Virus record (IMG/VR): IMGVR_UViG_3300015371_000001
Span: 1 to 64,000 of that record
Origin: a virus
Strand: one strand, 5' to 3'
Length of the DNA: 64,000 bases
Part shown: piece by piece, positions 1-64,000 of the stretch
Position numbering within the stretch: the first letter of the stretch is position 1
How the letters are laid out: every line of letters begins with the position of its first letter
The notes under the pieces: generated by a model
Database searches by the model: none
What the model was told of the DNA's origin: nothing
Seen by the model: only the letters and a program-made list of their open reading frames with translations
Program-made: the position numbers and the translations under genes

Positions 1-2
1 AG

Positions 3-185
3 GGCGACAACCGGATCTCGGACGAGGACTGCATCACCGCGATCATGATGATCCAGGACGCGGTCAACAAGGTCCGTGATCGGGGCGAGGGTCGTAACCC
101 GTACAAGGATGAGCAAGTCCAGGACGCGGTCAACAAGGTCCGTGACATGGGTAAGGACCTGAACGGCGGTGACCAAGATGCGTAA
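3..185 (+). CDS. 3' end of a hypothetical protein entering from the left edge
   Basis: Open frame from 3 to TAA at 183-185; QDAVNKVRD occurs twice (28-bp direct repeat at 52-79 and 118-145). Confidence 0.55.
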   Translation, partial: GDNRISDEDCITAIMMIQDAVNKVRDRGEGRNPYKDEQVQDAVNKVRDMGKDLNGGDQDA

Positions 186-558
186 GGTCATCATCGTCTT
201 TGCCGCGCTCAGCGCGCTGTGGTTCGGTGGTGGTCACGTCACCAGTGACGCGGCCACCGGCCATCACCAGATGGCGAGCCAACGGATCGATCCACCGCAG
301 AACTGGCAGCCTTGCCGGTCGAGCCGGTCGGTCCACTGCACCTTTGGCCAGCCGCGCGAGGGCATCGACTCGTACTGGCACGGAGCCAGCCAGCGGGACC
401 ACATGGTGACGCGCCAGCGTGCTGACACGCGGATGACGCAGGGCTTCCGGTACTACGGCTGGGACCCGGTTGGCAGGCAGCGCCATCACCGTGGCTGCTG
501 GATCAATCGAGACAGCACCATCGTCCGATGCAAGGACGGCGGCTTCTGGCGTACCTAG
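169..558 (+). CDS. Hypothetical secreted protein
   Basis: Basic N-terminus plus hydrophobic stretch (MRKVIIVFAALSALW...DAA), paired Cys. Confidence 0.6.
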   Translation: MTKMRKVIIVFAALSALWFGGGHVTSDAATGHHQMASQRIDPPQNWQPCRSSRSVHCTFGQPREGIDSYWHGASQRDHMVTRQRADTRMTQGFRYYGWDPVGRQRHHRGCWINRDSTIVRCKDGGFWRT

Positions 559-562
559 CCAA

Positions 563-592
563 GTTGACCTACGGCAACTAACCCTGTACCGT
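563..592 (+). promoter_or_regulatory. SigA-like promoter overlapped by GTTG-N8-CAAC box
   Basis: TTGACC 564-569, 17-nt spacer, TACCGT 587-592. Confidence 0.6.
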
Positions 593-709
593 AGGAACCT
601 GGTGCCCTGGGTCGGCCAGCCCTCCAAAGTTTGGCCGTCGTCCAGGGCACCTACCACTCCCATTCCGAAGTGACCGGGTTCGGCGCTTCAAGTTGACCGA
701 GGAGGTCAA

Positions 710-1075
710 ATGCACATTGCAGAAGGTTGGACGGTTCGCAAGGTCGTCGTTTGGGATGACTACACCGTCACCATCGATTACTACGAGGATGTCACTCGCT
801 ACCTCCAGTCGGACGGCAGCGAGATCGTCAACTTCTACCGCGCCAACCGTGAGGAGCGCGCCAAGATGTACGCCGCTCTGACGGGTGGTCAGTACATCCC
901 GCCGACGCGCGAGGAGCGTGCGGCTCGGGTCAAGATTGCCAAGGGCCGTGGTGTCGTGTTTAAGCACCGTGGTCGTCGTGGCGAGCTTCCGTTGGAGATC
1001 TGGGCGACCGGTATCGCTAACGCGGCTGAGCCGTTCGACCCTGATGACTACGTCGAGGTCGACCGCCCTGAGTGA
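710..1075 (+). CDS. Hypothetical protein
   Basis: GAGGAGG SD, GC3-biased codons. Confidence 0.75.
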   Translation: MHIAEGWTVRKVVVWDDYTVTIDYYEDVTRYLQSDGSEIVNFYRANREERAKMYAALTGGQYIPPTREERAARVKIAKGRGVVFKHRGRRGELPLEIWATGIANAAEPFDPDDYVEVDRPE

Positions 1076-1321
1076 GCACCGTGAACCCACATTCCGTGAG
1101 CGGTGGTGGCGACGCCGCCGCTCCGGTCTGTGGGACCTGTGGTTCATCCCGGCGACCATGCTGTTGATGCTCTACGTCGTGGCTCCGGCGCTGTGGCTGT
1201 TCTTCCAGTTTGTCCATATTGTCGCTGGTGCCATTGATTGACCTCTAGTGAGGCGTTAACACCTACATGATATAATTGGTGTAGGAGGTCCGAAGTACGG
1301 ACCGAATTGGAGGCAGTACCG

Positions 1322-1666
1322 ATGGACACCATGACGCCGGAGGAGGCTGCGATCTCGCGGCGACTCTCCGAGCTACTGGATTGGGCAGGCCGTCAGCGTG
1401 ACGGTGAGGCTCGACAGGCGCTCTGGCAGTGTGACGACGGCTGGATCGTCGGCTACACGACAGGCCGGATCAAGGGCGGTCCCCTCGACGGCAAGTTCGC
1501 CACGATGGGATTCAAGCCCCGAGGCAAGGGCGCTCGCTCCGGCGACCCGGAGAACGGGTGGGAGCGCGTCTACTACGTGAAGGCCGCGTCTCGGAAGCTC
1601 GCGAAGCAGCGGGCTATGCGGTTGTGGGACAAGCACAACTCGAAGCAGCGAGGCGGTCTGAAGTAG
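1322..1666 (+). CDS. Hypothetical protein
   Basis: GGAGG SD; TATAAT upstream near 1271. Confidence 0.7.
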   Translation: MDTMTPEEAAISRRLSELLDWAGRQRDGEARQALWQCDDGWIVGYTTGRIKGGPLDGKFATMGFKPRGKGARSGDPENGWERVYYVKAASRKLAKQRAMRLWDKHNSKQRGGLK

Positions 1667-1678
1667 GGTCCGCTGAGC

Positions 1679-1729
1679 CCTTGACGGTCTAGGTGACCAA
1701 GTGAGACAATAGAACCTAGACCGTCAAGG
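1679..1729. repeat. Perfect 16-bp inverted repeat containing a TTGACG -35 element
   Basis: CCTTGACGGTCTAGGT 1679-1694 / ACCTAGACCGTCAAGG 1714-1729. Confidence 0.85.
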
Positions 1730-1758
1730 CGGCGGTCGAGAGAGAAGGAACTAACAGG

Positions 1759-2184
1759 ATGAGGATTCACACTAAGCTCCACGAGAGCGACTTCGACGCG
1801 GCTGCGGAAGTGGCCAAGGTCGACCTCGTTGGAATCGTCCGGCATGGCAGCAGGAGTCACGACCACGCCTTCGACGTTCACCTTGAGGGCGCTGGCACTC
1901 GTCGGCCCAACGGCGGCTCCTCGGGTGCTGGCAGCGGCTACGCGGCCACCTGGGACCAGTGGGGCATCTTCCTGGCTGCGCTGTACGACCAGGACCCCGA
2001 CATGCTCTGTGGCTCGAAGTCGTACGCGACCTACGAGAACCGGAAGGACTTTCACTACCAGACCGCTCGGCGGTTCGACCGTGGCTGGCCTGCCGACTAC
2101 CACACCAACCACACCTGGGACTACGACCGAGACGCCGAGGAGCGGCGCTGTCGGCGGTGCAAGGCGATCCGGAGGTGGCGATGA
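1759..2184 (+). CDS. Hypothetical protein
   Basis: AAGGA SD, coding-like codon use, C-terminal CxxC. Confidence 0.7.
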   Translation: MRIHTKLHESDFDAAAEVAKVDLVGIVRHGSRSHDHAFDVHLEGAGTRRPNGGSSGAGSGYAATWDQWGIFLAALYDQDPDMLCGSKSYATYENRKDFHYQTARRFDRGWPADYHTNHTWDYDRDAEERRCRRCKAIRRWR

Positions 2185-2576
2185 CTAACAAGCGACTGTT
2201 CGACGTACCTGGTCAGATTGATCAGGACGACCCGAACATCGACGTGCCCTTCAGTGAGCGCGTCGGAGACTGTTACATGAACGCCGCGCAGTACTTCGTG
2301 GGCGGACTTGGTCTGCCTGAGGAGCGGCTGCCCGATGGCGCTCGCTTGGTCCACGGCACGATCCATGACGGACGCGGCTCTACGCCGATCCGCCACGCTT
2401 GGGTCGACCGAGGCGACGGCACGTTCTTCGAACCGACCAGCGGACACCGGCTGAGTGAAGTGGACTTCAAGCGCTACTTCAACCCGTCGGAGCGCGTCCG
2501 TTACACGATGGACGAGGCCAGGAAGAACCTGGTCGATCACGAGCACTACGGCGCGTGGGATGAGGTGAGCGTATGA
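2181..2576 (+). CDS. Hypothetical protein, possible papain/transglutaminase-like fold
   Basis: GGAGG SD, ATGA overlap; CYxNA...VHG...HAWV pattern. Confidence 0.55.
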   Translation: MTNKRLFDVPGQIDQDDPNIDVPFSERVGDCYMNAAQYFVGGLGLPEERLPDGARLVHGTIHDGRGSTPIRHAWVDRGDGTFFEPTSGHRLSEVDFKRYFNPSERVRYTMDEARKNLVDHEHYGAWDEVSV

Positions 2577-2893
2577 GGTTCATGAACGAGTGGGACCGCG
2601 AGCGTGCGTGTCGTCGATTCTCCCAGGGAGCTACGCCGAATCGGCTCTACTTGGCCGAGACGGTGGAGCGTCTGGCTCAGTGGACCGACCGTAACAGCGA
2701 CGGCTGGGCCTATTGGGGCAAGCCGGTTCGTGCTGCGGGCCGAGCCATCGAGTTGATCGATTCCACTACGTACGAGGCCAACCAGGCGCAGGAACGTACC
2801 GATGCGACTGAAGCTGAGGTCAAGGCCGCGCTTCGTCCGATCAAGTCGTTCCTGACACGGCACGGCATCGACCACGAGGAGGTGATCGTGTGA
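2573..2893 (+). CDS. Hypothetical protein
   Basis: ATGA overlap, GAGG SD. Confidence 0.7.
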   Translation: MRFMNEWDRERACRRFSQGATPNRLYLAETVERLAQWTDRNSDGWAYWGKPVRAAGRAIELIDSTTYEANQAQERTDATEAEVKAALRPIKSFLTRHGIDHEEVIV

Positions 2894-3115
2894 GGGATTG
2901 CGAGGTCAATATGACGACCAACACCTGCACGTTCACCACCCGCGCGACGTGCTATCGCTGCGGGATGCCTGCGTGTACTGGCTGCTCGCACCGGCTCCGT
3001 GGAGCCGTGCGGTCACCGTTGGACGAGGACCAGGGTCCTATCCGGATCTGCCGGGACTGCGTCAAGGACGAGCCCCAGCACGTTCAAGACGAGTTCGCTG
3101 CGAAGGAGGCGAAGT

Positions 3116-3376
3116 ATGGCTGAGCCGATTCGTTATGCCGTCGTGCGCGACGACAACATCGACCGTGTCAGCAGGTATCTGCCAGAGAACTACAAGGTGA
3201 TCCGGCGCGTGCCGGAGGGCTTGTTGATTCAGGGCCGTGACCACCACGGTTGGACGATGGACAAGTACGTGATCCCACGCCTGGCCTCTGGGCTGATCTT
3301 CGCTGAAGAAGTCGATGACCCGAGGTTCAACGACCCGGCGAACGACGGTGCGCTCGACGTGCAGATGGAGGGCTGA
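3116..3376 (+). CDS. Hypothetical protein
   Basis: AAGGAGG SD. Confidence 0.7.
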   Translation: MAEPIRYAVVRDDNIDRVSRYLPENYKVIRRVPEGLLIQGRDHHGWTMDKYVIPRLASGLIFAEEVDDPRFNDPANDGALDVQMEG

Positions 3377-3379
3377 ACG

Positions 3380-3742
3380 ATGTATCCCGACCGGCGTGAC
3401 AACTACATCTGCGTCGAGTGCCGGTACCACCGGTCCGGTCCGGGCAAGCGTTGTCCGAAGGGTCATGACCTGATCAACATGGGTCGGAACTTCAAGGTCC
3501 CTCGGAAGCGCGACGACCGCGCCTGGAAGGCCGTGGAGCAGGTCGCTAGGGACCACCGAGGGTTCGGTGGCAGCCTGCGCTCTCCGTGGAGTTACGGACG
3601 TACACGCCCGGAGGTTCGGTGGCGTACGCACCGCACGATGGCGGAGCTACGCCAGATCGATGTGCCGGTCCGGAAGATGCCTGGCGTGAAGAAGGGTCAG
3701 TACTACTTCCAGCCAGGCTCACTTCGAGGATGGAGGATCTGA
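3380..3742 (+). CDS. Hypothetical Cys-containing protein
   Basis: GGAGG SD; CxxC...CP. Confidence 0.65.
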   Translation: MYPDRRDNYICVECRYHRSGPGKRCPKGHDLINMGRNFKVPRKRDDRAWKAVEQVARDHRGFGGSLRSPWSYGRTRPEVRWRTHRTMAELRQIDVPVRKMPGVKKGQYYFQPGSLRGWRI

Positions 3743-3981
3743 TGCGAAACAAGGTGCGCTGTTACCACTGTGGTGGCACGTACGACCTGGGCAAGGTGGA
3801 GGTCACCGGACGCTACACCGACTGCTCGGTGTGGAAGGCTCCATGCTGCGGACGGACGGTGGACGACCGCCCGTGGCCGCATGGAGGGCACTACCGCGAG
3901 GTCAAGGGCGACTCGCCGTACGACGACGATGGCTACTACGTCATGGATGACGTGGGGGTGATCCGGTGGAACGACAGATGA
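3742..3981 (+). CDS. Hypothetical zinc-binding protein
   Basis: GGAGG SD, TGATG coupling; CxxC...CC. Confidence 0.65.
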   Translation: MRNKVRCYHCGGTYDLGKVEVTGRYTDCSVWKAPCCGRTVDDRPWPHGGHYREVKGDSPYDDDGYYVMDDVGVIRWNDR

Positions 3982-4104
3982 CGAAGTTGTTTCTGCTAGG
4001 AGGAGCTTGCCCGAAGTGTCAGGCGCTCCACACCTTGGGTGTCTGGCGCGTCCCTACGTCGTATGGCTTCGCGGACCGGAAGCGTTGTGAAGCGTGTGAT
4101 TTCG

Positions 4105-4527
4105 ATGCGCCTTGGTGAGGCAGTCAAGCTGGAGTGCGACCGGCAGCAGGTCGGCGAGGACCGGCGAGCGATGTTGACCGAGGCGTACATGGACGCCCGA
4201 GTGCTCTGTTGGGGCAACAGCAAGCCGACGCTGACTGACATCCTTCATCTGGCTCGCACTATCGAGCCGGACAACAAGGGTGAGTTCAGGACCGTCCCCG
4301 TGGTGTTTAGGAACGGGGCGTACGGCCCGAGTGCCGATACAGTACCGAACGCCATGTTGCGGTTGGTCTCCATGCTCGATGAGGACACCGACCCTGACGA
4401 GTGGATCAAGGACTTGTTGGGCATTCACCCCTTCACCGATGGCAACGGTCGGTTGGCTTGGCTCCTGCGTACCTGGCTCACCGGGACGTGGGACGACCTG
4501 GAGCCTCTACCGGACTACGGCTGGTAG
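4105..4527 (+). CDS. Fic/Doc family protein
   Basis: HPFTDGNGR Fic motif and upstream GEFRTVPV flap; start uncertain. Confidence 0.85.
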   Translation: MRLGEAVKLECDRQQVGEDRRAMLTEAYMDARVLCWGNSKPTLTDILHLARTIEPDNKGEFRTVPVVFRNGAYGPSADTVPNAMLRLVSMLDEDTDPDEWIKDLLGIHPFTDGNGRLAWLLRTWLTGTWDDLEPLPDYGW

Positions 4528-4595
4528 CCGCACGAAACCGCCCGATCTGAGTACTACCGGTTTGAAGGCGGAACCGATGATCTGGCTCAGAGAGG

Positions 4596-4970
4596 GTGAC
4601 GTGCGTGGACAGTGTGGTTGATCCCGAGTCCGGAGTGGTGCTCACCCCGCACACTCTGTGCTCTGATCCAGCCGAGTCGACCCGTGCCTTGTGGGTTGCG
4701 GTGGCCGACACCTACGACGCTCACGCGCTCGTCCCGCTCTGGATCTGGACCGCAGACCTGGTTAAGCAGCAAGCCAGGGAAGGCGTGGCCGATTGGCAGA
4801 TCATTCATGCCGTGAGTCACGCGATGGCAGTCGCTCTGAGGTGTTGTGGTGGCGAGCCTGGGTCCTACACGGTGCAGGAGGCGTACGACAGGCTCCCTGC
4901 CGACGTAGGCTGGCTTGATCTCCAAGATGCAGTCGAGCGCCTGGCGCAGACATGGGAGGCGATCCCCTAG
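4596..4970 (+). CDS. Hypothetical protein
   Basis: ORF in co-directional gene run. Confidence 0.5.
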   Translation: MTCVDSVVDPESGVVLTPHTLCSDPAESTRALWVAVADTYDAHALVPLWIWTADLVKQQAREGVADWQIIHAVSHAMAVALRCCGGEPGSYTVQEAYDRLPADVGWLDLQDAVERLAQTWEAIP

Positions 4971-5216
4971 TTGCCACATGTGACCGATGCTGACCTCAAC
5001 AAGCTGCGCGACGATTCGATCATCTTCACGCAGCTTGTCGATTGCCCCGAGTGTGGGGCGACCTTCGACGTTGAGTTCGACACCGGAGTCCGAGACGAAG
5101 ATGGGCTGACGGACCTTGGCTTGCTGGAGACCCCAGCGACGTGTCCGAGCCCCGAGTGCGGACACGAGTGGTCCGCCGAGTTCGAAGGTTGGACTAACTA
5201 TGGAGACGCTGGCTGA
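4971..5216 (+). CDS. Acidic zinc-ribbon protein
   Basis: CPECG...CPSPECG. Confidence 0.65.
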   Translation: MPHVTDADLNKLRDDSIIFTQLVDCPECGATFDVEFDTGVRDEDGLTDLGLLETPATCPSPECGHEWSAEFEGWTNYGDAG

Positions 5217-5520
5217 GCCAGAGATCGAAGTTCCACCCACTACCAATCGAGCCAAGGTCATCATCTGGGTCCGGCGCTGGTTGACCCGGCACCGTGAGCC
5301 CAGGATCTATCTGCTAGTACGTAAAGAGGACGTGTCTGGCATCTCCGGTGTCGGCGTCATCGCCCAGGTCGTGGAGTTCAGCGACGGCAGGGCCGTGATG
5401 CACTGGCCGGAGAACAAGGCCGAGGAGAAGCCGGAGACCACCACGGTGTTCCCGGACCTGAGGGCGATCCGGAAGCTCCACGGCCACGGCGACAAGACGG
5501 TGTTGGTGAAGATCTCGTAA
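5200..5520 (+). CDS. Hypothetical protein
   Basis: DVSGISGVGVIA..VEFSDG...HGH pattern typical of small phage proteins. Confidence 0.65.
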   Translation: METLAEPEIEVPPTTNRAKVIIWVRRWLTRHREPRIYLLVRKEDVSGISGVGVIAQVVEFSDGRAVMHWPENKAEEKPETTTVFPDLRAIRKLHGHGDKTVLVKIS

Positions 5521-5721
5521 ACAGGCTTGACGGTCTGGTTGACGGTCGGTAACTTGGAGACATGAGCTTGACCACGATGCCGACACAGCGCCCCGAGCGG
5601 CGCTACTTCGGCCTGTCGTGGCTCGATTGCATTCACGGGAATCAGGCCAAGTAGCAGGGCCGCGAGGTTAGAGCTAAGCTCCCTCGTCGTAAGTCCCGGA
5701 CCACGAGTAGATCAACTGCAT

Positions 5722-5793
5722 GGGCGATTGGTGTAACGGGAGCATGACGGCCTCCAAAACCGTTCGGTCAGGGTTCGAATCCTTGGTCGCCCG
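5722..5793 (+). tRNA. tRNA-Trp(CCA)
   Basis: Cloverleaf, loop CT-CCA-AA, GGTTCGAATCC. Confidence 0.85.
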
Positions 5794-5806
5794 CTGGAGA
5801 TAAAGG

Positions 5807-5836
5807 GTTGACGGTCGGCAACCGATCTGAGACACT
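5807..5836 (+). promoter_or_regulatory. Promoter with GTTG-N8-CAAC box for the tRNA/ncRNA array
   Basis: TTGACG 5808-5813, 17 nt, GACACT with upstream TG. Confidence 0.55.
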
Positions 5837-6070
5837 GAACCTCCAAGCACCACCGGGCATCACTGCCGGTGAACGTGCCAGACCGTTGTCAACTCAACAG
5901 TGGTGCCGATCTGATCGGTGTCCGTGCCTTTTCTGAGGAGCACGGCCATCGTTCAGACCCCTCCGGTGGTTTCGCTATCGCGCTTTCGCTGCTCCCCTGC
6001 TTCGACCGCCGCGACGTGAGCAACAGGCTCGGCTGCTTCGGCAGCGCCCTGGGGATCACCGGAGGGTCAT

Positions 6071-6142
6071 CGGACTGTAGCTCAGTGGTAGAGCACCTGC
6101 TTTGGGAGCAGGGGGTCCGGGGTTCGATTCCCTGTTGTCCGA
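6071..6142 (+). tRNA. tRNA-Pro(TGG)
   Basis: CCTGC-TT-TGG-GA-GCAGG. Confidence 0.9.
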
Positions 6143-6249
6143 CTACGGAATGGCTGCTGATCGTATGCCCACGACACGGCGGGTGAGACCTCAGACAGGT
6201 TCCGAGAGTGGTTCGGCAACTGGCCGTGCAGGGGCCGGACCATTCGCTC

Positions 6250-6320
6250 GCGGGTATAGCTCAGTGGTAGAGCTACTGCCTTCCAAGCAGAGGACCGGAG
6301 TTCGATCCTCCGTACCCGCT
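6250..6320 (+). tRNA. tRNA-Gly(TCC)
   Basis: CTGC-CT-TCC-AA-GCAG. Confidence 0.9.
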
Positions 6321-6474
6321 CGCATGTCCCTCTGATCGTGCAGGGACAGGGTCCGCTCGATAGAGGTAGGCCACCTCGACGGAGTGCCGAGATCCGCGCC
6401 CGAGCTTCGGCTTCGGCAGTCTGGCAGAACGGTGTGGTCGCGACCACCGGCTGTTTACAGACAGTACGATCAAT

Positions 6475-6547
6475 GCCCCGCTAGCTCAGTTGGCAGAGCG
6501 CTGGCGTCGTATCCCAGAGGTCTCCGGTTCGAAGCCGGAGCGGGGCT
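6475..6547 (+). tRNA. tRNA-Thr(CGT)
   Basis: CTGGC-GT-CGT-AT-CCCAG. Confidence 0.85.
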
Positions 6548-6550
6548 CGG

Positions 6551-6643
6551 GGAGGACTCCCTAGGATGAACTTGGGACCGAGCCGGTCTGAGACCGGGCG
6601 AGACGCCTGATGCGGGCCGTGTCAGGGCGCGAGTCCTCCGCCA
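6551..6643 (+). ncRNA. tRNA-like structured RNA with 9-bp acceptor-like stem and GCCA end, no T-loop
   Basis: GGAGGACTC/GAGTCCTCC + GCCA enclosing three hairpins. Confidence 0.55.
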
Positions 6644-6644
6644 T

Positions 6645-6717
6645 GCCGCTCTAGCTCAAGCTGGTAGAGCAACGCACTTGTAATGCGTCGGTGCGAGTTC
6701 GAGCCTCGCGGGCGGCT
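6645..6717 (+). tRNA. tRNA-Thr(TGT)
   Basis: ACGCA-CT-TGT-AA-TGCGT. Confidence 0.9.
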
Positions 6718-6854
6718 CGATGCTCCCTCGCTGGCGGGAGAGACCAGTCTGAAGGCATCCGGAGCCGGAGGACGAAAGGTAGAGCGAGTAAGTTACGTAA
6801 CCGACCCCGACGAGAGTCTGGGGTGACGACCACTGCGCTCGCTCAGCCAGCATT

Positions 6855-6927
6855 GCCGGTGTAGCTCAGTGGTAGCAGCGCATCCTTGGTAAGGATGAGG
6901 TCGTGAGTTCGATCCTCACCTCCGGCT
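6855..6927 (+). tRNA. tRNA-Thr(GGT)
   Basis: CATCC-TT-GGT-AA-GGATG. Confidence 0.9.
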
Positions 6928-6932
6928 CTCGA

Positions 6933-7005
6933 TGCCAGGTGCTCTGTCGGTAGGGCAGCGGGGCCTTGACCCCCGTGTTCGTAGGTTCGAGTCCTACTCT
7001 GGCAG
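6933..7005 (+). tRNA. tRNA-Gln(TTG)
   Basis: CGGGG-CC-TTG-AC-CCCCG; U1-A72, G73. Confidence 0.8.
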
Positions 7006-7023
7006 CTTGGTAACACAAACCGA

Positions 7024-7097
7024 TGGCGTGTGCGTTGGTTGGTCACGCACCTGGGCTCTGAACCCAGACGACGCAGGTTCGACACCTGCCGCGCCAG
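7024..7097 (+). tRNA. tRNA-Gln(CTG)
   Basis: CTGGG-CT-CTG-AA-CCCAG. Confidence 0.85.
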
Positions 7098-7158
7098 CTA
7101 GGAGCTACCTTCGCGGGGTTGATAGCGGGTTGGTCCACCGTGCTCCGTACGGACCGTT

Positions 7159-7232
7159 GCGGATGTAGCTCAGTAGGCAGTAGCGTCACGTTGCCAACGT
7201 GAAGGTCGCCGGTTCGACCCCGGTCATCCGCT
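7159..7232 (+). tRNA. tRNA-Gly(GCC)
   Basis: TCACG-TT-GCC-AA-CGTGA. Confidence 0.9.
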
Positions 7233-7345
7233 CTCCGGCTCTTGAGCGCTTGCGCGCTCCGCGAGTGGAGTCCCCCCGAGACTCGCGTTCCTACACAAGA
7301 GCCGGTCGCCAGGCGCACGCTCCGTCGGCGTCGCGTCTGGCACTT

Positions 7346-7418
7346 GGGTTGATAGCTCAGTTGGTAGAGCGTCCGGCTGAAAACCGGAAGGTCCCTGGTT
7401 CGATCCCAGGTCTACCCA
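7346..7418 (+). tRNA. tRNA-Phe(GAA)
   Basis: TCCGG-CT-GAA-AA-CCGGA. Confidence 0.9.
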
Positions 7419-7473
7419 CGGGCCGACTCGGAAGTTCCCCTTACAGGGGCACGGGCTCCGAGTCGGTCTCCAA

Positions 7474-7551
7474 GGGGTTGTAGCTCCAACAGGTCAGAGC
7501 GCCGGTCCGATAAACCGGAGGTTGTTGGTTCAAATCCAGCCTGCCCCACCA
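7474..7551 (+). tRNA. tRNA-Ile(GAT)
   Basis: CCGGT-CC-GAT-AA-ACCGG; encoded CCA. Confidence 0.85.
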
Positions 7552-7556
7552 AGGTG

Positions 7557-7585
7557 TTGACCATCGACACCTCGCATGGTAGAGT
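7557..7585 (+). promoter_or_regulatory. SigA-like promoter inside the tRNA array
   Basis: TTGACC, 17-nt spacer, TAGAGT. Confidence 0.6.
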
Positions 7586-7594
7586 TATCGGCAT

Positions 7595-8030
7595 CGGTTG
7601 GAGCCCGTGAGAATCGGGCCGCAAGGCGGAACCCTCCAGCCGTAGAGGCAGGGAAGCCAACCCCATGCCATCTCCTAGGTCACCTGGCGGCGACCGGCAG
7701 ATGGGGCCTCGATGAGGGCTAGGGATGCCTCCAACCTTCGGGATCGGAGCCGTCTGTGTTAGGTCAGACCATCCCTGCCCTCGACCTCTCAAGAGCCGGA
7801 CTGGCTAAAGGGGTTACCGCTGGATCGTACGGAGGGCCTTCGAGCCTCGCCCTGAGACCAAGTGACACGCCACCTGCCTCTTGAGAGGCACACCCTCTGG
7901 GAGCGGTTCAAGGCCGCAGTGATGGGCAGCGGCAGTAGCGATTACCCGTCACAAGTGGGACCCTGCCACCGTCTTTATGGAACGGCTCAGCCCAGAGGGA
8001 TCGGAGCCCTCCACGGTGCAGGCTCCGATA
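7595..8030 (+). ncRNA. Series of structured non-coding RNA domains
   Basis: Consecutive closing helices, e.g. CCTCTCAAGAG 7785-7795 / CTCTTGAGAGG 7878-7888, CCCTCTGGG / CCCAGAGGG, TCGGAGCC / GGCTCCGA; no credible ORF. Confidence 0.55.
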
Positions 8031-8035
8031 CACAC

Positions 8036-8108
8036 GCCCTGGTCGTCTAGTGGCCTAGGACCCGGCCCTTTCAAGGCCGAGACGCGGGTTCGAATCCCGC
8101 TCGGGGAA
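8036..8108 (+). tRNA. tRNA-Glu(TTC)
   Basis: CGGCC-CT-TTC-AA-GGCCG. Confidence 0.9.
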
Positions 8109-8122
8109 CGCAGTAACATCCT

Positions 8123-8195
8123 GGGGATGTAGCTCAACTGGCGAGCAACTGTTTTGCACGCAGTAGGTATGCGGGTTCGAGTCCCGTCATCTCCA
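8123..8195 (+). tRNA. tRNA-Ala(TGC)
   Basis: ACTGT-TT-TGC-AC-GCAGT; G3:U70. Confidence 0.9.
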
Positions 8196-8365
8196 CTTGC
8201 AAAGACCGCAAGACCCTGGTCTCGCGATCCCAAGAGGCGTACACCTCTCAGGGTAAAGTCACCGCCAATGTACGAAAGGCGATTGGCAGGCTAGGGAAAA
8301 ATCCACGGTGGGAACCCGTGCAGGCTGTTGGACCGAGGACGCTCGGCGGTCAGCCGCCAATTCGA

Positions 8366-8438
8366 TCCCCTGTAGCTCAATCGGCAGAGCGGCGCACTGT
8401 TAATGCGTAGGTTTCTGGTTCGAGTCCAGGCGGGGGAG
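8366..8438 (+). tRNA. tRNA-Asn(GTT)
   Basis: GCGCA-CT-GTT-AA-TGCGT. Confidence 0.9.
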
Positions 8439-8675
8439 CGCTAGGGCAGTTAATCGATGTCCTGAGGTAAGCCCCTTATGCTGGATCTCCAGATCGCGTA
8501 GGGCACGTCCACAAGGACTGGCGGATGGTCAGTTCCTCTGTGGGTAGCGTGAGAACCAACTTGGACTCCCAAGGCATAGCACGGCAGCCAAGATCCTCAA
8601 AGGCGAAACCGGGCGCACCCTACAGTCGGGGACGCCACTCGATTCGGCGGCATCGGTCGTTACTCAGATGCTCAT

Positions 8676-8750
8676 GCGGACGTGGTCCAGTCGGTCTAGG
8701 ACGCCACCCTGTCAAGGTGGAGATCGCGGGTTCGAATCCCGTCGCCCGCG
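8676..8750 (+). tRNA. tRNA-Asp(GTC)
   Basis: CCACC-CT-GTC-AA-GGTGG. Confidence 0.9.
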
Positions 8751-8765
8751 CTTTGTAACACCCGA

Positions 8766-8839
8766 GCCGCGTTGGTCTAGTGGTCTAGGACGCCTGCCTC
8801 TCAAGCAGGAGGTCACGGGTTCGAAGCCCGTACGCGGTA
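8766..8839 (+). tRNA. tRNA-Glu(CTC)
   Basis: CCTGC-CT-CTC-AA-GCAGG. Confidence 0.9.
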
Positions 8840-8900
8840 CGACTACGGCGGGGAGGTCATCCGGAGCCGATGATCCGCCGTGGTTGCTCAATCCGGACAT

Positions 8901-8973
8901 GCCTCGTTAGCTGAGACGGCATTAGCACCGGCCTCTTAAGCCGGGGACCAGGGTTCGAGTCCCTGACGGGGTA
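8901..8973 (+). tRNA. tRNA-Lys(CTT)
   Basis: CCGGC-CT-CTT-AA-GCCGG. Confidence 0.9.
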
Positions 8974-9036
8974 CTTCACGATGCAGGAGGACAACATGAT
9001 GGATCTCAAACAGGCGCGGTGATTCCCCATCACCGC

Positions 9037-9111
9037 GCCTCGTTAGCTCAGTCTGGCCAGAGCCACCGGCTTTTAACCGGAGGGTCGCGGGTTCGAATCC
9101 TGCACGGGGCA
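9037..9111 (+). tRNA. tRNA-Lys(TTT)
   Basis: CCGG-CT-TTT-AA-CCGG. Confidence 0.9.
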
Positions 9112-9123
9112 CAACAGCTTCAT

Positions 9124-9196
9124 GGGCGTGTGGCGCAGTCGGCAGCGCACTTGTTTCACACACAAGAGGTCCCTGGTTCGAGCCCAGGTACGCCCA
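9124..9196 (+). tRNA. tRNA-Val(CAC)
   Basis: CTTGT-TT-CAC-AC-ACAAG. Confidence 0.9.
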
Positions 9197-9298
9197 CTGT
9201 CCGACCGCGATCCTAGGCACTCAGCGGTACGGCCCATCGTTCGCAGCGCACGAGTGGAGATAGCTACCACGGGACAGAGCCAACCCGGACGATGGTGA

Positions 9299-9371
9299 GG
9301 GCGAGTGGCGCAGCGGCTAGCGCATCTGCTCGACACGCAGGAGGTCACAGGTTCAAATCCTGTCTCGCCCA
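9299..9371 (+). tRNA. tRNA-Val(GAC)
   Basis: TCTGC-TC-GAC-AC-GCAGG. Confidence 0.9.
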
Positions 9372-9402
9372 CGAGGGGGATGGTTCGCCCACCCCTTCAC
9401 CT

Positions 9403-9497
9403 GGAGAGGTGGCTGAGTCCGGTTTAAGGCGACCGTCTCGAAAACGGTTGGGGCGTTGATAGCGCCTCCGTGGGTTCGAATCCCACTCTCTCCTCCA
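9403..9497 (+). tRNA. tRNA-Ser(CGA)
   Basis: ACCGT-CT-CGA-AA-ACGGT; long variable arm; CCA. Confidence 0.9.
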
Positions 9498-9498
9498 T

Positions 9499-9573
9499 GA
9501 CCATGTAGCCCAAATTGGCAGAGGCGTCCGGTTCAGGCCCGGAAGGTTGTGAGTTCGAATCTCACCTTGGTCA
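9499..9573 (+). tRNA. tRNA-Leu(CAG), short variable loop
   Basis: TCCGG-TT-CAG-GC-CCGGA. Confidence 0.85.
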
Positions 9574-9578
9574 CGCAA

Positions 9579-9653
9579 GCGCGAGTAGCCCAACTGGCAG
9601 GAGGCACCGGCTTCAAAACCCGGACAGTGAGAGTTCGAATCTCTCCTTGCGCA
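9579..9653 (+). tRNA. tRNA-Leu(CAA), short variable loop
   Basis: CCGGC-TT-CAA-AA-CCCGG. Confidence 0.8.
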
Positions 9654-9703
9654 CGAGGCCGGAGGTCAACACTGTCGTGTTGGGGTCCCTCCGGCTTCAC
9701 CTA

Positions 9704-9793
9704 GGTGAAGTGGCGGAGTGGCTGAACGCGCCGGGTTGCTAACTCGGTAGACGGGAGACCGTCTCGTGGGTTCGAATCCCACTTTCACCTCCA
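9704..9793 (+). tRNA. tRNA-Ser(GCT)
   Basis: CCGGG-TT-GCT-AA-CTCGG; long variable arm; CCA. Confidence 0.9.
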
Positions 9794-9794
9794 G

Positions 9795-9876
9795 GTCCAT
9801 GTGGCGGAATTGGCAGACGCGCACGGTTGAGGGCCGTGTGCCGCAAGGCGTCCGGGTTCAAGTCCCGGCTTGGACA
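9795..9876 (+). tRNA. tRNA-Leu(GAG)
   Basis: CACGG-TT-GAG-GG-CCGTG; variable arm. Confidence 0.9.
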
Positions 9877-9880
9877 CGTA

Positions 9881-9954
9881 CGGGTTGTGGCGCAGTTTGG
9901 TAGCGCACCGGGCTGGGGGTCCGGGGGTCGCTGGTTCAAGTCCAGCCAACCCGA
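9881..9954 (+). tRNA. tRNA-Pro(GGG)
   Basis: CCGGG-CT-GGG-GG-TCCGG. Confidence 0.9.
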
Positions 9955-10068
9955 CAATGGGGTGATGATCGTGAGCCCTTGGACCTAGGCTGCCTGGCGG
10001 CGGAGGATGGTCCCACCAAAGTCGAGTGAGACTCAACGCCAGGCGTCGAGCTTGACAAACCGATCCAT

Positions 10069-10142
10069 CTGGGAGTGGGGCAGCTTGGTAGCCCGCGTGC
10101 GTCGGAAGCACGAGGTCGCAGGTTCAAATCCTGCCTTCCAGA
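10069..10142 (+). tRNA. tRNA-Pro(CGG)
   Basis: CGTGC-GT-CGG-AA-GCACG. Confidence 0.85.
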
Positions 10143-10144
10143 CT

Positions 10145-10217
10145 GTGCTGGTAACGCAAAGGCAGACGTGCCGGGTTGTGTCCCCGGAACATGCGGGTTC
10201 GACCCCCGTCCAGCACC
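10145..10217 (+). tRNA. tRNA-His(GTG)
   Basis: CCGGG-TT-GTG-TC-CCCGG; C73. Confidence 0.85.
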
Positions 10218-10259
10218 CGAGACCCAGGGGAGGGGGTCTGAAAAGATACCTCCCCCAAT

Positions 10260-10342
10260 GGCGCGGCTGGGCACTGGCTTGAGCCCCCCTGACTGTAAAT
10301 CAGACGCCGCTGGCTGTGTAGGTTCGAGTCCTACCCGCGCCA
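10260..10342 (+). tRNA. tRNA-Tyr(GTA)
   Basis: CTGA-CT-GTA-AA-TCAG; variable arm. Confidence 0.85.
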
Positions 10343-10400
10343 CTGTGGTTCACGCTCTGATCTAGACCTAGCTTCCTACGTCGTTCGTGAACCACACCTT

Positions 10401-10471
10401 GGTGCTGTGGCCGAGAGGCTAGGCGCTGGCCTGCAAAGCCAGATACGCCGGTTCGAGTCCGGCCAGTACCT
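10401..10471 (+). tRNA. tRNA-Cys(GCA)
   Basis: CTGGC-CT-GCA-AA-GCCAG; U73. Confidence 0.9.
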
Positions 10472-10507
10472 CGATCCCTGCCTGGGATACCAGCAGGCAG
10501 GGCTCAT

Positions 10508-10583
10508 GCCCTGGTAGCACAACGGATAGTGCATCTGGCTACGAACCAGAAGGTTGCAGGTTCGAATCCTGTTCAGGGCTCCA
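10508..10583 (+). tRNA. tRNA-Arg(ACG)
   Basis: TCTGG-CT-ACG-AA-CCAGA; CCA. Confidence 0.9.
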
Positions 10584-10584
10584 A

Positions 10585-10657
10585 GGCGGTGTAGCTCAGT
10601 TGGTAGAGCGCCGGACCCATACCCCGGAGGCCCCTGGTTCGAGGCCAGGCATCGCTA
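10585..10657 (+). tRNA. tRNA-Met(CAT), elongator type
   Basis: CCGGA-CC-CAT-AC-CCCGG. Confidence 0.8.
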
Positions 10658-10663
10658 CGTCAC

Positions 10664-10736
10664 GCCCCGTTAGCTCAGTGGACAGAGCAACGGAGTCCTA
10701 TCCCGTAGGTCCAGGGTTCGAATCCCTGACGGGGCT
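10664..10736 (+). tRNA. tRNA-Arg(CCT)
   Basis: ACGGA-GT-CCT-AT-CCCGT; A20. Confidence 0.85.
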
Positions 10737-10772
10737 CTCCCGATCCGCCACACGTCGGTCAACGTGTAGACG

Positions 10773-11012
10773 ATGAACCTGAAGTTGAAGGAGTTCAGCA
10801 TTCACTCCTGCCCACTTAGTCCGTGGTGTAGGAAGTACGACGATGAGCCGCCGTGGCGGTTCCACATCAACACCCCCTGGTGGCACTTTGCCTTTGCACT
10901 CCGACCGGGTGCGAGGTTCGTTCGGATCAAGGACTACTACTCCGGTAAGCCGGAGGAGGAGTGGGAGTACATCTCCGAGTGGACGATGTTCAAGCGTCGT
11001 CAGGAGCCGTGA
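10773..11012 (+). CDS. Small hypothetical protein within the tRNA array
   Basis: Occupies a tRNA-free gap; coding-like codons. Confidence 0.45.
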   Translation: MNLKLKEFSIHSCPLSPWCRKYDDEPPWRFHINTPWWHFAFALRPGARFVRIKDYYSGKPEEEWEYISEWTMFKRRQEP

Positions 11013-11168
11013 GGGTACGACGAGAGTGGCTGGCACCCGGCCATCGTTGGGTGTGCGAGTCATGTCACCGGCAAGACGTGGTGCTTGATTGGTTCAAGAA
11101 CAAGAAGGGACACCAGGTCACCTTCTGGCAGTGCATAGGTTGTTCCCGCGAAGAATCGCGGTGTCGAT

Positions 11169-11243
<75 letters not shown>

Positions 11244-11356
11244 CGGGGACTCTCTCATTCCCCCCACAGGGAGAGACCCTGGTGGACGCAGAGCGATGAG
11301 TCGCGCTTCGCGTCCCCGCTCCCTGCCCAGCGGGCGATGTTCGGGCAGGGAGCTTT

Positions 11357-11429
11357 GCCCCGGTAGCTCAGTGGATAGAGCACCGGCTTCCGAAGCCGTA
11401 GGTCGCAGGTTCAAATCCTGTTCGGGGCT
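11357..11429 (+). tRNA. tRNA-Arg(CCG)
   Basis: CGGC-TT-CCG-AA-GCCG. Confidence 0.9.
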
Positions 11430-11516
11430 CGCTATCGGCACCACTGTTGAGTTACACTGATTGTCCCTGGCTGGTAGGCGTCCAAGTTCGCTTGGGAAAC
11501 ACCAGTCAGGGCTCGT

Positions 11517-11593
11517 AGCGGAGTAGAGCAGTTCGGTAGCTCGCCAGCCTCATAAGCTGGAGGTCGTGGGTTCGAATCCCATCTCCGCCACCA
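11517..11593 (+). tRNA. tRNA-Met(CAT), initiator-like
   Basis: A1:C72 mismatch, GAGCAGTTCGGTAGCTC D-arm, CT-CAT-AA loop, CCA. Confidence 0.85.
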
Positions 11594-11740
11594 TGACAGA
11601 GGCGCAGGTCCGGCCCGGACCAACATGTAGGGCAATCTGGCCAGGCGAGTTCCTTGGCATCCCGATCCTGGACGTGCTCGATACCTACGAGCCAGACGAG
11701 AACAGCGAGAATATTGAGGACTGACTGAGTATCAGTCAGT

Positions 11741-12673
11741 GTGCTCCGCAAGCTGTCCATCCGGAACTACCAGAGCCTCAGGTCGGTCGACCTGGATCTC
11801 CGAGGTTTCACCGTCATCGTCGGTCCTTCCGGCTCCGGTAAGTCCTCTCTGGTACGTGCCTCCAAGATGTTGGTGGTCAACGCTCGCGGCAGTGCGTACG
11901 TCAGCCGTGGTCAGAAGCGTGCCGGAGTGGTCGGTGAGATGGTCGACGGAGCCATTGTGGCGCTGGAGCGCGGCGAGGGGCATGGCCTCTACCGGATGAT
12001 CGCCAACGGCGAGGAGAAGCGGTACACCAAGCTCGGTGGTGCGACGCCGGACGAGATCGCTGAGTGCTTCCGGGTCGACCCGGATCTCACTTTCGCCGGT
12101 CAGTTCGACCAGCCGTACCTGCTCGCCGATTCCGGAGGACAGGTCGCTCGCGCGCTCGGTGAGTTGACCAACGTGACGGTGATCTTCGAGGCCGTCCGTG
12201 AGGCCAACCGACGGCGGCAGGCAACCAACGTTCAGCTACGTTCTCGTAAGGCGGATCTCCAGCGAGCCACAGACGAGCTTCAGAACTATCGCAGGCTGCC
12301 CCGGCAGTTGCAGGCCATGTCCAAGGCGGAGGAGGTCCTGGAGCGCGCCAAGAGCCTCCAGGTCGATGTTGACAAGCTCCGTCGAGCGCTTCAGACGTAC
12401 GAGTTGGCTGAGCGTGTCCTGGAGAAGGCTGACGCTGCGGTGGGGAGGCCGTTGCCGATCCTTGAGCCGCTAGAAAAGCTCTTGGCACGGCGAGCCGAGT
12501 TGGCCGACAAGCTCAAGTCCATCGCGCACCTTCAGAACATGTACGCGGTGGCCGTAGCCGGAATCGAGATAGCAACCAAGCAGGAGGAGCAAGCACACCG
12601 TGAGCTACACAGCACCTTGGTCGCAGCCGGGGTATGTCCCACCTGTGGTGCCGACACGTCAGGACTGGAGTGA
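11741..12673 (+). CDS. SbcC/Rad50-like ATPase, N-terminal half
   Basis: LSIRNYQS, Walker A GPSGSGKS, Q-loop GQFDQ, coiled coil, terminal CPTCG zinc hook. Confidence 0.85.
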   Translation: MLRKLSIRNYQSLRSVDLDLRGFTVIVGPSGSGKSSLVRASKMLVVNARGSAYVSRGQKRAGVVGEMVDGAIVALERGEGHGLYRMIANGEEKRYTKLGGATPDEIAECFRVDPDLTFAGQFDQPYLLADSGGQVARALGELTNVTVIFEAVREANRRRQATNVQLRSRKADLQRATDELQNYRRLPRQLQAMSKAEEVLERAKSLQVDVDKLRRALQTYELAERVLEKADAAVGRPLPILEPLEKLLARRAELADKLKSIAHLQNMYAVAVAGIEIATKQEEQAHRELHSTLVAAGVCPTCGADTSGLE

Positions 12674-12674
12674 T

Positions 12675-12926
12675 ATGGCCAAGTACCGAGTGTTCAAGCA
12701 AGACGAGGAGCTAGAGCCTGGGTCGTTCTTCGTACTCCGGCGACAGGACGTGGTCGGAGCCCAGGCGCTCTACGGCTACGCGCACCTGCTCCAGTCGTTG
12801 GTGGAGGCCGATACGATCTTCGGCTTCATGGACCCCATCGAGCGTGACCGGCTGACCGGCATGGCAGACGACGTGTTCGAGATCGCTGGGAAGTGGTCGG
12901 CGGCGACGAAGAAGGTCCCCGACTGA
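12675..12926 (+). CDS. Hypothetical protein
   Basis: GGAG SD; FFVLRRQD motif. Confidence 0.7.
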   Translation: MAKYRVFKQDEELEPGSFFVLRRQDVVGAQALYGYAHLLQSLVEADTIFGFMDPIERDRLTGMADDVFEIAGKWSAATKKVPD

Positions 12927-13312
12927 TGGATCGTCCTAGCTGGGACGAGTGGGCGTTGAGTCTTGCGACGGTCGTGGCGTCCCGCGCTGATTGCACCCGT
13001 GCTCAGGTTGGATCGGTGATCCTGAGCCGGAACCATCGATTGCTCAGTGTGGGTTACAACGGTCTCCCGGCTGGCATCCCTGGCTGTGCGTCGGCTGGCA
13101 ACTGTCCCCGTGGTCAGTTGTCACGAGAGGAGTGTCCTCCTGGTAGCGAGCCGTTGAGTAACTGTGCAGCGGTACATGCTGAGGCCAACGCGATCTACCA
13201 TGCCGATCCGGTGGAACTTCCGAAGTCCACGATCTATGTGACGCGGAAGCCGTGCGAGATGTGTCAGACCCTCATCGATGCCGCTGGAATTGGCCGGGTG
13301 GTGACTCCGTGA
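12926..13312 (+). CDS. dCMP deaminase
   Basis: RPSWDE, GYNG, HAEAN, PCEMC. Confidence 0.92.
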   Translation: MDRPSWDEWALSLATVVASRADCTRAQVGSVILSRNHRLLSVGYNGLPAGIPGCASAGNCPRGQLSREECPPGSEPLSNCAAVHAEANAIYHADPVELPKSTIYVTRKPCEMCQTLIDAAGIGRVVTP

Positions 13313-14259
13313 GAGCGCTCCTGCTGGGGGACATTCACCTGAGCGACCGCGCGCCGTCGTCGTGTACCGAGTCGTACAACGAGGACATGTTCACTCTGCT
13401 AGAGCATTCTGTGGATCTCGCGCAGGAGCACAGGGCTGACATCGTGGTCTGGGCCGGAGACGTGTTCCACCACAAGCAGCCGAGCCGGACGAGCCACAAG
13501 ACGGTCCAGCGCACCATCGAGATCGCCAAGGCGTACCCGCACCTGGTGATCGTGCCTGGCAACCACGACATGCTGAACGACCGGTTGGAGTCCATCTCGC
13601 TCACGCAGCCTCTTGGCGTACTGGAGAAGGCTGGAATCGAGCTACTGAACGGATGGATGCAGGACTGGCCGGTCTACGGCATCCCGTGGCAGCAGGAGTG
13701 GTCTCAGGAGGCCCTGAGAGCCGCCCTGGAGGGTTGGAACGCCACGCCGGACCCCGAGCCCCTGGCGTACTCTCTGGTGGTCACACACGCGCCCTTGTAC
13801 CCACCGGGCAAGGAGTTGCCGTACGAGTACTTCCCGACCGAGGTGTGGGCCGAGGAGCAGGGAGCCGGGTATGTGTACTACGGCCACGTTCACGACTACC
13901 ACGGCACCTATCAGGTGGGAGATGTAACGTTCTGCAACCAGGGCGCACTCACCCGAGGCAGCCTGCATGAGTCGGAGTTGACCAGAGAGTTAGCCCTGAC
14001 GTTGTGGGACAACGATGGCTTTGAGCGCATCGAGATCCCGCATAAGCCAGCCGATCAGGTGTTCCGGTTGCTGGAGAAGCGTGAGCTACAGGACACTCAG
14101 GCTCGATTGGACGAGTTCTTGGCGAGCATCGGTGAGGTGCGGGTGCAGGTCACCTCCATTGAGGCGGTCCTGGAACAGATCAGGGCGCTGAAGCTCGGTA
14201 CTGAGCTAGAGGGATTGGCCGAGGAGCTACTACAGGGAGCACAGCATGGTGATGGGTAG
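13309..14259 (+). CDS. SbcD/Mre11-like metallophosphoesterase nuclease
   Basis: GDIH, AGDVFH, PGNHD, GHVH, NQGALTR. Confidence 0.9.
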   Translation: MRALLLGDIHLSDRAPSSCTESYNEDMFTLLEHSVDLAQEHRADIVVWAGDVFHHKQPSRTSHKTVQRTIEIAKAYPHLVIVPGNHDMLNDRLESISLTQPLGVLEKAGIELLNGWMQDWPVYGIPWQQEWSQEALRAALEGWNATPDPEPLAYSLVVTHAPLYPPGKELPYEYFPTEVWAEEQGAGYVYYGHVHDYHGTYQVGDVTFCNQGALTRGSLHESELTRELALTLWDNDGFERIEIPHKPADQVFRLLEKRELQDTQARLDEFLASIGEVRVQVTSIEAVLEQIRALKLGTELEGLAEELLQGAQHGDG

Positions 14260-14749
14260 TTCGATCCAGATTCCGTACGGGTTGAAGCCAGTGGTGATCT
14301 ACGACTTGGACTCCACGATTGCCAACACCAAGCACCGGCACCACTTCATCGACAAGATCATGGCCGGGGAGGGCACCTGGGAGGAGTACTCCTTGATGTG
14401 CGAGCAGGACACGATCTTCCCCGGCGTACTCCGGCTGGCTCAGGTCACGTCGCAGATGTTCCAGAACTTCATCTTGACGGCTCGGATGGCAGTGGCTCGA
14501 CCGCAGACCGAGACGTGGTTGCGTACGGTCCAGTTTCCGTACTCTCTGCTAAAGATGTGCGAGGACGACCACGATGACCATGTGGGCTGGAAGCGTAAGG
14601 CCGTGGCTGAGTGGCGCGCCAACGGCTTCGAGCCGATTCTTGCGGTAGAGGATTCGCCGGAGGTGATGGACGCCTTCGAGGCTGACGGAATCCGCTGCTT
14701 GGCGGTGAACCCCCGTTACCACGACGACAAGCCCGAGGGCTTCTTCTGA
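14246..14749 (+). CDS. HAD-family phosphatase (polynucleotide kinase 3'-phosphatase-like)
   Basis: YDLDSTIA, LTAR, K, VEDS. Confidence 0.8.
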   Translation: MVMGSSIQIPYGLKPVVIYDLDSTIANTKHRHHFIDKIMAGEGTWEEYSLMCEQDTIFPGVLRLAQVTSQMFQNFILTARMAVARPQTETWLRTVQFPYSLLKMCEDDHDDHVGWKRKAVAEWRANGFEPILAVEDSPEVMDAFEADGIRCLAVNPRYHDDKPEGFF

Positions 14750-14768
14750 GTGCAGTGAGTGTCCAGAC

Positions 14769-15590
14769 GTGGAGCCGTTGTACCTAAGCTGGTCCGCCCT
14801 TCGTCGTCACGACGAGTGTCGGATGAAGGCCAAGCTGTTCCGCGCTGGGACCAAGAGCCGGTCGGCCAACATCCGTGGCTACTTCCACGGGACGGTGTGC
14901 GACCGTGTCATGCGCGACTGGCTGGAGGACCCTCAGCCCGGTCAGATGCCCGAGATGGTGACCACCTACGTAGACAAGTGCCTTCATGAAGCAGTCGAGA
15001 CAGGCGACGGTGTCGTTAGGTGGAAGTACGCGGGCGACAAGGCCGATATGACGAAGTGGTGCATCGAGTTGGTGACTCGACTGGAACCGCTCCTGAACCG
15101 ATATGTACTCCCATTCGCGTACGAGCCAGCCAAACGGTTCAAGGTCCCGCTCACGATCCCGAACCTGCTTGGCGAGCCCACCACCGTGTTGCTTGTCGGA
15201 GAGATAGACCTGCTCTGCCGCGACAATCAACTGCGGTGGGGGCTCTGGGACCTGAAGGCTACAGCCGACGACAACTACTGGCGCAAGACAATTGCCCAAC
15301 TCACCTTCTACGACGTGTGCATCGAGGCGATGTTCAACGATCCGCCCTACATCGCCGGTCTGATCCAGCCGATGTGCAAGCAGCCGATCTTGCCGGTCAA
15401 GATCACTGAGCTAGAGCGCGCGGAGTTGCTGGCGCGCATCGTTGGGATGGCGCACGCCATCTGGAAGGAGGACTTCGCGCTGGCCGAAAAGACGGCCATC
15501 TGTAACTACTGCGAGGTCCGGCACGCTTGTCCGAAGTTCTCACCGGTCCGCAAGGACGAACAGCTGGTAATTCATGCTTTTGACGAGTAG
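14769..15590 (+). CDS. PD-(D/E)XK RecB/Cas4-like exonuclease
   Basis: LSWS..C, GEIDL..WDLK, QLTFY, CNYCEVRHAC. Confidence 0.85.
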   Translation: MEPLYLSWSALRRHDECRMKAKLFRAGTKSRSANIRGYFHGTVCDRVMRDWLEDPQPGQMPEMVTTYVDKCLHEAVETGDGVVRWKYAGDKADMTKWCIELVTRLEPLLNRYVLPFAYEPAKRFKVPLTIPNLLGEPTTVLLVGEIDLLCRDNQLRWGLWDLKATADDNYWRKTIAQLTFYDVCIEAMFNDPPYIAGLIQPMCKQPILPVKITELERAELLARIVGMAHAIWKEDFALAEKTAICNYCEVRHACPKFSPVRKDEQLVIHAFDE

Positions 15591-15598
15591 AAGATCGT

Positions 15599-15847
15599 GT
15601 GTCATCTGTCGATGAGCAGGTCGCTGACCTGAAGCAGAAGATCGCCGACGCCACGCGCGATCGTGTCCGGCGCGAGGGTGAGCGAGACGCCGCCAAGCGG
15701 GCGCTGGAGCGGTGCTTCGAGATTCTTCGGGATGACTTCGGGGTAGAGACCAAGGAGATGGCTCAGGCGGCGCTGGAGTCGTTGGAGAACGACCTGGAGG
15801 CCGAGGTCGATCAGATCAGACAGGCACTTGAGGAGGCTGGCGGATGA
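15599..15847 (+). CDS. Small coiled-coil protein
   Basis: Heptad-rich charged sequence. Confidence 0.65.
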   Translation: MSSVDEQVADLKQKIADATRDRVRREGERDAAKRALERCFEILRDDFGVETKEMAQAALESLENDLEAEVDQIRQALEEAGG

Positions 15848-17025
15848 CGGCAATCGACATGGGCACTTCTGGTTCGATGGGTGACTTCGTTCCCGACAAG
15901 GGTCTGAGTCTGAGCACCAAGAAGTTGGTGTTCGAGCAGACGTGTAACAAGTCGGCCACGGTGATCCCGAGCCGGGAGACCCTGCCGGTGCTGAAGAACT
16001 TCCTGTTCGAGGCGGTCGACGGCACGCTCAAGGTGGTCGCCACGGACCTGGAGTTGAGCGTCATCGCCTCAAGTCAGATCGTCTCCATTGAGCGAGAGGG
16101 CCGAGTCATCTTCCCTGCTAGGAAGATGCTGGACATCCTCCGTGAGGCGTCTGAGGACGACATGAGCATTGACGTGGTCGGCAAGCGCGCCACGATCAAG
16201 GTGGGCTCTACGGAGTGGACGTTGATCCTGCCGCCGCCCGAGGAGGAGTACCCCGAGCTACCCGAGGTCTCTGACGCCGAGATGCATCAGATTGAGCGCG
16301 AGCGCTTCCTGACGGCGATCAACAGCGTGTGGCACGCAGCGGCCAAGGAGCCGACCCGAGCCAACCTCATGCTGATCAATGTCGAGCACGAGAAGATGAC
16401 GGCGTGCGACGGCGTCCGATTCCAGCAGGCGAGTCTGCCTGGCTTCCCGCTGGACATGCAGATCCCGATTGGAGCCGTGACCGATCTGGTCAAGCTCCTC
16501 AAGGCAGCCAATGGCGTGGAGACCATCGGCATTGGCGCGACGGAGCATCACCTGGTGTTCCGCGTCGGCGGCGACACCTTCATCGCCAACAAGCTGATGT
16601 CACAGTTCCCAGACATGGAAGCTCTGCTACTTCGCCCCGCTCTGAGCAACAAGCATGAGCTAATTCTTGACAGAGACGAGTTGACCCACGCCGTGAAGCG
16701 CGTCCGGATCAACGCCGACCAGGAGACCAGCGCCATCGCTCTGGAGTTGTCGGAGAACCTGGTCACCTTGGTGAGCAAGGACGTACTCGGCAATCGAGCC
16801 AGTCAGCCGATCAGCGCCGGGTGGAGTGGGCCGGACCGGCTGCTCTGCGTCAACCACCAGTACCTCGTGGACATGCTCAAGATGCACGAAGGAGCAAGCT
16901 GCCACTTCTGGCTGGGGGACGACGGCAAGAGCCGGAAGTCAACTGTCATGCTCAAGGATGAGACCACCGACACCACGGGCATCATCTCGCAGATGCGGTC
17001 CGACTGGATCATGGACGAGAGGTAG
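15844..17025 (+). CDS. dnaN: DNA polymerase III beta sliding clamp
   Basis: LPVLKNFL...VATDLE, YPELP, ACDGVR, QFPD; clamp-sized (393 aa). Confidence 0.9.
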   Translation: MTAIDMGTSGSMGDFVPDKGLSLSTKKLVFEQTCNKSATVIPSRETLPVLKNFLFEAVDGTLKVVATDLELSVIASSQIVSIEREGRVIFPARKMLDILREASEDDMSIDVVGKRATIKVGSTEWTLILPPPEEEYPELPEVSDAEMHQIERERFLTAINSVWHAAAKEPTRANLMLINVEHEKMTACDGVRFQQASLPGFPLDMQIPIGAVTDLVKLLKAANGVETIGIGATEHHLVFRVGGDTFIANKLMSQFPDMEALLLRPALSNKHELILDRDELTHAVKRVRINADQETSAIALELSENLVTLVSKDVLGNRASQPISAGWSGPDRLLCVNHQYLVDMLKMHEGASCHFWLGDDGKSRKSTVMLKDETTDTTGIISQMRSDWIMDER

Positions 17026-17030
17026 AGCCG

Positions 17031-17351
17031 ATGGCTTTTTGTCAGTACGTCGGTACCAAGGGCAATGAGTACAACAAGCGGTGCGTGTCGAAGTTGAACC
17101 ACGAACCGGCACCGCATGACCTGATGCCTCGGAGTTCGGCCACGGTCCGAATGATCGAGCGTCAGGAGGAGCAGGAGCGCAGGCTAGGAGACGGACCATC
17201 AACGCGAACCAAAGAGTCTGCCCCTGCGACGGAGTCCTCTGCCGAGACAACTGTGTCGGAGACGACACCGGAGACCGCTGCGGAGCCACCGGCTGCGGGC
17301 GACCCTGTGTCGGGGACTACCACGACGACCTCCGAGACGCCTGGCCGGTAG
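17031..17351 (+). CDS. Hypothetical protein
   Basis: GAGG SD; C/H N-terminus, T/E-rich tail. Confidence 0.55.
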   Translation: MAFCQYVGTKGNEYNKRCVSKLNHEPAPHDLMPRSSATVRMIERQEEQERRLGDGPSTRTKESAPATESSAETTVSETTPETAAEPPAAGDPVSGTTTTTSETPGR

Positions 17352-17385
17352 ATGATCGTCAACCGGCAGGGTAAGGTTGGGAAGG

Positions 17386-17889
17386 ATGACCGCTCACCAC
17401 CCATCTCGACGCTGGCACGGGTGTCCCCTGTGCAAGTCGTATAAGAACGACGCCAATGGAGACCCTGAGCGTCGGTCGGTTGGCGAGAACGTCCAGATGG
17501 GCACGCCACGACGGTGGCAGCGTAATGACATCCCCGAGCATGAGCACGAGTACGAGGAGCGCTCGCGTAAGGGGAAGCGCAAGGACACCAAGACGTGGTG
17601 CAAGGGCAAGGTAGGACGCGAGCACGACCCGATGGTGGTGTTCCGTGGCGACGACAAGTGGCGACGGTGCCGCTGGGTCACGACGTGGGCCGGGAACCAT
17701 GAGTTCTGGTGTTTCCACGAATCACGGTGTCGTACCTGCAACAAGATCCTGGATCGGTACAAGCATGGTTGGCACGGTGGTGTCGGTGATGACTGTCCGG
17801 TGAAGAAGGCGGCGACGCTGCGGGAGAAGGCTCTCAAGCAGTACGTCGAGTCCAAGGACCGGGTTATGCGTCGGCATCACAAGGTCTGA
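17386..17889 (+). CDS. Hypothetical basic Cys/His-rich protein
   Basis: Coding-like ORF. Confidence 0.55.
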   Translation: MTAHHPSRRWHGCPLCKSYKNDANGDPERRSVGENVQMGTPRRWQRNDIPEHEHEYEERSRKGKRKDTKTWCKGKVGREHDPMVVFRGDDKWRRCRWVTTWAGNHEFWCFHESRCRTCNKILDRYKHGWHGGVGDDCPVKKAATLREKALKQYVESKDRVMRRHHKV

Positions 17890-17968
17890 CCTGCAAGACA
17901 AAACACATCGATTCGAGTATCAAGTACTCGTCGGGCCGACAGGCTCATCAAACAATCAAGGAGATTTC

Positions 17969-18622
17969 ATGAGCACCAAGTTTCGCGCACTCATTGTTGG
18001 AGTGGGCGCGCTGATCCTGGGCTTCGGCCTGGCACTTCCCGCGAACGCGCAGGTGATCAACGGCGACAACACGTCGGAGAACCTGGTCGGCACCCCGAAC
18101 GACGATCAGGCGTACGGGCACGCGGGAGCGGACACCATCACGCTCTTGGCTGGGAACGACTACGCCGAGGGCGGCGTTGGCAACGACTTCATTCTCGGGC
18201 GGCGCGACAACGACACCCTGCACGGGAACCTGGGCAAGGACACGCTCACCGGAAATGACGGCTTCGACTGTCTGGCCGGTGAGGAGGACGCTGACACGCT
18301 GCGCGGCGGACGTGACTTTGACTGCCTGTTCGGTGGGTCGAGTGGCGATGCCCTGTTCGGCGGATCTGGTGGAGACACGCTGGTTCTGGGACCGGGCGCT
18401 GACAGCGCCAACGGCGGTACGCAGGACGATGTCATCTACGTCGGCGTCGATGGCAAGGCTGACTACATCGACGGTGGAGACGGACATGACACGGTCGTGA
18501 CGGTGAACGGTTCGATTGACCCGTTGGACACCTTCGTGAACGTCGAGAGCTTCGAGAACGGCGACCTGCCCAAGGGCTGCTCGACTGCTCCTCCGGCTGA
18601 GACCAACACCTTCATCAAGTAG
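17969..18622 (+). CDS. Secreted hemolysin-type (RTX-like) calcium-binding repeat protein
   Basis: Signal peptide ending ANA; tandem GGxGxDxL nonapeptides; AAGGAG SD. Confidence 0.85.
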   Translation: MSTKFRALIVGVGALILGFGLALPANAQVINGDNTSENLVGTPNDDQAYGHAGADTITLLAGNDYAEGGVGNDFILGRRDNDTLHGNLGKDTLTGNDGFDCLAGEEDADTLRGGRDFDCLFGGSSGDALFGGSGGDTLVLGPGADSANGGTQDDVIYVGVDGKADYIDGGDGHDTVVTVNGSIDPLDTFVNVESFENGDLPKGCSTAPPAETNTFIK

Positions 18623-18835
18623 TACGGCGCGAGGGAGGTCGTGTTTTGAGCTACAGCAAATGGGACGACGATGGCGAGGACCGTCCTCGTCGTCCCAAGC
18701 GAAAGAAGAAGGAGGACACGACCTCCCTTTGTCCTCATTGCGATACCTACTCGCGCACCATCAAGGGCAAGGCCGCAGGGTCGAGTCAGACGACCTGGAT
18801 CTGTGATACGTGCCGAGGTCCGAAGGCGAGGATCA

Positions 18836-19066
18836 ATGCCTAGGCCGGTGTTGTTCCTGATTGGGACCACGTTGTTGATCTTGGTCGCCGCGATCACGTT
18901 GATGGTGATGGGCTACGAGAACGCAGCGTGGGTCGTCGGCAACTTTGGGACGCTGGGGCTGTTCTTGGGGATGCTGGCCTACGTGGTCCTCTGGGACAGC
19001 CGGAAGAAGTGGCCGAACCTCACCGTAGGTGAGCGTGCGACGAAGGTCCTGACCTTCCAGCGATGA
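18836..19066 (+). CDS. Small membrane protein (2 TM)
   Basis: Two hydrophobic segments. Confidence 0.6.
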   Translation: MPRPVLFLIGTTLLILVAAITLMVMGYENAAWVVGNFGTLGLFLGMLAYVVLWDSRKKWPNLTVGERATKVLTFQR

Positions 19067-19716
19067 GTGACCTCCGGACGCTTGAGGTCCAGGTCCGGGC
19101 TCGACGCCGGGACCTGGACCGAGAGGCCGGTCTAGCTCGGGCGCTGGCGCTCCAGGGCAAGCAGTACCAGGGGGATGTCCAAGCGCTCCAGACCGAGGTC
19201 GATCAGTACGACCGGGTAGCTGGGGTCCTCAACAAGATGGGCGAGGAGCGTCAGGAGTCGGTGCAGCGCGAGATCGAGGTGCTGGTCACCCGAGGGCTTC
19301 AGACCATCTTTGGAGCCGATCTCAGCTTTCATGTGGTGTCGGAGATCAAGGCCAAGGTGTCGGCCACCGACTTCGTCGTGAGGACTACCTTCGCCGATGG
19401 CACCACGCTCGATACCCCGGTCATGGATAGCCGTGGCGGCGGGCTGGCAGCAGTTGTCGGTTTCCTGCTCCGGCTCGTCGTCATGCTCCTCTCACCGGGA
19501 GCACGTCGGTTCATGGTCCTCGATGAGACCTTCGCCGCGTTGTCGGTGGAGTACGAGGGCAGGCTGGCGGAGTTCATTCGGGAGCTAGTCGACCGGACCG
19601 AGACTCAGGTCCTCCTCGTGACTCACTCCGATGCATATTCGGACTATGCTGACAACGTCTACCGGTTCTCGCTCGACTCGCGAGGCCGGACCCAGGTCAA
19701 GGAGGGACCAGGATGA
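19063..19716 (+). CDS. SbcC/Rad50-like ATPase, C-terminal half
   Basis: Coiled coil, signature SRGGG, Walker B MVLDE, D-loop FAALS, H-loop LVTHS; no Walker A. Confidence 0.85.
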   Translation: MSDLRTLEVQVRARRRDLDREAGLARALALQGKQYQGDVQALQTEVDQYDRVAGVLNKMGEERQESVQREIEVLVTRGLQTIFGADLSFHVVSEIKAKVSATDFVVRTTFADGTTLDTPVMDSRGGGLAAVVGFLLRLVVMLLSPGARRFMVLDETFAALSVEYEGRLAEFIRELVDRTETQVLLVTHSDAYSDYADNVYRFSLDSRGRTQVKEGPG

Positions 19717-19883
19717 CGATTGTCGGCAAGACGGTGACGCTGTTCTTGATCTTCGTGCTGATCTTCTGGTTGCTTACGCAGCCGAAGAACTTGGCCAACA
19801 CGGTCGATTCGGTGATCGATCTGTTGGAGCAGATGGCGTTGGCGTTGATCCGGTTCTTCCAGGCGCTCGGCGACCGTGGTTGA
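19713..19883 (+). CDS. Small membrane protein
   Basis: MTIVGKTVTLFLIFVLIFWLLTQP...; GGAGG SD; ATGA overlap. Confidence 0.55.
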   Translation: MTIVGKTVTLFLIFVLIFWLLTQPKNLANTVDSVIDLLEQMALALIRFFQALGDRG

Positions 19884-20089
19884 TCCGCTACTTGGAGTGT
19901 GTACGAGCACCGTTCCACCCAAGAGCGAGTGGCCCAGCTAGAGAAGGACGTGGAGGAGTTGGCCGATCTCATCTCGCGGCTGGTCGACTACCTCAAGGAT
20001 CGTGACCCTGTGTTCGCGAAGCTGATCGTCAAGATGAACGGTAACGGCGAACAGCAGTAGTTTTTCAGTCGGACCTGGTATCAAAGGGT

Positions 20090-22963
20090 GTGGCTTCTCG
20101 GACCCCTGACCAGATCGCGCGGTTCCTGGCTGCCAATCAGTATAGAATGGACCTTTCGGTCCAATATCTGGGCGATGAGCCGAACGCCTATCGGAAGTCG
20201 TGGGCGTCCGCCACGCTCAGAACGTGCCTGATCGCTTCGTGGCCGTACGAGGCGGCGGCAGGCAACCAATCCATCCCCGCCGTCTACAAGGCGATCAACG
20301 ACTTCAATGAGGGCTACCTGGCCGACCGATTCTACCTTCCGGCCACGCCTCGGGATCTGAAGCTGTTCGAGCGGAATGACTATCCTATCTTTGGCATCGA
20401 GTCTAAGCACCAGTTGATGGACTTCGACATTGTCGGTACGTCCATCGCCTACCCGGTGCTGATCCTCAGCTTCGCCAAGATGCTGACCATGTCCGGCTTC
20501 CCGCTCCGCTGGCGCGATCGGCAGGCCGAGCCGGAGAAGTACCCGATGGTGATGGTCGGCGGTCAGGCGTACGGCTCACCTGAGCCCCTGGCACCGATCA
20601 TCGACTGTTTCTGGCTAGGCGAGGTCGAGGACGAGCCGGGTAACCCAGGCATCGGTGGGTTCTGTGACCGGATCGCTCAGATGAAAGCTGAGGGCCGGTG
20701 GGGGACCGAGCGCGAGGAGTGCTACAAGGACCTGGCGCGCGAGTTCAACCATGTGTACTTTCCCCGGTTCGTGGACTTCCACTACGAGTACCAGGACCGG
20801 AGTCATGTCGAGGTCGGTCCGAACCTGTCCAAGCAGGTGGTCTCTTACACCTCGAATCTTGACGGCATGAAGATGCCGTTCCTGCGGCGGATCGTCAAGG
20901 ACCTGGACAAGATCAAGCCGCTCACCAATCCGCCCCTGCTCTACGCCAACCCAGGGATGGGAGCCGGTGACCTGGAGGTGGGCCGAGGCTGTCCGGCGTG
21001 GTGCTCGTTCTGCGCGCTCACTTTCCGTCAGAAGCCCTACCGGCAGCGCAGCGTGCCGTACATGGTGGAGTTCGCCGATGAGTTCGTGACCAACATGGGC
21101 GGCACCGGCCTCACCCCGTTCATGCCCGACTTCCCGATGCACACGCAGCGGAAGAAGCTGATCTACGAGCTACTGACCAAGGTGTCCGATGAGGTCGACT
21201 CCCCGGCCATGCGCGTGGACGACTTCATCTCGGACAGTGACTACATCCTGCTCCAGGTCCACGGAGGGATGGACGGCGTCACGCTTGGCGTCGAAGGCAA
21301 CAGCCAGCGGATGAGGGACCTGGTCGGCAAGGGCTGTAGCGACGCCGACATCAAGGAAGCCGTCAGCCGTGGGATTAGAGCGGGTATCCGGAAGTTCAAG
21401 CTGTTCATGATCAGCAACCTCCCCGGTGAGGATGAGGGGGACATCTTCCGGGTCCTGAAGCTCGCCAAGGACGTGGCGGACATCCGGGACTCGATGAACC
21501 AGCCGACGGTCCGAATCCAGTTCTCTTGGACTCCTCTCATGGTGGAGGCCAACACCCCCTTCCAGTGGTTCGCGCCTCCTACGAGCCAACGGGTGCTGGG
21601 CGACGTGTGGGAGGAGTTCAGGGATCTCAAGATTGACTTCAAGCTCGGCGGTAAGAGCGAGCCGAACAAGGCCGCGTTCTTCCAGTTGTGCCAGCGGGCC
21701 AGCCGCGATGTGGGCGAGGCCATCGTGGACGCGATGGAGGAGATCAACACGGCCTGCTGGGGCGGCGTGCCGAAGTACACCTACGATCTGCTAGATAGGA
21801 AGCTGAAGGAGCATGGCTTCCTGAACGGATTCGATGACTGCTTCGATGAGCGGCTGAAGCACGACATGTTCGGCTGGGAGCACATCGACCAAGGCATCTC
21901 GCCGGAGTTGCTGTGGGTCACCTACCTCCAGATGCGTGAGTTTGCCGAGCAGACTGACAGCCACACCTACGACATGAAGTTCGGTGACGGCTACCACGGC
22001 AACGAGTGGAACGAGCGTTGTGACACCTCGTGTCAGGGCAAGACGTGTGGAGCCTGCGACGCTGATGATCTCCGGAAGCGCCGGGAGTACATCATCGATG
22101 CGCAGTCGGAGATCGATGTGGACCTGTCGGCGGTTCGACCCATCGATCAGAAGTCTCAGGCGCTCAAGATCCGAGCCAGGATCTTCAAGCCGGAGGAGTA
22201 CCGGTTCATCGAAAACTCGCACTGGCGATTCAACATCCGACGTGCGGCGTTCCGAGCCCAAAAGCGTCTTGGGACTCCGTACGGGATCGCCAAGCGGTCG
22301 ATCAGGTTCTCCTCCGATGACGTGGTGTTCCGCGACTGGACCTGTGGGGTGGACTACGTCGAGTGGGCCATGACCAAGCCGATGACGACGCCCCAGATCG
22401 AACAGTTCGTCAACGCCATGAACACCGAGCTAGGCCGGTGGATTGACATTGTCGAGTGGCGTCGGCACCCGGCCAACAGCGTCAACATGCGGACCGAGAC
22501 AGACGCCGTGTTCTACGAGCTAGAGCTTGATGATCCGTTGCCGGTGGTGATCAACAAGATTCAGGACTGGCGGAACGCCGAGTACGTGAAGATGACCTTG
22601 AAGAAGGTTGGCGGCTACTTCAATCCGGCAGCCGAGGTGGTCAACGCCAGAGATTACGTCGAGGATCTGTGGCTGATCCAGGATGGCCACCGAGTGAAGC
22701 TGCGCATGATCGTCAAGGGCCGACCGAGCCCATTCAACATCTATGCCGCATTGATGGGTAAGTCCTCCTGGATCGAGGCAGCCAAGAAGCCAGCCGTCCG
22801 GATCGATGCCTTCGTAGAGGTCGACCGGGACCAGCAGGATTTCTTCCGCCCGTCGTGTCAGGACTGCGGCAAGCTGATCCACGTCAACATGCTGGACCAG
22901 CCGTACGACCCTGAGTTGTGTCCACGATGCAAAGACTCCAGCATCATCCCAATGCCGGTATAG
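20090..22963 (+). CDS. Large radical SAM protein (resembles the TIGR03960 uncharacterised family with a C-terminal linked domain)
   Basis: EVGRGCPAWCSFC (CxxxCxxC), GVEGNSQRMR, ANTPFQW, further Cys clusters. Confidence 0.8.
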   Translation: MASRTPDQIARFLAANQYRMDLSVQYLGDEPNAYRKSWASATLRTCLIASWPYEAAAGNQSIPAVYKAINDFNEGYLADRFYLPATPRDLKLFERNDYPIFGIESKHQLMDFDIVGTSIAYPVLILSFAKMLTMSGFPLRWRDRQAEPEKYPMVMVGGQAYGSPEPLAPIIDCFWLGEVEDEPGNPGIGGFCDRIAQMKAEGRWGTEREECYKDLAREFNHVYFPRFVDFHYEYQDRSHVEVGPNLSKQVVSYTSNLDGMKMPFLRRIVKDLDKIKPLTNPPLLYANPGMGAGDLEVGRGCPAWCSFCALTFRQKPYRQRSVPYMVEFADEFVTNMGGTGLTPFMPDFPMHTQRKKLIYELLTKVSDEVDSPAMRVDDFISDSDYILLQVHGGMDGVTLGVEGNSQRMRDLVGKGCSDADIKEAVSRGIRAGIRKFKLFMISNLPGEDEGDIFRVLKLAKDVADIRDSMNQPTVRIQFSWTPLMVEANTPFQWFAPPTSQRVLGDVWEEFRDLKIDFKLGGKSEPNKAAFFQLCQRASRDVGEAIVDAMEEINTACWGGVPKYTYDLLDRKLKEHGFLNGFDDCFDERLKHDMFGWEHIDQGISPELLWVTYLQMREFAEQTDSHTYDMKFGDGYHGNEWNERCDTSCQGKTCGACDADDLRKRREYIIDAQSEIDVDLSAVRPIDQKSQALKIRARIFKPEEYRFIENSHWRFNIRRAAFRAQKRLGTPYGIAKRSIRFSSDDVVFRDWTCGVDYVEWAMTKPMTTPQIEQFVNAMNTELGRWIDIVEWRRHPANSVNMRTETDAVFYELELDDPLPVVINKIQDWRNAEYVKMTLKKVGGYFNPAAEVVNARDYVEDLWLIQDGHRVKLRMIVKGRPSPFNIYAALMGKSSWIEAAKKPAVRIDAFVEVDRDQQDFFRPSCQDCGKLIHVNMLDQPYDPELCPRCKDSSIIPMPV

Positions 22964-22969
22964 GAGACT

Positions 22970-23269
22970 GTGATGTATGAGCTTGTTGATCTGGCTGAGG
23001 GTGAAGCTCCGTGCCCTAGTTGCGACGACGTGGCTGTGGTCGAGCAGGACGGAGCCTATCGATGGTTCGTCTGCACCTGCGGCTACGAGTTCGGCTGGGA
23101 GCAGATGGAGACGACGACTGTCGCGCTCGATAGGGAGGGAAGCTGTGCCATCGGAGTTCCGGCAGAGCTACGACGACGCGCCTCTGCGGGTATGGAATCT
23201 GCACTTCGGTCTGATCGAGAAGGACCCATCGACCTTGGACTCACGATTCCTACACGGAGGGCCAAGTGA
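22970..23269 (+). CDS. Zinc-ribbon protein
   Basis: CPSC...CTCG; AGGAG SD. Confidence 0.65.
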   Translation: MMYELVDLAEGEAPCPSCDDVAVVEQDGAYRWFVCTCGYEFGWEQMETTTVALDREGSCAIGVPAELRRRASAGMESALRSDREGPIDLGLTIPTRRAK

Positions 23270-23502
23270 AGAAGCCGATGTGGACGGAGAAGCACGACGA
23301 CGTACGGGAAGCGATTGACAACGTCCGTGCGCTCCTCGGTGACATGCCTGTTGGCCAGGAGCGTTATCTAGCCGAGATCAAGCTGGACGAGTGTGATCTG
23401 TGGTTGGAGCGGATCACGGTTGATCCGGGTGAAGTGGACCCTATCGGTAACGCACTCAAGTTGGTCCAGAACGGAGATGCCGATGGACCAGTTGAGTCTT
23501 AG
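23266..23502 (+). CDS. Hypothetical protein
   Basis: GGAGG SD, GTGA overlap. Confidence 0.6.
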   Translation: MKKPMWTEKHDDVREAIDNVRALLGDMPVGQERYLAEIKLDECDLWLERITVDPGEVDPIGNALKLVQNGDADGPVES

Positions 23503-24622
23503 ATACCGGCCCCGTCGGTTCGAGGATGTGGTGGGCCAGAAGGCCACTCGGCTCGTACTCCACCAGATGGTCAAGAAGTCTCAGGTCCCTGGCGCGCTGA
23601 TGTTCTCCGGCGTACGCGGCTCGGGCAAGACGACGATGGGCCGGATCTTGGCTGCGGCCATGAACTGCGAGCAGTGGCCGGACGGACCGTGCGACGACTG
23701 TCCCTCATGCAAGGCGGTGTGGAACCTCTCCAGCTTGGACGTGCTGGAGATCGACGCGGCCAGCAACGGCTTGGTGGCCGACATCCGGCAGCTACGTGAG
23801 CAGGTCATGTACGCCGTCGGAGGCGATTGGCGGATCGTGCTCTTGGACGAGGCCCACAGCATGTCTCGCGAGGGCTTCAACGCCTTGCTCAAGACGCTGG
23901 AGGAGCCTCCTCCGCGCACCGTCTTTGTGCTCTTGACGACCGAGCCCAATCGGATCATCGAGACGGTGGTAAGCCGGTGTATGACGTTCGAGTTCCGGCG
24001 AATCCCTCCGGCAGAGATCCAGGAAAGACTCCGCTACATCTGTGAGGTCGAGGGTATCCAAGTGGATACCGCGTTGCTTGCGTTGTTGGCTGACCGCGCC
24101 GATGGTGGGCTTCGGAACGCCGTCATGGCGCTCGACCAGTGCCATCGAGCCGAGATCACCTCAGTGTCGGCGTACGCCGATCTCCTCGGAGAAGCGGACT
24201 ACGCACCGGTTCTGGTGGCCGCGATGCTGGACGCCGACACTTCGAAGGTGTTCGCCGTCGAGGCTGAGGTGTTGAGCCGGATGGGTGACGTGGGGATCGT
24301 CAGCGCTCAGCTTGTGTCGCTGTTCCGGGATCTGCTCATCCTTCACGCCGGAGGTGAGTTGGCTGTCCAGGGCCAGGCGTTGGCCCACCGAGAGGCGTTG
24401 ACCCGACGCATTCCGGCTGAGAAGTGTGTGGCTGCGTGCCGGATCTTGTGGGACCTGCGGACCAAGGTGCGGATGGTTGACCAGCGTTCAACCCTGGACC
24501 TGGCGTTGGTCATGGTGCAGGAATCACTCAAGGTGCAACCGAAGAAGATGACGAACGGCAACGCGACTGATCAACGTAAGCCCATGTCATTGGCTGACAT
24601 GAGGGCGATGACAAGGAGATGA
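23483..24622 (+). CDS. dnaX: DNA polymerase III gamma/tau clamp-loader subunit
   Basis: RYRPRRFEDVVGQ, GVRGSGKTT, zinc Cys module, IDAAS, DEAH, LLKTLEEPP, SRC. Confidence 0.95.
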   Translation: MDQLSLRYRPRRFEDVVGQKATRLVLHQMVKKSQVPGALMFSGVRGSGKTTMGRILAAAMNCEQWPDGPCDDCPSCKAVWNLSSLDVLEIDAASNGLVADIRQLREQVMYAVGGDWRIVLLDEAHSMSREGFNALLKTLEEPPPRTVFVLLTTEPNRIIETVVSRCMTFEFRRIPPAEIQERLRYICEVEGIQVDTALLALLADRADGGLRNAVMALDQCHRAEITSVSAYADLLGEADYAPVLVAAMLDADTSKVFAVEAEVLSRMGDVGIVSAQLVSLFRDLLILHAGGELAVQGQALAHREALTRRIPAEKCVAACRILWDLRTKVRMVDQRSTLDLALVMVQESLKVQPKKMTNGNATDQRKPMSLADMRAMTRR

Positions 24623-24936
24623 GAATGTTGGCTGGAACGGCCAAAGCCGTCTGGAGTCTACGAGTCGGTTCGAAGAACCGTGAGACCAAGGAGTTGCTGA
24701 TGACGGCGGCTGACTCCTCAACGGCGGCGCTCAAGGCGGCGCTCGCCAACCAGCACGCGATCAAGGATCTGGCTGGGATGCTCAGCAAGCTGGCCGATTC
24801 GGTCGCTGATGACGCCACCAAGGATCAGTTGAAGCAGGCCAAGAAGGACATCGAGATGCATACGGAGCAGGCTCATGAGGAGATCGAGAGCACGTTGGAC
24901 GAGATCCAGCTTCAGATTCAGGCGCTTGACACCTGA
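24619..24936 (+). CDS. Coiled-coil hypothetical protein
   Basis: AAGGAG SD; helical. Confidence 0.55.
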   Translation: MRMLAGTAKAVWSLRVGSKNRETKELLMTAADSSTAALKAALANQHAIKDLAGMLSKLADSVADDATKDQLKQAKKDIEMHTEQAHEEIESTLDEIQLQIQALDT

Positions 24937-25550
24937 TGGACCCTACGTTCTTGATGCCCGATGTCTATGACGAGGAGTACTGGACAAAGGGCACAACCAG
25001 CAACTACGTCGACTACGACGATGATCGTGGGTGGTTCGCGAGTGCTGTGCTGTTGCGCTCCATGCTGCCCAAGGGCGCACGAGTCCTAGAGGTTGGTTGC
25101 GCGTACGGATTCTTTGTGCGCAGAGCACGGGTTCAAGAGCTTGATTGCGTCGGTGTGGACATCTCGCAGTGGGCCATCGATCATGCCCCAGAGGTGGCGC
25201 GTGACTATGTGCAGCGGGCGGACGCGGCGGCTCTGCCGTACGACGACAACTCCTTCGATGCTGTGGTGTCGTGGGAGTTGCTGGAGCACGTACCGGAGGA
25301 GCATGTGGATCAGGTGCTCTCCGAGATGGAGCGGGTGGCGACACCGGAAGCCTGGCAGGTCCATCGGATCTGTCTGCCAGGATCAGACGATAACGATGTG
25401 ACTCATGTGACGGTGAAGCCCAAGGAGTGGTGGTACGACACCTTGGGCGAGCGTGGCTGGCACCTGTCCACTGATTGGCAGCGCCGTTGGGACGCGGCGT
25501 TCACAGGGAGGGATTGGGCCGGTCGGTACTTCGTGGGAACGGCGACGTGA
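24936..25550 (+). CDS. Class I SAM-dependent methyltransferase
   Basis: VLEVGCAYG, GVDIS, LPYDDNSFD, LEHV. Confidence 0.9.
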   Translation: MDPTFLMPDVYDEEYWTKGTTSNYVDYDDDRGWFASAVLLRSMLPKGARVLEVGCAYGFFVRRARVQELDCVGVDISQWAIDHAPEVARDYVQRADAAALPYDDNSFDAVVSWELLEHVPEEHVDQVLSEMERVATPEAWQVHRICLPGSDDNDVTHVTVKPKEWWYDTLGERGWHLSTDWQRRWDAAFTGRDWAGRYFVGTAT

Positions 25551-26266
25551 CCGACATTGTCATCGTCGGCACCTCACATGGCCGACCGAATTATCTTCAG
25601 GAGACATTTCGGTCCTGGCAGAAGGCCGGATGGGACCGGCTGGACCGTACGTGGTTCATTGACCCTAACGGCAGATCCCCGATGGCCCACATCGAGGAGA
25701 AGCTGTGTCTTGAGTTCGGCGTGGTGCCGGTTCTGAATGACCGCACGTTGGGTCCGCTGGTCAACCCGTACCGAGCGTTGAGCCACGGGTTCATGCACGG
25801 CGCTGAGTTCGTGATCCTGGGGGAGGAGGATTCCACGGTGGCTGAGGATGCTGTGGAGTACTTCGAGTGGGCGGCGGTGGAGTTCAAGTTTGACAGCCGG
25901 GTCATGTTCGTGACGACGTTCAATAAGCACCGGTACGACAAGGTTGACGACCGGCTTCGTCAGGTGGAGTACCGGCAAGGCTATTTCTCGCCAACGATCT
26001 GGGGGACCTGGGTTGATCGTTGGCGTCGCCACATCGAGCCGACCTGGGATCATGACTACTCGAACCGAGGGTGGGATTGGAACTTCCACGAGAACGTTCT
26101 TCCGTCAACCGGATGTGGTTCGGTCGTACCGCTATATTCCAGGAGTGACCACATCGGCAAGTTCGGTGGCGCGCACTGCACACCGGCCATGTTCGAGACG
26201 CTGAGGGCTCCTCAGCCGATCTACGAGCAGAGTATCGATCCTTGGACCTTGACGGAGGATGACTGA
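25547..26266 (+). CDS. Glycosyltransferase, GT-A fold
   Basis: RPNYLQ, ILGEED, WGTW, WDW, RSDHIG. Confidence 0.75.
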   Translation: MTDIVIVGTSHGRPNYLQETFRSWQKAGWDRLDRTWFIDPNGRSPMAHIEEKLCLEFGVVPVLNDRTLGPLVNPYRALSHGFMHGAEFVILGEEDSTVAEDAVEYFEWAAVEFKFDSRVMFVTTFNKHRYDKVDDRLRQVEYRQGYFSPTIWGTWVDRWRRHIEPTWDHDYSNRGWDWNFHENVLPSTGCGSVVPLYSRSDHIGKFGGAHCTPAMFETLRAPQPIYEQSIDPWTLTEDD

Positions 26267-27120
26267 TGAAGGTTCTAGTAACTGGCGGCAACGGTTTCAT
26301 CGGCAGTCATGTCGCGCTGGAGCTAGAGCGCCGGAATCATGAGCTAGTCGTCATGGACCGAGGCACCGATGCCAGGGCTGATGTCAGGGACCCAGAGGCT
26401 TGGGCTCGGGTTGCGCCGGTTGATGCCGTGATCCACATGGCTGGTGTGCTGGGTACGGCGGAATTGTTCGACACCCCGATGTTGGCCGTCAACACCAACA
26501 TCGGCGGCACGATCAACGCGCTCCAGTACTGCCGGGAGCACGATGCTCGTCTGGTGGAGATCATCATGCCGGACTGTTGGGACAACGTGTACCAGGCGAC
26601 CAAGCATTGCGCTCAGAAGCTCGCCACGGCCTGGCACCGAGCTTTCGACATCCCGACGGTGTCGGTTCGAGCCTTCAACGTTTACGGCAAGCGGCAGGCG
26701 TGGGGCCCAGGGCACCCTCAAAAGATCGTCCCGACGTTCGCTACGCACGCAGCGCTGGGCAAGCCCATCCCGATCTGGGGCTCCGGCTACCAGCATGTGG
26801 ATCTCATCTCTGCTGAAGATACTGCGAAGGTTCTCGTGGCCGCGCTGGAGACACCGGGTAAGGACGAGGTCATCGACGCTGGCACTGGCCACCGGCAGAC
26901 CGTGTTCGAGGTGGCCACCAATGTGTGGTCAGCGGCACAGCCGGACGAGCAGCCCATCCTCCAGTTCCATCCGATGAGATTGGGTGAAACAACCGGGATG
27001 CGTCGGGACACTGTTTCAAACTGCGAAGGTTGGGGATACCTGGCAGATGAGGACAAGCCGACGTGGGACCCGGCCCATCTAGCGGACGTGGTGAGTTGGT
27101 ATGTCGAGCAGGTTGCATGA
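26266..27120 (+). CDS. NAD-dependent epimerase/dehydratase
   Basis: VTGGNGFIG, YQATK, FNVYG. Confidence 0.92.
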   Translation: MKVLVTGGNGFIGSHVALELERRNHELVVMDRGTDARADVRDPEAWARVAPVDAVIHMAGVLGTAELFDTPMLAVNTNIGGTINALQYCREHDARLVEIIMPDCWDNVYQATKHCAQKLATAWHRAFDIPTVSVRAFNVYGKRQAWGPGHPQKIVPTFATHAALGKPIPIWGSGYQHVDLISAEDTAKVLVAALETPGKDEVIDAGTGHRQTVFEVATNVWSAAQPDEQPILQFHPMRLGETTGMRRDTVSNCEGWGYLADEDKPTWDPAHLADVVSWYVEQVA

Positions 27121-27547
27121 CGACTTTGCTGATCTAGACCGGCTGTTCACCCTGCCGGATGAGGAGGTAGTCCCGCTCGGCGACGACCTCCGTGAGGCGT
27201 ACGAGGTCATTGTCGCCCGGATGCGTAACGAGGCCCGAGGCATCCCGATGACCACGGTCCAGCAGTTGCTCATCGAGCGGATCGCCTACAACTACGTGAT
27301 CATGCGGCACCATGAGCGGCTGAACGAGTTCCGGACCACCACGGCCCAGAAGGAGTTCAACAACTTCTGGTTGTCGATGACCCACGAGTTCAACACGCTG
27401 GTCAAGGTCACTGACAGCGAGTACCGCGAGCAGTTGCTTCAGCACGTCGGCAAGGTCATCACCGAGGCCCTGGTCCAGGACTTTCCTGAAGCTGCTGAAC
27501 CCATCCGACAGCGGCTCAGCGAGGAGTTCGCGGTCCAGGGACTCTGA
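27113..27547 (+). CDS. Helical protein, possible terminase small subunit
   Basis: All-alpha, upstream of the head module; function inferred from position only. Confidence 0.4.
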   Translation: MHDDFADLDRLFTLPDEEVVPLGDDLREAYEVIVARMRNEARGIPMTTVQQLLIERIAYNYVIMRHHERLNEFRTTTAQKEFNNFWLSMTHEFNTLVKVTDSEYREQLLQHVGKVITEALVQDFPEAAEPIRQRLSEEFAVQGL

Positions 27548-27552
27548 GACCC

Positions 27553-27563
27553 TGATCCGATAA
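27553..27563 (+). promoter_or_regulatory. Putative late promoter TGATCCGATAA
   Basis: Motif recurs upstream of terminase, protease, capsid and endolysin genes. Confidence 0.6.
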
Positions 27564-27593
27564 AGCCTCCGAGAGCAATCAAAGGAGGCCGTT

Positions 27594-27854
27594 GTGCCTG
27601 GAAGCGACCGTACGCAGCAGTTCGAGGCGGAGCACAAGGACGGTTCCGTGATCGTCAAGCGCGACGACGGTGTCCTGGTTCTTACCTCGTACGTCGAGCC
27701 CGACGAGGAAGTTCTGGCCGACGAGAACTACTACCGCGCCTCGGGTCCCCGGAACGCGCAGGGATACATCGTGGACCGTGAGTCCTCGGACAGTGACGAC
27801 GACTCGTCCAAGACGACCAAGAAGGCTGCGGCGAAGAAGTCCGCCAAGAAGTAG
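27594..27854 (+). CDS. Small late protein with Lys/Ala tail
   Basis: AAGGAGG SD. Confidence 0.7.
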   Translation: MPGSDRTQQFEAEHKDGSVIVKRDDGVLVLTSYVEPDEEVLADENYYRASGPRNAQGYIVDRESSDSDDDSSKTTKKAAAKKSAKK

Positions 27855-27865
27855 GGACGTGGCCC

Positions 27866-30265
27866 GTGCTGGAGTTCCAGGAGGACCCCGCACGCGAGGA
27901 GTACGAGGACGCCCTGCTGGCGCTGGCCTGCTCTCTCGCGAAGGACGCCGACCCCAACTCGAATTGGGTGGAGAAGGCGGGTGGTCTGCCTGACTACATT
28001 TGCCGGGTGGCCAAGCACATCAAGGAGAAGGGCGCTACCACCTCCAGTGCTATCGCCCAGGCCATCTCGACTATTAAGCGCTGGATCGCGACTGGTTCGC
28101 CTGAGACTAAGGCCAAGGCGTCGGCTGCCATCGCGCAGTGGGAGAAGATGAAGGCCAGCACCAAGCTGACCGGCCTTCCGATCCATGAGGACATGGACCT
28201 GGTCATGTTGACCAGCGGTCAGTCGTCCGGCGTTGAGGTGAACGACGACTACCTCCAGTACATCGCCAACAACGAGAACGCCGCGATGCTGTCGGCGTGG
28301 TGCTGCGGCACCGGCATCCCGTCCGGCGTACTTGAGTTGGCCAACACCTTCGAGGAGGCAGAGCACCCGCGTCACCCGGACGGTCGATTCCGGAATGCGG
28401 GAGCCGGTGCCGCACTGGACAAGGCAGCGGCGGCAGCCTCCAGAGCGTTCTCCACGGTTGGCAAGGCGCAGTACAAGGAGCGTCCCAACGGTGGGTTGAC
28501 CTACATCGGCGCGTCGTTCGACAAGACGAAGAAGGCTCCGAAGGCAGATCCGAAGTCGACGCCGACGAGTACTGATAAGCCGAAGGGCGGAGGAGACGCC
28601 AAGCCGAAGGCTCCGATCCCGCCCAACACGTCGTTGGACGAGAACGGTAATCCTCTGTCGACGGAGCAGAAGGACAAGGAGATTCGTGCGCTGGACACCA
28701 ACCAGCGGAATCTTTACTACGCTTCGACAAAGGCCGGGTACAACCATAACCAAGCGTTGCGGTCGGCGTACTCGATCTGGCCAAACAAGGACATCTACGG
28801 CTATAACGGCCCCGATTCTCTTGAGGGTCAGCAGGCGCTCCTTGAGGCCAACTACGAGATCGAGCGGACGCCTGGAACGTACTACCCAAGCTCGGTCCCA
28901 GGCTGGCTGAAGAAGCGGTTTCAGGGGCGTGACCGGGTAGGTCCACAGCGTTACAGCAGTGAAGGTGGTGTGCCGAGTGCTGCGGCCTATAACAAGTCGG
29001 TTGGCCTCGACACAGGTTTCTCTGCTGAAGGTAACGATCCACTGTTGGTCACACTTAGCGGCAAGGAGCCGTACGGCAGTGTGACGTACGCCGATCCCGG
29101 CTATCAGTCGGATGGCGTCAAGCGGTACCCCCTGGATTCAGAAGGCCACTGCCGTGCGGCGTGGTCCTACATCAACATGCCCAAGAACGCCTCGGCGTAC
29201 TCGCCGGATCAGTTGGCCAAGATCAAGGCGAAGATCAAGAGGGCGCTGGCCAAGTACACGAAGGAGGAGCCGGTGTCAGCTTCTATGGGAGACAGCTTCC
29301 TGGAGGCGTGGGACGACCGAGTTGAGCTTCACGGCGTCGCGAGTCAGCCAGGTTATGCATTCCTGCACAGCCCGAGCCCGCAGGTCTACTCAGCCGCACA
29401 GCGTCTCTACGAGACAGGCCGTCGGCGTGGACTTGATGTCACGTCGGCGCAGGCCGTCATCGCACGGCTGGAGAATGCCGATTCATACCGTCGGCACATC
29501 GCAGCAGGCGGCAACCGCATGATGCGGACCATCGAGGGTCAGACGGTGCCGGTCGGCAAGGGCAGCCACGACGACATCAAGTCGGGTGGCGGACTCAACA
29601 AGCCGATCAGCGTCCCGGTGCTGGACCTGCTCGAAGGTGCAGACGACCTCGAAGGTGCTCAGGCCAAGGCTCGGGACCGTGCGCTCAAGGCGCTTCGGGA
29701 CGGAGACGATCAGCGGGCAGCCGAGATCCTGGACGCGGCGAACCAGGACACGCCGAATAAGGCGTTCACCGACGCCATTGGGCGGCTCGGGTACGAGTCG
29801 GTGCCGGACGGCAATGAGTATGACTCCTTCGCTGAGGAGGATACGGACGAACCGAAGGAAGTGGACTCTTACGACAAGGGTCCAGGCTCTCTGCTCGACA
29901 AGCAGCCTGACAAGTTCGCTGAGCCCGCTCAGGAGGCCCCACAGGCCGCTCAGGCGAGCGCGGAGCCACAGGCGAAGGTCAAGGGACGTGTGTCCGGAGA
30001 AGGCCCCTCAAAGAGCCCTACAGCGGCTCCGAGTACTGGCGGGATGAGCCAGCCGACCGGCCTGGACATTGGAGGTGGAGCAGACAGCGCAGCAGCGGCT
30101 CCGGTTGCGGCTTCGTTCCTGCGACAGTTCTCTGACAATGAGGTTGAGCTTGCGGTCCGCCGCGTTCGCGATGTCGCCTACTGGCACGCACCGAAGGGAA
30201 CGCCCATTCGTGCGGCTCAGGCGGCAGGCGGTGGTGCTGGCCCAAAAGCCTCAGCGGCGGAGTAG
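27866..30265 (+). CDS. Multidomain putative internal head polyprotein (includes a DUF6582-like module); zero-frame product of a frameshift gene
   Basis: NWVEKAGGLPDYI module, HPRHPDGRF motif, KRYPLDSEGHCRAAWSYI module. Confidence 0.65.
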   Translation: MLEFQEDPAREEYEDALLALACSLAKDADPNSNWVEKAGGLPDYICRVAKHIKEKGATTSSAIAQAISTIKRWIATGSPETKAKASAAIAQWEKMKASTKLTGLPIHEDMDLVMLTSGQSSGVEVNDDYLQYIANNENAAMLSAWCCGTGIPSGVLELANTFEEAEHPRHPDGRFRNAGAGAALDKAAAAASRAFSTVGKAQYKERPNGGLTYIGASFDKTKKAPKADPKSTPTSTDKPKGGGDAKPKAPIPPNTSLDENGNPLSTEQKDKEIRALDTNQRNLYYASTKAGYNHNQALRSAYSIWPNKDIYGYNGPDSLEGQQALLEANYEIERTPGTYYPSSVPGWLKKRFQGRDRVGPQRYSSEGGVPSAAAYNKSVGLDTGFSAEGNDPLLVTLSGKEPYGSVTYADPGYQSDGVKRYPLDSEGHCRAAWSYINMPKNASAYSPDQLAKIKAKIKRALAKYTKEEPVSASMGDSFLEAWDDRVELHGVASQPGYAFLHSPSPQVYSAAQRLYETGRRRGLDVTSAQAVIARLENADSYRRHIAAGGNRMMRTIEGQTVPVGKGSHDDIKSGGGLNKPISVPVLDLLEGADDLEGAQAKARDRALKALRDGDDQRAAEILDAANQDTPNKAFTDAIGRLGYESVPDGNEYDSFAEEDTDEPKEVDSYDKGPGSLLDKQPDKFAEPAQEAPQAAQASAEPQAKVKGRVSGEGPSKSPTAAPSTGGMSQPTGLDIGGGADSAAAAPVAASFLRQFSDNEVELAVRRVRDVAYWHAPKGTPIRAAQAAGGGAGPKASAAE

Positions 30266-30294
30266 GTAGCGCGCTCTCGCCGGTTACTAGTGCT
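30241..30294 (+). promoter_or_regulatory. -1 ribosomal frameshift signal (C CCA AAA plus H-type pseudoknot)
   Basis: In-frame X XXY YYZ heptamer, 7-nt spacer, stem1 30255-30263/30273-30282, stem2 30268-30272/30290-30294. Confidence 0.7.
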
Positions 30295-33200
30295 CTCCGT
30301 GGTCACGATGACTACGGCGCTCGGATCAAGGCCGTAGAGGGTCAGATCCCTCGTCCGGGCCACCAGTACACCTCTCAGGACCTTGCGGCCATCCGCGCTC
30401 AGCGGAAGCCGTATGGCGATTTCGAGAGTGGGGCGCTTGGTGGCGGACCTACGGCTAACGCTGACCGGATCATGAGCCGCACCGAGGAGGGGATGATGGC
30501 GGCGGAGGCTGGCTGGAATCCGGCTCAGCAGAAGGATCTTGACCGGCGTGCAGGTCTGCTCCGAAAGATGGGTGACTACGAAGGAGCCGACCAGTTGCTC
30601 CAGGACGCTGGCGAGTTTGACCGGACCATCGCGCCGTTCGCACCTCCGGAGAACTACAAGTCGGCAGTGCCACAGGAGGAGATCAACCGGCTGCGGTTCG
30701 GTAACCAAGGCAAGAAGGAGGAGATGACTCCGGCTCAGCAGAAGGATCTTGACCGGCGTGTAGGTCTGCTCCGCAAGATGGGTGACAACGCCGGAGCCGA
30801 TCAGTTGCTCCAAGACGCTGGCCAGTTCAACAAGACGAAGAAGTCCACCAAGAAGCTGATGAAAGCGGCTCAGGCGTATCAGGCAGCCGACAACCCGGAG
30901 GACCGTAACCAAGCTCTGGAGAAGTTCCAGAAGGCTTGGGACAATTCACCGACCAAGTTGAAAGAGGGGGCGAGTTTCTTCACTGGTCGGGATATGACGC
31001 AGCCCCAGAACTTCCGTGATCTAGGGAGTAACTTCCGGACGTTGGTTGGTGCTCGGCAGTCTCGTCCGGTCGGAGGCGTGAAGCCTGAGCGTGGAGGCAT
31101 CAAGCAGCCTGCGCTTCAAGCGCCGTCTATGCAGATTGATCAGAAGGCCGGTGATCGTGTTGAGCAGATCAACCGGGAGGCTCGGCAGCTTCAGAGTGGA
31201 GACAACAACTTCCGCACCCTTGTTGGTGCTCGGCCTGCGCGTGTCGGAGGCGTGAAGCCTCAGCGTGGTGGTGTGAAGCCTCAGCGTGGTGGTGTGACGC
31301 GCGCGGTGACGCCGTCGGTTGTTGAGCCTGGAGCCGAAGCGAAGCCAGGTAAGCCGAAGCAGGGATTCGATCCTTCGACCGGTGTGACGACGTACCCGAA
31401 TGGTGAGAAGTTCGACATCAACGGGATGCATGTTGTGTCGCCTGGAGTGGCCGAGGATGAGGGTGGCGCGAAGTACAAGATCACCCCTGAGCAGGAGAAG
31501 TTCCTTCGAGGAGCCAGCAGTAACGACCGGACTCAGAGCACCGGCAAGTTGACGTACCCGAAGTTCAACACCTCGCCTGGTGCGACGACGACTCAAGCCC
31601 AGGTGTCGGAGTCCAACGTCATTGAAAGTGCGCGGAAGGCGCTTCGAGCACGTCGTGACCGGAAGTACGACGAGAAGAAGGCCAGCGGCGAGATCGTGTC
31701 GGAGCCCAAGATTTCGAGTGGTTTGGAGAGGGCTTCGAAGGGCTTCACACCGTCGCAACTGGCTGTGTCGCCGGACAAGATCGCACCACGGGGCTCAGCA
31801 GAGCGTAAGCGCCAGGTGGCAGCCGACAACGCGGAGTACCAGCGTTCGGCGAATGATGCACGTCTCGACCGTTCTGTGGCTCAGACGCCGGTCGGTAAGG
31901 CCATCTCAAATGACCAGCGTCGTCGTCAGGGCGGCGGAGATGCTTCGCGGAGTCGTGCGCCTCAGCACCGAGCAGTCACCCGGCAGGAGCAAGAGGCCAA
32001 GTTCCATCAGCAGTACTTGGACTACGACCGAACGAAGAAGCCAGGCGGAGCGAAGAACGCCAAGGCACAGCCGTTCGACCGTACGCAGCGCGGTGGCGAC
32101 CTGACTGATCGTCTGGCTCGTGACCGTGGTCGGAAGGACCTTCAGGGCGCGCAGGGCCGTCGACAGACGAATCAGGCGCTTGGTGAAGGCGCACGTCGTC
32201 GTGCGGCGAACCCGGCAGCGTATAAGGCTCGGCCAGGACAGCCGAACCCTCCGCGTAAGACAGGTCAGCCGTTTGCTGATTATCTGGGTGCGTACGCCCA
32301 GGAGGAGAAGCGCGCGCGCGGTCAGATTCAGTCGAATCGTGAGAAGCGTTCGTCGTCTCGACAGTCTCAGACCCGTGGTTCCGTCGCGAAGAACCCGCAG
32401 GGCTACGGCAAGATTCTAGATAAGCCGAATGTGCCTCCGGAGACTCCGGCTCAGCGGTTGGAACGTCGCTTGCGTGAGCGCCAGGCTCCACGGCCCAACG
32501 ATGTTTCGGTAGAGACTCGTAGCGGTAAGAGGATGAAGGCAGAACGAGGCTCCATCGGCGAGGCGATGTTGAAGTACCGGGGGCCTGAAGGCCGACCAGG
32601 TCCAGCGCCTAAGACAGGTGCCGGACGACCAACATCACGGATGGAATCGCAGACCCGAGGCTCGGTTGATAAGCCGAAGTACGGCCCTGTCGTTCTTGGG
32701 CCGCGTCGTGGTCAAGCTGCGGCCAATGAGGCAGCGGCCCGTGGCGTACGCCAGGAGAACTTCACCACGGCTCGCGATGCCAAGACGGGCAAGAAGATCG
32801 ACCTGCCAGTGGGTCGCACCTTCGCAGCGCAGGACAAGGGCGAGCCGCGTGCGTCACAGTTCCGGCAGGACCCCAACTACAGTCGAGGGCAGTTTAAGAA
32901 GCCTGACCAGAATCCTTGGGCTCGGACCACACCGATGCAGGCAGCGTCGAAGCCTGGTACGCCGCAGAATGAGAGTCCTCGGTTCAAGCAGTTGGTCCAG
33001 CGCTCGAAGGACCTCGCGGCACACCCAGACTCGCCGGAGGCGAAGGCCGAGAAGAAGAAGGTCGACCGCGAGATTGCGCATAGCCCAGAGGTTCGAGGCG
33101 GCGGCAACCTGGCCGACAAGACGGCCAAGAAGCCGAGTTCATTGACCGACACCGGTACCTCGCTTGGTCAACAGGATGCGACGAAGGGTCGTCGTCTGAG

Positions 33201-34344
33201 TGGTCAAGGCACCGGGGCAGGTCGCGCTGCGGCTGCCAAGCGGAATGCTGCGGTGGACGCTGAGATCGCTCGGCGTCGTGGCGGAGAGCCAGCGGTGGCT
33301 CCGGAGAAGAAGCCGAGTTTGGCGAGAAGGCTCGCGGCGGATGCTACGAAGCCAGGCGGTAGCGCCCAGGCGTACAACGATCTCACTGCTGGAAAGATTG
33401 TGGGTGAAGCAACCCCAACTGAGATTCAGCGGTCGCGCACCCGTACGGGTATTCGGTCTCAGGGACTCGCTGGGTTGATGCAGCGGGGTATGGAAGCTAC
33501 CGACCGGGAGCGTGCGGCTCGGAAGTCGCAGTACAGCGCCAACCTGGAGAAGCCTGACGTGGACCGTGGGCCGCTGGAGAAGCCTCCAACCGTGCTGATC
33601 CAGCCTCAGACGTTGGAGAAGCCGACCGGTAAGGAGATCGGCGATACGAGGCCAGCACGTCAGTTGCAGGCCGCGTTGCAACAGAGCGCTACGGATTTGG
33701 GACGCGCTGAGCGTGCGACAGCGGATGTGCAACGTGCCGAGAATCCAGTCGACCAGAAGGCGCTCCAAGACAAGGCCGCAGAGCTTCAGCGTCAACATCC
33801 CGGCCTGACCCCAGCAGGGGCGAAGGACATGGCGACGATCAATGAGGAGGGATTCCAGGTCGGCGCAGTTAATGGGACGTTCAATGCCTTCATCAACCTC
33901 CCTGGCCAGCCAGAGGCGATGCCTGACGAGATGGGCTTCTTGGGGAACCCGAGCGATCCGTTCTACGGTGCAGGTGATCTGGAGTCGCCGGAGGCCGCGC
34001 AGGGCTTTGGTGAGGCGATTAACCGACTGCGGGACTTGGGCTATGAACCACGCGGTACCGATGTGAACGACTACGACAACCGGGTTGGTCCGTTCAAGGG
34101 CATTCCTAAGACAGCAGTGGGTCGAGAGCTTCAGTACATCCGTAGCCGGTTCGCCAGTCGGAACAAGGCACAACAGGCGCGGTTGCAGCAGGGTGACCCG
34201 ACTCAGTCGAAGGAAGGCCAGGATGCTCTGGCGCTGGAGCGGAAGCGGGACAAGATCACTCGCAACTTGAGCGAGAAGGAGAAGCGTGATCTCCTCTCGA
34301 AGCGGATCAGGCGTCAGCAGGCTCGTTTGCTCGCAGCAGGATGA
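30247..34344 (+). CDS. Large low-complexity basic protein; likely -1-frame extension of 27866 ORF
   Basis: Frame open from ~30148, well upstream of first ATG 30472; internal repeats PAQQKDLDRR, NFRTLVGAR, GGVKPQR. Confidence 0.7.
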   Translation, partial: SLSGGVGSALSPVTSALRGHDDYGARIKAVEGQIPRPGHQYTSQDLAAIRAQRKPYGDFESGALGGGPTANADRIMSRTEEGMMAAEAGWNPAQQKDLDRRAGLLRKMGDYEGADQLLQDAGEFDRTIAPFAPPENYKSAVPQEEINRLRFGNQGKKEEMTPAQQKDLDRRVGLLRKMGDNAGADQLLQDAGQFNKTKKSTKKLMKAAQAYQAADNPEDRNQALEKFQKAWDNSPTKLKEGASFFTGRDMTQPQNFRDLGSNFRTLVGARQSRPVGGVKPERGGIKQPALQAPSMQIDQKAGDRVEQINREARQLQSGDNNFRTLVGARPARVGGVKPQRGGVKPQRGGVTRAVTPSVVEPGAEAKPGKPKQGFDPSTGVTTYPNGEKFDINGMHVVSPGVAEDEGGAKYKITPEQEKFLRGASSNDRTQSTGKLTYPKFNTSPGATTTQAQVSESNVIESARKALRARRDRKYDEKKASGEIVSEPKISSGLERASKGFTPSQLAVSPDKIAPRGSAERKRQVAADNAEYQRSANDARLDRSVAQTPVGKAISNDQRRRQGGGDASRSRAPQHRAVTRQEQEAKFHQQYLDYDRTKKPGGAKNAKAQPFDRTQRGGDLTDRLARDRGRKDLQGAQGRRQTNQALGEGARRRAANPAAYKARPGQPNPPRKTGQPFADYLGAYAQEEKRARGQIQSNREKRSSSRQSQTRGSVAKNPQGYGKILDKPNVPPETPAQRLERRLRERQAPRPNDVSVETRSGKRMKAERGSIGEAMLKYRGPEGRPGPAPKTGAGRPTSRMESQTRGSVDKPKYGPVVLGPRRGQAAANEAAARGVRQENFTTARDAKTGKKIDLPVGRTFAAQDKGEPRASQFRQDPNYSRGQFKKPDQNPWARTTPMQAASKPGTPQNESPRFKQLVQRSKDLAAHPDSPEAKAEKKKVDREIAHSPEVRGGGNLADKTAKKPSSLTDTGTSLGQQDATKGRRLSGQGTGAGRAAAAKRNAAVDAEIARRRGGEPAVAPEKKPSLARRLAADATKPGGSAQAYNDLTAGKIVGEATPTEIQRSRTRTGIRSQGLAGLMQRGMEATDRERAARKSQYSANLEKPDVDRGPLEKPPTVLIQPQTLEKPTGKEIGDTRPARQLQAALQQSATDLGRAERATADVQRAENPVDQKALQDKAAELQRQHPGLTPAGAKDMATINEEGFQVGAVNGTFNAFINLPGQPEAMPDEMGFLGNPSDPFYGAGDLESPEAAQGFGEAINRLRDLGYEPRGTDVNDYDNRVGPFKGIPKTAVGRELQYIRSRFASRNKAQQARLQQGDPTQSKEGQDALALERKRDKITRNLSEKEKRDLLSKRIRRQQARLLAAG

Positions 34345-34376
34345 TTGCTGAAGTTCTTTGATCCGATGAAGTCACT

Positions 34377-36215
34377 GTGAGCGGACTTGCAGGCTACCTC
34401 TCGTCTCCCCTGGACGAGGCGAGCCTTCCGCTAGAATCTATCTTTGCTGAAGAACCTGTACCGCTCACCACGTTCGTGCAGGACCGGAAGTTCCTGGGCA
34501 ACCCCCCGCTGAGTCCGATCCAGTACCAGGCAGTCCGGCACATCGAGCAGATCTATTTCCCAGAGACGTACAAGCTGATGGCTCAGCAGTTCGGGGAGTA
34601 TTGGGAGCCGGTCAGGCCGATCAATTTCGCCACGCTCCAGTGGGGCAAGGGTTCTGGCAAGGACCACATCTGCCGTGTCTCCAGCTTGCGGATCGCCTAC
34701 CTCTTGATCTGCCTGAAGTCACCGCAGGAGTACTTCGGCATTGCGCCGCAAGACACGATCCACATGCTCAACGTTGCGTCCAGCCGACTCCAGGCAAACA
34801 ACGCATTCTTCACTCCGTTGGTCAAGGCCGTGCAGCGTGGCTGGTTCGCCGATCACGCTCACGACAAGCAGGACGTGATCATCTGGAGCAAGAACATCGA
34901 GTCCATCTCCGGTCACGCTGACGCCGAGTCTCAGGAGGGCATGAACCTCATCTTGGGGATCGCCGACGAGATCGACGCCTTCCGCTCCAAAGAGGAGTTG
35001 TTGAGCTACCGAGCCAAGCAGGCGCGTGAGCCTACTCGTTCTGCTGAAGCCATCCTCAAGATGCTGCGTACGTCGGCCAGCACCCGGTTCCCTCAGACGT
35101 TCAAGATCGTCCAGATCTCCTATCCGAGGTACCTGGGCTCCACGATCCAGCAGTTGACCAGGCGGGCCAAGCAGGACTTCAAGGAGAAGGGGCCGCGTTC
35201 GCGCTACTACGTGGACGGCCCTCGGGCTACTTGGGACGTACGGCCCGGTCTCACGAAGGAGAACTTTGCCGAGGACTACGTCGAGGACGAGATCATGGCG
35301 CGCTCGATGTATGAGTGCAAGCCAGCCCGAGCCGTTGATGCGTACTTCCGGAACCTTGATGCACTCCACGCCTGCGTACGGGACGAGGAGTCCCCGATCA
35401 AGGTGGACTACAAGCTGGAGAAGGAGCGCGGCTCCAAGGTGTGGGTGCCGCGCTATCACTTCGACCCAGGCTTCTACCCGATCAAGGGTGCGAGCTATGT
35501 GATCCATGCGGACATGGCGGTCAAGAACGACCGAGCCGGAGTGGCGATGTCCCATGTCGTGCGGTGGGACACCCAAGAGTTCACCAGTCACGACGAGGAG
35601 GGCGGCGAGGAGCGCTGGCACGATCAGCGTCCGTTCGTGAAGTGCGACTTCATCTTCAGCTTCCAGGCTGATCTGAACGACAAGCCGCCACGAGAGATCC
35701 AGATTCGGTGGGTCCGGCAGTTGGTGTTCGAGCTACTGCGGCAGGGCTTCCCCATCGCACGGGTGACGTTCGATCAGTTCGAGTCGCGTGACTCCATGCA
35801 GATCATCGAGTCCAAGGGAGTCGAGACTGAGCGTGTCTCACTGGACCGTGACGAGACGGCATGGCGGACTCTGCGTGACTTGATGTATGAGGTGCGCTTG
35901 TCGATGCCGATGAGCAAGATCCTGATTGAGGACGAGCTTCCGTCATTGCAGAAGTTGTCCAACGGCAAGATCGACCACCCGCCGATGGGGTCCAAGGACG
36001 AGGCCGACGCGCTCGCCGGGTCAGTTATGGGCGCTATCGAGATCGGTGGTGCTGAGGACCCCGATGGGCAGCGGGCGTACTTCGGCAGTGACCGGTTCGG
36101 TGGGGCACTCGGACCGGGCGGCAAGTTGTTCAACCAGCCTCGGTCGCATCGGTATGACGAGCCAGTCGTCAGCGACACCGTCGGCTACTCGGTGAGTTGG
36201 TGGGGTGACGGATGA
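34377..36215 (+). CDS. Terminase large subunit
   Basis: GKGSGKD Walker A, IADEID Walker B, C-terminal nuclease IHAD...FDQF...KIDHP..SKDEADA. Confidence 0.9.
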   Translation: MSGLAGYLSSPLDEASLPLESIFAEEPVPLTTFVQDRKFLGNPPLSPIQYQAVRHIEQIYFPETYKLMAQQFGEYWEPVRPINFATLQWGKGSGKDHICRVSSLRIAYLLICLKSPQEYFGIAPQDTIHMLNVASSRLQANNAFFTPLVKAVQRGWFADHAHDKQDVIIWSKNIESISGHADAESQEGMNLILGIADEIDAFRSKEELLSYRAKQAREPTRSAEAILKMLRTSASTRFPQTFKIVQISYPRYLGSTIQQLTRRAKQDFKEKGPRSRYYVDGPRATWDVRPGLTKENFAEDYVEDEIMARSMYECKPARAVDAYFRNLDALHACVRDEESPIKVDYKLEKERGSKVWVPRYHFDPGFYPIKGASYVIHADMAVKNDRAGVAMSHVVRWDTQEFTSHDEEGGEERWHDQRPFVKCDFIFSFQADLNDKPPREIQIRWVRQLVFELLRQGFPIARVTFDQFESRDSMQIIESKGVETERVSLDRDETAWRTLRDLMYEVRLSMPMSKILIEDELPSLQKLSNGKIDHPPMGSKDEADALAGSVMGAIEIGGAEDPDGQRAYFGSDRFGGALGPGGKLFNQPRSHRYDEPVVSDTVGYSVSWWGDG

Positions 36216-39200
36216 CGACTGACATCGTGACGCTGGCCAACGACGATGATCCACAGGCCGTCGTACCGCGTCCGAAGGAGGACAGCCAGGAGTTCGGTAT
36301 CGCGCTGCGGTTGCCGTTCTCCACGCCGTACGTCCCGCCCCGAGGCGTTAAGAAGCGGTCCAAGGACGACCTCTATGAGGTGTTCAATGAGAAGGCGGAG
36401 GATGAGCCAAACATCCTCCAGCTTCAGGCCATGCGGCGTACGGATGGTCAGGCCCGTGCGTTGTACCGACTGATCACCCTTCCGATTCGGTCGGCACTGC
36501 GTACGGCCAAGTTCGTTCCTGCGAAGGATGGCGAGCTTGAGGCTGAGTTCGCTGAATTGATGCTGACCTTGCCGTACTCGGGCGGCGGGATGCAGACGCC
36601 CATGCGGACCGTCATCGCTCAGATGCTCATGGCGGTGTTCGATGGGTACTCCGCGTTTGAACAGGTGTTGTGGCGTCCGAAGAAGGGGCCGTTGGAAGGC
36701 ATGTGGACGCTGCGCAAGATCGCGCACCGGCCAGCCGAGACGGTCACCTTCATCACCGACGACCACGGTGAGTTTGAGGGCATCCGGCAGCGGACGGTGA
36801 TCCACGGCAAGGAGATCGATGAGTTCATCGATGCTCGGTCGTGCATCTACTTCGCCGTGCAGGAGGAGGAGCGCCCGTTCTACGGCGTGAGTTACTTCCA
36901 GGCGGCGTTCAGTCACTTCGACAAGAAGGTGAAGCTCTACTACATCTCGCACCTGGCAGCCCAGCACCGAGCCGTCGGTGCTCGGATCGGTACGGCACCG
37001 GCCAGTGCGTCCAAGGCAGAGCGGGACACCTTCCTGAAGCACATGGAGGACTTTGGCTTCGCTCAGGCGATTCTGCTCCCCAAAGACTTCGAGATTGAGC
37101 ACCAGTACCCGACGGCCAACGCGAGCTTCCTGGACCTGATCAACCACCACAACAGCCAGATGTCCAAGAGCGTGCTCGCCGCGTTCTTCGATGACAGCCA
37201 GGGTGGTGGGGCCGACAGCGCGCTGGTCGACTTCGGCAAGCAGGACGACTCGATGTTCGTGATGATGCTCCAGGCGTTGATGGACGACCTGGCTGGTCTC
37301 ATCAACGACAAGCTGATCCCCAAGTTCATCGACTGGAACTTCGGCTCAGAGAAGTACCCCGAGTTCAAGTTTGGCACCTTCACCAATGAGCAGAAGGAGA
37401 TCATTCACTCCACGTTCGAGAAGCTGGCCGTGGCTGGTCAGACCCTCACCGTGACTCACGAGTTCATGCGCGAGCTTGAGAAGTACATGGCCGAGGAGCT
37501 TGGGCTGGACAACATCGACTACGAGGACATTGACGCCAGAGAGCGGGCCGACAAGGAGAAGGCTGATCTCCAGGCTCAGGAGATGGGTCAGTTCTACGGT
37601 GGCAGCGGAGGCTTCCCACCCAAGCCCAAGGCTCCAGATGGTCCTGACGGCCCACAGCCGTCCAAGCCGATTGGTCAGGGTCCAAGTGGTAGCAACAGTG
37701 GCGGCGTACGGCCACCTGGCAGCGAGCCGGATACGTCAGTGCCATTCGCGGCCACCTACACCACGGGCGGCAACACGGTCGAGTTGACCTGGGACCCGAC
37801 GCTCCACCCGCGCGATCCCATCGGGCAGTTCGCTCCAGCCGATGGATCGAACAAGGAGCCGGTCAAGGAGTCGAGCACCCACATCAAGAAGCCGTTGGAG
37901 CCTGAGCACCAGGCGAGCGCAGAGCCTAAGGGTGGATTTGCAGAGCCACGTCCTCGCGATACGGCGTCAAGCGATTCCAGTAGTAGTACGTCGTACGATC
38001 ACACGACTGAGGACAAGCCACCGAAGATGCCACCGGAGCTTGAGGGCCGGTCGCTGGAGTCGCTGAAGAATGAGCGCCGTCGGTTGGGTCGGGAGATCTT
38101 GCAGAGCAGCGGCAACCTCAAGCGCGTGTTGATGCTGGCGCAGCAGGTGGTCAAGATCAACGACGGCATCGAGGCGCTGGAGTACCAGCGCGAACAGCAC
38201 CGGGACCGTATCCATCAGCTACTTCAGGCCAGTTCTGCGAGCAAGGCCGCGCTCACTCAGGAGGCGGATGAGGTGTACTCGACCGAGGGCAAGACGGATG
38301 TGGTCGAGCTTGCCACCATGTGGCAGGAGCGACTGCACCCACGAGACAATGACGGCAAGTTCGCCGAGAAGCCTGGTACCGGTGTTGCCCGAGCCTTCAA
38401 GGCGTTGGACACCAGTGCCGAGGTCTACGCCAAGCCGGGAGGCCGTGGGACAGCGCACTACAAGCTGTTCAAGGATGGCAGCGCGCAGTACGTCAACGCG
38501 AGGATGGAGTCCACCGATCTAAAGCGTGATGTGGCGCTGAGGCGGATCGCGAAGCAGGGGTTCGAGAAGCAGGCAGGCGACTTCAAGCCAGCGAGGCCAC
38601 GCCGCCCAAAAGCTGACGCCCCCGCTAGGGGGCTCTCCGACAAGATCAAGAAGCCCCCGGACACGCCTCAGCAGAAGGCGATCCTCCGCAAGAGCAAGAC
38701 GGCTCAGAAGGTTCGGCGTGAGTGGCCGGTCGGCACACGAGTGACGGCGAATACGAAGGAGCCCACCGGACGCGAAGGCACCGTTACTCGCCACGTACCA
38801 GGGACCAACGCTCAGGGCGGTCACCTGAACGTCAAGTGGGACAACGGTACGGAGGGTCGGCACTCGCCGGTCAGCTTGAAGAAGGTCACCAGTGAGGACC
38901 GAGTCCTCATCGGGCGCGAGTGGGACCGGAAGTCCGCTCGGGAGTGGACTGAGTCGAAGCCTCTGAGTCCAGAGCAGTTGAAGGTGGTGGAGGACTACAC
39001 CGGGGGAGAGGGCTACAAGGGAACCAACCGTGGTCTGCGTGGTCGCGCCAAGATGACGCCGAAGATCGAGTCTGAGGTTGCTGGCTTGGATTCGATCATG
39101 GAGCCGCTGCCGCAGGACATCGTCGTACGGCACTTCACGCATCGCCGGGAGTTCCCCAAGAACGTGCAGCCTGGAGATCAGTGGAGTGACCCCGGCTTCC

Positions 39201-42175
39201 TGTCGACCACGATCTCGGGCAGCACGGCAGATCGGAAGCACATCAGCAACTCGCTCGCTGGGATCAAGACTGAGGACATCCTGAAGGGTAAAGAGGACCA
39301 GGCTGTTGAGGTCGTCTTGCATGTGCCCGCTGGAGTCAAGGGCCGGTACCTGGAGCCGTGGGCACCGAAGAAGTTCGGCTACGAGAAGGAGCTTCTGCTA
39401 GATCGAGGTCTCAAGTGGCAGGTGGAGCGTGCCGAGCGGATGAACGGCAACGGCGAGTTGTCGAAGGTGACGTTGCTGGGGTACCCCGCTGATCAACAGC
39501 CTCAGCGTTCACTTGATTCGCTTAACCCAAGCCGTCATGGCGTATTTGAGGACTACACGACTGGCCGAGCTTTTCGTGCATCTGCTCCCTTGGCGAGCAA
39601 CATGACCACTCTTGCAGAGACTAGGGGAAAGGACCCGGACGAGACGCTTACGGTCTATCGTGGCGTTCCCAAGTCGGCTCCTGACGGTCTCCAGCCAGGC
39701 GACTACGTTACGACGATGCGTCAGCTTGCGTCCGACTACGCGGGTGACGGTCGTGTGATAGCAGCGAAGGTTCGTTATGGCGACATCTTGGACGACCGCG
39801 AGGACCCCGGCAATGAGTCCGAGTTCATCTACCGTCCTCAGCCGAATCGGTATTGGGTCAAGCCGGTGTCGGCGGACAAGGTCATTAAGCGTTCTGACTT
39901 CAGCAACCCGGACACACCTCGTACCCGAGCCGTATCACCTGAGGAGTTCGCTCTGCTCTCCGATGAGGGGCGAGCCAAGCTGGAGTCGTTCCGGCAGGAC
40001 TCAGCACCACCGGAGGGTCTGGACAAGAACTTTGATGCACTGACCGATCAGGCGTTCAAGGACACCCGTGAGCCGTGGGGCGGTATGACCATCGATGCCC
40101 GGTCGGGTAAGCCGGTGGACCCTGGCAAGGAGGCGTACGCGCTCTCGGTGAAGAACGGGGTAGCCTCGGTCACGATCCCTGCGGACTCGGACGAGGCCAC
40201 CTTCAAGAAGGCGATGAAGGAGGCGCGGGAGCGCTTCGACAACGACCTGCGATACAAGCAGATCTCGCTGGGCATCTTCCATGACGACGACACAGGTCAG
40301 ATCGAGTTCGATCCAGTGCTTGTGGTAGACAACCTGCACGACGTAGACACCATTGGGTCGTACACCCACGCTGTTGGAGGAGCGTATGGCTTCCATGACG
40401 GCAACGGCTACTGGCCACCGTACGTAGAGGAGAAGCCAGGTGAGCAATTCCAAGAAGCCAGGGCAGCGGAAAAAGTCCAAGGACTTCAAGGGTCCGGGGC
40501 AGTGGCTCCGCCGAGCCAAGAAGGCTCAGGGCAACGAGCCGGGTCAGGAGGCAGAGACCTCGGAGCCGTCCTCCGAGGAGCCCGAGACAAGCGAGCCCAA
40601 AAACGAGTAGAGGCGTACCACCCGAAGGTCAAGGGGTTCGGAGACAACGCAGCCGTCGAAGATGCGATGCACAAGACGGCGGTGGTGCTTGGCGACACTG
40701 ACCTGATCGACCACCTGACGATCAAGGGTGCTCCTGCGAAGGAGTTGGTGAAGGAGGGTGGCGAAGGCGCGGTTGCCAACCATCATCAGTCGTCTCGTGC
40801 TGGCGAGAACGACGTGATCACGTTCTCGAACGAGTTGTTCCCAGCGAAGGATGCGCCGAACCTTGGGATGGGCTCCAAGGACAGCAGCATGGTCGATGAC
40901 GTTGTCTACTCCGCCAGTGTGGGCTTCAACGAGAAGGCCGAGAAGAACCTGACGCAGCCTCAGTTGACCGTGGCTCACGAGATGGGCCACGAGATCACGC
41001 TGGACGTTGAGACCGAGGCGCTACGAGATAATCCACGGCTGTTCCAGGACGAGGTCATGGTGCCGTTGTCCAAGGCGCTGGGGGTTGACCCACCCGATGT
41101 GCCGGAGGACGGCGCTGGGCTACGTGGAGCCATCGAGGAGTGGCGCGAGAAGAACGCTGCGGTGATTGCCAAGAAGGTGTCGACGTACGGCTCCTCGATG
41201 GTGCCGGAGATGTACGCCGAGTTGTGGGCCAAGTACGTCGATGACCCCGACGCGCCAGGTCCGGCCAAGGCATTCGGCGACGGGATTAAGCGGGTCCACG
41301 CTCAGGCCAAGCACGCCGACATGCAGACGGCTCAGAATCGGTTCGATATGCACGTTGGTGACTGGCCAGCACCGATGTCGAACGACCGGAGTAAGAAGGC
41401 GTTGGAGGAGCGGACGGCGATGGCCATGTTCTGGGCCAACTCCAGCGAGTACAACAACAACGTGACTGATCCGTCGTTCCCCAAGCCGCTGGACCGAGAG
41501 TGGACGCAGAAGGAGATCGATGACGCCCACGCCAACAATCCAGGCTTGGACGATGTGCTCAACATTGACAACGTGACCTTCCGGAATCGAATCCAACAAC
41601 CCCTCACCGTGTGGTGGGGCCAGCCAGCCGGAACTGTTGATCTCCGACCGGGGACCAACATCGTGGACGCAGGCTACGAGGCCGTCACCACAGATCCGTC
41701 GAAGCTGCCTGAGGGGTACGACAAGTTCAAGCTCTTGCTCGCACCGGGTACGCCGTACCTGCCAGACGATCCGAATGTGGGCAGTACTCCGATTCATGGA
41801 CTCGGTCGGGACACCAACTGGATCGTAGTTGGCAAGGAGAAGGACGGCACCACCTTGGTGGAGGTCAGCGCACCTCGTGAATGGGAGCACGTCGATGCGG
41901 GGACGGTGGACTTCGGACCTGATTCGGACCCGACCGACGGAGGTCGTTTGACTCCGGATGCCAAGACGGGTGCTGAGGCAGGCTACGAGAACACGTCAGG
42001 CGATGGCGGCGATACAACCGGAGGCGACCCGTTCGCCGACCAGCCTGACCAGCCGTTGGGCGGAGCAGGCTTCGGTCAGATGGACGATGCGGAGTACGAG
42101 CGGATCAAGGCCAAGTTCGCTCGCCGTAACAAGGCGGCACAGGAACGACTGCGGAAGGGCAAGAAGAATGGCTGA
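36212..42175 (+). CDS. Portal protein (DUF935/Mu gp29-like) fused to polyvalent cargo: ADP-ribosyltransferase-like and zincin domains
   Basis: N-terminal ~460 aa portal-like after terL; ART R..FLSTT..EKE; HEMGH...EMYAE. Confidence 0.8.
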   Translation: MTTDIVTLANDDDPQAVVPRPKEDSQEFGIALRLPFSTPYVPPRGVKKRSKDDLYEVFNEKAEDEPNILQLQAMRRTDGQARALYRLITLPIRSALRTAKFVPAKDGELEAEFAELMLTLPYSGGGMQTPMRTVIAQMLMAVFDGYSAFEQVLWRPKKGPLEGMWTLRKIAHRPAETVTFITDDHGEFEGIRQRTVIHGKEIDEFIDARSCIYFAVQEEERPFYGVSYFQAAFSHFDKKVKLYYISHLAAQHRAVGARIGTAPASASKAERDTFLKHMEDFGFAQAILLPKDFEIEHQYPTANASFLDLINHHNSQMSKSVLAAFFDDSQGGGADSALVDFGKQDDSMFVMMLQALMDDLAGLINDKLIPKFIDWNFGSEKYPEFKFGTFTNEQKEIIHSTFEKLAVAGQTLTVTHEFMRELEKYMAEELGLDNIDYEDIDARERADKEKADLQAQEMGQFYGGSGGFPPKPKAPDGPDGPQPSKPIGQGPSGSNSGGVRPPGSEPDTSVPFAATYTTGGNTVELTWDPTLHPRDPIGQFAPADGSNKEPVKESSTHIKKPLEPEHQASAEPKGGFAEPRPRDTASSDSSSSTSYDHTTEDKPPKMPPELEGRSLESLKNERRRLGREILQSSGNLKRVLMLAQQVVKINDGIEALEYQREQHRDRIHQLLQASSASKAALTQEADEVYSTEGKTDVVELATMWQERLHPRDNDGKFAEKPGTGVARAFKALDTSAEVYAKPGGRGTAHYKLFKDGSAQYVNARMESTDLKRDVALRRIAKQGFEKQAGDFKPARPRRPKADAPARGLSDKIKKPPDTPQQKAILRKSKTAQKVRREWPVGTRVTANTKEPTGREGTVTRHVPGTNAQGGHLNVKWDNGTEGRHSPVSLKKVTSEDRVLIGREWDRKSAREWTESKPLSPEQLKVVEDYTGGEGYKGTNRGLRGRAKMTPKIESEVAGLDSIMEPLPQDIVVRHFTHRREFPKNVQPGDQWSDPGFLSTTISGSTADRKHISNSLAGIKTEDILKGKEDQAVEVVLHVPAGVKGRYLEPWAPKKFGYEKELLLDRGLKWQVERAERMNGNGELSKVTLLGYPADQQPQRSLDSLNPSRHGVFEDYTTGRAFRASAPLASNMTTLAETRGKDPDETLTVYRGVPKSAPDGLQPGDYVTTMRQLASDYAGDGRVIAAKVRYGDILDDREDPGNESEFIYRPQPNRYWVKPVSADKVIKRSDFSNPDTPRTRAVSPEEFALLSDEGRAKLESFRQDSAPPEGLDKNFDALTDQAFKDTREPWGGMTIDARSGKPVDPGKEAYALSVKNGVASVTIPADSDEATFKKAMKEARERFDNDLRYKQISLGIFHDDDTGQIEFDPVLVVDNLHDVDTIGSYTHAVGGAYGFHDGNGYWPPYVEEKPGEQFQEARAAEKVQGLQGSGAVAPPSQEGSGQRAGSGGRDLGAVLRGARDKRAQKRVEAYHPKVKGFGDNAAVEDAMHKTAVVLGDTDLIDHLTIKGAPAKELVKEGGEGAVANHHQSSRAGENDVITFSNELFPAKDAPNLGMGSKDSSMVDDVVYSASVGFNEKAEKNLTQPQLTVAHEMGHEITLDVETEALRDNPRLFQDEVMVPLSKALGVDPPDVPEDGAGLRGAIEEWREKNAAVIAKKVSTYGSSMVPEMYAELWAKYVDDPDAPGPAKAFGDGIKRVHAQAKHADMQTAQNRFDMHVGDWPAPMSNDRSKKALEERTAMAMFWANSSEYNNNVTDPSFPKPLDREWTQKEIDDAHANNPGLDDVLNIDNVTFRNRIQQPLTVWWGQPAGTVDLRPGTNIVDAGYEAVTTDPSKLPEGYDKFKLLLAPGTPYLPDDPNVGSTPIHGLGRDTNWIVVGKEKDGTTLVEVSAPREWEHVDAGTVDFGPDSDPTDGGRLTPDAKTGAEAGYENTSGDGGDTTGGDPFADQPDQPLGGAGFGQMDDAEYERIKAKFARRNKAAQERLRKGKKNG

Positions 42176-42374
42176 CGCGGTCTACAAGTGGGCGCGAGGT
42201 CTCCCCGAGGAGACGGTCAAGCAACTCAAGGAAGCTGGGCTGTACCGGCCCGAGGGTCCTGGCATCTCTGAGGTGGAGCCGGGAGTATGGAGTCACCCGA
42301 GATACTTCCTGAAGAAGCCGAAGGACGACGATGGCACCCATCGCGAGTCTGGCGACGACGCTCGCTCTGCTTGA
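42168..42374 (+). CDS. Hypothetical protein
   Basis: Overlaps portal stop; coding-like. Confidence 0.5.
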   Translation: MADAVYKWARGLPEETVKQLKEAGLYRPEGPGISEVEPGVWSHPRYFLKKPKDDDGTHRESGDDARSA

Positions 42375-43326
42375 CCACAGGCGAGACGATCTCCAGGCGT
42401 ACTCAGGGCAACTGCGCTCGGACATCCGAGACGATGTGCTGGGTGCGGTCGGCGCGTACTCGGATCACATCGCGGCGATCATCCGCGCCAACCCAGACCG
42501 GGACATCAACGAGATCCTGACTCGCGCTGATCTTCAGCGCACGCTCACCACATCGATGGATGGACTGCGGAGGCAGGCCGTGGGCCGGATCAGGTCGTCA
42601 TGGTTCTACGGTTCGGACTTGGCCACCGATCATGTCAATGAGGAGATCGACCGGTTGACAGGTGGCTTTCGACTCAGGCGTAGTCGAGCCGACGACTCCT
42701 ACCTGGAGGGCTTGGTCGACGATGTCAACACCAACATCGATTCGCTCACCAACGCTCTGCTACAACGAGCCGAGCAGATCTACGAGGAGCAGGGTGGGTA
42801 CCTCCAGCACGAGTTGGAGTCCAAGAACGTCCGCAAGGCCAAGGCCAGCCGGATTGCTTCGCTCCTCAAGGACTCGCTCACGCTATCGGCGCAGCGTGCC
42901 GGTATCCGGGTGGCGTACGGATCTCAGGTAGCCGCTGCCCGAGGCTTCACCAACCAGCAGATCGCGGCGTACGCCAGGATGGCCGCTCAGGACCCCAGCA
43001 CCAGGAAGGTGTGGGTGGCCAACTTCTTGAACAACAACCCGTGCGACATGTGCTGGGCGCTCCACGGTGTATCTCTGCCTATCGGCCAGTCGTTCGATCC
43101 GTACGCCACCTTCGGTCGGCGCGTGGTTCGCACCTATCGTGACCTGATCGGTCCGCCACGGCATCCCAACTGCCAGTGTCGGTTGGTGGTGACCCGTGAG
43201 GGGATGGACTTCAGCACGGCATCGCCAGACACCATGCAACAGTTCGCTCAGGAGAAATTGAGGGACGAAATCGGCATTCACGCCGCTCGGGACGCGCTGG
43301 AGCATGTAGCGATCCTGTTCATCTGA
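42331..43326 (+). CDS. MuF-like minor head morphogenesis protein
   Basis: KVW...PCDMCWALHG...PPRHPNCQC. Confidence 0.8.
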   Translation: MAPIASLATTLALLDHRRDDLQAYSGQLRSDIRDDVLGAVGAYSDHIAAIIRANPDRDINEILTRADLQRTLTTSMDGLRRQAVGRIRSSWFYGSDLATDHVNEEIDRLTGGFRLRRSRADDSYLEGLVDDVNTNIDSLTNALLQRAEQIYEEQGGYLQHELESKNVRKAKASRIASLLKDSLTLSAQRAGIRVAYGSQVAAARGFTNQQIAAYARMAAQDPSTRKVWVANFLNNNPCDMCWALHGVSLPIGQSFDPYATFGRRVVRTYRDLIGPPRHPNCQCRLVVTREGMDFSTASPDTMQQFAQEKLRDEIGIHAARDALEHVAILFI

Positions 43327-43341
43327 TCCGATAAGCCATAC

Positions 43342-44463
43342 GTGGCTGATGAACTTGCTGTCGTCCCTAGCGACGATGCCGATTGGGTCGAGCTAGCGCG
43401 CTCGTCGTCCGGTCGTCTGTTCAGGAAGCACATCCTGACCAAGGGCGATCTGATTCATCCCAAGACTGGATCGATCATCCCCATCGATGATCAGTACCTC
43501 GACACGATGGTGGACAACTTCGAGAAGGGTGTCTGCCCTATCGTCCAGGTCCCTCTGGCCGGACCACGCAATGAGCACACCGAGGACCCTGAGCGGAACC
43601 TTGGTGAGGTCGTCGGCCTGGAGAAGGAGGGGGACAAGTTCTTCGCCGTCATCGACGTGCGGGACTCTGACAAGGCGGACAAGGTCGGTAAGACGATCCT
43701 CGGTGCGTCGGCGATGTTCTCTCAGAACTACCTCGACACCAAGACGGGCCAGCATGTCGGTCCCACGCTCTTGCATGTCTGCGCGACCAATAGACCGTAC
43801 GTCCGTGACCTAGAGGACTACGAGGAGCTAGTCGCAGCCTCATCCGATAACAACAGCGATGTGGTCGTGCTGTCCACTGCGGAAGGAACGGACGAGATGC
43901 CGGAAATGACTCGCGACGAGATGATCGCCGCACTGCGCGACGATCATGGCATCGACGTGGTGGCAATGCACGAGGAGCTTGAAGCCTCGCGGCCAGCAGT
44001 CGCCCTCACTCAGCAGCTTGCCAACGCGCTGGTCGACGGAGACATCGTCCAGCTTTCGGCGGGCCAGGAGATGACGATTGACGACGTTCGAGGCGGCGTG
44101 CTCGCGCTCGCCGAGGAGAACAGCCGTCTTGGCCAGTCGGTGGTCAACGCCGCTGACCAGATCACCGAGTTGACCAACGAGTTGGACGAGGTCACGCAGA
44201 AGCAGGCCGACACGCTCATCGACTCGCTGATCGAGCAGGGCCGGATTGCACCTGCGAAGAAGGACGACTACCTCAAGCTGTGCATGACCGACTTCGACAT
44301 GTTCGAGGCGATGGTGCCGGACGAGCCCATCGTCAAGCTCTCCAAGGAGTCCGGCACGTCGGAGACCGACGATGTCCACGACACCAACGAGAAGGCCATC
44401 ACCAGCGAGATCGACCGCTACGTGAAGGCGGACTTCGCGAAGCCGTACGTGCGGACGCAGTAA
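43342..44463 (+). CDS. Capsid maturation protease with C-terminal scaffold
   Basis: H...GASA...TNRPY Mu I-like protease motifs; acidic coiled-coil C-half. Confidence 0.8.
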   Translation: MADELAVVPSDDADWVELARSSSGRLFRKHILTKGDLIHPKTGSIIPIDDQYLDTMVDNFEKGVCPIVQVPLAGPRNEHTEDPERNLGEVVGLEKEGDKFFAVIDVRDSDKADKVGKTILGASAMFSQNYLDTKTGQHVGPTLLHVCATNRPYVRDLEDYEELVAASSDNNSDVVVLSTAEGTDEMPEMTRDEMIAALRDDHGIDVVAMHEELEASRPAVALTQQLANALVDGDIVQLSAGQEMTIDDVRGGVLALAEENSRLGQSVVNAADQITELTNELDEVTQKQADTLIDSLIEQGRIAPAKKDDYLKLCMTDFDMFEAMVPDEPIVKLSKESGTSETDDVHDTNEKAITSEIDRYVKADFAKPYVRTQ

Positions 44464-44497
44464 CCAACAACCCGTCGAGAGGGAATAGAGGACACCG

Positions 44498-44935
44498 ATG
44501 GCGGACGAGTACGCGGGCGATGTGATGCCCGCACCGGGGTTTACCTCCCCGACGGCTGAGTTCACCGACGACGAGCTTCTGTACTCGACGGCTGGGTTCA
44601 CCCAGAAGGGTGTGACTCTCGCTGGCGGACAGGGCGTGGTCGGCCTTGGGACCTTCTTGGGTCGTAAGACTTCGGACAAGCTCTGGTACAAGTACAACAA
44701 CGGAGCCAGCGATGGCACCGAGGTGGTACGTGGCATCCTCCGGCAGTCGGTCGACACTGGTACTGGTGGTGCCCCACCGACCGGGTCCAACCGGAACATG
44801 CAGGGCAACCTGGTGATCCAGGGCATCGTGAAGCGGTCCAAGATCGTCTCGGGTTCAGGCTCCAACGCCTGGGTCGATGCGCTCACCGACCTCAACGCCC
44901 GCGTGGACACCGTGTTGGACACCTTCACCTTCTAG
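44498..44935 (+). CDS. Head decoration protein
   Basis: ASDGTE..RGIL motif; between scaffold and capsid. Confidence 0.75.
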   Translation: MADEYAGDVMPAPGFTSPTAEFTDDELLYSTAGFTQKGVTLAGGQGVVGLGTFLGRKTSDKLWYKYNNGASDGTEVVRGILRQSVDTGTGGAPPTGSNRNMQGNLVIQGIVKRSKIVSGSGSNAWVDALTDLNARVDTVLDTFTF

Positions 44936-44940
44936 TCCTC

Positions 44941-45372
44941 ATGCAGGATTGCTCAACGGCTGGGTGTAACAACCCAGCCGTTGGTCATGGAAAGAACTGG
45001 CGTAAGTGCCGTAGCTGCTTGAACGAGTACCAGCGGAATTGGCAACGTCAGAACAAGGCGCGTCGGACCATCGTCCGGTTTAAGATCACCGAGGGCGAGT
45101 ACGTCGAACAGCTAGAGGATCAGTACGGCAGGTGTGCCAACCCATCCTGCCTCACCCACTGGCGAGACACGGCCTTCAAGCGCCTGGTGTGGGACAACGA
45201 ACGACGGAAATTGCTCTGTGTCCCCTGTAACAAAGCGCGTGGTCTCCTCCAAGATGATCCACTTCGGCTACGTGGGCTGGCCGATTACGTGGAGGGGACT
45301 CAGACTGCCAATCCGATGAGCCTAAGCAAGGTTCTCGGCGAACCGATAAGCATTGATAGACCAGCCGGTTGA
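44941..45372 (+). CDS. Endonuclease VII-like HNH homing nuclease, possibly inactive
   Basis: ITEGEY..LEDQYGRCA..C...LLCVPCNKARG..DD..L...ADY; DH catalytic motif absent. Confidence 0.7.
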   Translation: MQDCSTAGCNNPAVGHGKNWRKCRSCLNEYQRNWQRQNKARRTIVRFKITEGEYVEQLEDQYGRCANPSCLTHWRDTAFKRLVWDNERRKLLCVPCNKARGLLQDDPLRLRGLADYVEGTQTANPMSLSKVLGEPISIDRPAG

Positions 45373-45454
45373 CTCCACCGTGAGTGGCGCAGGTCGGTCC
45401 CGAGGTTGGGGCGCTGATTTTGGACAGAGGCACCCGTAGCGAAGGAGTCGGCAA

Positions 45455-46462
45455 GTGCCTGAGATCAGTCTTTTGAACCCGACCGTGCTGCGGGGCGTCG
45501 TTGAGAAGTTCACGGCCCCAGAGTCGCTGGTGATGCTCAACCGCGTCGACAAGACTCCGTGGCCGTACCCGAGCGCCACTTGGGACGTGATCCGTGGTTC
45601 GCGCATGATGGCGAAGCCGAACGTCCCCAACTCCGAGGCCCACATCGTGCCTCGTCTGGGTCGGAGCCAGGAGTCGGCGAGCTTCGTCTACCTTCGTGAG
45701 AAGAAGGTGTTCGAGCCCACCACGCTCTACTGGATTCGTACGCCAGGGCAGCTTGCGGCGCGCAACGCCGAAGCTGCGGTCATGCGAGAGATCGGTGACC
45801 TCAACCAGCGCTTCGACAACTTCGCCGAGTTCTGCATCTGGCGGATGTTCACCGGCAACCTGGTGCTCGACTATCCCGACGTGCAGGCCAACGTCGACTA
45901 CAAGCTCCCGTCGAGCCACAAGCCGAACCCAGGCACCTCGTGGGCATCAGGCACCCCCGAGTCGCTGGTCGGCGACATCCGGGCTTGGAAGCGGCTCATC
46001 AGCCGTGACGGTCGTGTTCCGGCGCGTGAGGCGTACGCCACCGAAAAGACGATCTCCTACATCTTCGACGCCTACGCGGACACCGGCTCCAACGCGCCGT
46101 TCCTGCTGAGCGACCGGATGAAGGACCAGTACTACTCGACCGGCACGCTCCCCAACTTCATGGGGCTCGACTGGCATACCACCGAGCACATCTTCGAGGA
46201 CGACAGCGGCAACGAGACGCTGTTCCTGGCGGACAACGCGCTGCTGATCGGCAACTTCACCGAGAACCGTCCGTTCGAGATGTTCGTCGGCCCGACCGCT
46301 GACGACGAGGCTCCGGACTATTTCACCGGCAAGTTCTCCAAGACGTGGAAGGACAAGGACCCGTCGGCCAGGCAGTACCTCCTGGAGTGGCACTTCCTTC
46401 CGGTTATGACCCGTCCTGAGCAGTTCGTCTACGTCGCGGACGTGACCGACACCACGCCATAA
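45455..46462 (+). CDS. Major capsid protein (lambda gpE-like family)
   Basis: Position, size 335 aa, terminal DPSARQYLLEWHFLP. Confidence 0.85.
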   Translation: MPEISLLNPTVLRGVVEKFTAPESLVMLNRVDKTPWPYPSATWDVIRGSRMMAKPNVPNSEAHIVPRLGRSQESASFVYLREKKVFEPTTLYWIRTPGQLAARNAEAAVMREIGDLNQRFDNFAEFCIWRMFTGNLVLDYPDVQANVDYKLPSSHKPNPGTSWASGTPESLVGDIRAWKRLISRDGRVPAREAYATEKTISYIFDAYADTGSNAPFLLSDRMKDQYYSTGTLPNFMGLDWHTTEHIFEDDSGNETLFLADNALLIGNFTENRPFEMFVGPTADDEAPDYFTGKFSKTWKDKDPSARQYLLEWHFLPVMTRPEQFVYVADVTDTTP

Positions 46463-46481
46463 CCCTCCCTCCTCCCAGGAA

Positions 46482-46520
46482 TGAGAGCGGTCCCCTTGCG
46501 CCGGGGACCGCTCTCAATTT
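46482..46520 (+). terminator. Intrinsic terminator after capsid gene
   Basis: Perfect 14-bp stem TGAGAGCGGTCCCC/GGGGACCGCTCTCA then ATTT. Confidence 0.8.
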
Positions 46521-46592
46521 ACGGTGAGACTGCGCTGCCCCTCCTCGGTTCCCTACCATGACTGAGGCGGGGCACCGCCATCTTGAAATGAT

Positions 46593-46623
46593 GTTGGTGG
46601 TCGGCAACGTGGTCCGGTAGCCT
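46593..46623 (+). promoter_or_regulatory. Promoter with GTTG-N8-CAAC box
   Basis: GTTGGTGGTCGGCAAC 46593-46608; TAGCCT 46618-46623. Confidence 0.55.
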
Positions 46624-46653
46624 GGGCAGTCGAACACCAGGAGGCAGCAAATC

Positions 46654-47394
46654 ATGGCTACACGCTTGAACCAACTGCTCGCTATCGACAAGACGCAGCA
46701 GGCAGAGACGAAGTCTGTGGTCACCAAGTCGCACCACGCGCTTCAGACAAGCTCCAAGACGGTGGGTATCCACCGGAGCTACCAGCCGCTCGATGAGGCG
46801 GACACCGACCGACTGCCCGATGAGGGCACGCTGGTCCAGGTCCGTGCGGGTGAGGAGATCCAGCGGGTCCGCAAGGCATGGGGCGACCTCATGGACGTGA
46901 CCGCGAAGAAGGACTGGACCAACCAGTCGGCCAACGCGGATGTTGTCCTGTCGGACGGCACGGTCCTGGTCGAGGGTGCGCCCACGACGTTCCTGCTCTG
47001 GCTGGAGAAGCGGCTGGAGGACATCTACACCTACGTGTCCAAGATCCCGGAGTTGAACCCCGGCATCGAGTGGGAGTACGACCCGAACACGGACACGTAC
47101 CGCTCGAAGCCCACCGAGACGGCGCGCAACAAGAAGGAGCCGAGGGTCGTCACCTTGGCTCCGTCGACCGACAAGCACCCGGCGCAGACCCAACTCCTCA
47201 TGGAGGACAAGCGGGTCGGCACGTTCACCACGACGCACTTCAGCGGTGGGATGCCCCGCAAGGACATTCAGGCGCTCAAGGAGCGGGTGCGCGAGGTCGC
47301 CAAGGCGTCCAAGCAGGCACGGGAGCAGGCCAACCTGGTCGATGTGGACGACATCGAGGTTGCCGACCGTGTCCTGGACTACATCTTCGGGTAG
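46654..47394 (+). CDS. Conserved protein of unknown function (DUF7873-like, by recall)
   Basis: LNQLLA, RSYQP, TAKKDWTN..A.ADV, LLWLEK, TDKHPAQ, FSG, AREQAN, DYIF; AGGAGG SD. Confidence 0.75.
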   Translation: MATRLNQLLAIDKTQQAETKSVVTKSHHALQTSSKTVGIHRSYQPLDEADTDRLPDEGTLVQVRAGEEIQRVRKAWGDLMDVTAKKDWTNQSANADVVLSDGTVLVEGAPTTFLLWLEKRLEDIYTYVSKIPELNPGIEWEYDPNTDTYRSKPTETARNKKEPRVVTLAPSTDKHPAQTQLLMEDKRVGTFTTTHFSGGMPRKDIQALKERVREVAKASKQAREQANLVDVDDIEVADRVLDYIFG

Positions 47395-47397
47395 GGT

Positions 47398-47820
47398 TGA
47401 CGTAAGCCAAGTTCATCGTCATTGGTCAGTGAGGGTGCAGCCTCTTAAGCGGCCCCACTCAAGTTCATGGATAGCGGGACCCTAGTGCAGGTTCGAGCCC
47501 TGCCCCCGGTACAACGAGCCGGGGTAGCCCAATCGGTAGAGGCAGTCCCCGCCAGTCAAGCTCGGCTTACAAGTTCATAGACCGTGGGAGGCCGGATCGA
47601 TCTGGCACCGACCCACTAAAAGCAAGAGGAGCGGGTTCAATTCCCGTCCCCGGAGCAGGGTCCCCGTCCCGTGAGCAAGAACGGTGGGGGACGGTGGCTC
47701 TGCTCCGGGGTGGCTCAAGTGGCTGAGCGCTTGCTTACGTCATAGTTCTTTCGGTGCCCAACTGTGTCGGTTCTCCAGGATCGCGGATACGACTACAGAC
47801 CTGACTTTTGAATCAGACCT
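47398..47820 (+). ncRNA. Structured RNA with two circularly permuted tRNA-like domains and two tRNA-Lys anticodon-loop mimics
   Basis: T-arm then closed acceptor stem then D-arm at 47474-47552 and 47620-47736; loops CTCTTAA and CTTTTGAA; 3x CAAGTTCAT. Confidence 0.8.
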
Positions 47821-47829
47821 CTGATCGTT

Positions 47830-47872
47830 GGGGGTGGCCCACAAGGCAAGGTGGGTCACCCCCGCTTTTTAT
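47830..47872 (+). terminator. Intrinsic terminator
   Basis: GGGGGTGGCCCAC/GTGGGTCACCCCC stem then GCTTTTTAT. Confidence 0.85.
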
Positions 47873-47911
47873 GCTTTAGACTGTTGACGACCGGCAACTA
47901 GGAGGCATGGC

Positions 47912-48436
47912 ATGACCGACTTCGTGGACCTCGATGAGGTAGAACCACTTCCACCGCTCTTTCAGGAGCAGATGGAGAAGGCGGAGAATGTTCACTTCAT
48001 GCTCGCCCCGCAGAATCCCAGCGAGGCAGACCTGGAGGCGTACGCCGACGGCCTGGACGCGGCAGCGGACGTGATCGACTCCAAGGGTTGGTGCCAGAAC
48101 ACCTTCATCGGGCAGGACGGTACGGTCTGTGCCGAGCAGGCGATGTGGGTGGGCTACGGCCTGAAGGGTATGTGCGGGCAGGAAGCGAAGCCCACCGATG
48201 GCCTACCGTTGGCTCAATTCAACAAGGCGCTCGCCATGCTCGCGCTGATCGTCAAGGCGCATGGTGCTCGTACCGGTGCGTCGGTGGCTGGCTGGAACGA
48301 TGAGGACGCCACCACGAAGGAGCAGGTGGTCGACACCCTGCGCTTCGTGGCCAAGGAGTTCCGCATGGGCAAGGCGTACTTCGAAATTAATCTGCCGTGG
48401 GGGGTTGACGGTCGGCAACCAGATGCCGTAGAGTAG
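47912..48436 (+). CDS. DUF6197-like hypothetical protein
   Basis: AADVIDSKGWCQ...CA..A...WND; paralogue at 57718. Confidence 0.65.
   Translation: MTDFVDLDEVEPLPPLFQEQMEKAENVHFMLAPQNPSEADLEAYADGLDAAADVIDSKGWCQNTFIGQDGTVCAEQAMWVGYGLKGMCGQEAKPTDGLPLAQFNKALAMLALIVKAHGARTGASVAGWNDEDATTKEQVVDTLRFVAKEFRMGKAYFEINLPWGVDGRQPDAVE
48404..48434 (+). promoter_or_regulatory. Promoter with GTTG-N8-CAAC box driving the downstream ncRNA block
   Basis: TTGACG 48405-48410; TAGAGT 48429-48434. Confidence 0.6.
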
Positions 48437-48443
48437 TAGTCAA

Positions 48444-48980
48444 GTGAAGGGGCTCCGAAACCGGTATGCCGGGGGAGTCAAGCCACACCTCGCGGGAGCT
48501 ACGGTGTAACGCGAGGCGAGGACTGCGGCGATAATCCGCGCTCGTGACGGATGGCGGTCAGGTCCCTACGGGGACTGCTCCAACTGGAGACCCCTTCGCG
48601 AACACCCCCTGTGGGCGACTGTTGACCGATGCCTAAGGGCGATCCGGCAGTTCACCGGAAACGCCACGAGTACGGCTGATGAACACGGCGGCTACGCGGC
48701 AGGGGGAGCCAGGGAATCTCGTGAACGGGTAGAGCCGCCGAGTAGGGTTCGAGTCCCGTCCCCAGCGTGTCAGGCGCTCGTCAGAACGGCGGTGAAACCC
48801 CGTGCGGAACACGGAGCGCTGTGGAACCGGGAGACCTCGTCAAGATTGCGATGGCGACGAGACAGCCCGAGGTGGGCCTGATCAGCCGCCCTGGTTCCGG
48901 GCACCGGCAACCATCTCCTTTCGGGCAGAACCCCGAGGTGAGTAGGGAGTAGCTACCCGAAAGCCTCGGGGTTCTTGCTG
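48444..48980 (+). ncRNA. Block of four multibranch structured RNA domains
   Basis: Closing helices 48444-48456/48586-48599, 48605-48612/48699-48706, 48705-48714/48889-48898, 48927-48938/48964-48975; T-loop GGGTTCGAGTCCC. Confidence 0.65.
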
Positions 48981-49012
48981 TACGGAACTGCTAGAACTGA
49001 GTAGAAGGCAGC

Positions 49013-49867
49013 ATGGTGGCATCGGTGTTGATGGGTGTCGGAGTCACGCTCTTGGCGCTCGCCTTCGCACTTGGTTTTCGGCTGCTTCGGATGCGAAACG
49101 AGCTACGCGCCGAGATGAAGGCGAAGGGGTTGCTCGACACCGTCTCCGAGGACGAGATCATGAACACCCACGCTGACTTCGAGAGCAAGACGCTCAGCTT
49201 CGATGCGATGCTCCACAGGACGGCGTTCTTGGAGGGCGAGATCCACGGCAAGGTGCAGCAGTTGGAGTTGGCGCAGCACCTCATCGATTGTCCTAACGCC
49301 AGCAAGCTGCGGCGGCACGCGCTCACCAAGAAGTGGATTCCTGAGCTAGAGTCAGCGGCCAAGCTCAAGCCCAAGCATCCGGGCGCGATGACGGTCGATC
49401 CACCTCAAGCGCGAGCGCGATGGGAGCAGGCTGCCTGGAACGTGTTCCATCTGCCACCCCAGGAGTTCAAGGGGTTGAGCACCGACCAGTTGGAGATGAA
49501 GGTTCGAGGCGCTGGTCTCCGGTGCGATGAGTGCCGCGTTTGGCGTGCGCGTAAGGACATCGTCAGCGACCAGTACGAAAACAGCTTCGGTGATGGGGGC
49601 CGTACTACGTTCTGGTATCGCCGCTGTAAGGACGCCTGCGACCTGAAGCACGTGGAGGCGACTCAACGCGCTGTGCTCAAGACGGCATCGACGCCGCCGA
49701 CGGTCGTGCTCGGGCCAGACGAGGCGATTATCACAGAGGACCGTGCTCCGTTGATCGAGTGGTACTGGAAGTCCAAGGCGACCCATGAACGTGTCATGAA
49801 CATGGGCCATACAGCCAAGTGTGGGTGTCGTGGTTGCAAGCAGAAGCGGGCCGAGGGCTACCGATGA
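49013..49867 (+). CDS. Membrane-anchored hypothetical protein
   Basis: N-terminal TM, Cys motifs. Confidence 0.65.
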   Translation: MVASVLMGVGVTLLALAFALGFRLLRMRNELRAEMKAKGLLDTVSEDEIMNTHADFESKTLSFDAMLHRTAFLEGEIHGKVQQLELAQHLIDCPNASKLRRHALTKKWIPELESAAKLKPKHPGAMTVDPPQARARWEQAAWNVFHLPPQEFKGLSTDQLEMKVRGAGLRCDECRVWRARKDIVSDQYENSFGDGGRTTFWYRRCKDACDLKHVEATQRAVLKTASTPPTVVLGPDEAIITEDRAPLIEWYWKSKATHERVMNMGHTAKCGCRGCKQKRAEGYR

Positions 49868-49909
49868 TCGACTTGGTTGGATAGACTGACTACGACCATA
49901 GGAGGCAGC

Positions 49910-50512
49910 ATGGAGGGACGGCCCGTGGGTCCGAACTACACCCACGAAACGATCCGTTGGATTCGAGAGAACGGCGGTAAGGCCAACTTCCTGGACGGCG
50001 GAGCCATCATGCTTGGTCCTGACGGTAGGACGGCCAAGCCGGGTGACACCATCGTCCATCTCGATGACGGCAACTTCACCATCTGGGAGAGCGGAGTACG
50101 TGATGCCGAGGGGGTATCAGAGCAAGAAGGACCGGGGTCGGGACACGAGGACGCCGGAGGGCCAGAAGATCGAGAGTCGGTACAAGGACTCGAACAAGGC
50201 GGTGCGGAACGCGAGGCGCGCTCAGCGCCGCGCAACGAAGGCGAGTCAGCCGAAGGCGAAGAAGGGTTGGTTCAGCTAGAAGCCAACCTGATCTGCCGTG
50301 CGGTCATGCCGGACGGCGATGCTGGCTGTGGTCGAGTGCCCGACGAGATCTCTGAGTACCAGCCGGAGTCGACCGGTGAACTGCTCTCGCCACGGGCGTA
50401 CGTGATGCGTGAGGAGGGCACCCTGAATCGGCAGAACGGGCACTTCCTTTGCACTTCGTGTTACATCAAGGCTGGACAGCCTTCAAGCCCCTGGGGGTGG
50501 ACGGCACCATGA
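49910..50512 (+). CDS. Hypothetical protein
   Basis: AGGAGG SD; C-terminal EEGTLN...FLCTSCYIKAG. Confidence 0.6.
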   Translation: MEGRPVGPNYTHETIRWIRENGGKANFLDGGAIMLGPDGRTAKPGDTIVHLDDGNFTIWESGVRDAEGVSEQEGPGSGHEDAGGPEDRESVQGLEQGGAEREARSAPRNEGESAEGEEGLVQLEANLICRAVMPDGDAGCGRVPDEISEYQPESTGELLSPRAYVMREEGTLNRQNGHFLCTSCYIKAGQPSSPWGWTAP

Positions 50513-50898
50513 GCAACAAGGACGAGACGATCCGCAACTCGGGTCTGACGTGGTCATGGCGAATCGCATGGTTCTTGGTGACGGCGAGTGTCGTGTGCTT
50601 CATCTCGTGGGTGTCGCTTTGCACCTACACCAACATCCCGTACCCCAATTCGTACGGCGACGGACGTGGTTGGGGCGACATGGTCGGCCTCTACGTCGTG
50701 GTCAACATCATCTTGGTGATCGCCACCGTGCTCGCCTTCATCTGGCACTACGAGCTACGGACCGATGCTGCGGCTCAGGCCGAGAAGATCGTGGAGAAGG
50801 CAGCCAAGGCTGTGCTGACCGACGAGGAGTGGAACCGGGTTCGGAAGCGCGAGCGCGAGATGAAGCGCGAGGCGGACCGTAACCGGTACGGCTACTGA
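50509..50898 (+). CDS. Membrane protein (2 TM)
   Basis: Two hydrophobic helices; ATGA overlap. Confidence 0.65.
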   Translation: MSNKDETIRNSGLTWSWRIAWFLVTASVVCFISWVSLCTYTNIPYPNSYGDGRGWGDMVGLYVVVNIILVIATVLAFIWHYELRTDAAAQAEKIVEKAAKAVLTDEEWNRVRKREREMKREADRNRYGY

Positions 50899-51090
50899 TG
50901 GGCGTGAAGTGGCGGGCGTTCGTCCGAGGTATCGCCTCCATCGGTGAGGGTTGGGCGACCATGAATCCGTTCCCTGGTCCTCGTAAGCACGAGTCGACCT
51001 TCGAGAAGGATCTGGCGAAGTCCATCGAGCAGATGAAGCGTGGTGAGGGGACTGTTCGAATCCCCAAGCAGCGAGACGGGAGCCACGACG

Positions 51091-51369
51091 ATGCACCATG
51101 AGGAGGCGAGCCGGAAGGACGCCGAGATCGCCAAGGCGCAGCAACAGCGTGACAACTTGGCCAAGGAGCTATTCCTGGTCGAGTCCATCTTGGCGTCGGC
51201 GCTCGACTACCCCTGGGACATCGAGTACGGCTGGGCGACCGGTGACCACACCACGGTGACCTTGGCGATGACCGTACACCGCAAGCTGCGGCCCGACCAC
51301 GATCTCGAAGTGGTTGAGGATGACACCGACAAGGTCGCGTACGCCACGGAGAAGGTGCCGCCACGATGA
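51091..51369 (+). CDS. Hypothetical protein
   Basis: GGAG SD. Confidence 0.55.
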   Translation: MHHEEASRKDAEIAKAQQQRDNLAKELFLVESILASALDYPWDIEYGWATGDHTTVTLAMTVHRKLRPDHDLEVVEDDTDKVAYATEKVPPR

Positions 51370-51529
51370 GGTTCGCCAATGTGGTGGCCTGCTTCGTTGG
51401 TCGGCCACGGTGTTATCGGCAGAGGGAGGATGGCATCGACTTCGCGATGTGTCGTTATTGTCACCGTCAGGCCGAAGTTCACGATTTCGGTGGACCTCGA
51501 CCTCGACCGCGCATGGTGGGTGAAGGACC

Positions 51530-51817
51530 ATGATCCTCATTGCCTTGGTGTTGGCCGTCTCCAACTTGGCGCTGATCTTCGTGGTGATGATCCAACGCAT
51601 CGCGATCCGTGATCTTGGTGATCGAGTTCACTCGCTGGAGAACACCGCAGTCGGCAGTGATGGGTTGACTGGCTTCGAGCGGCAGTTGATCGCGGAGAAG
51701 TGGTGGAACGACCAGCAGGAGGGCGCTGACGCCATTGTGAGCGCCGCTGAGGCGTACCGCAGGGCTAACAAGCGCCACATCATCCCAGACGGTCAGGAGG
51801 ACGGTGAGCCGGGATGA
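51530..51817 (+). CDS. Membrane-anchored hypothetical protein
   Basis: N-terminal TM; AAGGA SD. Confidence 0.6.
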   Translation: MILIALVLAVSNLALIFVVMIQRIAIRDLGDRVHSLENTAVGSDGLTGFERQLIAEKWWNDQQEGADAIVSAAEAYRRANKRHIIPDGQEDGEPG

Positions 51818-52167
51818 CGGCCCATCGAACGACCGAGTACTTGGTCGTTCCGACTGGCTTCGAGACGGCCACGGCTCCGGAGAAGATGGCCTGGGGCTTG
51901 GACTGGACTTGGACCGTGGCCTGGCGTGGGACCGACACGGACTTCTGGCACGGCTGGGCGATCTGTCACGGTGGCCGGTGCATGAACCACGACGGCGAGT
52001 GGGAGCACGAGCCTTCGCCGTCGAATCGAGATCATGATTTCCTGGCTCGATGCCGGTGGGTCTACCCGAGCGAGGCATTGAGTTTCGCCCACCATCGAAT
52101 CGACTACTTCAAGGTCAACGGCAGGACGTTCGCTGAGGTGCTTGGTCGTGACGATTACCGAGACTGA
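51814..52167 (+). CDS. Hypothetical protein
   Basis: GEWEHEPSPSNRD.DFLARCRW motif. Confidence 0.6.
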   Translation: MTAHRTTEYLVVPTGFETATAPEKMAWGLDWTWTVAWRGTDTDFWHGWAICHGGRCMNHDGEWEHEPSPSNRDHDFLARCRWVYPSEALSFAHHRIDYFKVNGRTFAEVLGRDDYRD

Positions 52168-52423
52168 GATCGATCCGCTACTTGACTTCGATCCAGGGAT
52201 TCCGTGCAGGGGCGCGTTGCACATGCGCGGCATCGAATGTGGTGCCGAGGCCGAATGGATTCTCTACCTCGCGGAGTGCTGCGTCCGACGTGTGTGCATG
52301 GCGTTGATGTTCTGCTCGCCGTGCAAGGACAAGTGGCTGGACGGCAAGGTCGGCAAGTGCTTCTGGTGTGGCTTCGAGTGGCGACCGCGCCGTCATGCTG
52401 TCACGAGGATCGAACCTCTGTGA
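52142..52423 (+). CDS. Cys-rich zinc-binding protein
   Basis: Multiple CxxC; start uncertain. Confidence 0.55.
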   Translation: MVVTITETEIDPLLDFDPGIPCRGALHMRGIECGAEAEWILYLAECCVRRVCMALMFCSPCKDKWLDGKVGKCFWCGFEWRPRRHAVTRIEPL

Positions 52424-52855
52424 CCATCCCTGAGCCGGACTTCATGTTCCTGACGCAGTACGGGCGTCGGCGACACGCTCGGAACTTCGGCAATCGCAGC
52501 ATCACGGTCTGCGGTAAGGAGATCGATTACGCCGCCACGACTGAGGGCCGCGAGATCGTCTACACCTTGAAGCCCTGTGGTAGGTGCATCTCCTACCGTT
52601 CGAGGACTCGATGATCGACTACGGGATGACCCAAGAGCCGTGGTGGCCAAAGTGCGGGCAGGAGATGTATTCCGACGGACCGGTCTGCACTCGACCGATG
52701 GGGCACCTCGCCATTGGTGATTCTGCTCGACCACGAGAAGGTCATCCGTGGTCGTATCACCGTGATGATGCCAAGCGTCGATTCTGGCGCTGGGAGCGTT
52801 GGCCGGGAGGCTGTAATCGCTGAGGATGGGTTGACGTTCGTCCGCTAATCATTAG

Positions 52856-53776
52856 GTGACGACGTTCGGGATCGACGTATCCCACCATCAACCAGATTTC
52901 AACTTCGACGCAGCCGCCGCCGAGGGCATCAAGTTCTGTTACTGCAAGGTCTCCGAGGGCCGTGAAGTACGCGACGAGCGATGGCCGGAGTACCGGGAGC
53001 ACGCGCTCAGCGCTGGGCTCTATGTGGCTGGATACCACTTTTTGCGCTCCGACTCCCCACCGGAGGATCAGGCGCGTAACGCCATCGGTTGGCTGGGCAA
53101 GCACACTCCTCTGATTCTCGATGTCGAGGAGGACAAGAGCCCCAAGAGTCAGCCGACGCTGAAGCACGTCCAGGAGTTCATCTCAGCGGCCAAGGAATTG
53201 GACGCCGAGGTGTCGATGGTCTACCTCCCGTTCTGGTACTGGAAGTGGATCGACCAGAACCACAAGGACTCCGACCTCAAGCCACTGCCGCCGATTATCT
53301 CCTCGGACTATGGCGTCGACACCGTCGGTCCGTACCGGGAGATCTACCCAGGCGACGACTCCACGCGATGGAAGGCGTACGGCGGCGTGACGCCGACGAT
53401 CCTCCAGTACGGATCTCGCGCTTCGGTGGCTAGCCAGCGAGTCGACGTGAACGCCTTCCGAGGGCCAGCGGCCAAGCTCGCGAAGTGGTTCCGTAGCCCT
53501 CCGGGCGAGTCGACCTTCAGCCTGGACGAAGTGCTAAATCCTCATGCTGACGAAGAAGATCAGGTCACCTTCCGGCAGTGCCTCCTCAGCGCGTACCGGT
53601 TGTCGGATCGCTTCGAGCGATTCGCCGAGGCGCAGCGCCGCCGCGTCGCCGCCGAAGTACGCCGCGACGAGGACAACTTGGAGGCGATCAAGGCTGAGAT
53701 CCACAAGCTCAACGGCGGCAAGAAGCTCACCAAGCAGGACGTGGTCAACGACCTCATCGACCGTCTGAAGGACTGA
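52856..53776 (+). CDS. Endolysin, GH25 muramidase
   Basis: GIDVSHHQ, KVSEG, GYHF, LDVE, VDVN. Confidence 0.9.
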   Translation: MTTFGIDVSHHQPDFNFDAAAAEGIKFCYCKVSEGREVRDERWPEYREHALSAGLYVAGYHFLRSDSPPEDQARNAIGWLGKHTPLILDVEEDKSPKSQPTLKHVQEFISAAKELDAEVSMVYLPFWYWKWIDQNHKDSDLKPLPPIISSDYGVDTVGPYREIYPGDDSTRWKAYGGVTPTILQYGSRASVASQRVDVNAFRGPAAKLAKWFRSPPGESTFSLDEVLNPHADEEDQVTFRQCLLSAYRLSDRFERFAEAQRRRVAAEVRRDEDNLEAIKAEIHKLNGGKKLTKQDVVNDLIDRLKD

Positions 53777-53879
53777 GCCGAACAGCTAGTGATTCGGTAC
53801 GCGACCGGGTATCAAAGTGTCAGAGAGTGGGTTCGGCCTGCCCGATTCTCCGCTCCGATAATTCCTACGAGGAGGACCA

Positions 53880-54386
53880 ATGCCGAGTAAGCAGACCGCC
53901 CAGGTGGTGGACCCGACCAAGGAGAAGTCGCCCGAGCAGATTGCCCGCGAGATCGAGGCCGACAAGCTCGCCCAGAAGGCTGGTCGCGAGGAGCCCAAGA
54001 CGGAGACCTTGGAGAAGGCCGACGACGGCGAACACACCATCTTGATCCACTTCATCAAGGAGGCCGGTTTCACCGCTTTGGCTCGTGTCTGGTACCGGGC
54101 TCAGGAGATCGAGTTCTCCATCCCCGACGGCGAGAGCTACAAGGACACCTTCGACCGCAAGGGACGGTCCTGGCTGGTCTCCCAGAAGGCGACCAAGAAC
54201 GACAAGGGCGAGTGGGTCTACCCGAGCGAGGTCACCGTCCTGGACGACTACCAGCAGGCCGAGCGCTGGGGCGAGATCGTGTACCGCGAGGGACCGTGGC
54301 GCGGCAAGGGCTGGGACGAGGATCAGGCAGCGCTCAAGGAGCGCGAGCGCAACCGCGCAGCGCCGGTCCTGGACAAGCGGGTGTAG
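53880..54386 (+). CDS. Hypothetical late protein
   Basis: GAGGAGG SD, late-type motif upstream, strong codon bias. Confidence 0.7.
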   Translation: MPSKQTAQVVDPTKEKSPEQIAREIEADKLAQKAGREEPKTETLEKADDGEHTILIHFIKEAGFTALARVWYRAQEIEFSIPDGESYKDTFDRKGRSWLVSQKATKNDKGEWVYPSEVTVLDDYQQAERWGEIVYREGPWRGKGWDEDQAALKERERNRAAPVLDKRV

Positions 54387-54617
54387 ACCATGTTCTTCGA
54401 GGTCTGGATTTCAGGTCTGGTGGCCGGAGTCCTTGGTGTGGGCATCGGCATCTCGATTCACCTGGCTCACATCAGGGCCACGGTGGAATCGATCCGTGCG
54501 CAGTTGGCGCGTGAGGAGTTCCTACGGGAGAGGGAGCGCCGTTGATTCGTCTGCTAGAAGCTTCCGATCCTCAGACAAGCCCTTAGTACGCGAATACGAG
54601 TCCCAAGGAGAACCAGC

Positions 54618-55157
54618 ATGGCACTCTGGAGCCCCACAGTGGACGATCTGGCTGGCTTTACCGGCGAGGTCGGGGCCTCCTACGAGCCCTTCGTCCAGCG
54701 CGCTCTGAGCGACGCTGTGCTGTTGTTCTCCTGGGCTTCCTGTATCGAAGAACTGCCTGATCAGGGCACCAACGAAGGCGACCTCATCCGTAACGGAATC
54801 CTGGCGATGGCGGACAGCCTCTACACCAGTCAGGATCAGCGCAACGTCACCTCCGGACCGTTCCAGTCCGAGACCATCGGCTCCTACAGCTACTCGCTGC
54901 GACAGGCGACGCAGGCGGTTCAAGCCTCCTCCCCTACCGGGGTGGGCTGGTTCGATATGGCCGTGGAGTTCCTAGGCGTCTGCTCCAGGACCCGCAACAC
55001 CGTGCTCGGCTCCAGCAAGATCCTGTTCGAGGACGACCTGCCGTGGCACACGCACACAGACGGCAAGATCCATCTGCTAGGACCCGCCGACTTCAAGCAA
55101 CCGTTCCCTCCGAGTTGGTGGTCCATCCCGAAGTCCTACGTGCCGGATGGGAACTAG
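54618..55157 (+). CDS. Head-to-tail adaptor
   Basis: PTVDDL...FQSETIGSYSYS. Confidence 0.75.
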   Translation: MALWSPTVDDLAGFTGEVGASYEPFVQRALSDAVLLFSWASCIEELPDQGTNEGDLIRNGILAMADSLYTSQDQRNVTSGPFQSETIGSYSYSLRQATQAVQASSPTGVGWFDMAVEFLGVCSRTRNTVLGSSKILFEDDLPWHTHTDGKIHLLGPADFKQPFPPSWWSIPKSYVPDGN

Positions 55158-55161
55158 CCCA

Positions 55162-55533
55162 ATGCGCCATCTGTTCAACTCCACCCTCTCGGTCTATCGC
55201 CTCGTGCGTACGCAGAACAAGGGAGCCGCCACCGTGGAGTGGCGCGCCACAGGGATCACCTTCGATGCTCGTCTCGACCTGACCTTCGTCAGACCGGGCA
55301 AAGACTCAGTCCCCCCTGCCGAAGCAGGCAAAGCCCCTGATCGTAACGGTCTGCTGATCTATTCCAACGACACAATCCTTAGAGCCTCAGACAGACTCAA
55401 GGTCCTCGAAGGACCTCATACCCCAGGCTGGTTCGAGATCAGAGCCATCCCAGATCCAGCCCAGGGCTACTCAAATGCCCACCACATGGAAGTCCAGGTA
55501 TTCGAGGTGGCCCAGCAGGTGGCCACCGTCTGA
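55162..55533 (+). CDS. Head-to-tail stopper/closure protein
   Basis: Follows adaptor; terminal HHMEV. Confidence 0.7.
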   Translation: MRHLFNSTLSVYRLVRTQNKGAATVEWRATGITFDARLDLTFVRPGKDSVPPAEAGKAPDRNGLLIYSNDTILRASDRLKVLEGPHTPGWFEIRAIPDPAQGYSNAHHMEVQVFEVAQQVATV

Positions 55534-56108
55534 CCCGTAGGGGGGAGAGAACCTACCGTGCTGACCAAGATTGAGGTACCCACCCGTACTGCCCGTAGGG
55601 CGTACAACGGATCGCCCTCCACCTTGATCCAGGCTCTCAAGCACCGTGCGATCCAGCGTCCCAACCGACCGAGAGCGCACGGACCTGCTAATACTCCACG
55701 CTCAGATCACAGCAGATCCAGCAGGGGAAAATCCACCGGACCTGCTAACCCTCCCGGCTCAAACCACGGTGGTTCCTTACAGGAGCCGAGTGCCGGGAAT
55801 GTGCTGAGCCCAGGGTTCAGCTACCTCCCCGAGGAGTACGAACCGTTGCTGACCAGGCGCGAGAAGCAGATTCTCGCGGCCTGGGGGCTCGGGACCGTGG
55901 CGTTCAGCGTGATCGACACGGTCTGCCACACCAGGTGGCCGACCTACAGCACCTTCCTGCGCTGGGGATTCAGGACGGAGCACCCGATTGGGCGGGTCAC
56001 CCTGGGGATCTCCCTGGTGGTGCTCTACGCACATCTGGCGAGAACGCCACGAAACCGGCGGGCATAAGGGACGAACCCAAAATACCTGTCTCAGCTAAAG
56101 GAGTTCGA

Positions 56109-56435
56109 ATGCCAACCACCGAGGCGCAGCGCCAGGCGAACCAGCGCTACAAGGCCAAGCGAGCGGCGTTGCTGTCCCTTGATCCAGGTGTCGTAGAGCA
56201 CGGGTCTGAGGACACGTACCAGAATTGGGGCTGTCGGTGCGAGGCGTGCAAGGCGGGGAACGCTGCGCGTGCGCTGGAGCGCCGTCAGGAGCGAAAGCTG
56301 CGGCTGGAGGCCGATCCCACGCTCACCGAGCACGGGAAGGAGTCCACCTACGTGAATTGGCTGTGCCGGTGCGGGGATTGCACTGCGGCGATGAGTAGGA
56401 AACGACATGCAGCAGGGCCCGGACAGCGTCACTGA
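56109..56435 (+). CDS. Protein with two HG..TY.NW.CRC..C zinc-finger repeats
   Basis: AAGGAG SD; repeat visible twice. Confidence 0.65.
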   Translation: MPTTEAQRQANQRYKAKRAALLSLDPGVVEHGSEDTYQNWGCRCEACKAGNAARALERRQERKLRLEADPTLTEHGKESTYVNWLCRCGDCTAAMSRKRHAAGPGQRH

Positions 56436-56551
56436 GCATGTCTGATCGTCTACGCACCTCTGATTCGGTCCCAGGGAGAGCGAAGCTGTAACTAGGGTGC
56501 AATAGGCATAGGGGTACATAAGGGTGAGCGTTTGAGACATGGAGGTGCGAG

Positions 56552-56929
56552 ATGCAGGTGATCCAGGTCAAGATCGATGCCTCTGAGGTATCGCATGAGC
56601 TAGACCGTCTGTCAGGGCACCCCACCCACTCCTTGATCGCTCTAGAGGCCGCCCTAGAGGCCACCTTCGAGGCGACCCAACTCGATGTGCATGTCATCAC
56701 CGGGTCACTACGCAATAGTGGTAAATCGGAATCTGGGTATCACAATGACCAATGGGAGGGGACGATTCAGTACGGGGGTAGAGCACCAGGTAGCCCACAT
56801 GCACAGGTGGATTATGCGTTCTATGAGTGGAGAAGGGGTGGAACGCATGATTTCCTGCGCGCAGTACCGGGGTTTAGAGAGACCTTTGCCGATGCAGTAG
56901 AGGCCCACTTCAATCCCAACGCTGTATAA
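56552..56929 (+). CDS. Neck/tail completion protein (HK97 gp10-like)
   Basis: VHVITGSLRNS...VDYA.YE...FL. Confidence 0.7.
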   Translation: MQVIQVKIDASEVSHELDRLSGHPTHSLIALEAALEATFEATQLDVHVITGSLRNSGKSESGYHNDQWEGTIQYGGRAPGSPHAQVDYAFYEWRRGGTHDFLRAVPGFRETFADAVEAHFNPNAV

Positions 56930-57005
56930 CAAGGGGCATAAGGATCAATGCGACCGGGTCACGTTTCGCTTATGTCACTTGTGATAAGAGAGGGTGGATA
57001 GATAC

Positions 57006-57485
57006 ATGACTGTAGTGCAGACAGACGACCTATTGAGCGCAGCACAGCAGTACCTTGCAGCGCAGTCTGATCTGACAGCACTGCTCGGGTCGGACAGCAC
57101 CTTTGATACATGGATCTTCAGGGAGGAGCTACTTGCCCCGGTCGAGACCACCGGCAAGGCGGCATTGTGTCTGCTACAGCAAGGGCAGTGGGCAACCCCG
57201 AACGACCACAACACGCTGCGCTTCCCCGTCCTCACCGTCGAGATCTATGTCGACCCACCCAGGGACAGCGAAGGCAACCCCACCACCACGTCCGTTTCAT
57301 CCCAGATCGATCACCTCTTTAGGGTGGTCGATCAGTACCTCCACCGTCCCCAGGGAGGGGAGCAACTGTGGGGGGACCTCCTCACGTACGGCTCACTGCG
57401 TGCCAGTGAGCCGTCCAGATTCCCCTGGGCGGATGTCGACAAGACCCAGGTGGTGCGGGTCGCCTACAACGTCAACATGGGGTAG
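57006..57485 (+). CDS. Tail terminator
   Basis: YLAAQSDLTALLG; position after neck gene. Confidence 0.65.
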   Translation: MTVVQTDDLLSAAQQYLAAQSDLTALLGSDSTFDTWIFREELLAPVETTGKAALCLLQQGQWATPNDHNTLRFPVLTVEIYVDPPRDSEGNPTTTSVSSQIDHLFRVVDQYLHRPQGGEQLWGDLLTYGSLRASEPSRFPWADVDKTQVVRVAYNVNMG

Positions 57486-57717
57486 CCACGAAGGAGGGTG
57501 ACCATCCCGGATGGTCACCCTCCCGCATTTTGGATTCAGTTTTTGACTAGAGCGGGTCCCCTCGATTTCAGATCTGCGAAAGATGACCTCACCAGGATCG
57601 TGGGGTGTGATGGACTCTCTACCGATAGATAGAGAACCCCGTAGCGCCACAGCAACCCACCTACGCATCACCTCCTAGACCCGGTAGACTCAACACACCG
57701 ATACATATGGAGGCAGC

Positions 57718-58092
57718 ATGAGCATGATTGACGCGCAGCAAGCGTCGAAGGAGCAGGTGGCCGACCTGCTCGACAAGACAGCGGACTGGTTCGACACGCA
57801 CAAGTGGATGAGGGGGGACTTCTTCACCAAGGACCGCTCTGCGGCGTGTGCGTACGGGGCCATGAAGATCGTCGGCGGGGTGGACAAGGCTCGGGCCGGG
57901 GACCCGGAGTGGTCGATCCGGAACGAGGTGGTCTGGGAGGGGCGCGAGGCGTTCGAGAAGTGCCTGCGCAAGGACTACGGGCCGACCGCCATCGGGGTCT
58001 ACACCTGGAACGACGAGCAGGCGAAGGACAAGCGCACGGTGCAGCGAGCGCTGCGTCGGTGCGCACGTCGCCTGAGGGGTGGCAAGTCGTGA
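57718..58092 (+). CDS. DUF6197-like hypothetical protein
   Basis: TADWFDTHKW...CAYGAM...WND; GGAGG SD. Confidence 0.65.
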   Translation: MSMIDAQQASKEQVADLLDKTADWFDTHKWMRGDFFTKDRSAACAYGAMKIVGGVDKARAGDPEWSIRNEVVWEGREAFEKCLRKDYGPTAIGVYTWNDEQAKDKRTVQRALRRCARRLRGGKS

Positions 58093-58340
58093 TGAGTGCG
58101 GAGAGCGAGAAGATCTGGAGCGGCGTCGTCAAGGTCCTGATCGCGGCGGTGACGCTGGTGGTCGCGCTGATCGTGGCCGGGGTGGTGATCACGTCGGTGA
58201 AGGCGTCGGACTCCAAGTTGCCGTCCTGCAACCCCTACGAGGTGATCGTGGGCTCGGGCGACTACGACGCTGCCAGCGGGGAGTGGGATACTTACACCTG
58301 TAAGCCGGTTGCCGAGCTACAACCCGAGGGGTCGTCATGA
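58092..58340 (+). CDS. Membrane protein
   Basis: Single TM; TGATG coupling. Confidence 0.6.
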   Translation: MSAESEKIWSGVVKVLIAAVTLVVALIVAGVVITSVKASDSKLPSCNPYEVIVGSGDYDAASGEWDTYTCKPVAELQPEGSS

Positions 58341-58618
58341 GCCGTCTGAGCGCGAAGCTGACCTACGAGGAGAACGTGCGCTTGAACAAGGCGTTCTACG
58401 TCTGCATGATCCTGACGCTCGCTGTCGTGGCGGGTGCGTTCGTGCCAGGCGTGTCTGACTGGCTGTTCTTGGTGCTGGTCGTCGCCGACGCGGTGGCCCT
58501 GGCGGTCTGGGCGTTCATGATCTACAGCGCGAGCAAGGCGGTGAAGTCGCGCGAGAAGATCGAGTTCACCGACGACCCGAACGACACGGGTGGGTACGAC
58601 GGGCGAGTTCAGGAATGA
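58337..58618 (+). CDS. Membrane protein (2 TM)
   Basis: Two hydrophobic helices. Confidence 0.6.
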   Translation: MSRLSAKLTYEENVRLNKAFYVCMILTLAVVAGAFVPGVSDWLFLVLVVADAVALAVWAFMIYSASKAVKSREKIEFTDDPNDTGGYDGRVQE

Positions 58619-58913
58619 AGCGCTTCTACTGCGCGCGGTGTGTCGAGTGCGCTGGCTGGTACCAGGCGCAGGAGACGACGGGGCACATCTCGCTGACGGT
58701 GATCCGGGAGATTTCGCGGCACTTCACCGAGCACGAGGATCACAGCGTGTTGGTGTGGATTGAGCAGAGAGCCACAGACGGCGATTAGAGACACGCGACC
58801 CCCTTCCGTGGGTAGTTGGGCGGAGGGGGGTCTGTTCGCGTCTGAGAGGTGCCACAGCGTCGCAGTATGAGGGCAAGGAAGATGAGTCACTGCTGGGTAT
58901 AAGGAACCTGGAG

Positions 58914-59354
58914 GTGACGATGAGCAAGGGCGCGCACAAGCTGGGCAAGGGAGAGGTCGTGGAGAACGGTTCGTGGGGCTCTGGCAGACCTGAGATCCGG
59001 GCGTTGCAGGACCAGGTGGCCGGATGGGCGGCGGACAAGCCGTTCAAGCAGAAGGGGAATCCGGCGATGGCGGGGTGCAAGCTGGCCGAGGAGGTCGGGG
59101 AAGCGCTCGGGTGCCTGGTTCGGATGGAGCAGGGGGTTCAGGCTCCGCCCGACTACTGGCTGGGGCGGCTGGCGCAGGAGCTAGGCGATGTCCAGATCAT
59201 CCTGAGCCGACTGGCTGACGTGGTGGGGCTGGATCTGAGCGTGTGCGCCTGGAATCGGTGGTCCGAGGTCTCACAGCGCGACGTGATGGCTCCGCGTACG
59301 CCGGAGGAGCGGCAGGCGGCGGCGCTGGCCGGGTGGACGGTGGCGGATGAGTGA
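58914..59354 (+). CDS. MazG-like nucleotide pyrophosphohydrolase
   Basis: KLAEEVGE...ELGDV. Confidence 0.85.
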   Translation: MTMSKGAHKLGKGEVVENGSWGSGRPEIRALQDQVAGWAADKPFKQKGNPAMAGCKLAEEVGEALGCLVRMEQGVQAPPDYWLGRLAQELGDVQIILSRLADVVGLDLSVCAWNRWSEVSQRDVMAPRTPEERQAAALAGWTVADE

Positions 59355-59500
59355 CTGGTTTTGCGCCAAATGCATCCTCCTCGATGCGGAGGAGCTTCGA
59401 GACCGGTATGGCGACCAGAGCCCGTTTCCCGCACGTCGCGCGATCACGGTCTGGAAGGGCACGGCCTTGTGCGGGGAGCATCTTGTCCGTGAGGAGTCGG

Positions 59501-59833
59501 ATGAGTGAGCAAGGTCCTTCCCCCGAAGGGGGAAGGAGTGATCAGACCGATGCCAAGATGCTCGCAGCGGCGCATGGGTACTACGACGGGCTGAGCGGCG
59601 AGAAGAAGCAGTTGGTCGACTGGCACATGGCGTCCGGTGAGGCTCAGAAGGTCAGCCGGTTGCTCTGGGAGGCTCGCGAGATCGCCTCGATGTACTACGA
59701 CGTAATCAAGAAGCGGACCGGGCTGAACGATCATTACTCCTCGCGTCTGATTCGTCAGATCGATGCGTACCGGGCGCTGAAGGGCTGGAGCCCGGACGGA
59801 TTCGGAGGAGAGGGTCCAGATGGGCATGAATGA
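59501..59833 (+). CDS. Hypothetical protein
   Basis: GAGGAG SD. Confidence 0.55.
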   Translation: MSEQGPSPEGGRSDQTDAKMLAAAHGYYDGLSGEKKQLVDWHMASGEAQKVSRLLWEAREIASMYYDVIKKRTGLNDHYSSRLIRQIDAYRALKGWSPDGFGGEGPDGHE

Positions 59834-60146
59834 CGCGACCGAGTACGCCTGGTCGACGCTGAGTTTCTGGTGGCGGGTCCTGGCGGTCGTCTTGATCGTG
59901 GTGCCGGTCGGCGTGCTGGGGTTCGGCATGATCCAGGCGACCTACTACGACGAGTACGACTGGTTGATCGGCGGCGTGATCCTTTACCTCGCGGTGGTCG
60001 CCGCAATGATGTCGCTCGGGTTCAGGATGGCGATGAGGGAGCTTGCCAAGCTGAAGAAGGAGCACGATGACCTGGTTGGGCGACGAGATCGAGCGGGCCA
60101 GGGTCCGGAGACACATTCTGAGCGAGATGAGACGGACGATGCCTAA
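59826..60146 (+). CDS. Membrane protein (2 TM)
   Basis: Two hydrophobic helices. Confidence 0.6.
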   Translation: MNDATEYAWSTLSFWWRVLAVVLIVVPVGVLGFGMIQATYYDEYDWLIGGVILYLAVVAAMMSLGFRMAMRELAKLKKEHDDLVGRRDRAGQGPETHSERDETDDA

Positions 60147-60495
60147 ACACGACCCAACCGGTGACCCGACGCCGAGCTTTGAACACGCGACGCCGTTGCA
60201 GCCGCGACCGGGCGGATACGACCCGAGGCCGGATCTGGCGCAGTTCCCCAAGCCCAGGGACTACGAGTTGGCGATCCAGCAGAAGCAGCGGATCGATGCG
60301 CTGCGGGCTGCCAAGGAGATCCTGGGGCCGGACGCTGACGTGGTCGACCTCCACACGGTGGCCGAGTACATCCTGAAGGGAGGCGACCCGTGGTCAGGGG
60401 CCAAGGCTCTCCCGAAGGCGCTGCCTGAGCCGACCTATGAGCAGATGTCAGACCCAACCCGGATTCAGCCTCACCTCAAAGACAACGAGACGTAG
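60067..60495 (+). CDS. Hypothetical protein
   Basis: AAGGAG SD. Confidence 0.55.
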   Translation: MTWLGDEIERARVRRHILSEMRRTMPKHDPTGDPTPSFEHATPLQPRPGGYDPRPDLAQFPKPRDYELAIQQKQRIDALRAAKEILGPDADVVDLHTVAEYILKGGDPWSGAKALPKALPEPTYEQMSDPTRIQPHLKDNET

Positions 60496-60531
60496 GTCCT
60501 TTCCCCGAAGGGGAAAGGAGGGAGTGTCATC

Positions 60532-60783
60532 ATGGCTGATTCACCTCACAAGTCCGAACACCACACCTGGCCGACCGTGTTCTGGTGCTGGGTCTGTGCC
60601 ATCGAGACGCCGCATGACATCGAGCCCGGTGAGTACCTAGTAAGTGGGCACGCGCTTTGTTACACCCACATGCGTCAGCGCGGCGAGGTGACTGAGCGGC
60701 GGGGCTGGAAGGCCAAGGACGAGGAGAAGGACGATGTGGGTTACCGGACACATCCTCAGGTCACTCAGGGCAACGGACCGTAG
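60532..60783 (+). CDS. Hypothetical protein
   Basis: AAGGAGGGAG SD; CxxC...CxxH. Confidence 0.55.
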   Translation: MADSPHKSEHHTWPTVFWCWVCAIETPHDIEPGEYLVSGHALCYTHMRQRGEVTERRGWKAKDEEKDDVGYRTHPQVTQGNGP

Positions 60784-61131
60784 ATGATGGCCAAGCAGAA
60801 GTTGTCGTCTCGTCTCCCCGAGATCCTGGACGAGACGACGCACTACGAACCTCTGGACTACGTCGAGCCGGATGAGCCACCGACCGACGAGGACCTGTCA
60901 GGCCGTAGGGACGCGCTCTATCGGTTCTGGGCGGATCTCAACGCGATGATCCCGGATCGGGAGTACTGGAGCCCGCCGATCTTCAAGTGTCGTCGGTGCG
61001 GAGCCGGGGTCGAGGACCGGTTCACGCACTACCGGTGGCATCTGAGCAACGTCGAGCAGGCAGCGCGCACCATCGTCATGCACGAGACGGTGACGGCGCT
61101 GTGGGGAGGCCAAGATGGACAAGTGTCCTGA
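60784..61131 (+). CDS. C2H2 zinc-finger-like protein
   Basis: CRRCGA.V.D...H..WH. Confidence 0.6.
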   Translation: MMAKQKLSSRLPEILDETTHYEPLDYVEPDEPPTDEDLSGRRDALYRFWADLNAMIPDREYWSPPIFKCRRCGAGVEDRFTHYRWHLSNVEQAARTIVMHETVTALWGGQDGQVS

Positions 61132-61512
61132 GTGTGAGTTGACCAGCGGCATGTACCAGGGCTTCAAGGGTGTGTGGTGTTGCGACAACTGTGGTTGGTA
61201 CGAGGGCAAGGAGGCAGACGTGGCGAAGCCGGAGCTTCGAGAGCCAGAGATCCGTCCGTGATCGACCGCGAGACCGAGGTAGCGGTCATCAAAGCGGCGG
61301 ACGAGCTATCGGACGCGGTTGCGGCGGCGATGGCGTTCGCGACGCAGTACGACGGGAAGGCGTATCACACCGGCCACCTTCAGCGAGCGTTGGTCGAGTG
61401 GGTCGAGACGCGCTACGAGCTAAAGCAGCCAGATCAACAGCAAGATGACCACCACGACCAGGATGATCCCACCAATAGTCATGGGTAGCCTGTACCCAGG
61501 AGGCAGCACTTC

Positions 61513-61893
61513 ATGAGCCAGACCGAGCTTGCCGATGGCAACCCGATGAAGCCCAAGCGGGAGACCGTCTTTACCGATTGGCCGTCGACCTACGCCGATG
61601 TCGAGCGGTGGTACCAGGTCATGGTCCGGGCCGTGACCGACGGCTCGCCGTTGGAGTACATCCGCTCCATCGAGGACACGACACAGCTTCAAGATTTGGT
61701 GTTCTTGATGGCGATGCTCGGCAAGGGGTTCTTCGAAAAGGAGGCGAAGAATGCCGAGATCGACGCCAAGACGTTGCTGTCGATGATGAAGGGCTTCCTG
61801 CTGGTCGAGTTGAAGGAAGCCGAGGAGAAGATCGAGTCCGGCGAGATGACCGGCGATCAGATTTTGGCGGACTTGAAGCGGAGGTTTGGATGA
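61513..61893 (+). CDS. Hypothetical protein
   Basis: AGGAGG SD. Confidence 0.65.
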   Translation: MSQTELADGNPMKPKRETVFTDWPSTYADVERWYQVMVRAVTDGSPLEYIRSIEDTTQLQDLVFLMAMLGKGFFEKEAKNAEIDAKTLLSMMKGFLLVELKEAEEKIESGEMTGDQILADLKRRFG

Positions 61894-61948
61894 GAGTCCT
61901 TCTACGAGCCCGACGGTGGTTCGTCCGCAAGATCCTACGGAGGCAGTG

Positions 61949-62527
61949 ATGTTTCTGGACGAGACCAAGTGCAACTGCGGCACGTTCGACGGTGGTCACC
62001 CCGGCGACTGTGCCGGATGGACCGACGACCGGACGCCGTATGAGTTCGGTGTCATCGAGCCGTTGTCTGGCGAGGGGCCGGATCGGTTCTGTACGTACTG
62101 CGGCGACATCGCCGTGACGGTGGAGCGGATCACGGTCGCCAACGACCCGATGGGCCGTCTCTACCTTCGTTGCCAGACGCACACGGCGCTGCGAGAGGGC
62201 CAGAACGTCAGGGTGACGTTCTGGAACTATCGAGTGACCCGAGAGGTTGTTGGCGGCGAGGACGTGTATGCGGTCCGGGAGTTCTACTACGAGAACGATG
62301 AGATCAAGGCGTGGTCGGTGGACCCGAAGGGACCGCGCGGCGACACCTACGTTGAGCTTGTGACCGACTACACCATGTTCGCGGCGGCGTTCAACCACCC
62401 GACGCTGGACATCACCGATGCCAAGAGGCCGTCGGACATCATCGAGATTCCGCTGGAGCAGTCTCGTGAAGCAGCCAGGGCTGAGTTCGTGCAGGCGCTC
62501 CAGGACCACGGCACCTTTTGTGATTGA
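61949..62527 (+). CDS. Hypothetical protein
   Basis: GGAGG SD; WNYRV...YAVREFYY motif. Confidence 0.6.
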   Translation: MFLDETKCNCGTFDGGHPGDCAGWTDDRTPYEFGVIEPLSGEGPDRFCTYCGDIAVTVERITVANDPMGRLYLRCQTHTALREGQNVRVTFWNYRVTREVVGGEDVYAVREFYYENDEIKAWSVDPKGPRGDTYVELVTDYTMFAAAFNHPTLDITDAKRPSDIIEIPLEQSREAARAEFVQALQDHGTFCD

Positions 62528-62662
62528 GTTGCCTGTGTAGTGAAACACCGTGAGGACCCTCCTCTGTCCTGGCACATGCTGGGGTTCTTCCTCCTCGGGG
62601 TCCTCGTGGTCACACCGGCCATGTGCTGGGCTCTGGTCCATTTCTTCGGATAGAGGAGGAGT

Positions 62663-63895
62663 ATGAAGATCATCGTGGAGGCCCCGCTGTCCACGTTCTC
62701 GGGCTACGGGAACGATGGCATCGGGATGATCATGGCGCTGGTGCAGATGGGCCATGACGTGTACCTGGAGCCGAAGGTCGTGCAGCCGCCGCTCCCGACC
62801 GAGGTCGCTGAGCTACTGACGAAACCTCTGGCTTCCCCGTTTGATCTCGCCATTCACCACGTAGATCCTGGCCAGCTTGGCTTCGAGCAGCCGGAAGCAC
62901 CGGCCAAGGCCCAAGCCGCCGAGGTGAACGTCGGTTGGACGATGTGGGAGTACTCCACCTTGGACAACCTGCCGGGACGGAGCCTGGTACGGGACCGGTG
63001 GAAGTACTTCGACGCGATCTTGTGCTACGACGATGTCACTGCTGGAGCTTTGGACCCCAGAGTTGGTCGTTACGTGGACGTGACCAAAGACGAGCAGGGC
63101 TACCTGCACCAGACGACCACTAAGGAGGAGGTGAAGTTCCCCGTCCTCCAGGGCGGTTACTGGCCGAGTCGATGGCCGCACGTCGACCGTGATTGGTTCG
63201 GCGACCGGTTCGGCTTCTGCATGATTGGGATGCTCCACGAGCGCAAGGACCCGTTCACCGCGATCAACGCCTTTGCTGAGTTGAAGCGTGAGAAGGGTGC
63301 GGAGTTCGAGGGAGCCGAACTACATCTCAAGACGCAGTCGCCGGGGCTTCATCCTCAGATGGAGAAGATCTACCCCAAGGTCAGGGTTCACTATGTCAAC
63401 TGGACCACGGACAAGCTGCGAGCCTTCATGTCGTTCCAGCACTGCCTCCTCGCGCCGAGCCGGGGCGAGGGCAAGAACATGCCCGCGCTGGAGTTCATGT
63501 CGACGGGCGGGACCGCCATCGCCACAGCCTGGGGCGGGCACACGCAGTGGCTCAACCCGGAGTACTCGCTGGGGATCGACTACACCTTGGCTCCGGTGTC
63601 GGGTGGCAAGTACCCCAACTGTATGAACGCTCGCGCGTCCAAGGACCACCTCAAGGAGTTGATGTGGCGGGTCTACTCCGACCGGCAGTACGCCAAGAAG
63701 CTGGGCGACAACGCCGCCAGGGCGATTCCCAACTCTCACAGTTGGACGAACGTCATGGAGCGGTTCTTCCTGCGGCTCAAGGACGAGATCACGTTCAAGG
63801 ACAAGGGTCGTGCGCTGTACGAGAAGCATGTGGCGACCAAGTCGGAGGCACAGAGGGAGTCCGAATGGCAGCGCCAGACGCCAGTGAGCTACTGA
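62663..63895 (+). CDS. Glycosyltransferase family 4 (GT-B)
   Basis: SGYG, RKD, PSRGEG.NMPALE..STG. Confidence 0.88.
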   Translation: MKIIVEAPLSTFSGYGNDGIGMIMALVQMGHDVYLEPKVVQPPLPTEVAELLTKPLASPFDLAIHHVDPGQLGFEQPEAPAKAQAAEVNVGWTMWEYSTLDNLPGRSLVRDRWKYFDAILCYDDVTAGALDPRVGRYVDVTKDEQGYLHQTTTKEEVKFPVLQGGYWPSRWPHVDRDWFGDRFGFCMIGMLHERKDPFTAINAFAELKREKGAEFEGAELHLKTQSPGLHPQMEKIYPKVRVHYVNWTTDKLRAFMSFQHCLLAPSRGEGKNMPALEFMSTGGTAIATAWGGHTQWLNPEYSLGIDYTLAPVSGGKYPNCMNARASKDHLKELMWRVYSDRQYAKKLGDNAARAIPNSHSWTNVMERFFLRLKDEITFKDKGRALYEKHVATKSEAQRESEWQRQTPVSY

Positions 63896-64000
63896 TGGAT
63901 CGTCAAGAGTGCGGTCCTTGGTGTCCGGTCTGCCACATTCTTCGGCCTGCTGATGGGATCGCCCGTTCGGAGTACTGGATCTCGCTGACCAGTCGGCTCA

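Follow-up and report, generated by a model that had tools for sequence, protein, structure and literature searches.

Two large head-region reading frames of a soil phage, probably joined by a programmed -1 ribosomal frameshift

The genome of an uncultured soil phage (141 kb) contains two large neighbouring open reading frames in its head gene region, ORF1 and ORF2, and the question raised by this locus is whether they are two genes or a single unit read through a change of frame. The window, i.e. the whole stretch of DNA that was analysed, comprises 64,000 nucleotides (positions 1 to 64,000 of IMG/VR record IMGVR_UViG_3300015371_000001), and coordinates refer to it unless they are given as genome positions. 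A programmed -1 frameshift joining the two frames had been proposed by the first-pass annotation, and the proposal was upheld: we consider it probable, and the best-supported explanation, that ORF1 and ORF2 constitute one translational unit, since the coding frame switches at the heptamer, the heptamer is rare, the cassette recurs in the genome and a leader motif precedes the slip site. The features of the locus are as follows.

27866 to 30265, + strand: ORF1, 799 aa, the zero-frame product
30137 to 30208, + strand: cleavage-like NEVEL/A (the slash marks the putative cut) and leader motif RRVR-DVAYWHAPKGTPI, ORF1 residues 758-781
30241 to 30247, + strand: slippery heptamer C_CCA_AAA in the phase of ORF1
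30247 to 30471, + strand: first 75 codons of the -1 frame, free of ATG, GTG and TTG; under the frameshift explanation read only after the shift
30255 to 30294, + strand: predicted stimulatory structure 7 nt past the heptamer, a hairpin (30255-30282) with an optional second stem
30263 to 30265, + strand: TAG stop of ORF1, five codons past the slip site, within the hairpin
30472 to 34344, + strand: ORF2 from its first ATG, 1290 aa, an orphan
30484 to 30498, + strand: GAGGAGGGG and, behind it, ATG ATG in phase with ORF2, where a leaderless ORF2 may start
34126 to 34194, + strand: C-terminal helix of ORF2, resembling the extreme C-terminus of the portal-cargo fusion (42092-42160)

The following elements of a -1 frameshift cassette were found here: an in-phase heptamer, a zero-frame stop nearby, a -1 frame that is open and coding, and a predicted structure 5-9 nt downstream. 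Recomputed coordinates agree with the annotated place of the heptamer, five codons ahead of the TAG: the ORF1 codons CCA (30242-30244) and AAA (30245-30247) are preceded by C30241, and the sense codons GCC TCA GCG GCG GAG follow before the stop. Re-pairing in the -1 frame is possible for both tRNAs (tRNA-Pro from CCA to CCC, tRNA-Lys from AAA to AAA). The -1 frame is open from 30148 to 34344 and reads SLSGGVGS... from 30247; frames and arithmetic both bear out a predicted fusion of 794 + 1365 = 2159 aa, with the junction peptide ...GAGPK-SLSGGVGSALSPVTSALR. It had also been claimed that this frame is open for 75 codons before its first ATG at 30472. This was confirmed, with GTG and TTG absent as well, and between 30182 and 30471 the ORF2 frame contains no ATG, GTG, TTG, CTG, ATT or ATA, only four ATC codons. 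No clear Shine-Dalgarno stimulator was found upstream of 30241, and the promoter/terminator scan detected no promoter-like or terminator-like sites between ORF1 and ORF2.

C_CCA_AAA belongs to the V_VV.A_AA.R class, the most shift-prone heptamer class measured in E. coli (PMC4066793). In-frame heptamers of the form X_XXY_YYZ (Y = A/T) occur only three times in the 28,887 codons of the ORFs of at least 200 aa, and the chance that an in-phase heptamer lands in the 39-codon overlap of the two frames is about 0.003-0.004. Because AAA accounts for 3.1% of the Lys codons, just 0.28 in-frame CCA-AAA pairs were expected in the long ORFs vs the two that were seen, and C precedes both.

The codon usage followed in 30-codon sliding windows showed that the coding signal leaves the frame of ORF1 and enters the -1 frame at about 30245-30260. 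The earlier remark that the -1 frame reads like protein before ATG 30472 was substantiated by a log-likelihood ratio of +24.5 for positions 30268-30471 in the ORF2 frame, a value which was reached by none of 1000 random open frames and lies in the range of real genes (17.7-58, 5th-95th percentile). This signal is concentrated in 30325-30471 (+25.1 over 49 codons), and it is positive in every 68-codon window of ORF2. In the first 26 codons after the slip (30247-30324), which overlap the RNA structure, the signal is near 0 and is missing from every frame.

Downstream of the heptamer a hairpin is predicted whose first stem pairs 30255-30263 with 30273-30282 (9 pairs, one bulged U, -13.2 kcal/mol); the hairpin is put at -12.7 to -13.3 kcal/mol. 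By our own crude scans, from which all the structure statistics come, -12 kcal/mol is reached by only 4% of 300 random sites (5th percentile -11.7). The second stem would pair 30268-30272 with 30290-30294 (5 pairs including one G-U, stacking energy -8.9). The pairings, the spacer of 7 nt and the loops of 4 and 7 nt that had been described for an H-type pseudoknot are all present, and this fold falls in the top 5% of 400 random genome windows in our crude pseudoknot scan. The pseudoknot itself is nevertheless unproven and has a rival of comparable stability, a nested fold of -20 kcal/mol which begins 6 nt past the heptamer and lies in the top 10% of genome windows. The H-type pseudoknot at 30255-30294 is one of two comparably stable possible folds, and stem 1 alone is sufficient even without it. 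The nested minimum-energy fold was no better than that of shuffled sequences (z -0.58), and Rfam gave no relevant match at the junction.

The same arrangement recurs in this genome. In-frame CCCAAAA is found at three sites (30241, 38605 and genome position 121702), and all three are followed after 5-7 nt by closed, GC hairpins of -12.7, -13.3 and -11.2 kcal/mol, respectively; the values for the three off-frame copies are -10.0, -5.0 and -0.4 kcal/mol. The tail-chaperone slip site at genome positions 66601-66611, just before a 2618-aa gene, served as internal control and has a similar appearance with a hairpin of -13.3 kcal/mol. We rejected the assignment of 30241 itself to a tail assembly chaperone frameshift of the G/GT type, as it stands upstream of the terminase and the portal and the G/GT-type site is the one at genome position 66601.

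The leader motif occupies ORF1 residues 764-781, 12 codons upstream of the slip site. The pattern RRVR...AP.G.PI has a single copy in the six-frame translation of the 141-kb genome, while RR[VI]RTPEGA..Y.APIG.PI has nine copies in other phages, namely in L091/L110 (L091 is the closest TerL relative) and in two other phage contigs bearing the motif (L103 and L105/L106); the copy studied here is a diverged one that agrees at 11/17 positions with a 3-residue gap, and the search pattern was written after it had been seen. Six of the nine copies stand at the N-termini of genes and three follow F/S, F/T or L/T, and each opens a module, the lengths ranging from 85 aa, where the locus end cuts it, to 663 aa. 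Here the leader heads about 37 aa in frame 0 vs about 1397 aa after the shift. As it sits just before the slip site, the body of its module must be ORF2, we infer, a highly basic and disordered polypeptide (pI 10.2, net charge +78, rich in A/R/G/Q/K/P). ORF2 is mostly of low complexity with internal repeats, and its C-terminal ~250 aa look more ordinary. The leader would address the cargo module to the prohead. The earlier description of the ORF2 product as an internal protein is kept as a proposal.

The alternative that survives best is that of two independent genes, where ORF1 stops at TAG 30265, ORF2 begins at ATG 30493/30496 (or at 30472), the heptamer and the hairpin have arisen by chance, and 30266-30492 either serves as an untranslated leader or remains from a formerly longer gene. 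The annotation had seen no evident Shine-Dalgarno sequence at ATG 30472, and this overlooks GAGGAGGGG, a strong ribosome-binding site 2-5 nt ahead of the ATG pair 30493/30496 in the ORF2 frame. Such internal in-frame ATG codons with a 5-mer Shine-Dalgarno sequence are uncommon (11 in 26,222 codons). GGAGG at a spacing of 5-8 nt precedes the start of many genes in this phage. Two genes would also fit the lack of coding signal in 30247-30324 and the equivalent modules of the relative L091, which are separate genes with their own starts. However, the 49 codons of 30325-30471 score as coding with no canonical start ahead of them (as stated above, none of the random frames attained 24.5 over 68 codons), an in-phase heptamer would seldom fall in the overlap by chance and hairpins follow every in-frame CCCAAAA; furthermore, ORF2 would be deprived of the leader which is carried by every comparable module in the motif-holding contigs, and the leader in ORF1 would head a mere 37 aa. 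We regard two independent genes as unlikely. Owing to the strong Shine-Dalgarno sequence at ATG 30493/30496, ORF2 is not strictly dependent on the shift, and a free, leaderless ORF2 may also be started there.

A one-base indel would offer another way to a continuous gene of 2159 aa (e.g. A5 in place of A4), the break being an error of sequencing or assembly or a recent mutation in the population. Homopolymers are the usual places of indels, the contig originates from low-depth metagenomes (Logan word depth 3-5), and in the relatives leader and body share one frame. Errors in A4 runs are rare in short-read data (the platform used here is not on record). The indel claim was checked on assemblies: the independent Logan assembly of run X1, possibly the source sample, spans 29906-30540 with zero differences, X5 (30083-30254) reads CCCAAAAGCCTCAG identically up to its end and X3 (30246-30558) is identical as well, but X1 is the one contig that bridges the site by at least 31 nt on each side. 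The indel also leaves unexplained why the break falls in a perfect in-phase heptamer with a correctly spaced hairpin, and why like cassettes accompany the other two in-frame copies of CCCAAAA in the genome. We hold this explanation to be quite improbable. ATC is a very rare bacterial start codon, and initiation at ATC 30325, 30346 or 30391, which would lengthen ORF2 by 42-49 codons relative to ATG 30472 with no frameshift, is scarcely credible: it fits the onset of the strong coding signal at about 30325 and the GAGGG 4 nt ahead of ATC 30346, but CTG, ATT and ATA are absent from 30182-30471, and the heptamer, the hairpin and the position of the leader would be left without explanation.

The placement of the locus in the head region was corroborated, as the next genes after ORF1 and ORF2 encode the large terminase, a portal fusion, a MuF-like protein, a protease/scaffold and the capsid, and DUF6582, which is present in ORF1, is found in protease-scaffold-capsid genes elsewhere. 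The large terminase is 49% identical to gp12 of Microbacterium phage Magritte. ORF1 consists of a conserved helical N-module (aa ~10-110), DUF6582 (about aa 399-465), long linkers of low confidence and a C-terminal part of low complexity. The N-module is 44% identical to Magritte gp11, whose gene is just upstream of the Magritte terminase. DUF6582 (PF20223) was recognized by Pfam at aa 399-463 with 53.8 bits against a gathering cut-off of 27.3 (2.5e-14), and this score above gathering, together with the head-morphogenesis location, places ORF1 among the head-assembly proteins with DUF6582. Fusions of the domain with Peptidase_S78 plus Phage_capsid, with Mu-like_Pro or with Phage_capsid_4 occur in other phages, where its genes stand directly after portal/MuF genes; the domain has no mention in the literature searched. 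The exhaustive HMMER search gave 2459 library matches for ORF1, every one of them to the two small modules, and the AlphaFold2 confidence (pLDDT) exceeds 90 only at aa ~35-100 and ~401-465. The AlphaFold2 model of aa 1-500, with its two confident small domains, had no PDB match at E <=0.001 in Foldseek, and a sequence search of solved structures gave no match for ORF1 or TerL. We rejected ORF1 and ORF2 as MuF-type or polyvalent head cargo proteins, as Pfam and PHROG detected in them neither MuF (PF04233) nor an effector domain. MuF-like and ART domains are present in the neighbouring genes at 36212 and 42331. ORF1 and ORF2 share with head cargo proteins only the leader motif, the cleavage-like motif and the genomic position.

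According to the frameshift explanation, the majority of ribosomes would terminate at the TAG of ORF1 and yield the 799-aa head-module protein, and some would pause over the GC-rich hairpin and slip back by one base on C_CCA_AAA. With tRNA-Pro now on CCC and tRNA-Lys again on AAA, these would continue for 1365 codons in the -1 frame and produce the 2159-aa fusion. If the leader addresses cargo and ORF2 is the body of its module, the frameshift would thereby set the amount of leader-bearing, loaded ORF2 relative to ORF1. The prohead protease may free ORF2 by cleaving at NEVEL/A.

The mechanism as such is ordinary. The head site of Lactobacillus casei phage A2 is reportedly also C_CCA_AAA, followed by a stem-loop. 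In A2, the gene of the major head protein (gp5A/5B) and that of the major tail protein both contain -1 frameshifts, according to the account of Garcia 2004 and Rodriguez 2005 in PMC5009743. Similarly to A2, a shift near the end of a virion gene would give a short product and a C-terminally extended one; A2, however, gains a modest domain on the capsid or tail subunit itself, whereas here the extension of 1365 aa exceeds the zero-frame protein in length and forms a basic orphan polypeptide of its own, and the zero-frame gene does not encode the capsid protein. The gpG/gpGT-type tail assembly chaperone frameshift of Lambda (Xu, Hendrix, Duda 2004, as reviewed in PMC5009743) shares with our site the fixed-ratio product pair (predicted here), the slip site near the zero-frame stop and the downstream frame lacking its own start, but the present site lies before the terminase and not before the tape measure, and the proteins and the size of the extension differ. 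The V_VV.A_AA.R heptamer, the 5-8 nt spacer and the downstream stem or pseudoknot recall E. coli dnaX tau/gamma and IS3/IS911 orfAB (PMC4066793). At the sister site, 38605, the outcome resembles that of dnaX, as the shift is followed by a stop one codon later, while 30241, unlike dnaX, lengthens the protein instead of truncating it and has no clear upstream Shine-Dalgarno stimulator.

Known from actinobacteriophages are giant processed virion proteins as well as fusions of portal with MuF and of MuF with VIP2 (PMC7302621), and PRFect has flagged pairs of MuF-like and VIP2 genes as possibly frameshifted (PMC10885494). Common to these cargo genes and our locus are the high-GC lineage and the giant modular virion-associated proteins by the portal, with the cargo carried as fusions or in neighbouring genes, but neither a MuF nor a toxin domain is present in ORF1 or ORF2. 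In neither PMC7302621 nor PMC10885494 is the joining of cargo modules by a frameshift demonstrated or described, nor is a leader motif described that a slip site separates from its module. The use of frameshifting for the loading of giant capsid cargo was not found in the literature searched.

If the frameshift is real, it adds more than a small decoration domain, since a fixed share of the head protein molecules, a minority, would carry a cargo of 1365 residues on their addressing part; this would explain how the copy number per capsid is limited in phages with giant internal proteins. It would also point to a further class of recoded genes, each broken by gene callers into two 'hypothetical proteins'. 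The annotation should enter ORF1 and ORF2 as joined, and the 227-nt 'gap' is coding on the frameshift reading.

We advance tentatively, as a quite possible generalization, that C_CCA_AAA with its 5-7 nt spacer and GC hairpin is a portable general dosing device for capsid contents in this phage and probably in a wider set of soil actinophages. At 30241 it would determine how many copies of the giant basic polypeptide are given the leader, at 38605 it would provide cargo-less 801-aa portal subunits beside the 1987-aa portal-toxin fusion, and at genome position 121702 it would extend a third protein by 76 residues. Were this true, the stoichiometry of the packaged or injected cargo would be governed by the efficiency of the shift and not by the number of genes or the strength of promoters. 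Testable handles on the addressing of prohead cargo in Magritte-like actinophages, of which cultured relatives exist, are offered by the leader motif and by the portal-fusion sister site.

The comparison was extended to other phages and to large protein collections. Conservation of the slip site in relatives is ordinarily the decisive evidence for a frameshift. By blastn and tblastn, 50,697 phage records yielded no orthologue of the C-terminus of ORF1, of the junction or of ORF2, and in IMG/VR pattern scans ORF2 had no match and ORF1 matched DUF6582 only. No homologue was detected for the whole ORF2 or its residues 1080-1365 among 5.8 billion proteins (word search), for the first 500 aa of the -1 product in the JGI metagenome scan, or for ORF2 in the ESM Atlas. 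In a 153-kb contig (L003, TerL 36%) both the comparable upstream genes and CCCAAAA are absent, and the gene order differs in Streptomyces phage Jay2Jay (TerL 32%). The 75-aa extension has no similarity to anything else in the genome. The internal repeat of ORF2 was not seen to reach upstream of ATG 30472, the similarity beginning only at PAQQKDL. The only non-self match of ORF2 in a tblastn search within the genome is a weak one (12/23 identical, E 0.022), in which its C-terminal helix resembles the extreme C-terminus of the portal-cargo fusion.

The first-pass annotation had proposed a -1 frameshift at 30241-30294 that joins two large open reading frames, and its coordinates were all correct. 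C_CCA_AAA at 30241-30247 is in the phase of ORF1 (27866-30265, 799 aa) with TAG five codons on; the -1 frame, whose product is referred to here as ORF2, is open from 30148, reads SLSGGVGS... from 30247 and ends at 34344, with no ATG, GTG or TTG until the ATG at 30472, and the size of the fusion was confirmed (794 + 1365 = 2159 aa). We consider it probable that a programmed -1 frameshift joins ORF1 and ORF2. The anatomy of the site was established, and four further observations support the proposal: coding potential changes frame there, the heptamer is a rare one, the cassette (C_CCA_AAA, a spacer of 5-7 nt and a GC hairpin) recurs in the genome, and a leader motif lies shortly upstream.

In E. 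coli, V_VV.A_AA.R ranks with the -1 motifs of highest efficiency (Sharma et al. 2014, PMC4066793). In the ORFs of 200 aa or more, in-phase heptamers X_XXY_YYZ (Y = A or T) occurred three times in 28,887 codons, and the probability of such a heptamer by chance within the 39-codon overlap was about 0.003-0.004. AAA represents 3.1% of Lys codons, and in-frame CCA-AAA was seen twice in long ORFs against 0.28 expected, both times preceded by C. Downstream of the heptamer an H-type pseudoknot had been claimed; its pairings exist (stem 1: 30255-63 with 30273-82, 9 pairs, one bulge, -13.2 kcal/mol; stem 2: 30268-72 with 30290-94, 5 pairs), and a crude scan purpose-written for this analysis placed exactly this fold first, at -13.3 plus -8.9 when penalties are ignored and within the top 5% of 400 random windows; the pseudoknot is so far a candidate only. 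Over the 53 nt past the heptamer the nested fold of minimum energy (-20 kcal/mol) fell in the top 10% of genome windows and was no more stable than those of shuffled sequences (z -0.58). A closed hairpin with its start 4-9 nt past the site reached -12.7, where only 4% of 300 random sites attained -12; a stimulator at the right distance from the heptamer is plausible on these predicted folds.

The coding signal between the two frames was followed with a three-phase codon model trained on 27 long plus-strand ORFs of the genome, ORF1 and ORF2 being left out. The stretch 30268-30471 (68 codons) reached +24.5 when read in the ORF2 frame, against -26 and -53 for the two alternatives; real genes ranged from 17.7 to 58 (5th to 95th percentile), and the 99th percentile of random first-order Markov open frames was 17.5, none of 1000 reaching 24.5. 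In 30-codon sliding windows the signal passed from the ORF1 to the ORF2 frame at about 30245-30260. Past the heptamer the first 26 codons, a Gly/Ser/Ala linker overlapping the RNA structure, were neutral, and the bulk of the signal lay in 30325-30471 (+25.1 in 49 codons). Given this score and the absence of a canonical start, at least 49 codons 5' of the first such start look translated and accessible only via ORF1. That the two frames are independent genes only is unlikely. The first-pass annotation had overlooked GAGGAGGGG before the in-frame ATG pair 30493/30496; a free, leaderless ORF2 from this pair may exist alongside the fusion.

The scan for slippery heptamers took in the whole contig and yielded one internal control and two sister sites. 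CCCAAAA has six plus-strand copies, three of them in coding phase.

In-phase C_CCA_AAA sites other than 30241, and the control
38605-38633: second C_CCA_AAA, codons 799-800 of the 1987-aa portal-cargo fusion; 6-nt spacer, perfect hairpin GCCCCC-GCUA-GGGGGC, -13.3 kcal/mol
Genome 121702-121708 (L084:1703-1709), outside the window: third C_CCA_AAA, in a 197-aa ORF of unknown function with its stop 12 codons on; hairpin GCUCCC-GAGA-GGGAGC 5 nt on
Genome 66601-66611 (L085:1602-1611), outside the window: control G_GGA_AAA_AAG in a 234-aa ORF; SD-like GGAGGCGGAGGA 12-20 nt upstream, hairpin of -13.3 kcal/mol downstream

At the control the end of the -1 frame coincides exactly with the beginning of a 2618-aa gene (presumed tape measure), which by its layout is a canonical tail-assembly-chaperone frameshift arrangement. 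A closed GC hairpin stands 5-7 nt past all three in-phase copies (-12.7 at 30241, -13.3 at 38605, -11.2 at 121702), while the out-of-phase copies have -10.0, -5.0 and -0.4. At 38605 the -1 frame holds one codon and then a stop (AGC TGA), so that a shift, a 'shift to stop' like that of dnaX, would yield an 801-aa portal without the ADP-ribosyltransferase and later cargo, and could mix cargo-less with cargo-bearing portal subunits. At 121702 a shift would add 76 residues, the -1 frame having 76 further open codons with a coding score of +17.3. A gene for a peptidoglycan-binding-domain protein lies about 900 nt downstream of this site.

For a possible sequence error, independent (Logan) assemblies of metagenome runs were compared over 29400-31200: the X1 contig (635 nt) spans 29906-30540 with no difference, the X5 contig ends at 30254 and is identical over the heptamer plus 7 nt, and the X3 contig covers 30246-30558 and is identical. 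X1, the one run with a contig well across the site, may itself be the source sample, so that the comparison excludes an assembler artefact and not every error. The cassette argues more strongly: hairpins within about the top 3-7% of random sites, at three of three in-phase heptamers, are not easily explained by chance or by errors of sequencing, and we regard an indel as improbable, more so than independent genes. A non-canonical start of ORF2, for which the frame offers only four ATC codons in 30182-30471, is scarcely credible.

A further argument comes from the placement of a leader. The motif RR[VI]RTPEGA[KR][FY]Y.APIG[ST]PIV has five copies in L091 (L091:3351-8086 and 13052), the closest related phage locus, two within an 840-aa ORF after EMEF|S and AMQF|T and three at a gene N-terminus, including a gene past the portal; a DNA pattern scan of IMG/VR gave four more in two further contigs (L103; L105/L106). 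Six of the nine copies stand 1-4 residues past a start codon, in all nine the frame that follows stays open for 85 (truncated at the locus end) to 663 residues, and the internal polyprotein copies in these contigs follow EMEF|S, AMQF|T or QLQL|T. Around terminase and portal the motif heads every cargo-like module of L091, L103 and L105/L106, including ParB-like (DGHHRW) and zincin (HESGH) ones, and it has the appearance of an undescribed signal for capsid addressing or processing. The present genome, translated in six frames, has one copy, NEVEL|AVRRVR-DVAYWHAPKGTPI, at residues 758-781 of ORF1, with the slip-site lysine twelve codons further on. This copy is diverged (11/17 positions, 3-residue gap) and the search pattern was composed after it had been seen; the pattern core alone is still unique in the genome. 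In the zero frame the leader heads a 37-residue stub, past the -1 shift it heads ORF2; no other evidence argues as strongly that ORF2 forms the body of a module begun in the ORF1 frame. HPR..(D)G.F, with three copies (28364 in ORF1, 37805 and 38336 in the portal fusion), each 6-9 residues past V-E-L-[AT], looks like a second module-leader type.

Ribosomes paused on the hairpin would slip at C_CCA_AAA, and the 2159-aa fusion would arise as a minority product; it would be brought into the prohead by the leader or by the domains of ORF1, and there the maturation protease may release a basic polypeptide of about 1400 aa at NEVEL|A. The signal is canonical, like the dnaX, IS3, lambda G/GT and phage A2 types (PMC5009743, PMC4066793), but in contrast to them the extension is longer than the zero-frame protein and forms an orphan cargo-like polypeptide of its own, and an addressing leader would be parted from its module by the slip site. 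Pairs of MuF-like and VIP2 genes have been flagged as frameshift candidates (PMC10885494), and Microbacterium phages have fused and giant virion proteins (PMC7302621); in the literature searched only these two papers touch on the subject, and neither reports such frameshift use. The frameshift mechanism itself is ordinary; the payload and the threefold cassette in one genome are the interesting parts.

The parent IMG/VR contig (141,276 bp, 62% G+C, 96% complete by CheckV) has the window as its first 64 kb, short parts of which are contained in rhizosphere metagenome runs of 2012, 2016 and 2018. A block of 36 tRNA genes at 5722-11593 includes tRNA-Lys(UUU) and tRNA-Pro(UGG), which decode the slip-site AAA and CCA, though AAA is only 3% of phage Lys codons.

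Terminase gene of the window and genes in the ORF1/ORF2 slot of L091
34377-36215: large terminase (TerL), 612 aa, gene after ORF2; 49% identity over 563 residues to Microbacterium phage Magritte gp12 'terminase'
L091 gene 1: 840-aa ORF, N-module (the conserved helical N-terminal module of ORF1) and ParB-like DGHHRW module
L091 gene 2: 190 aa
L091 gene 3: 451 aa, zincin HESGH motif

The 612-aa ORF had no Pfam, PHROG or PDB sequence match; its identity to gp12 marks it clearly as the large terminase. With terminases of ~133-kb Streptomyces phages it shares 32% identity, the Magritte genome being 133 kb. Past TerL follow the 1987-aa portal fused to ADP-ribosyltransferase and other cargo, a MuF-like protein, a Mu-type protease/scaffold and an E-type capsid protein, so that in this actinophage-like genome ORF1 and ORF2 open the head module. 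An alignment of two terminases retrieved six closer IMG/VR loci, and in all six TerL adjoins the portal, as in the window. The four that extend far enough upstream and match ORF1 (Magritte, L089, L090 and L093) share the order 148-aa protein, N-module protein, TerL, portal; between their N-module match and TerL there are just a few hundred bases, too few to hold an ORF2. An epimerase-like gene is also kept in L090, L091 and Magritte. The TerL of L091 is 62% identical to that of the window; this orthologue (L091:8600-11521) has 973 aa, its match split by an insert of about 330 aa that may be an intein or homing element.

ORF1 was predicted to be made up of two small conserved domains, the N-module and DUF6582, connected by linkers of low confidence. 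Its N-module is 44% identical to Magritte gp11 (227 aa), encoded directly before the terminase. DUF6582 is fused in other phages to an S78 prohead protease plus capsid protein, a Mu-like protease/scaffold or another capsid family, and its genes stand there just after portal/MuF genes. No homologue of ORF2, or of ORF1 past residue ~670, was found in any collection searched. The pI of 10.2, net charge of +78 and low hydrophobicity of ORF2, and the similarity of its C-terminal helix to that of the portal fusion (E 0.022), fit a putative packaged DNA-associated or ejected protein. ORF2 carries two copies of a ~36-aa module, PAQQKDLDRR.GLLRKMGD..GADQLLQDAG (30526-30900), and a perfect 21-nt tandem repeat of 2.2 copies at 31252-31297 encodes GVKPQRG.
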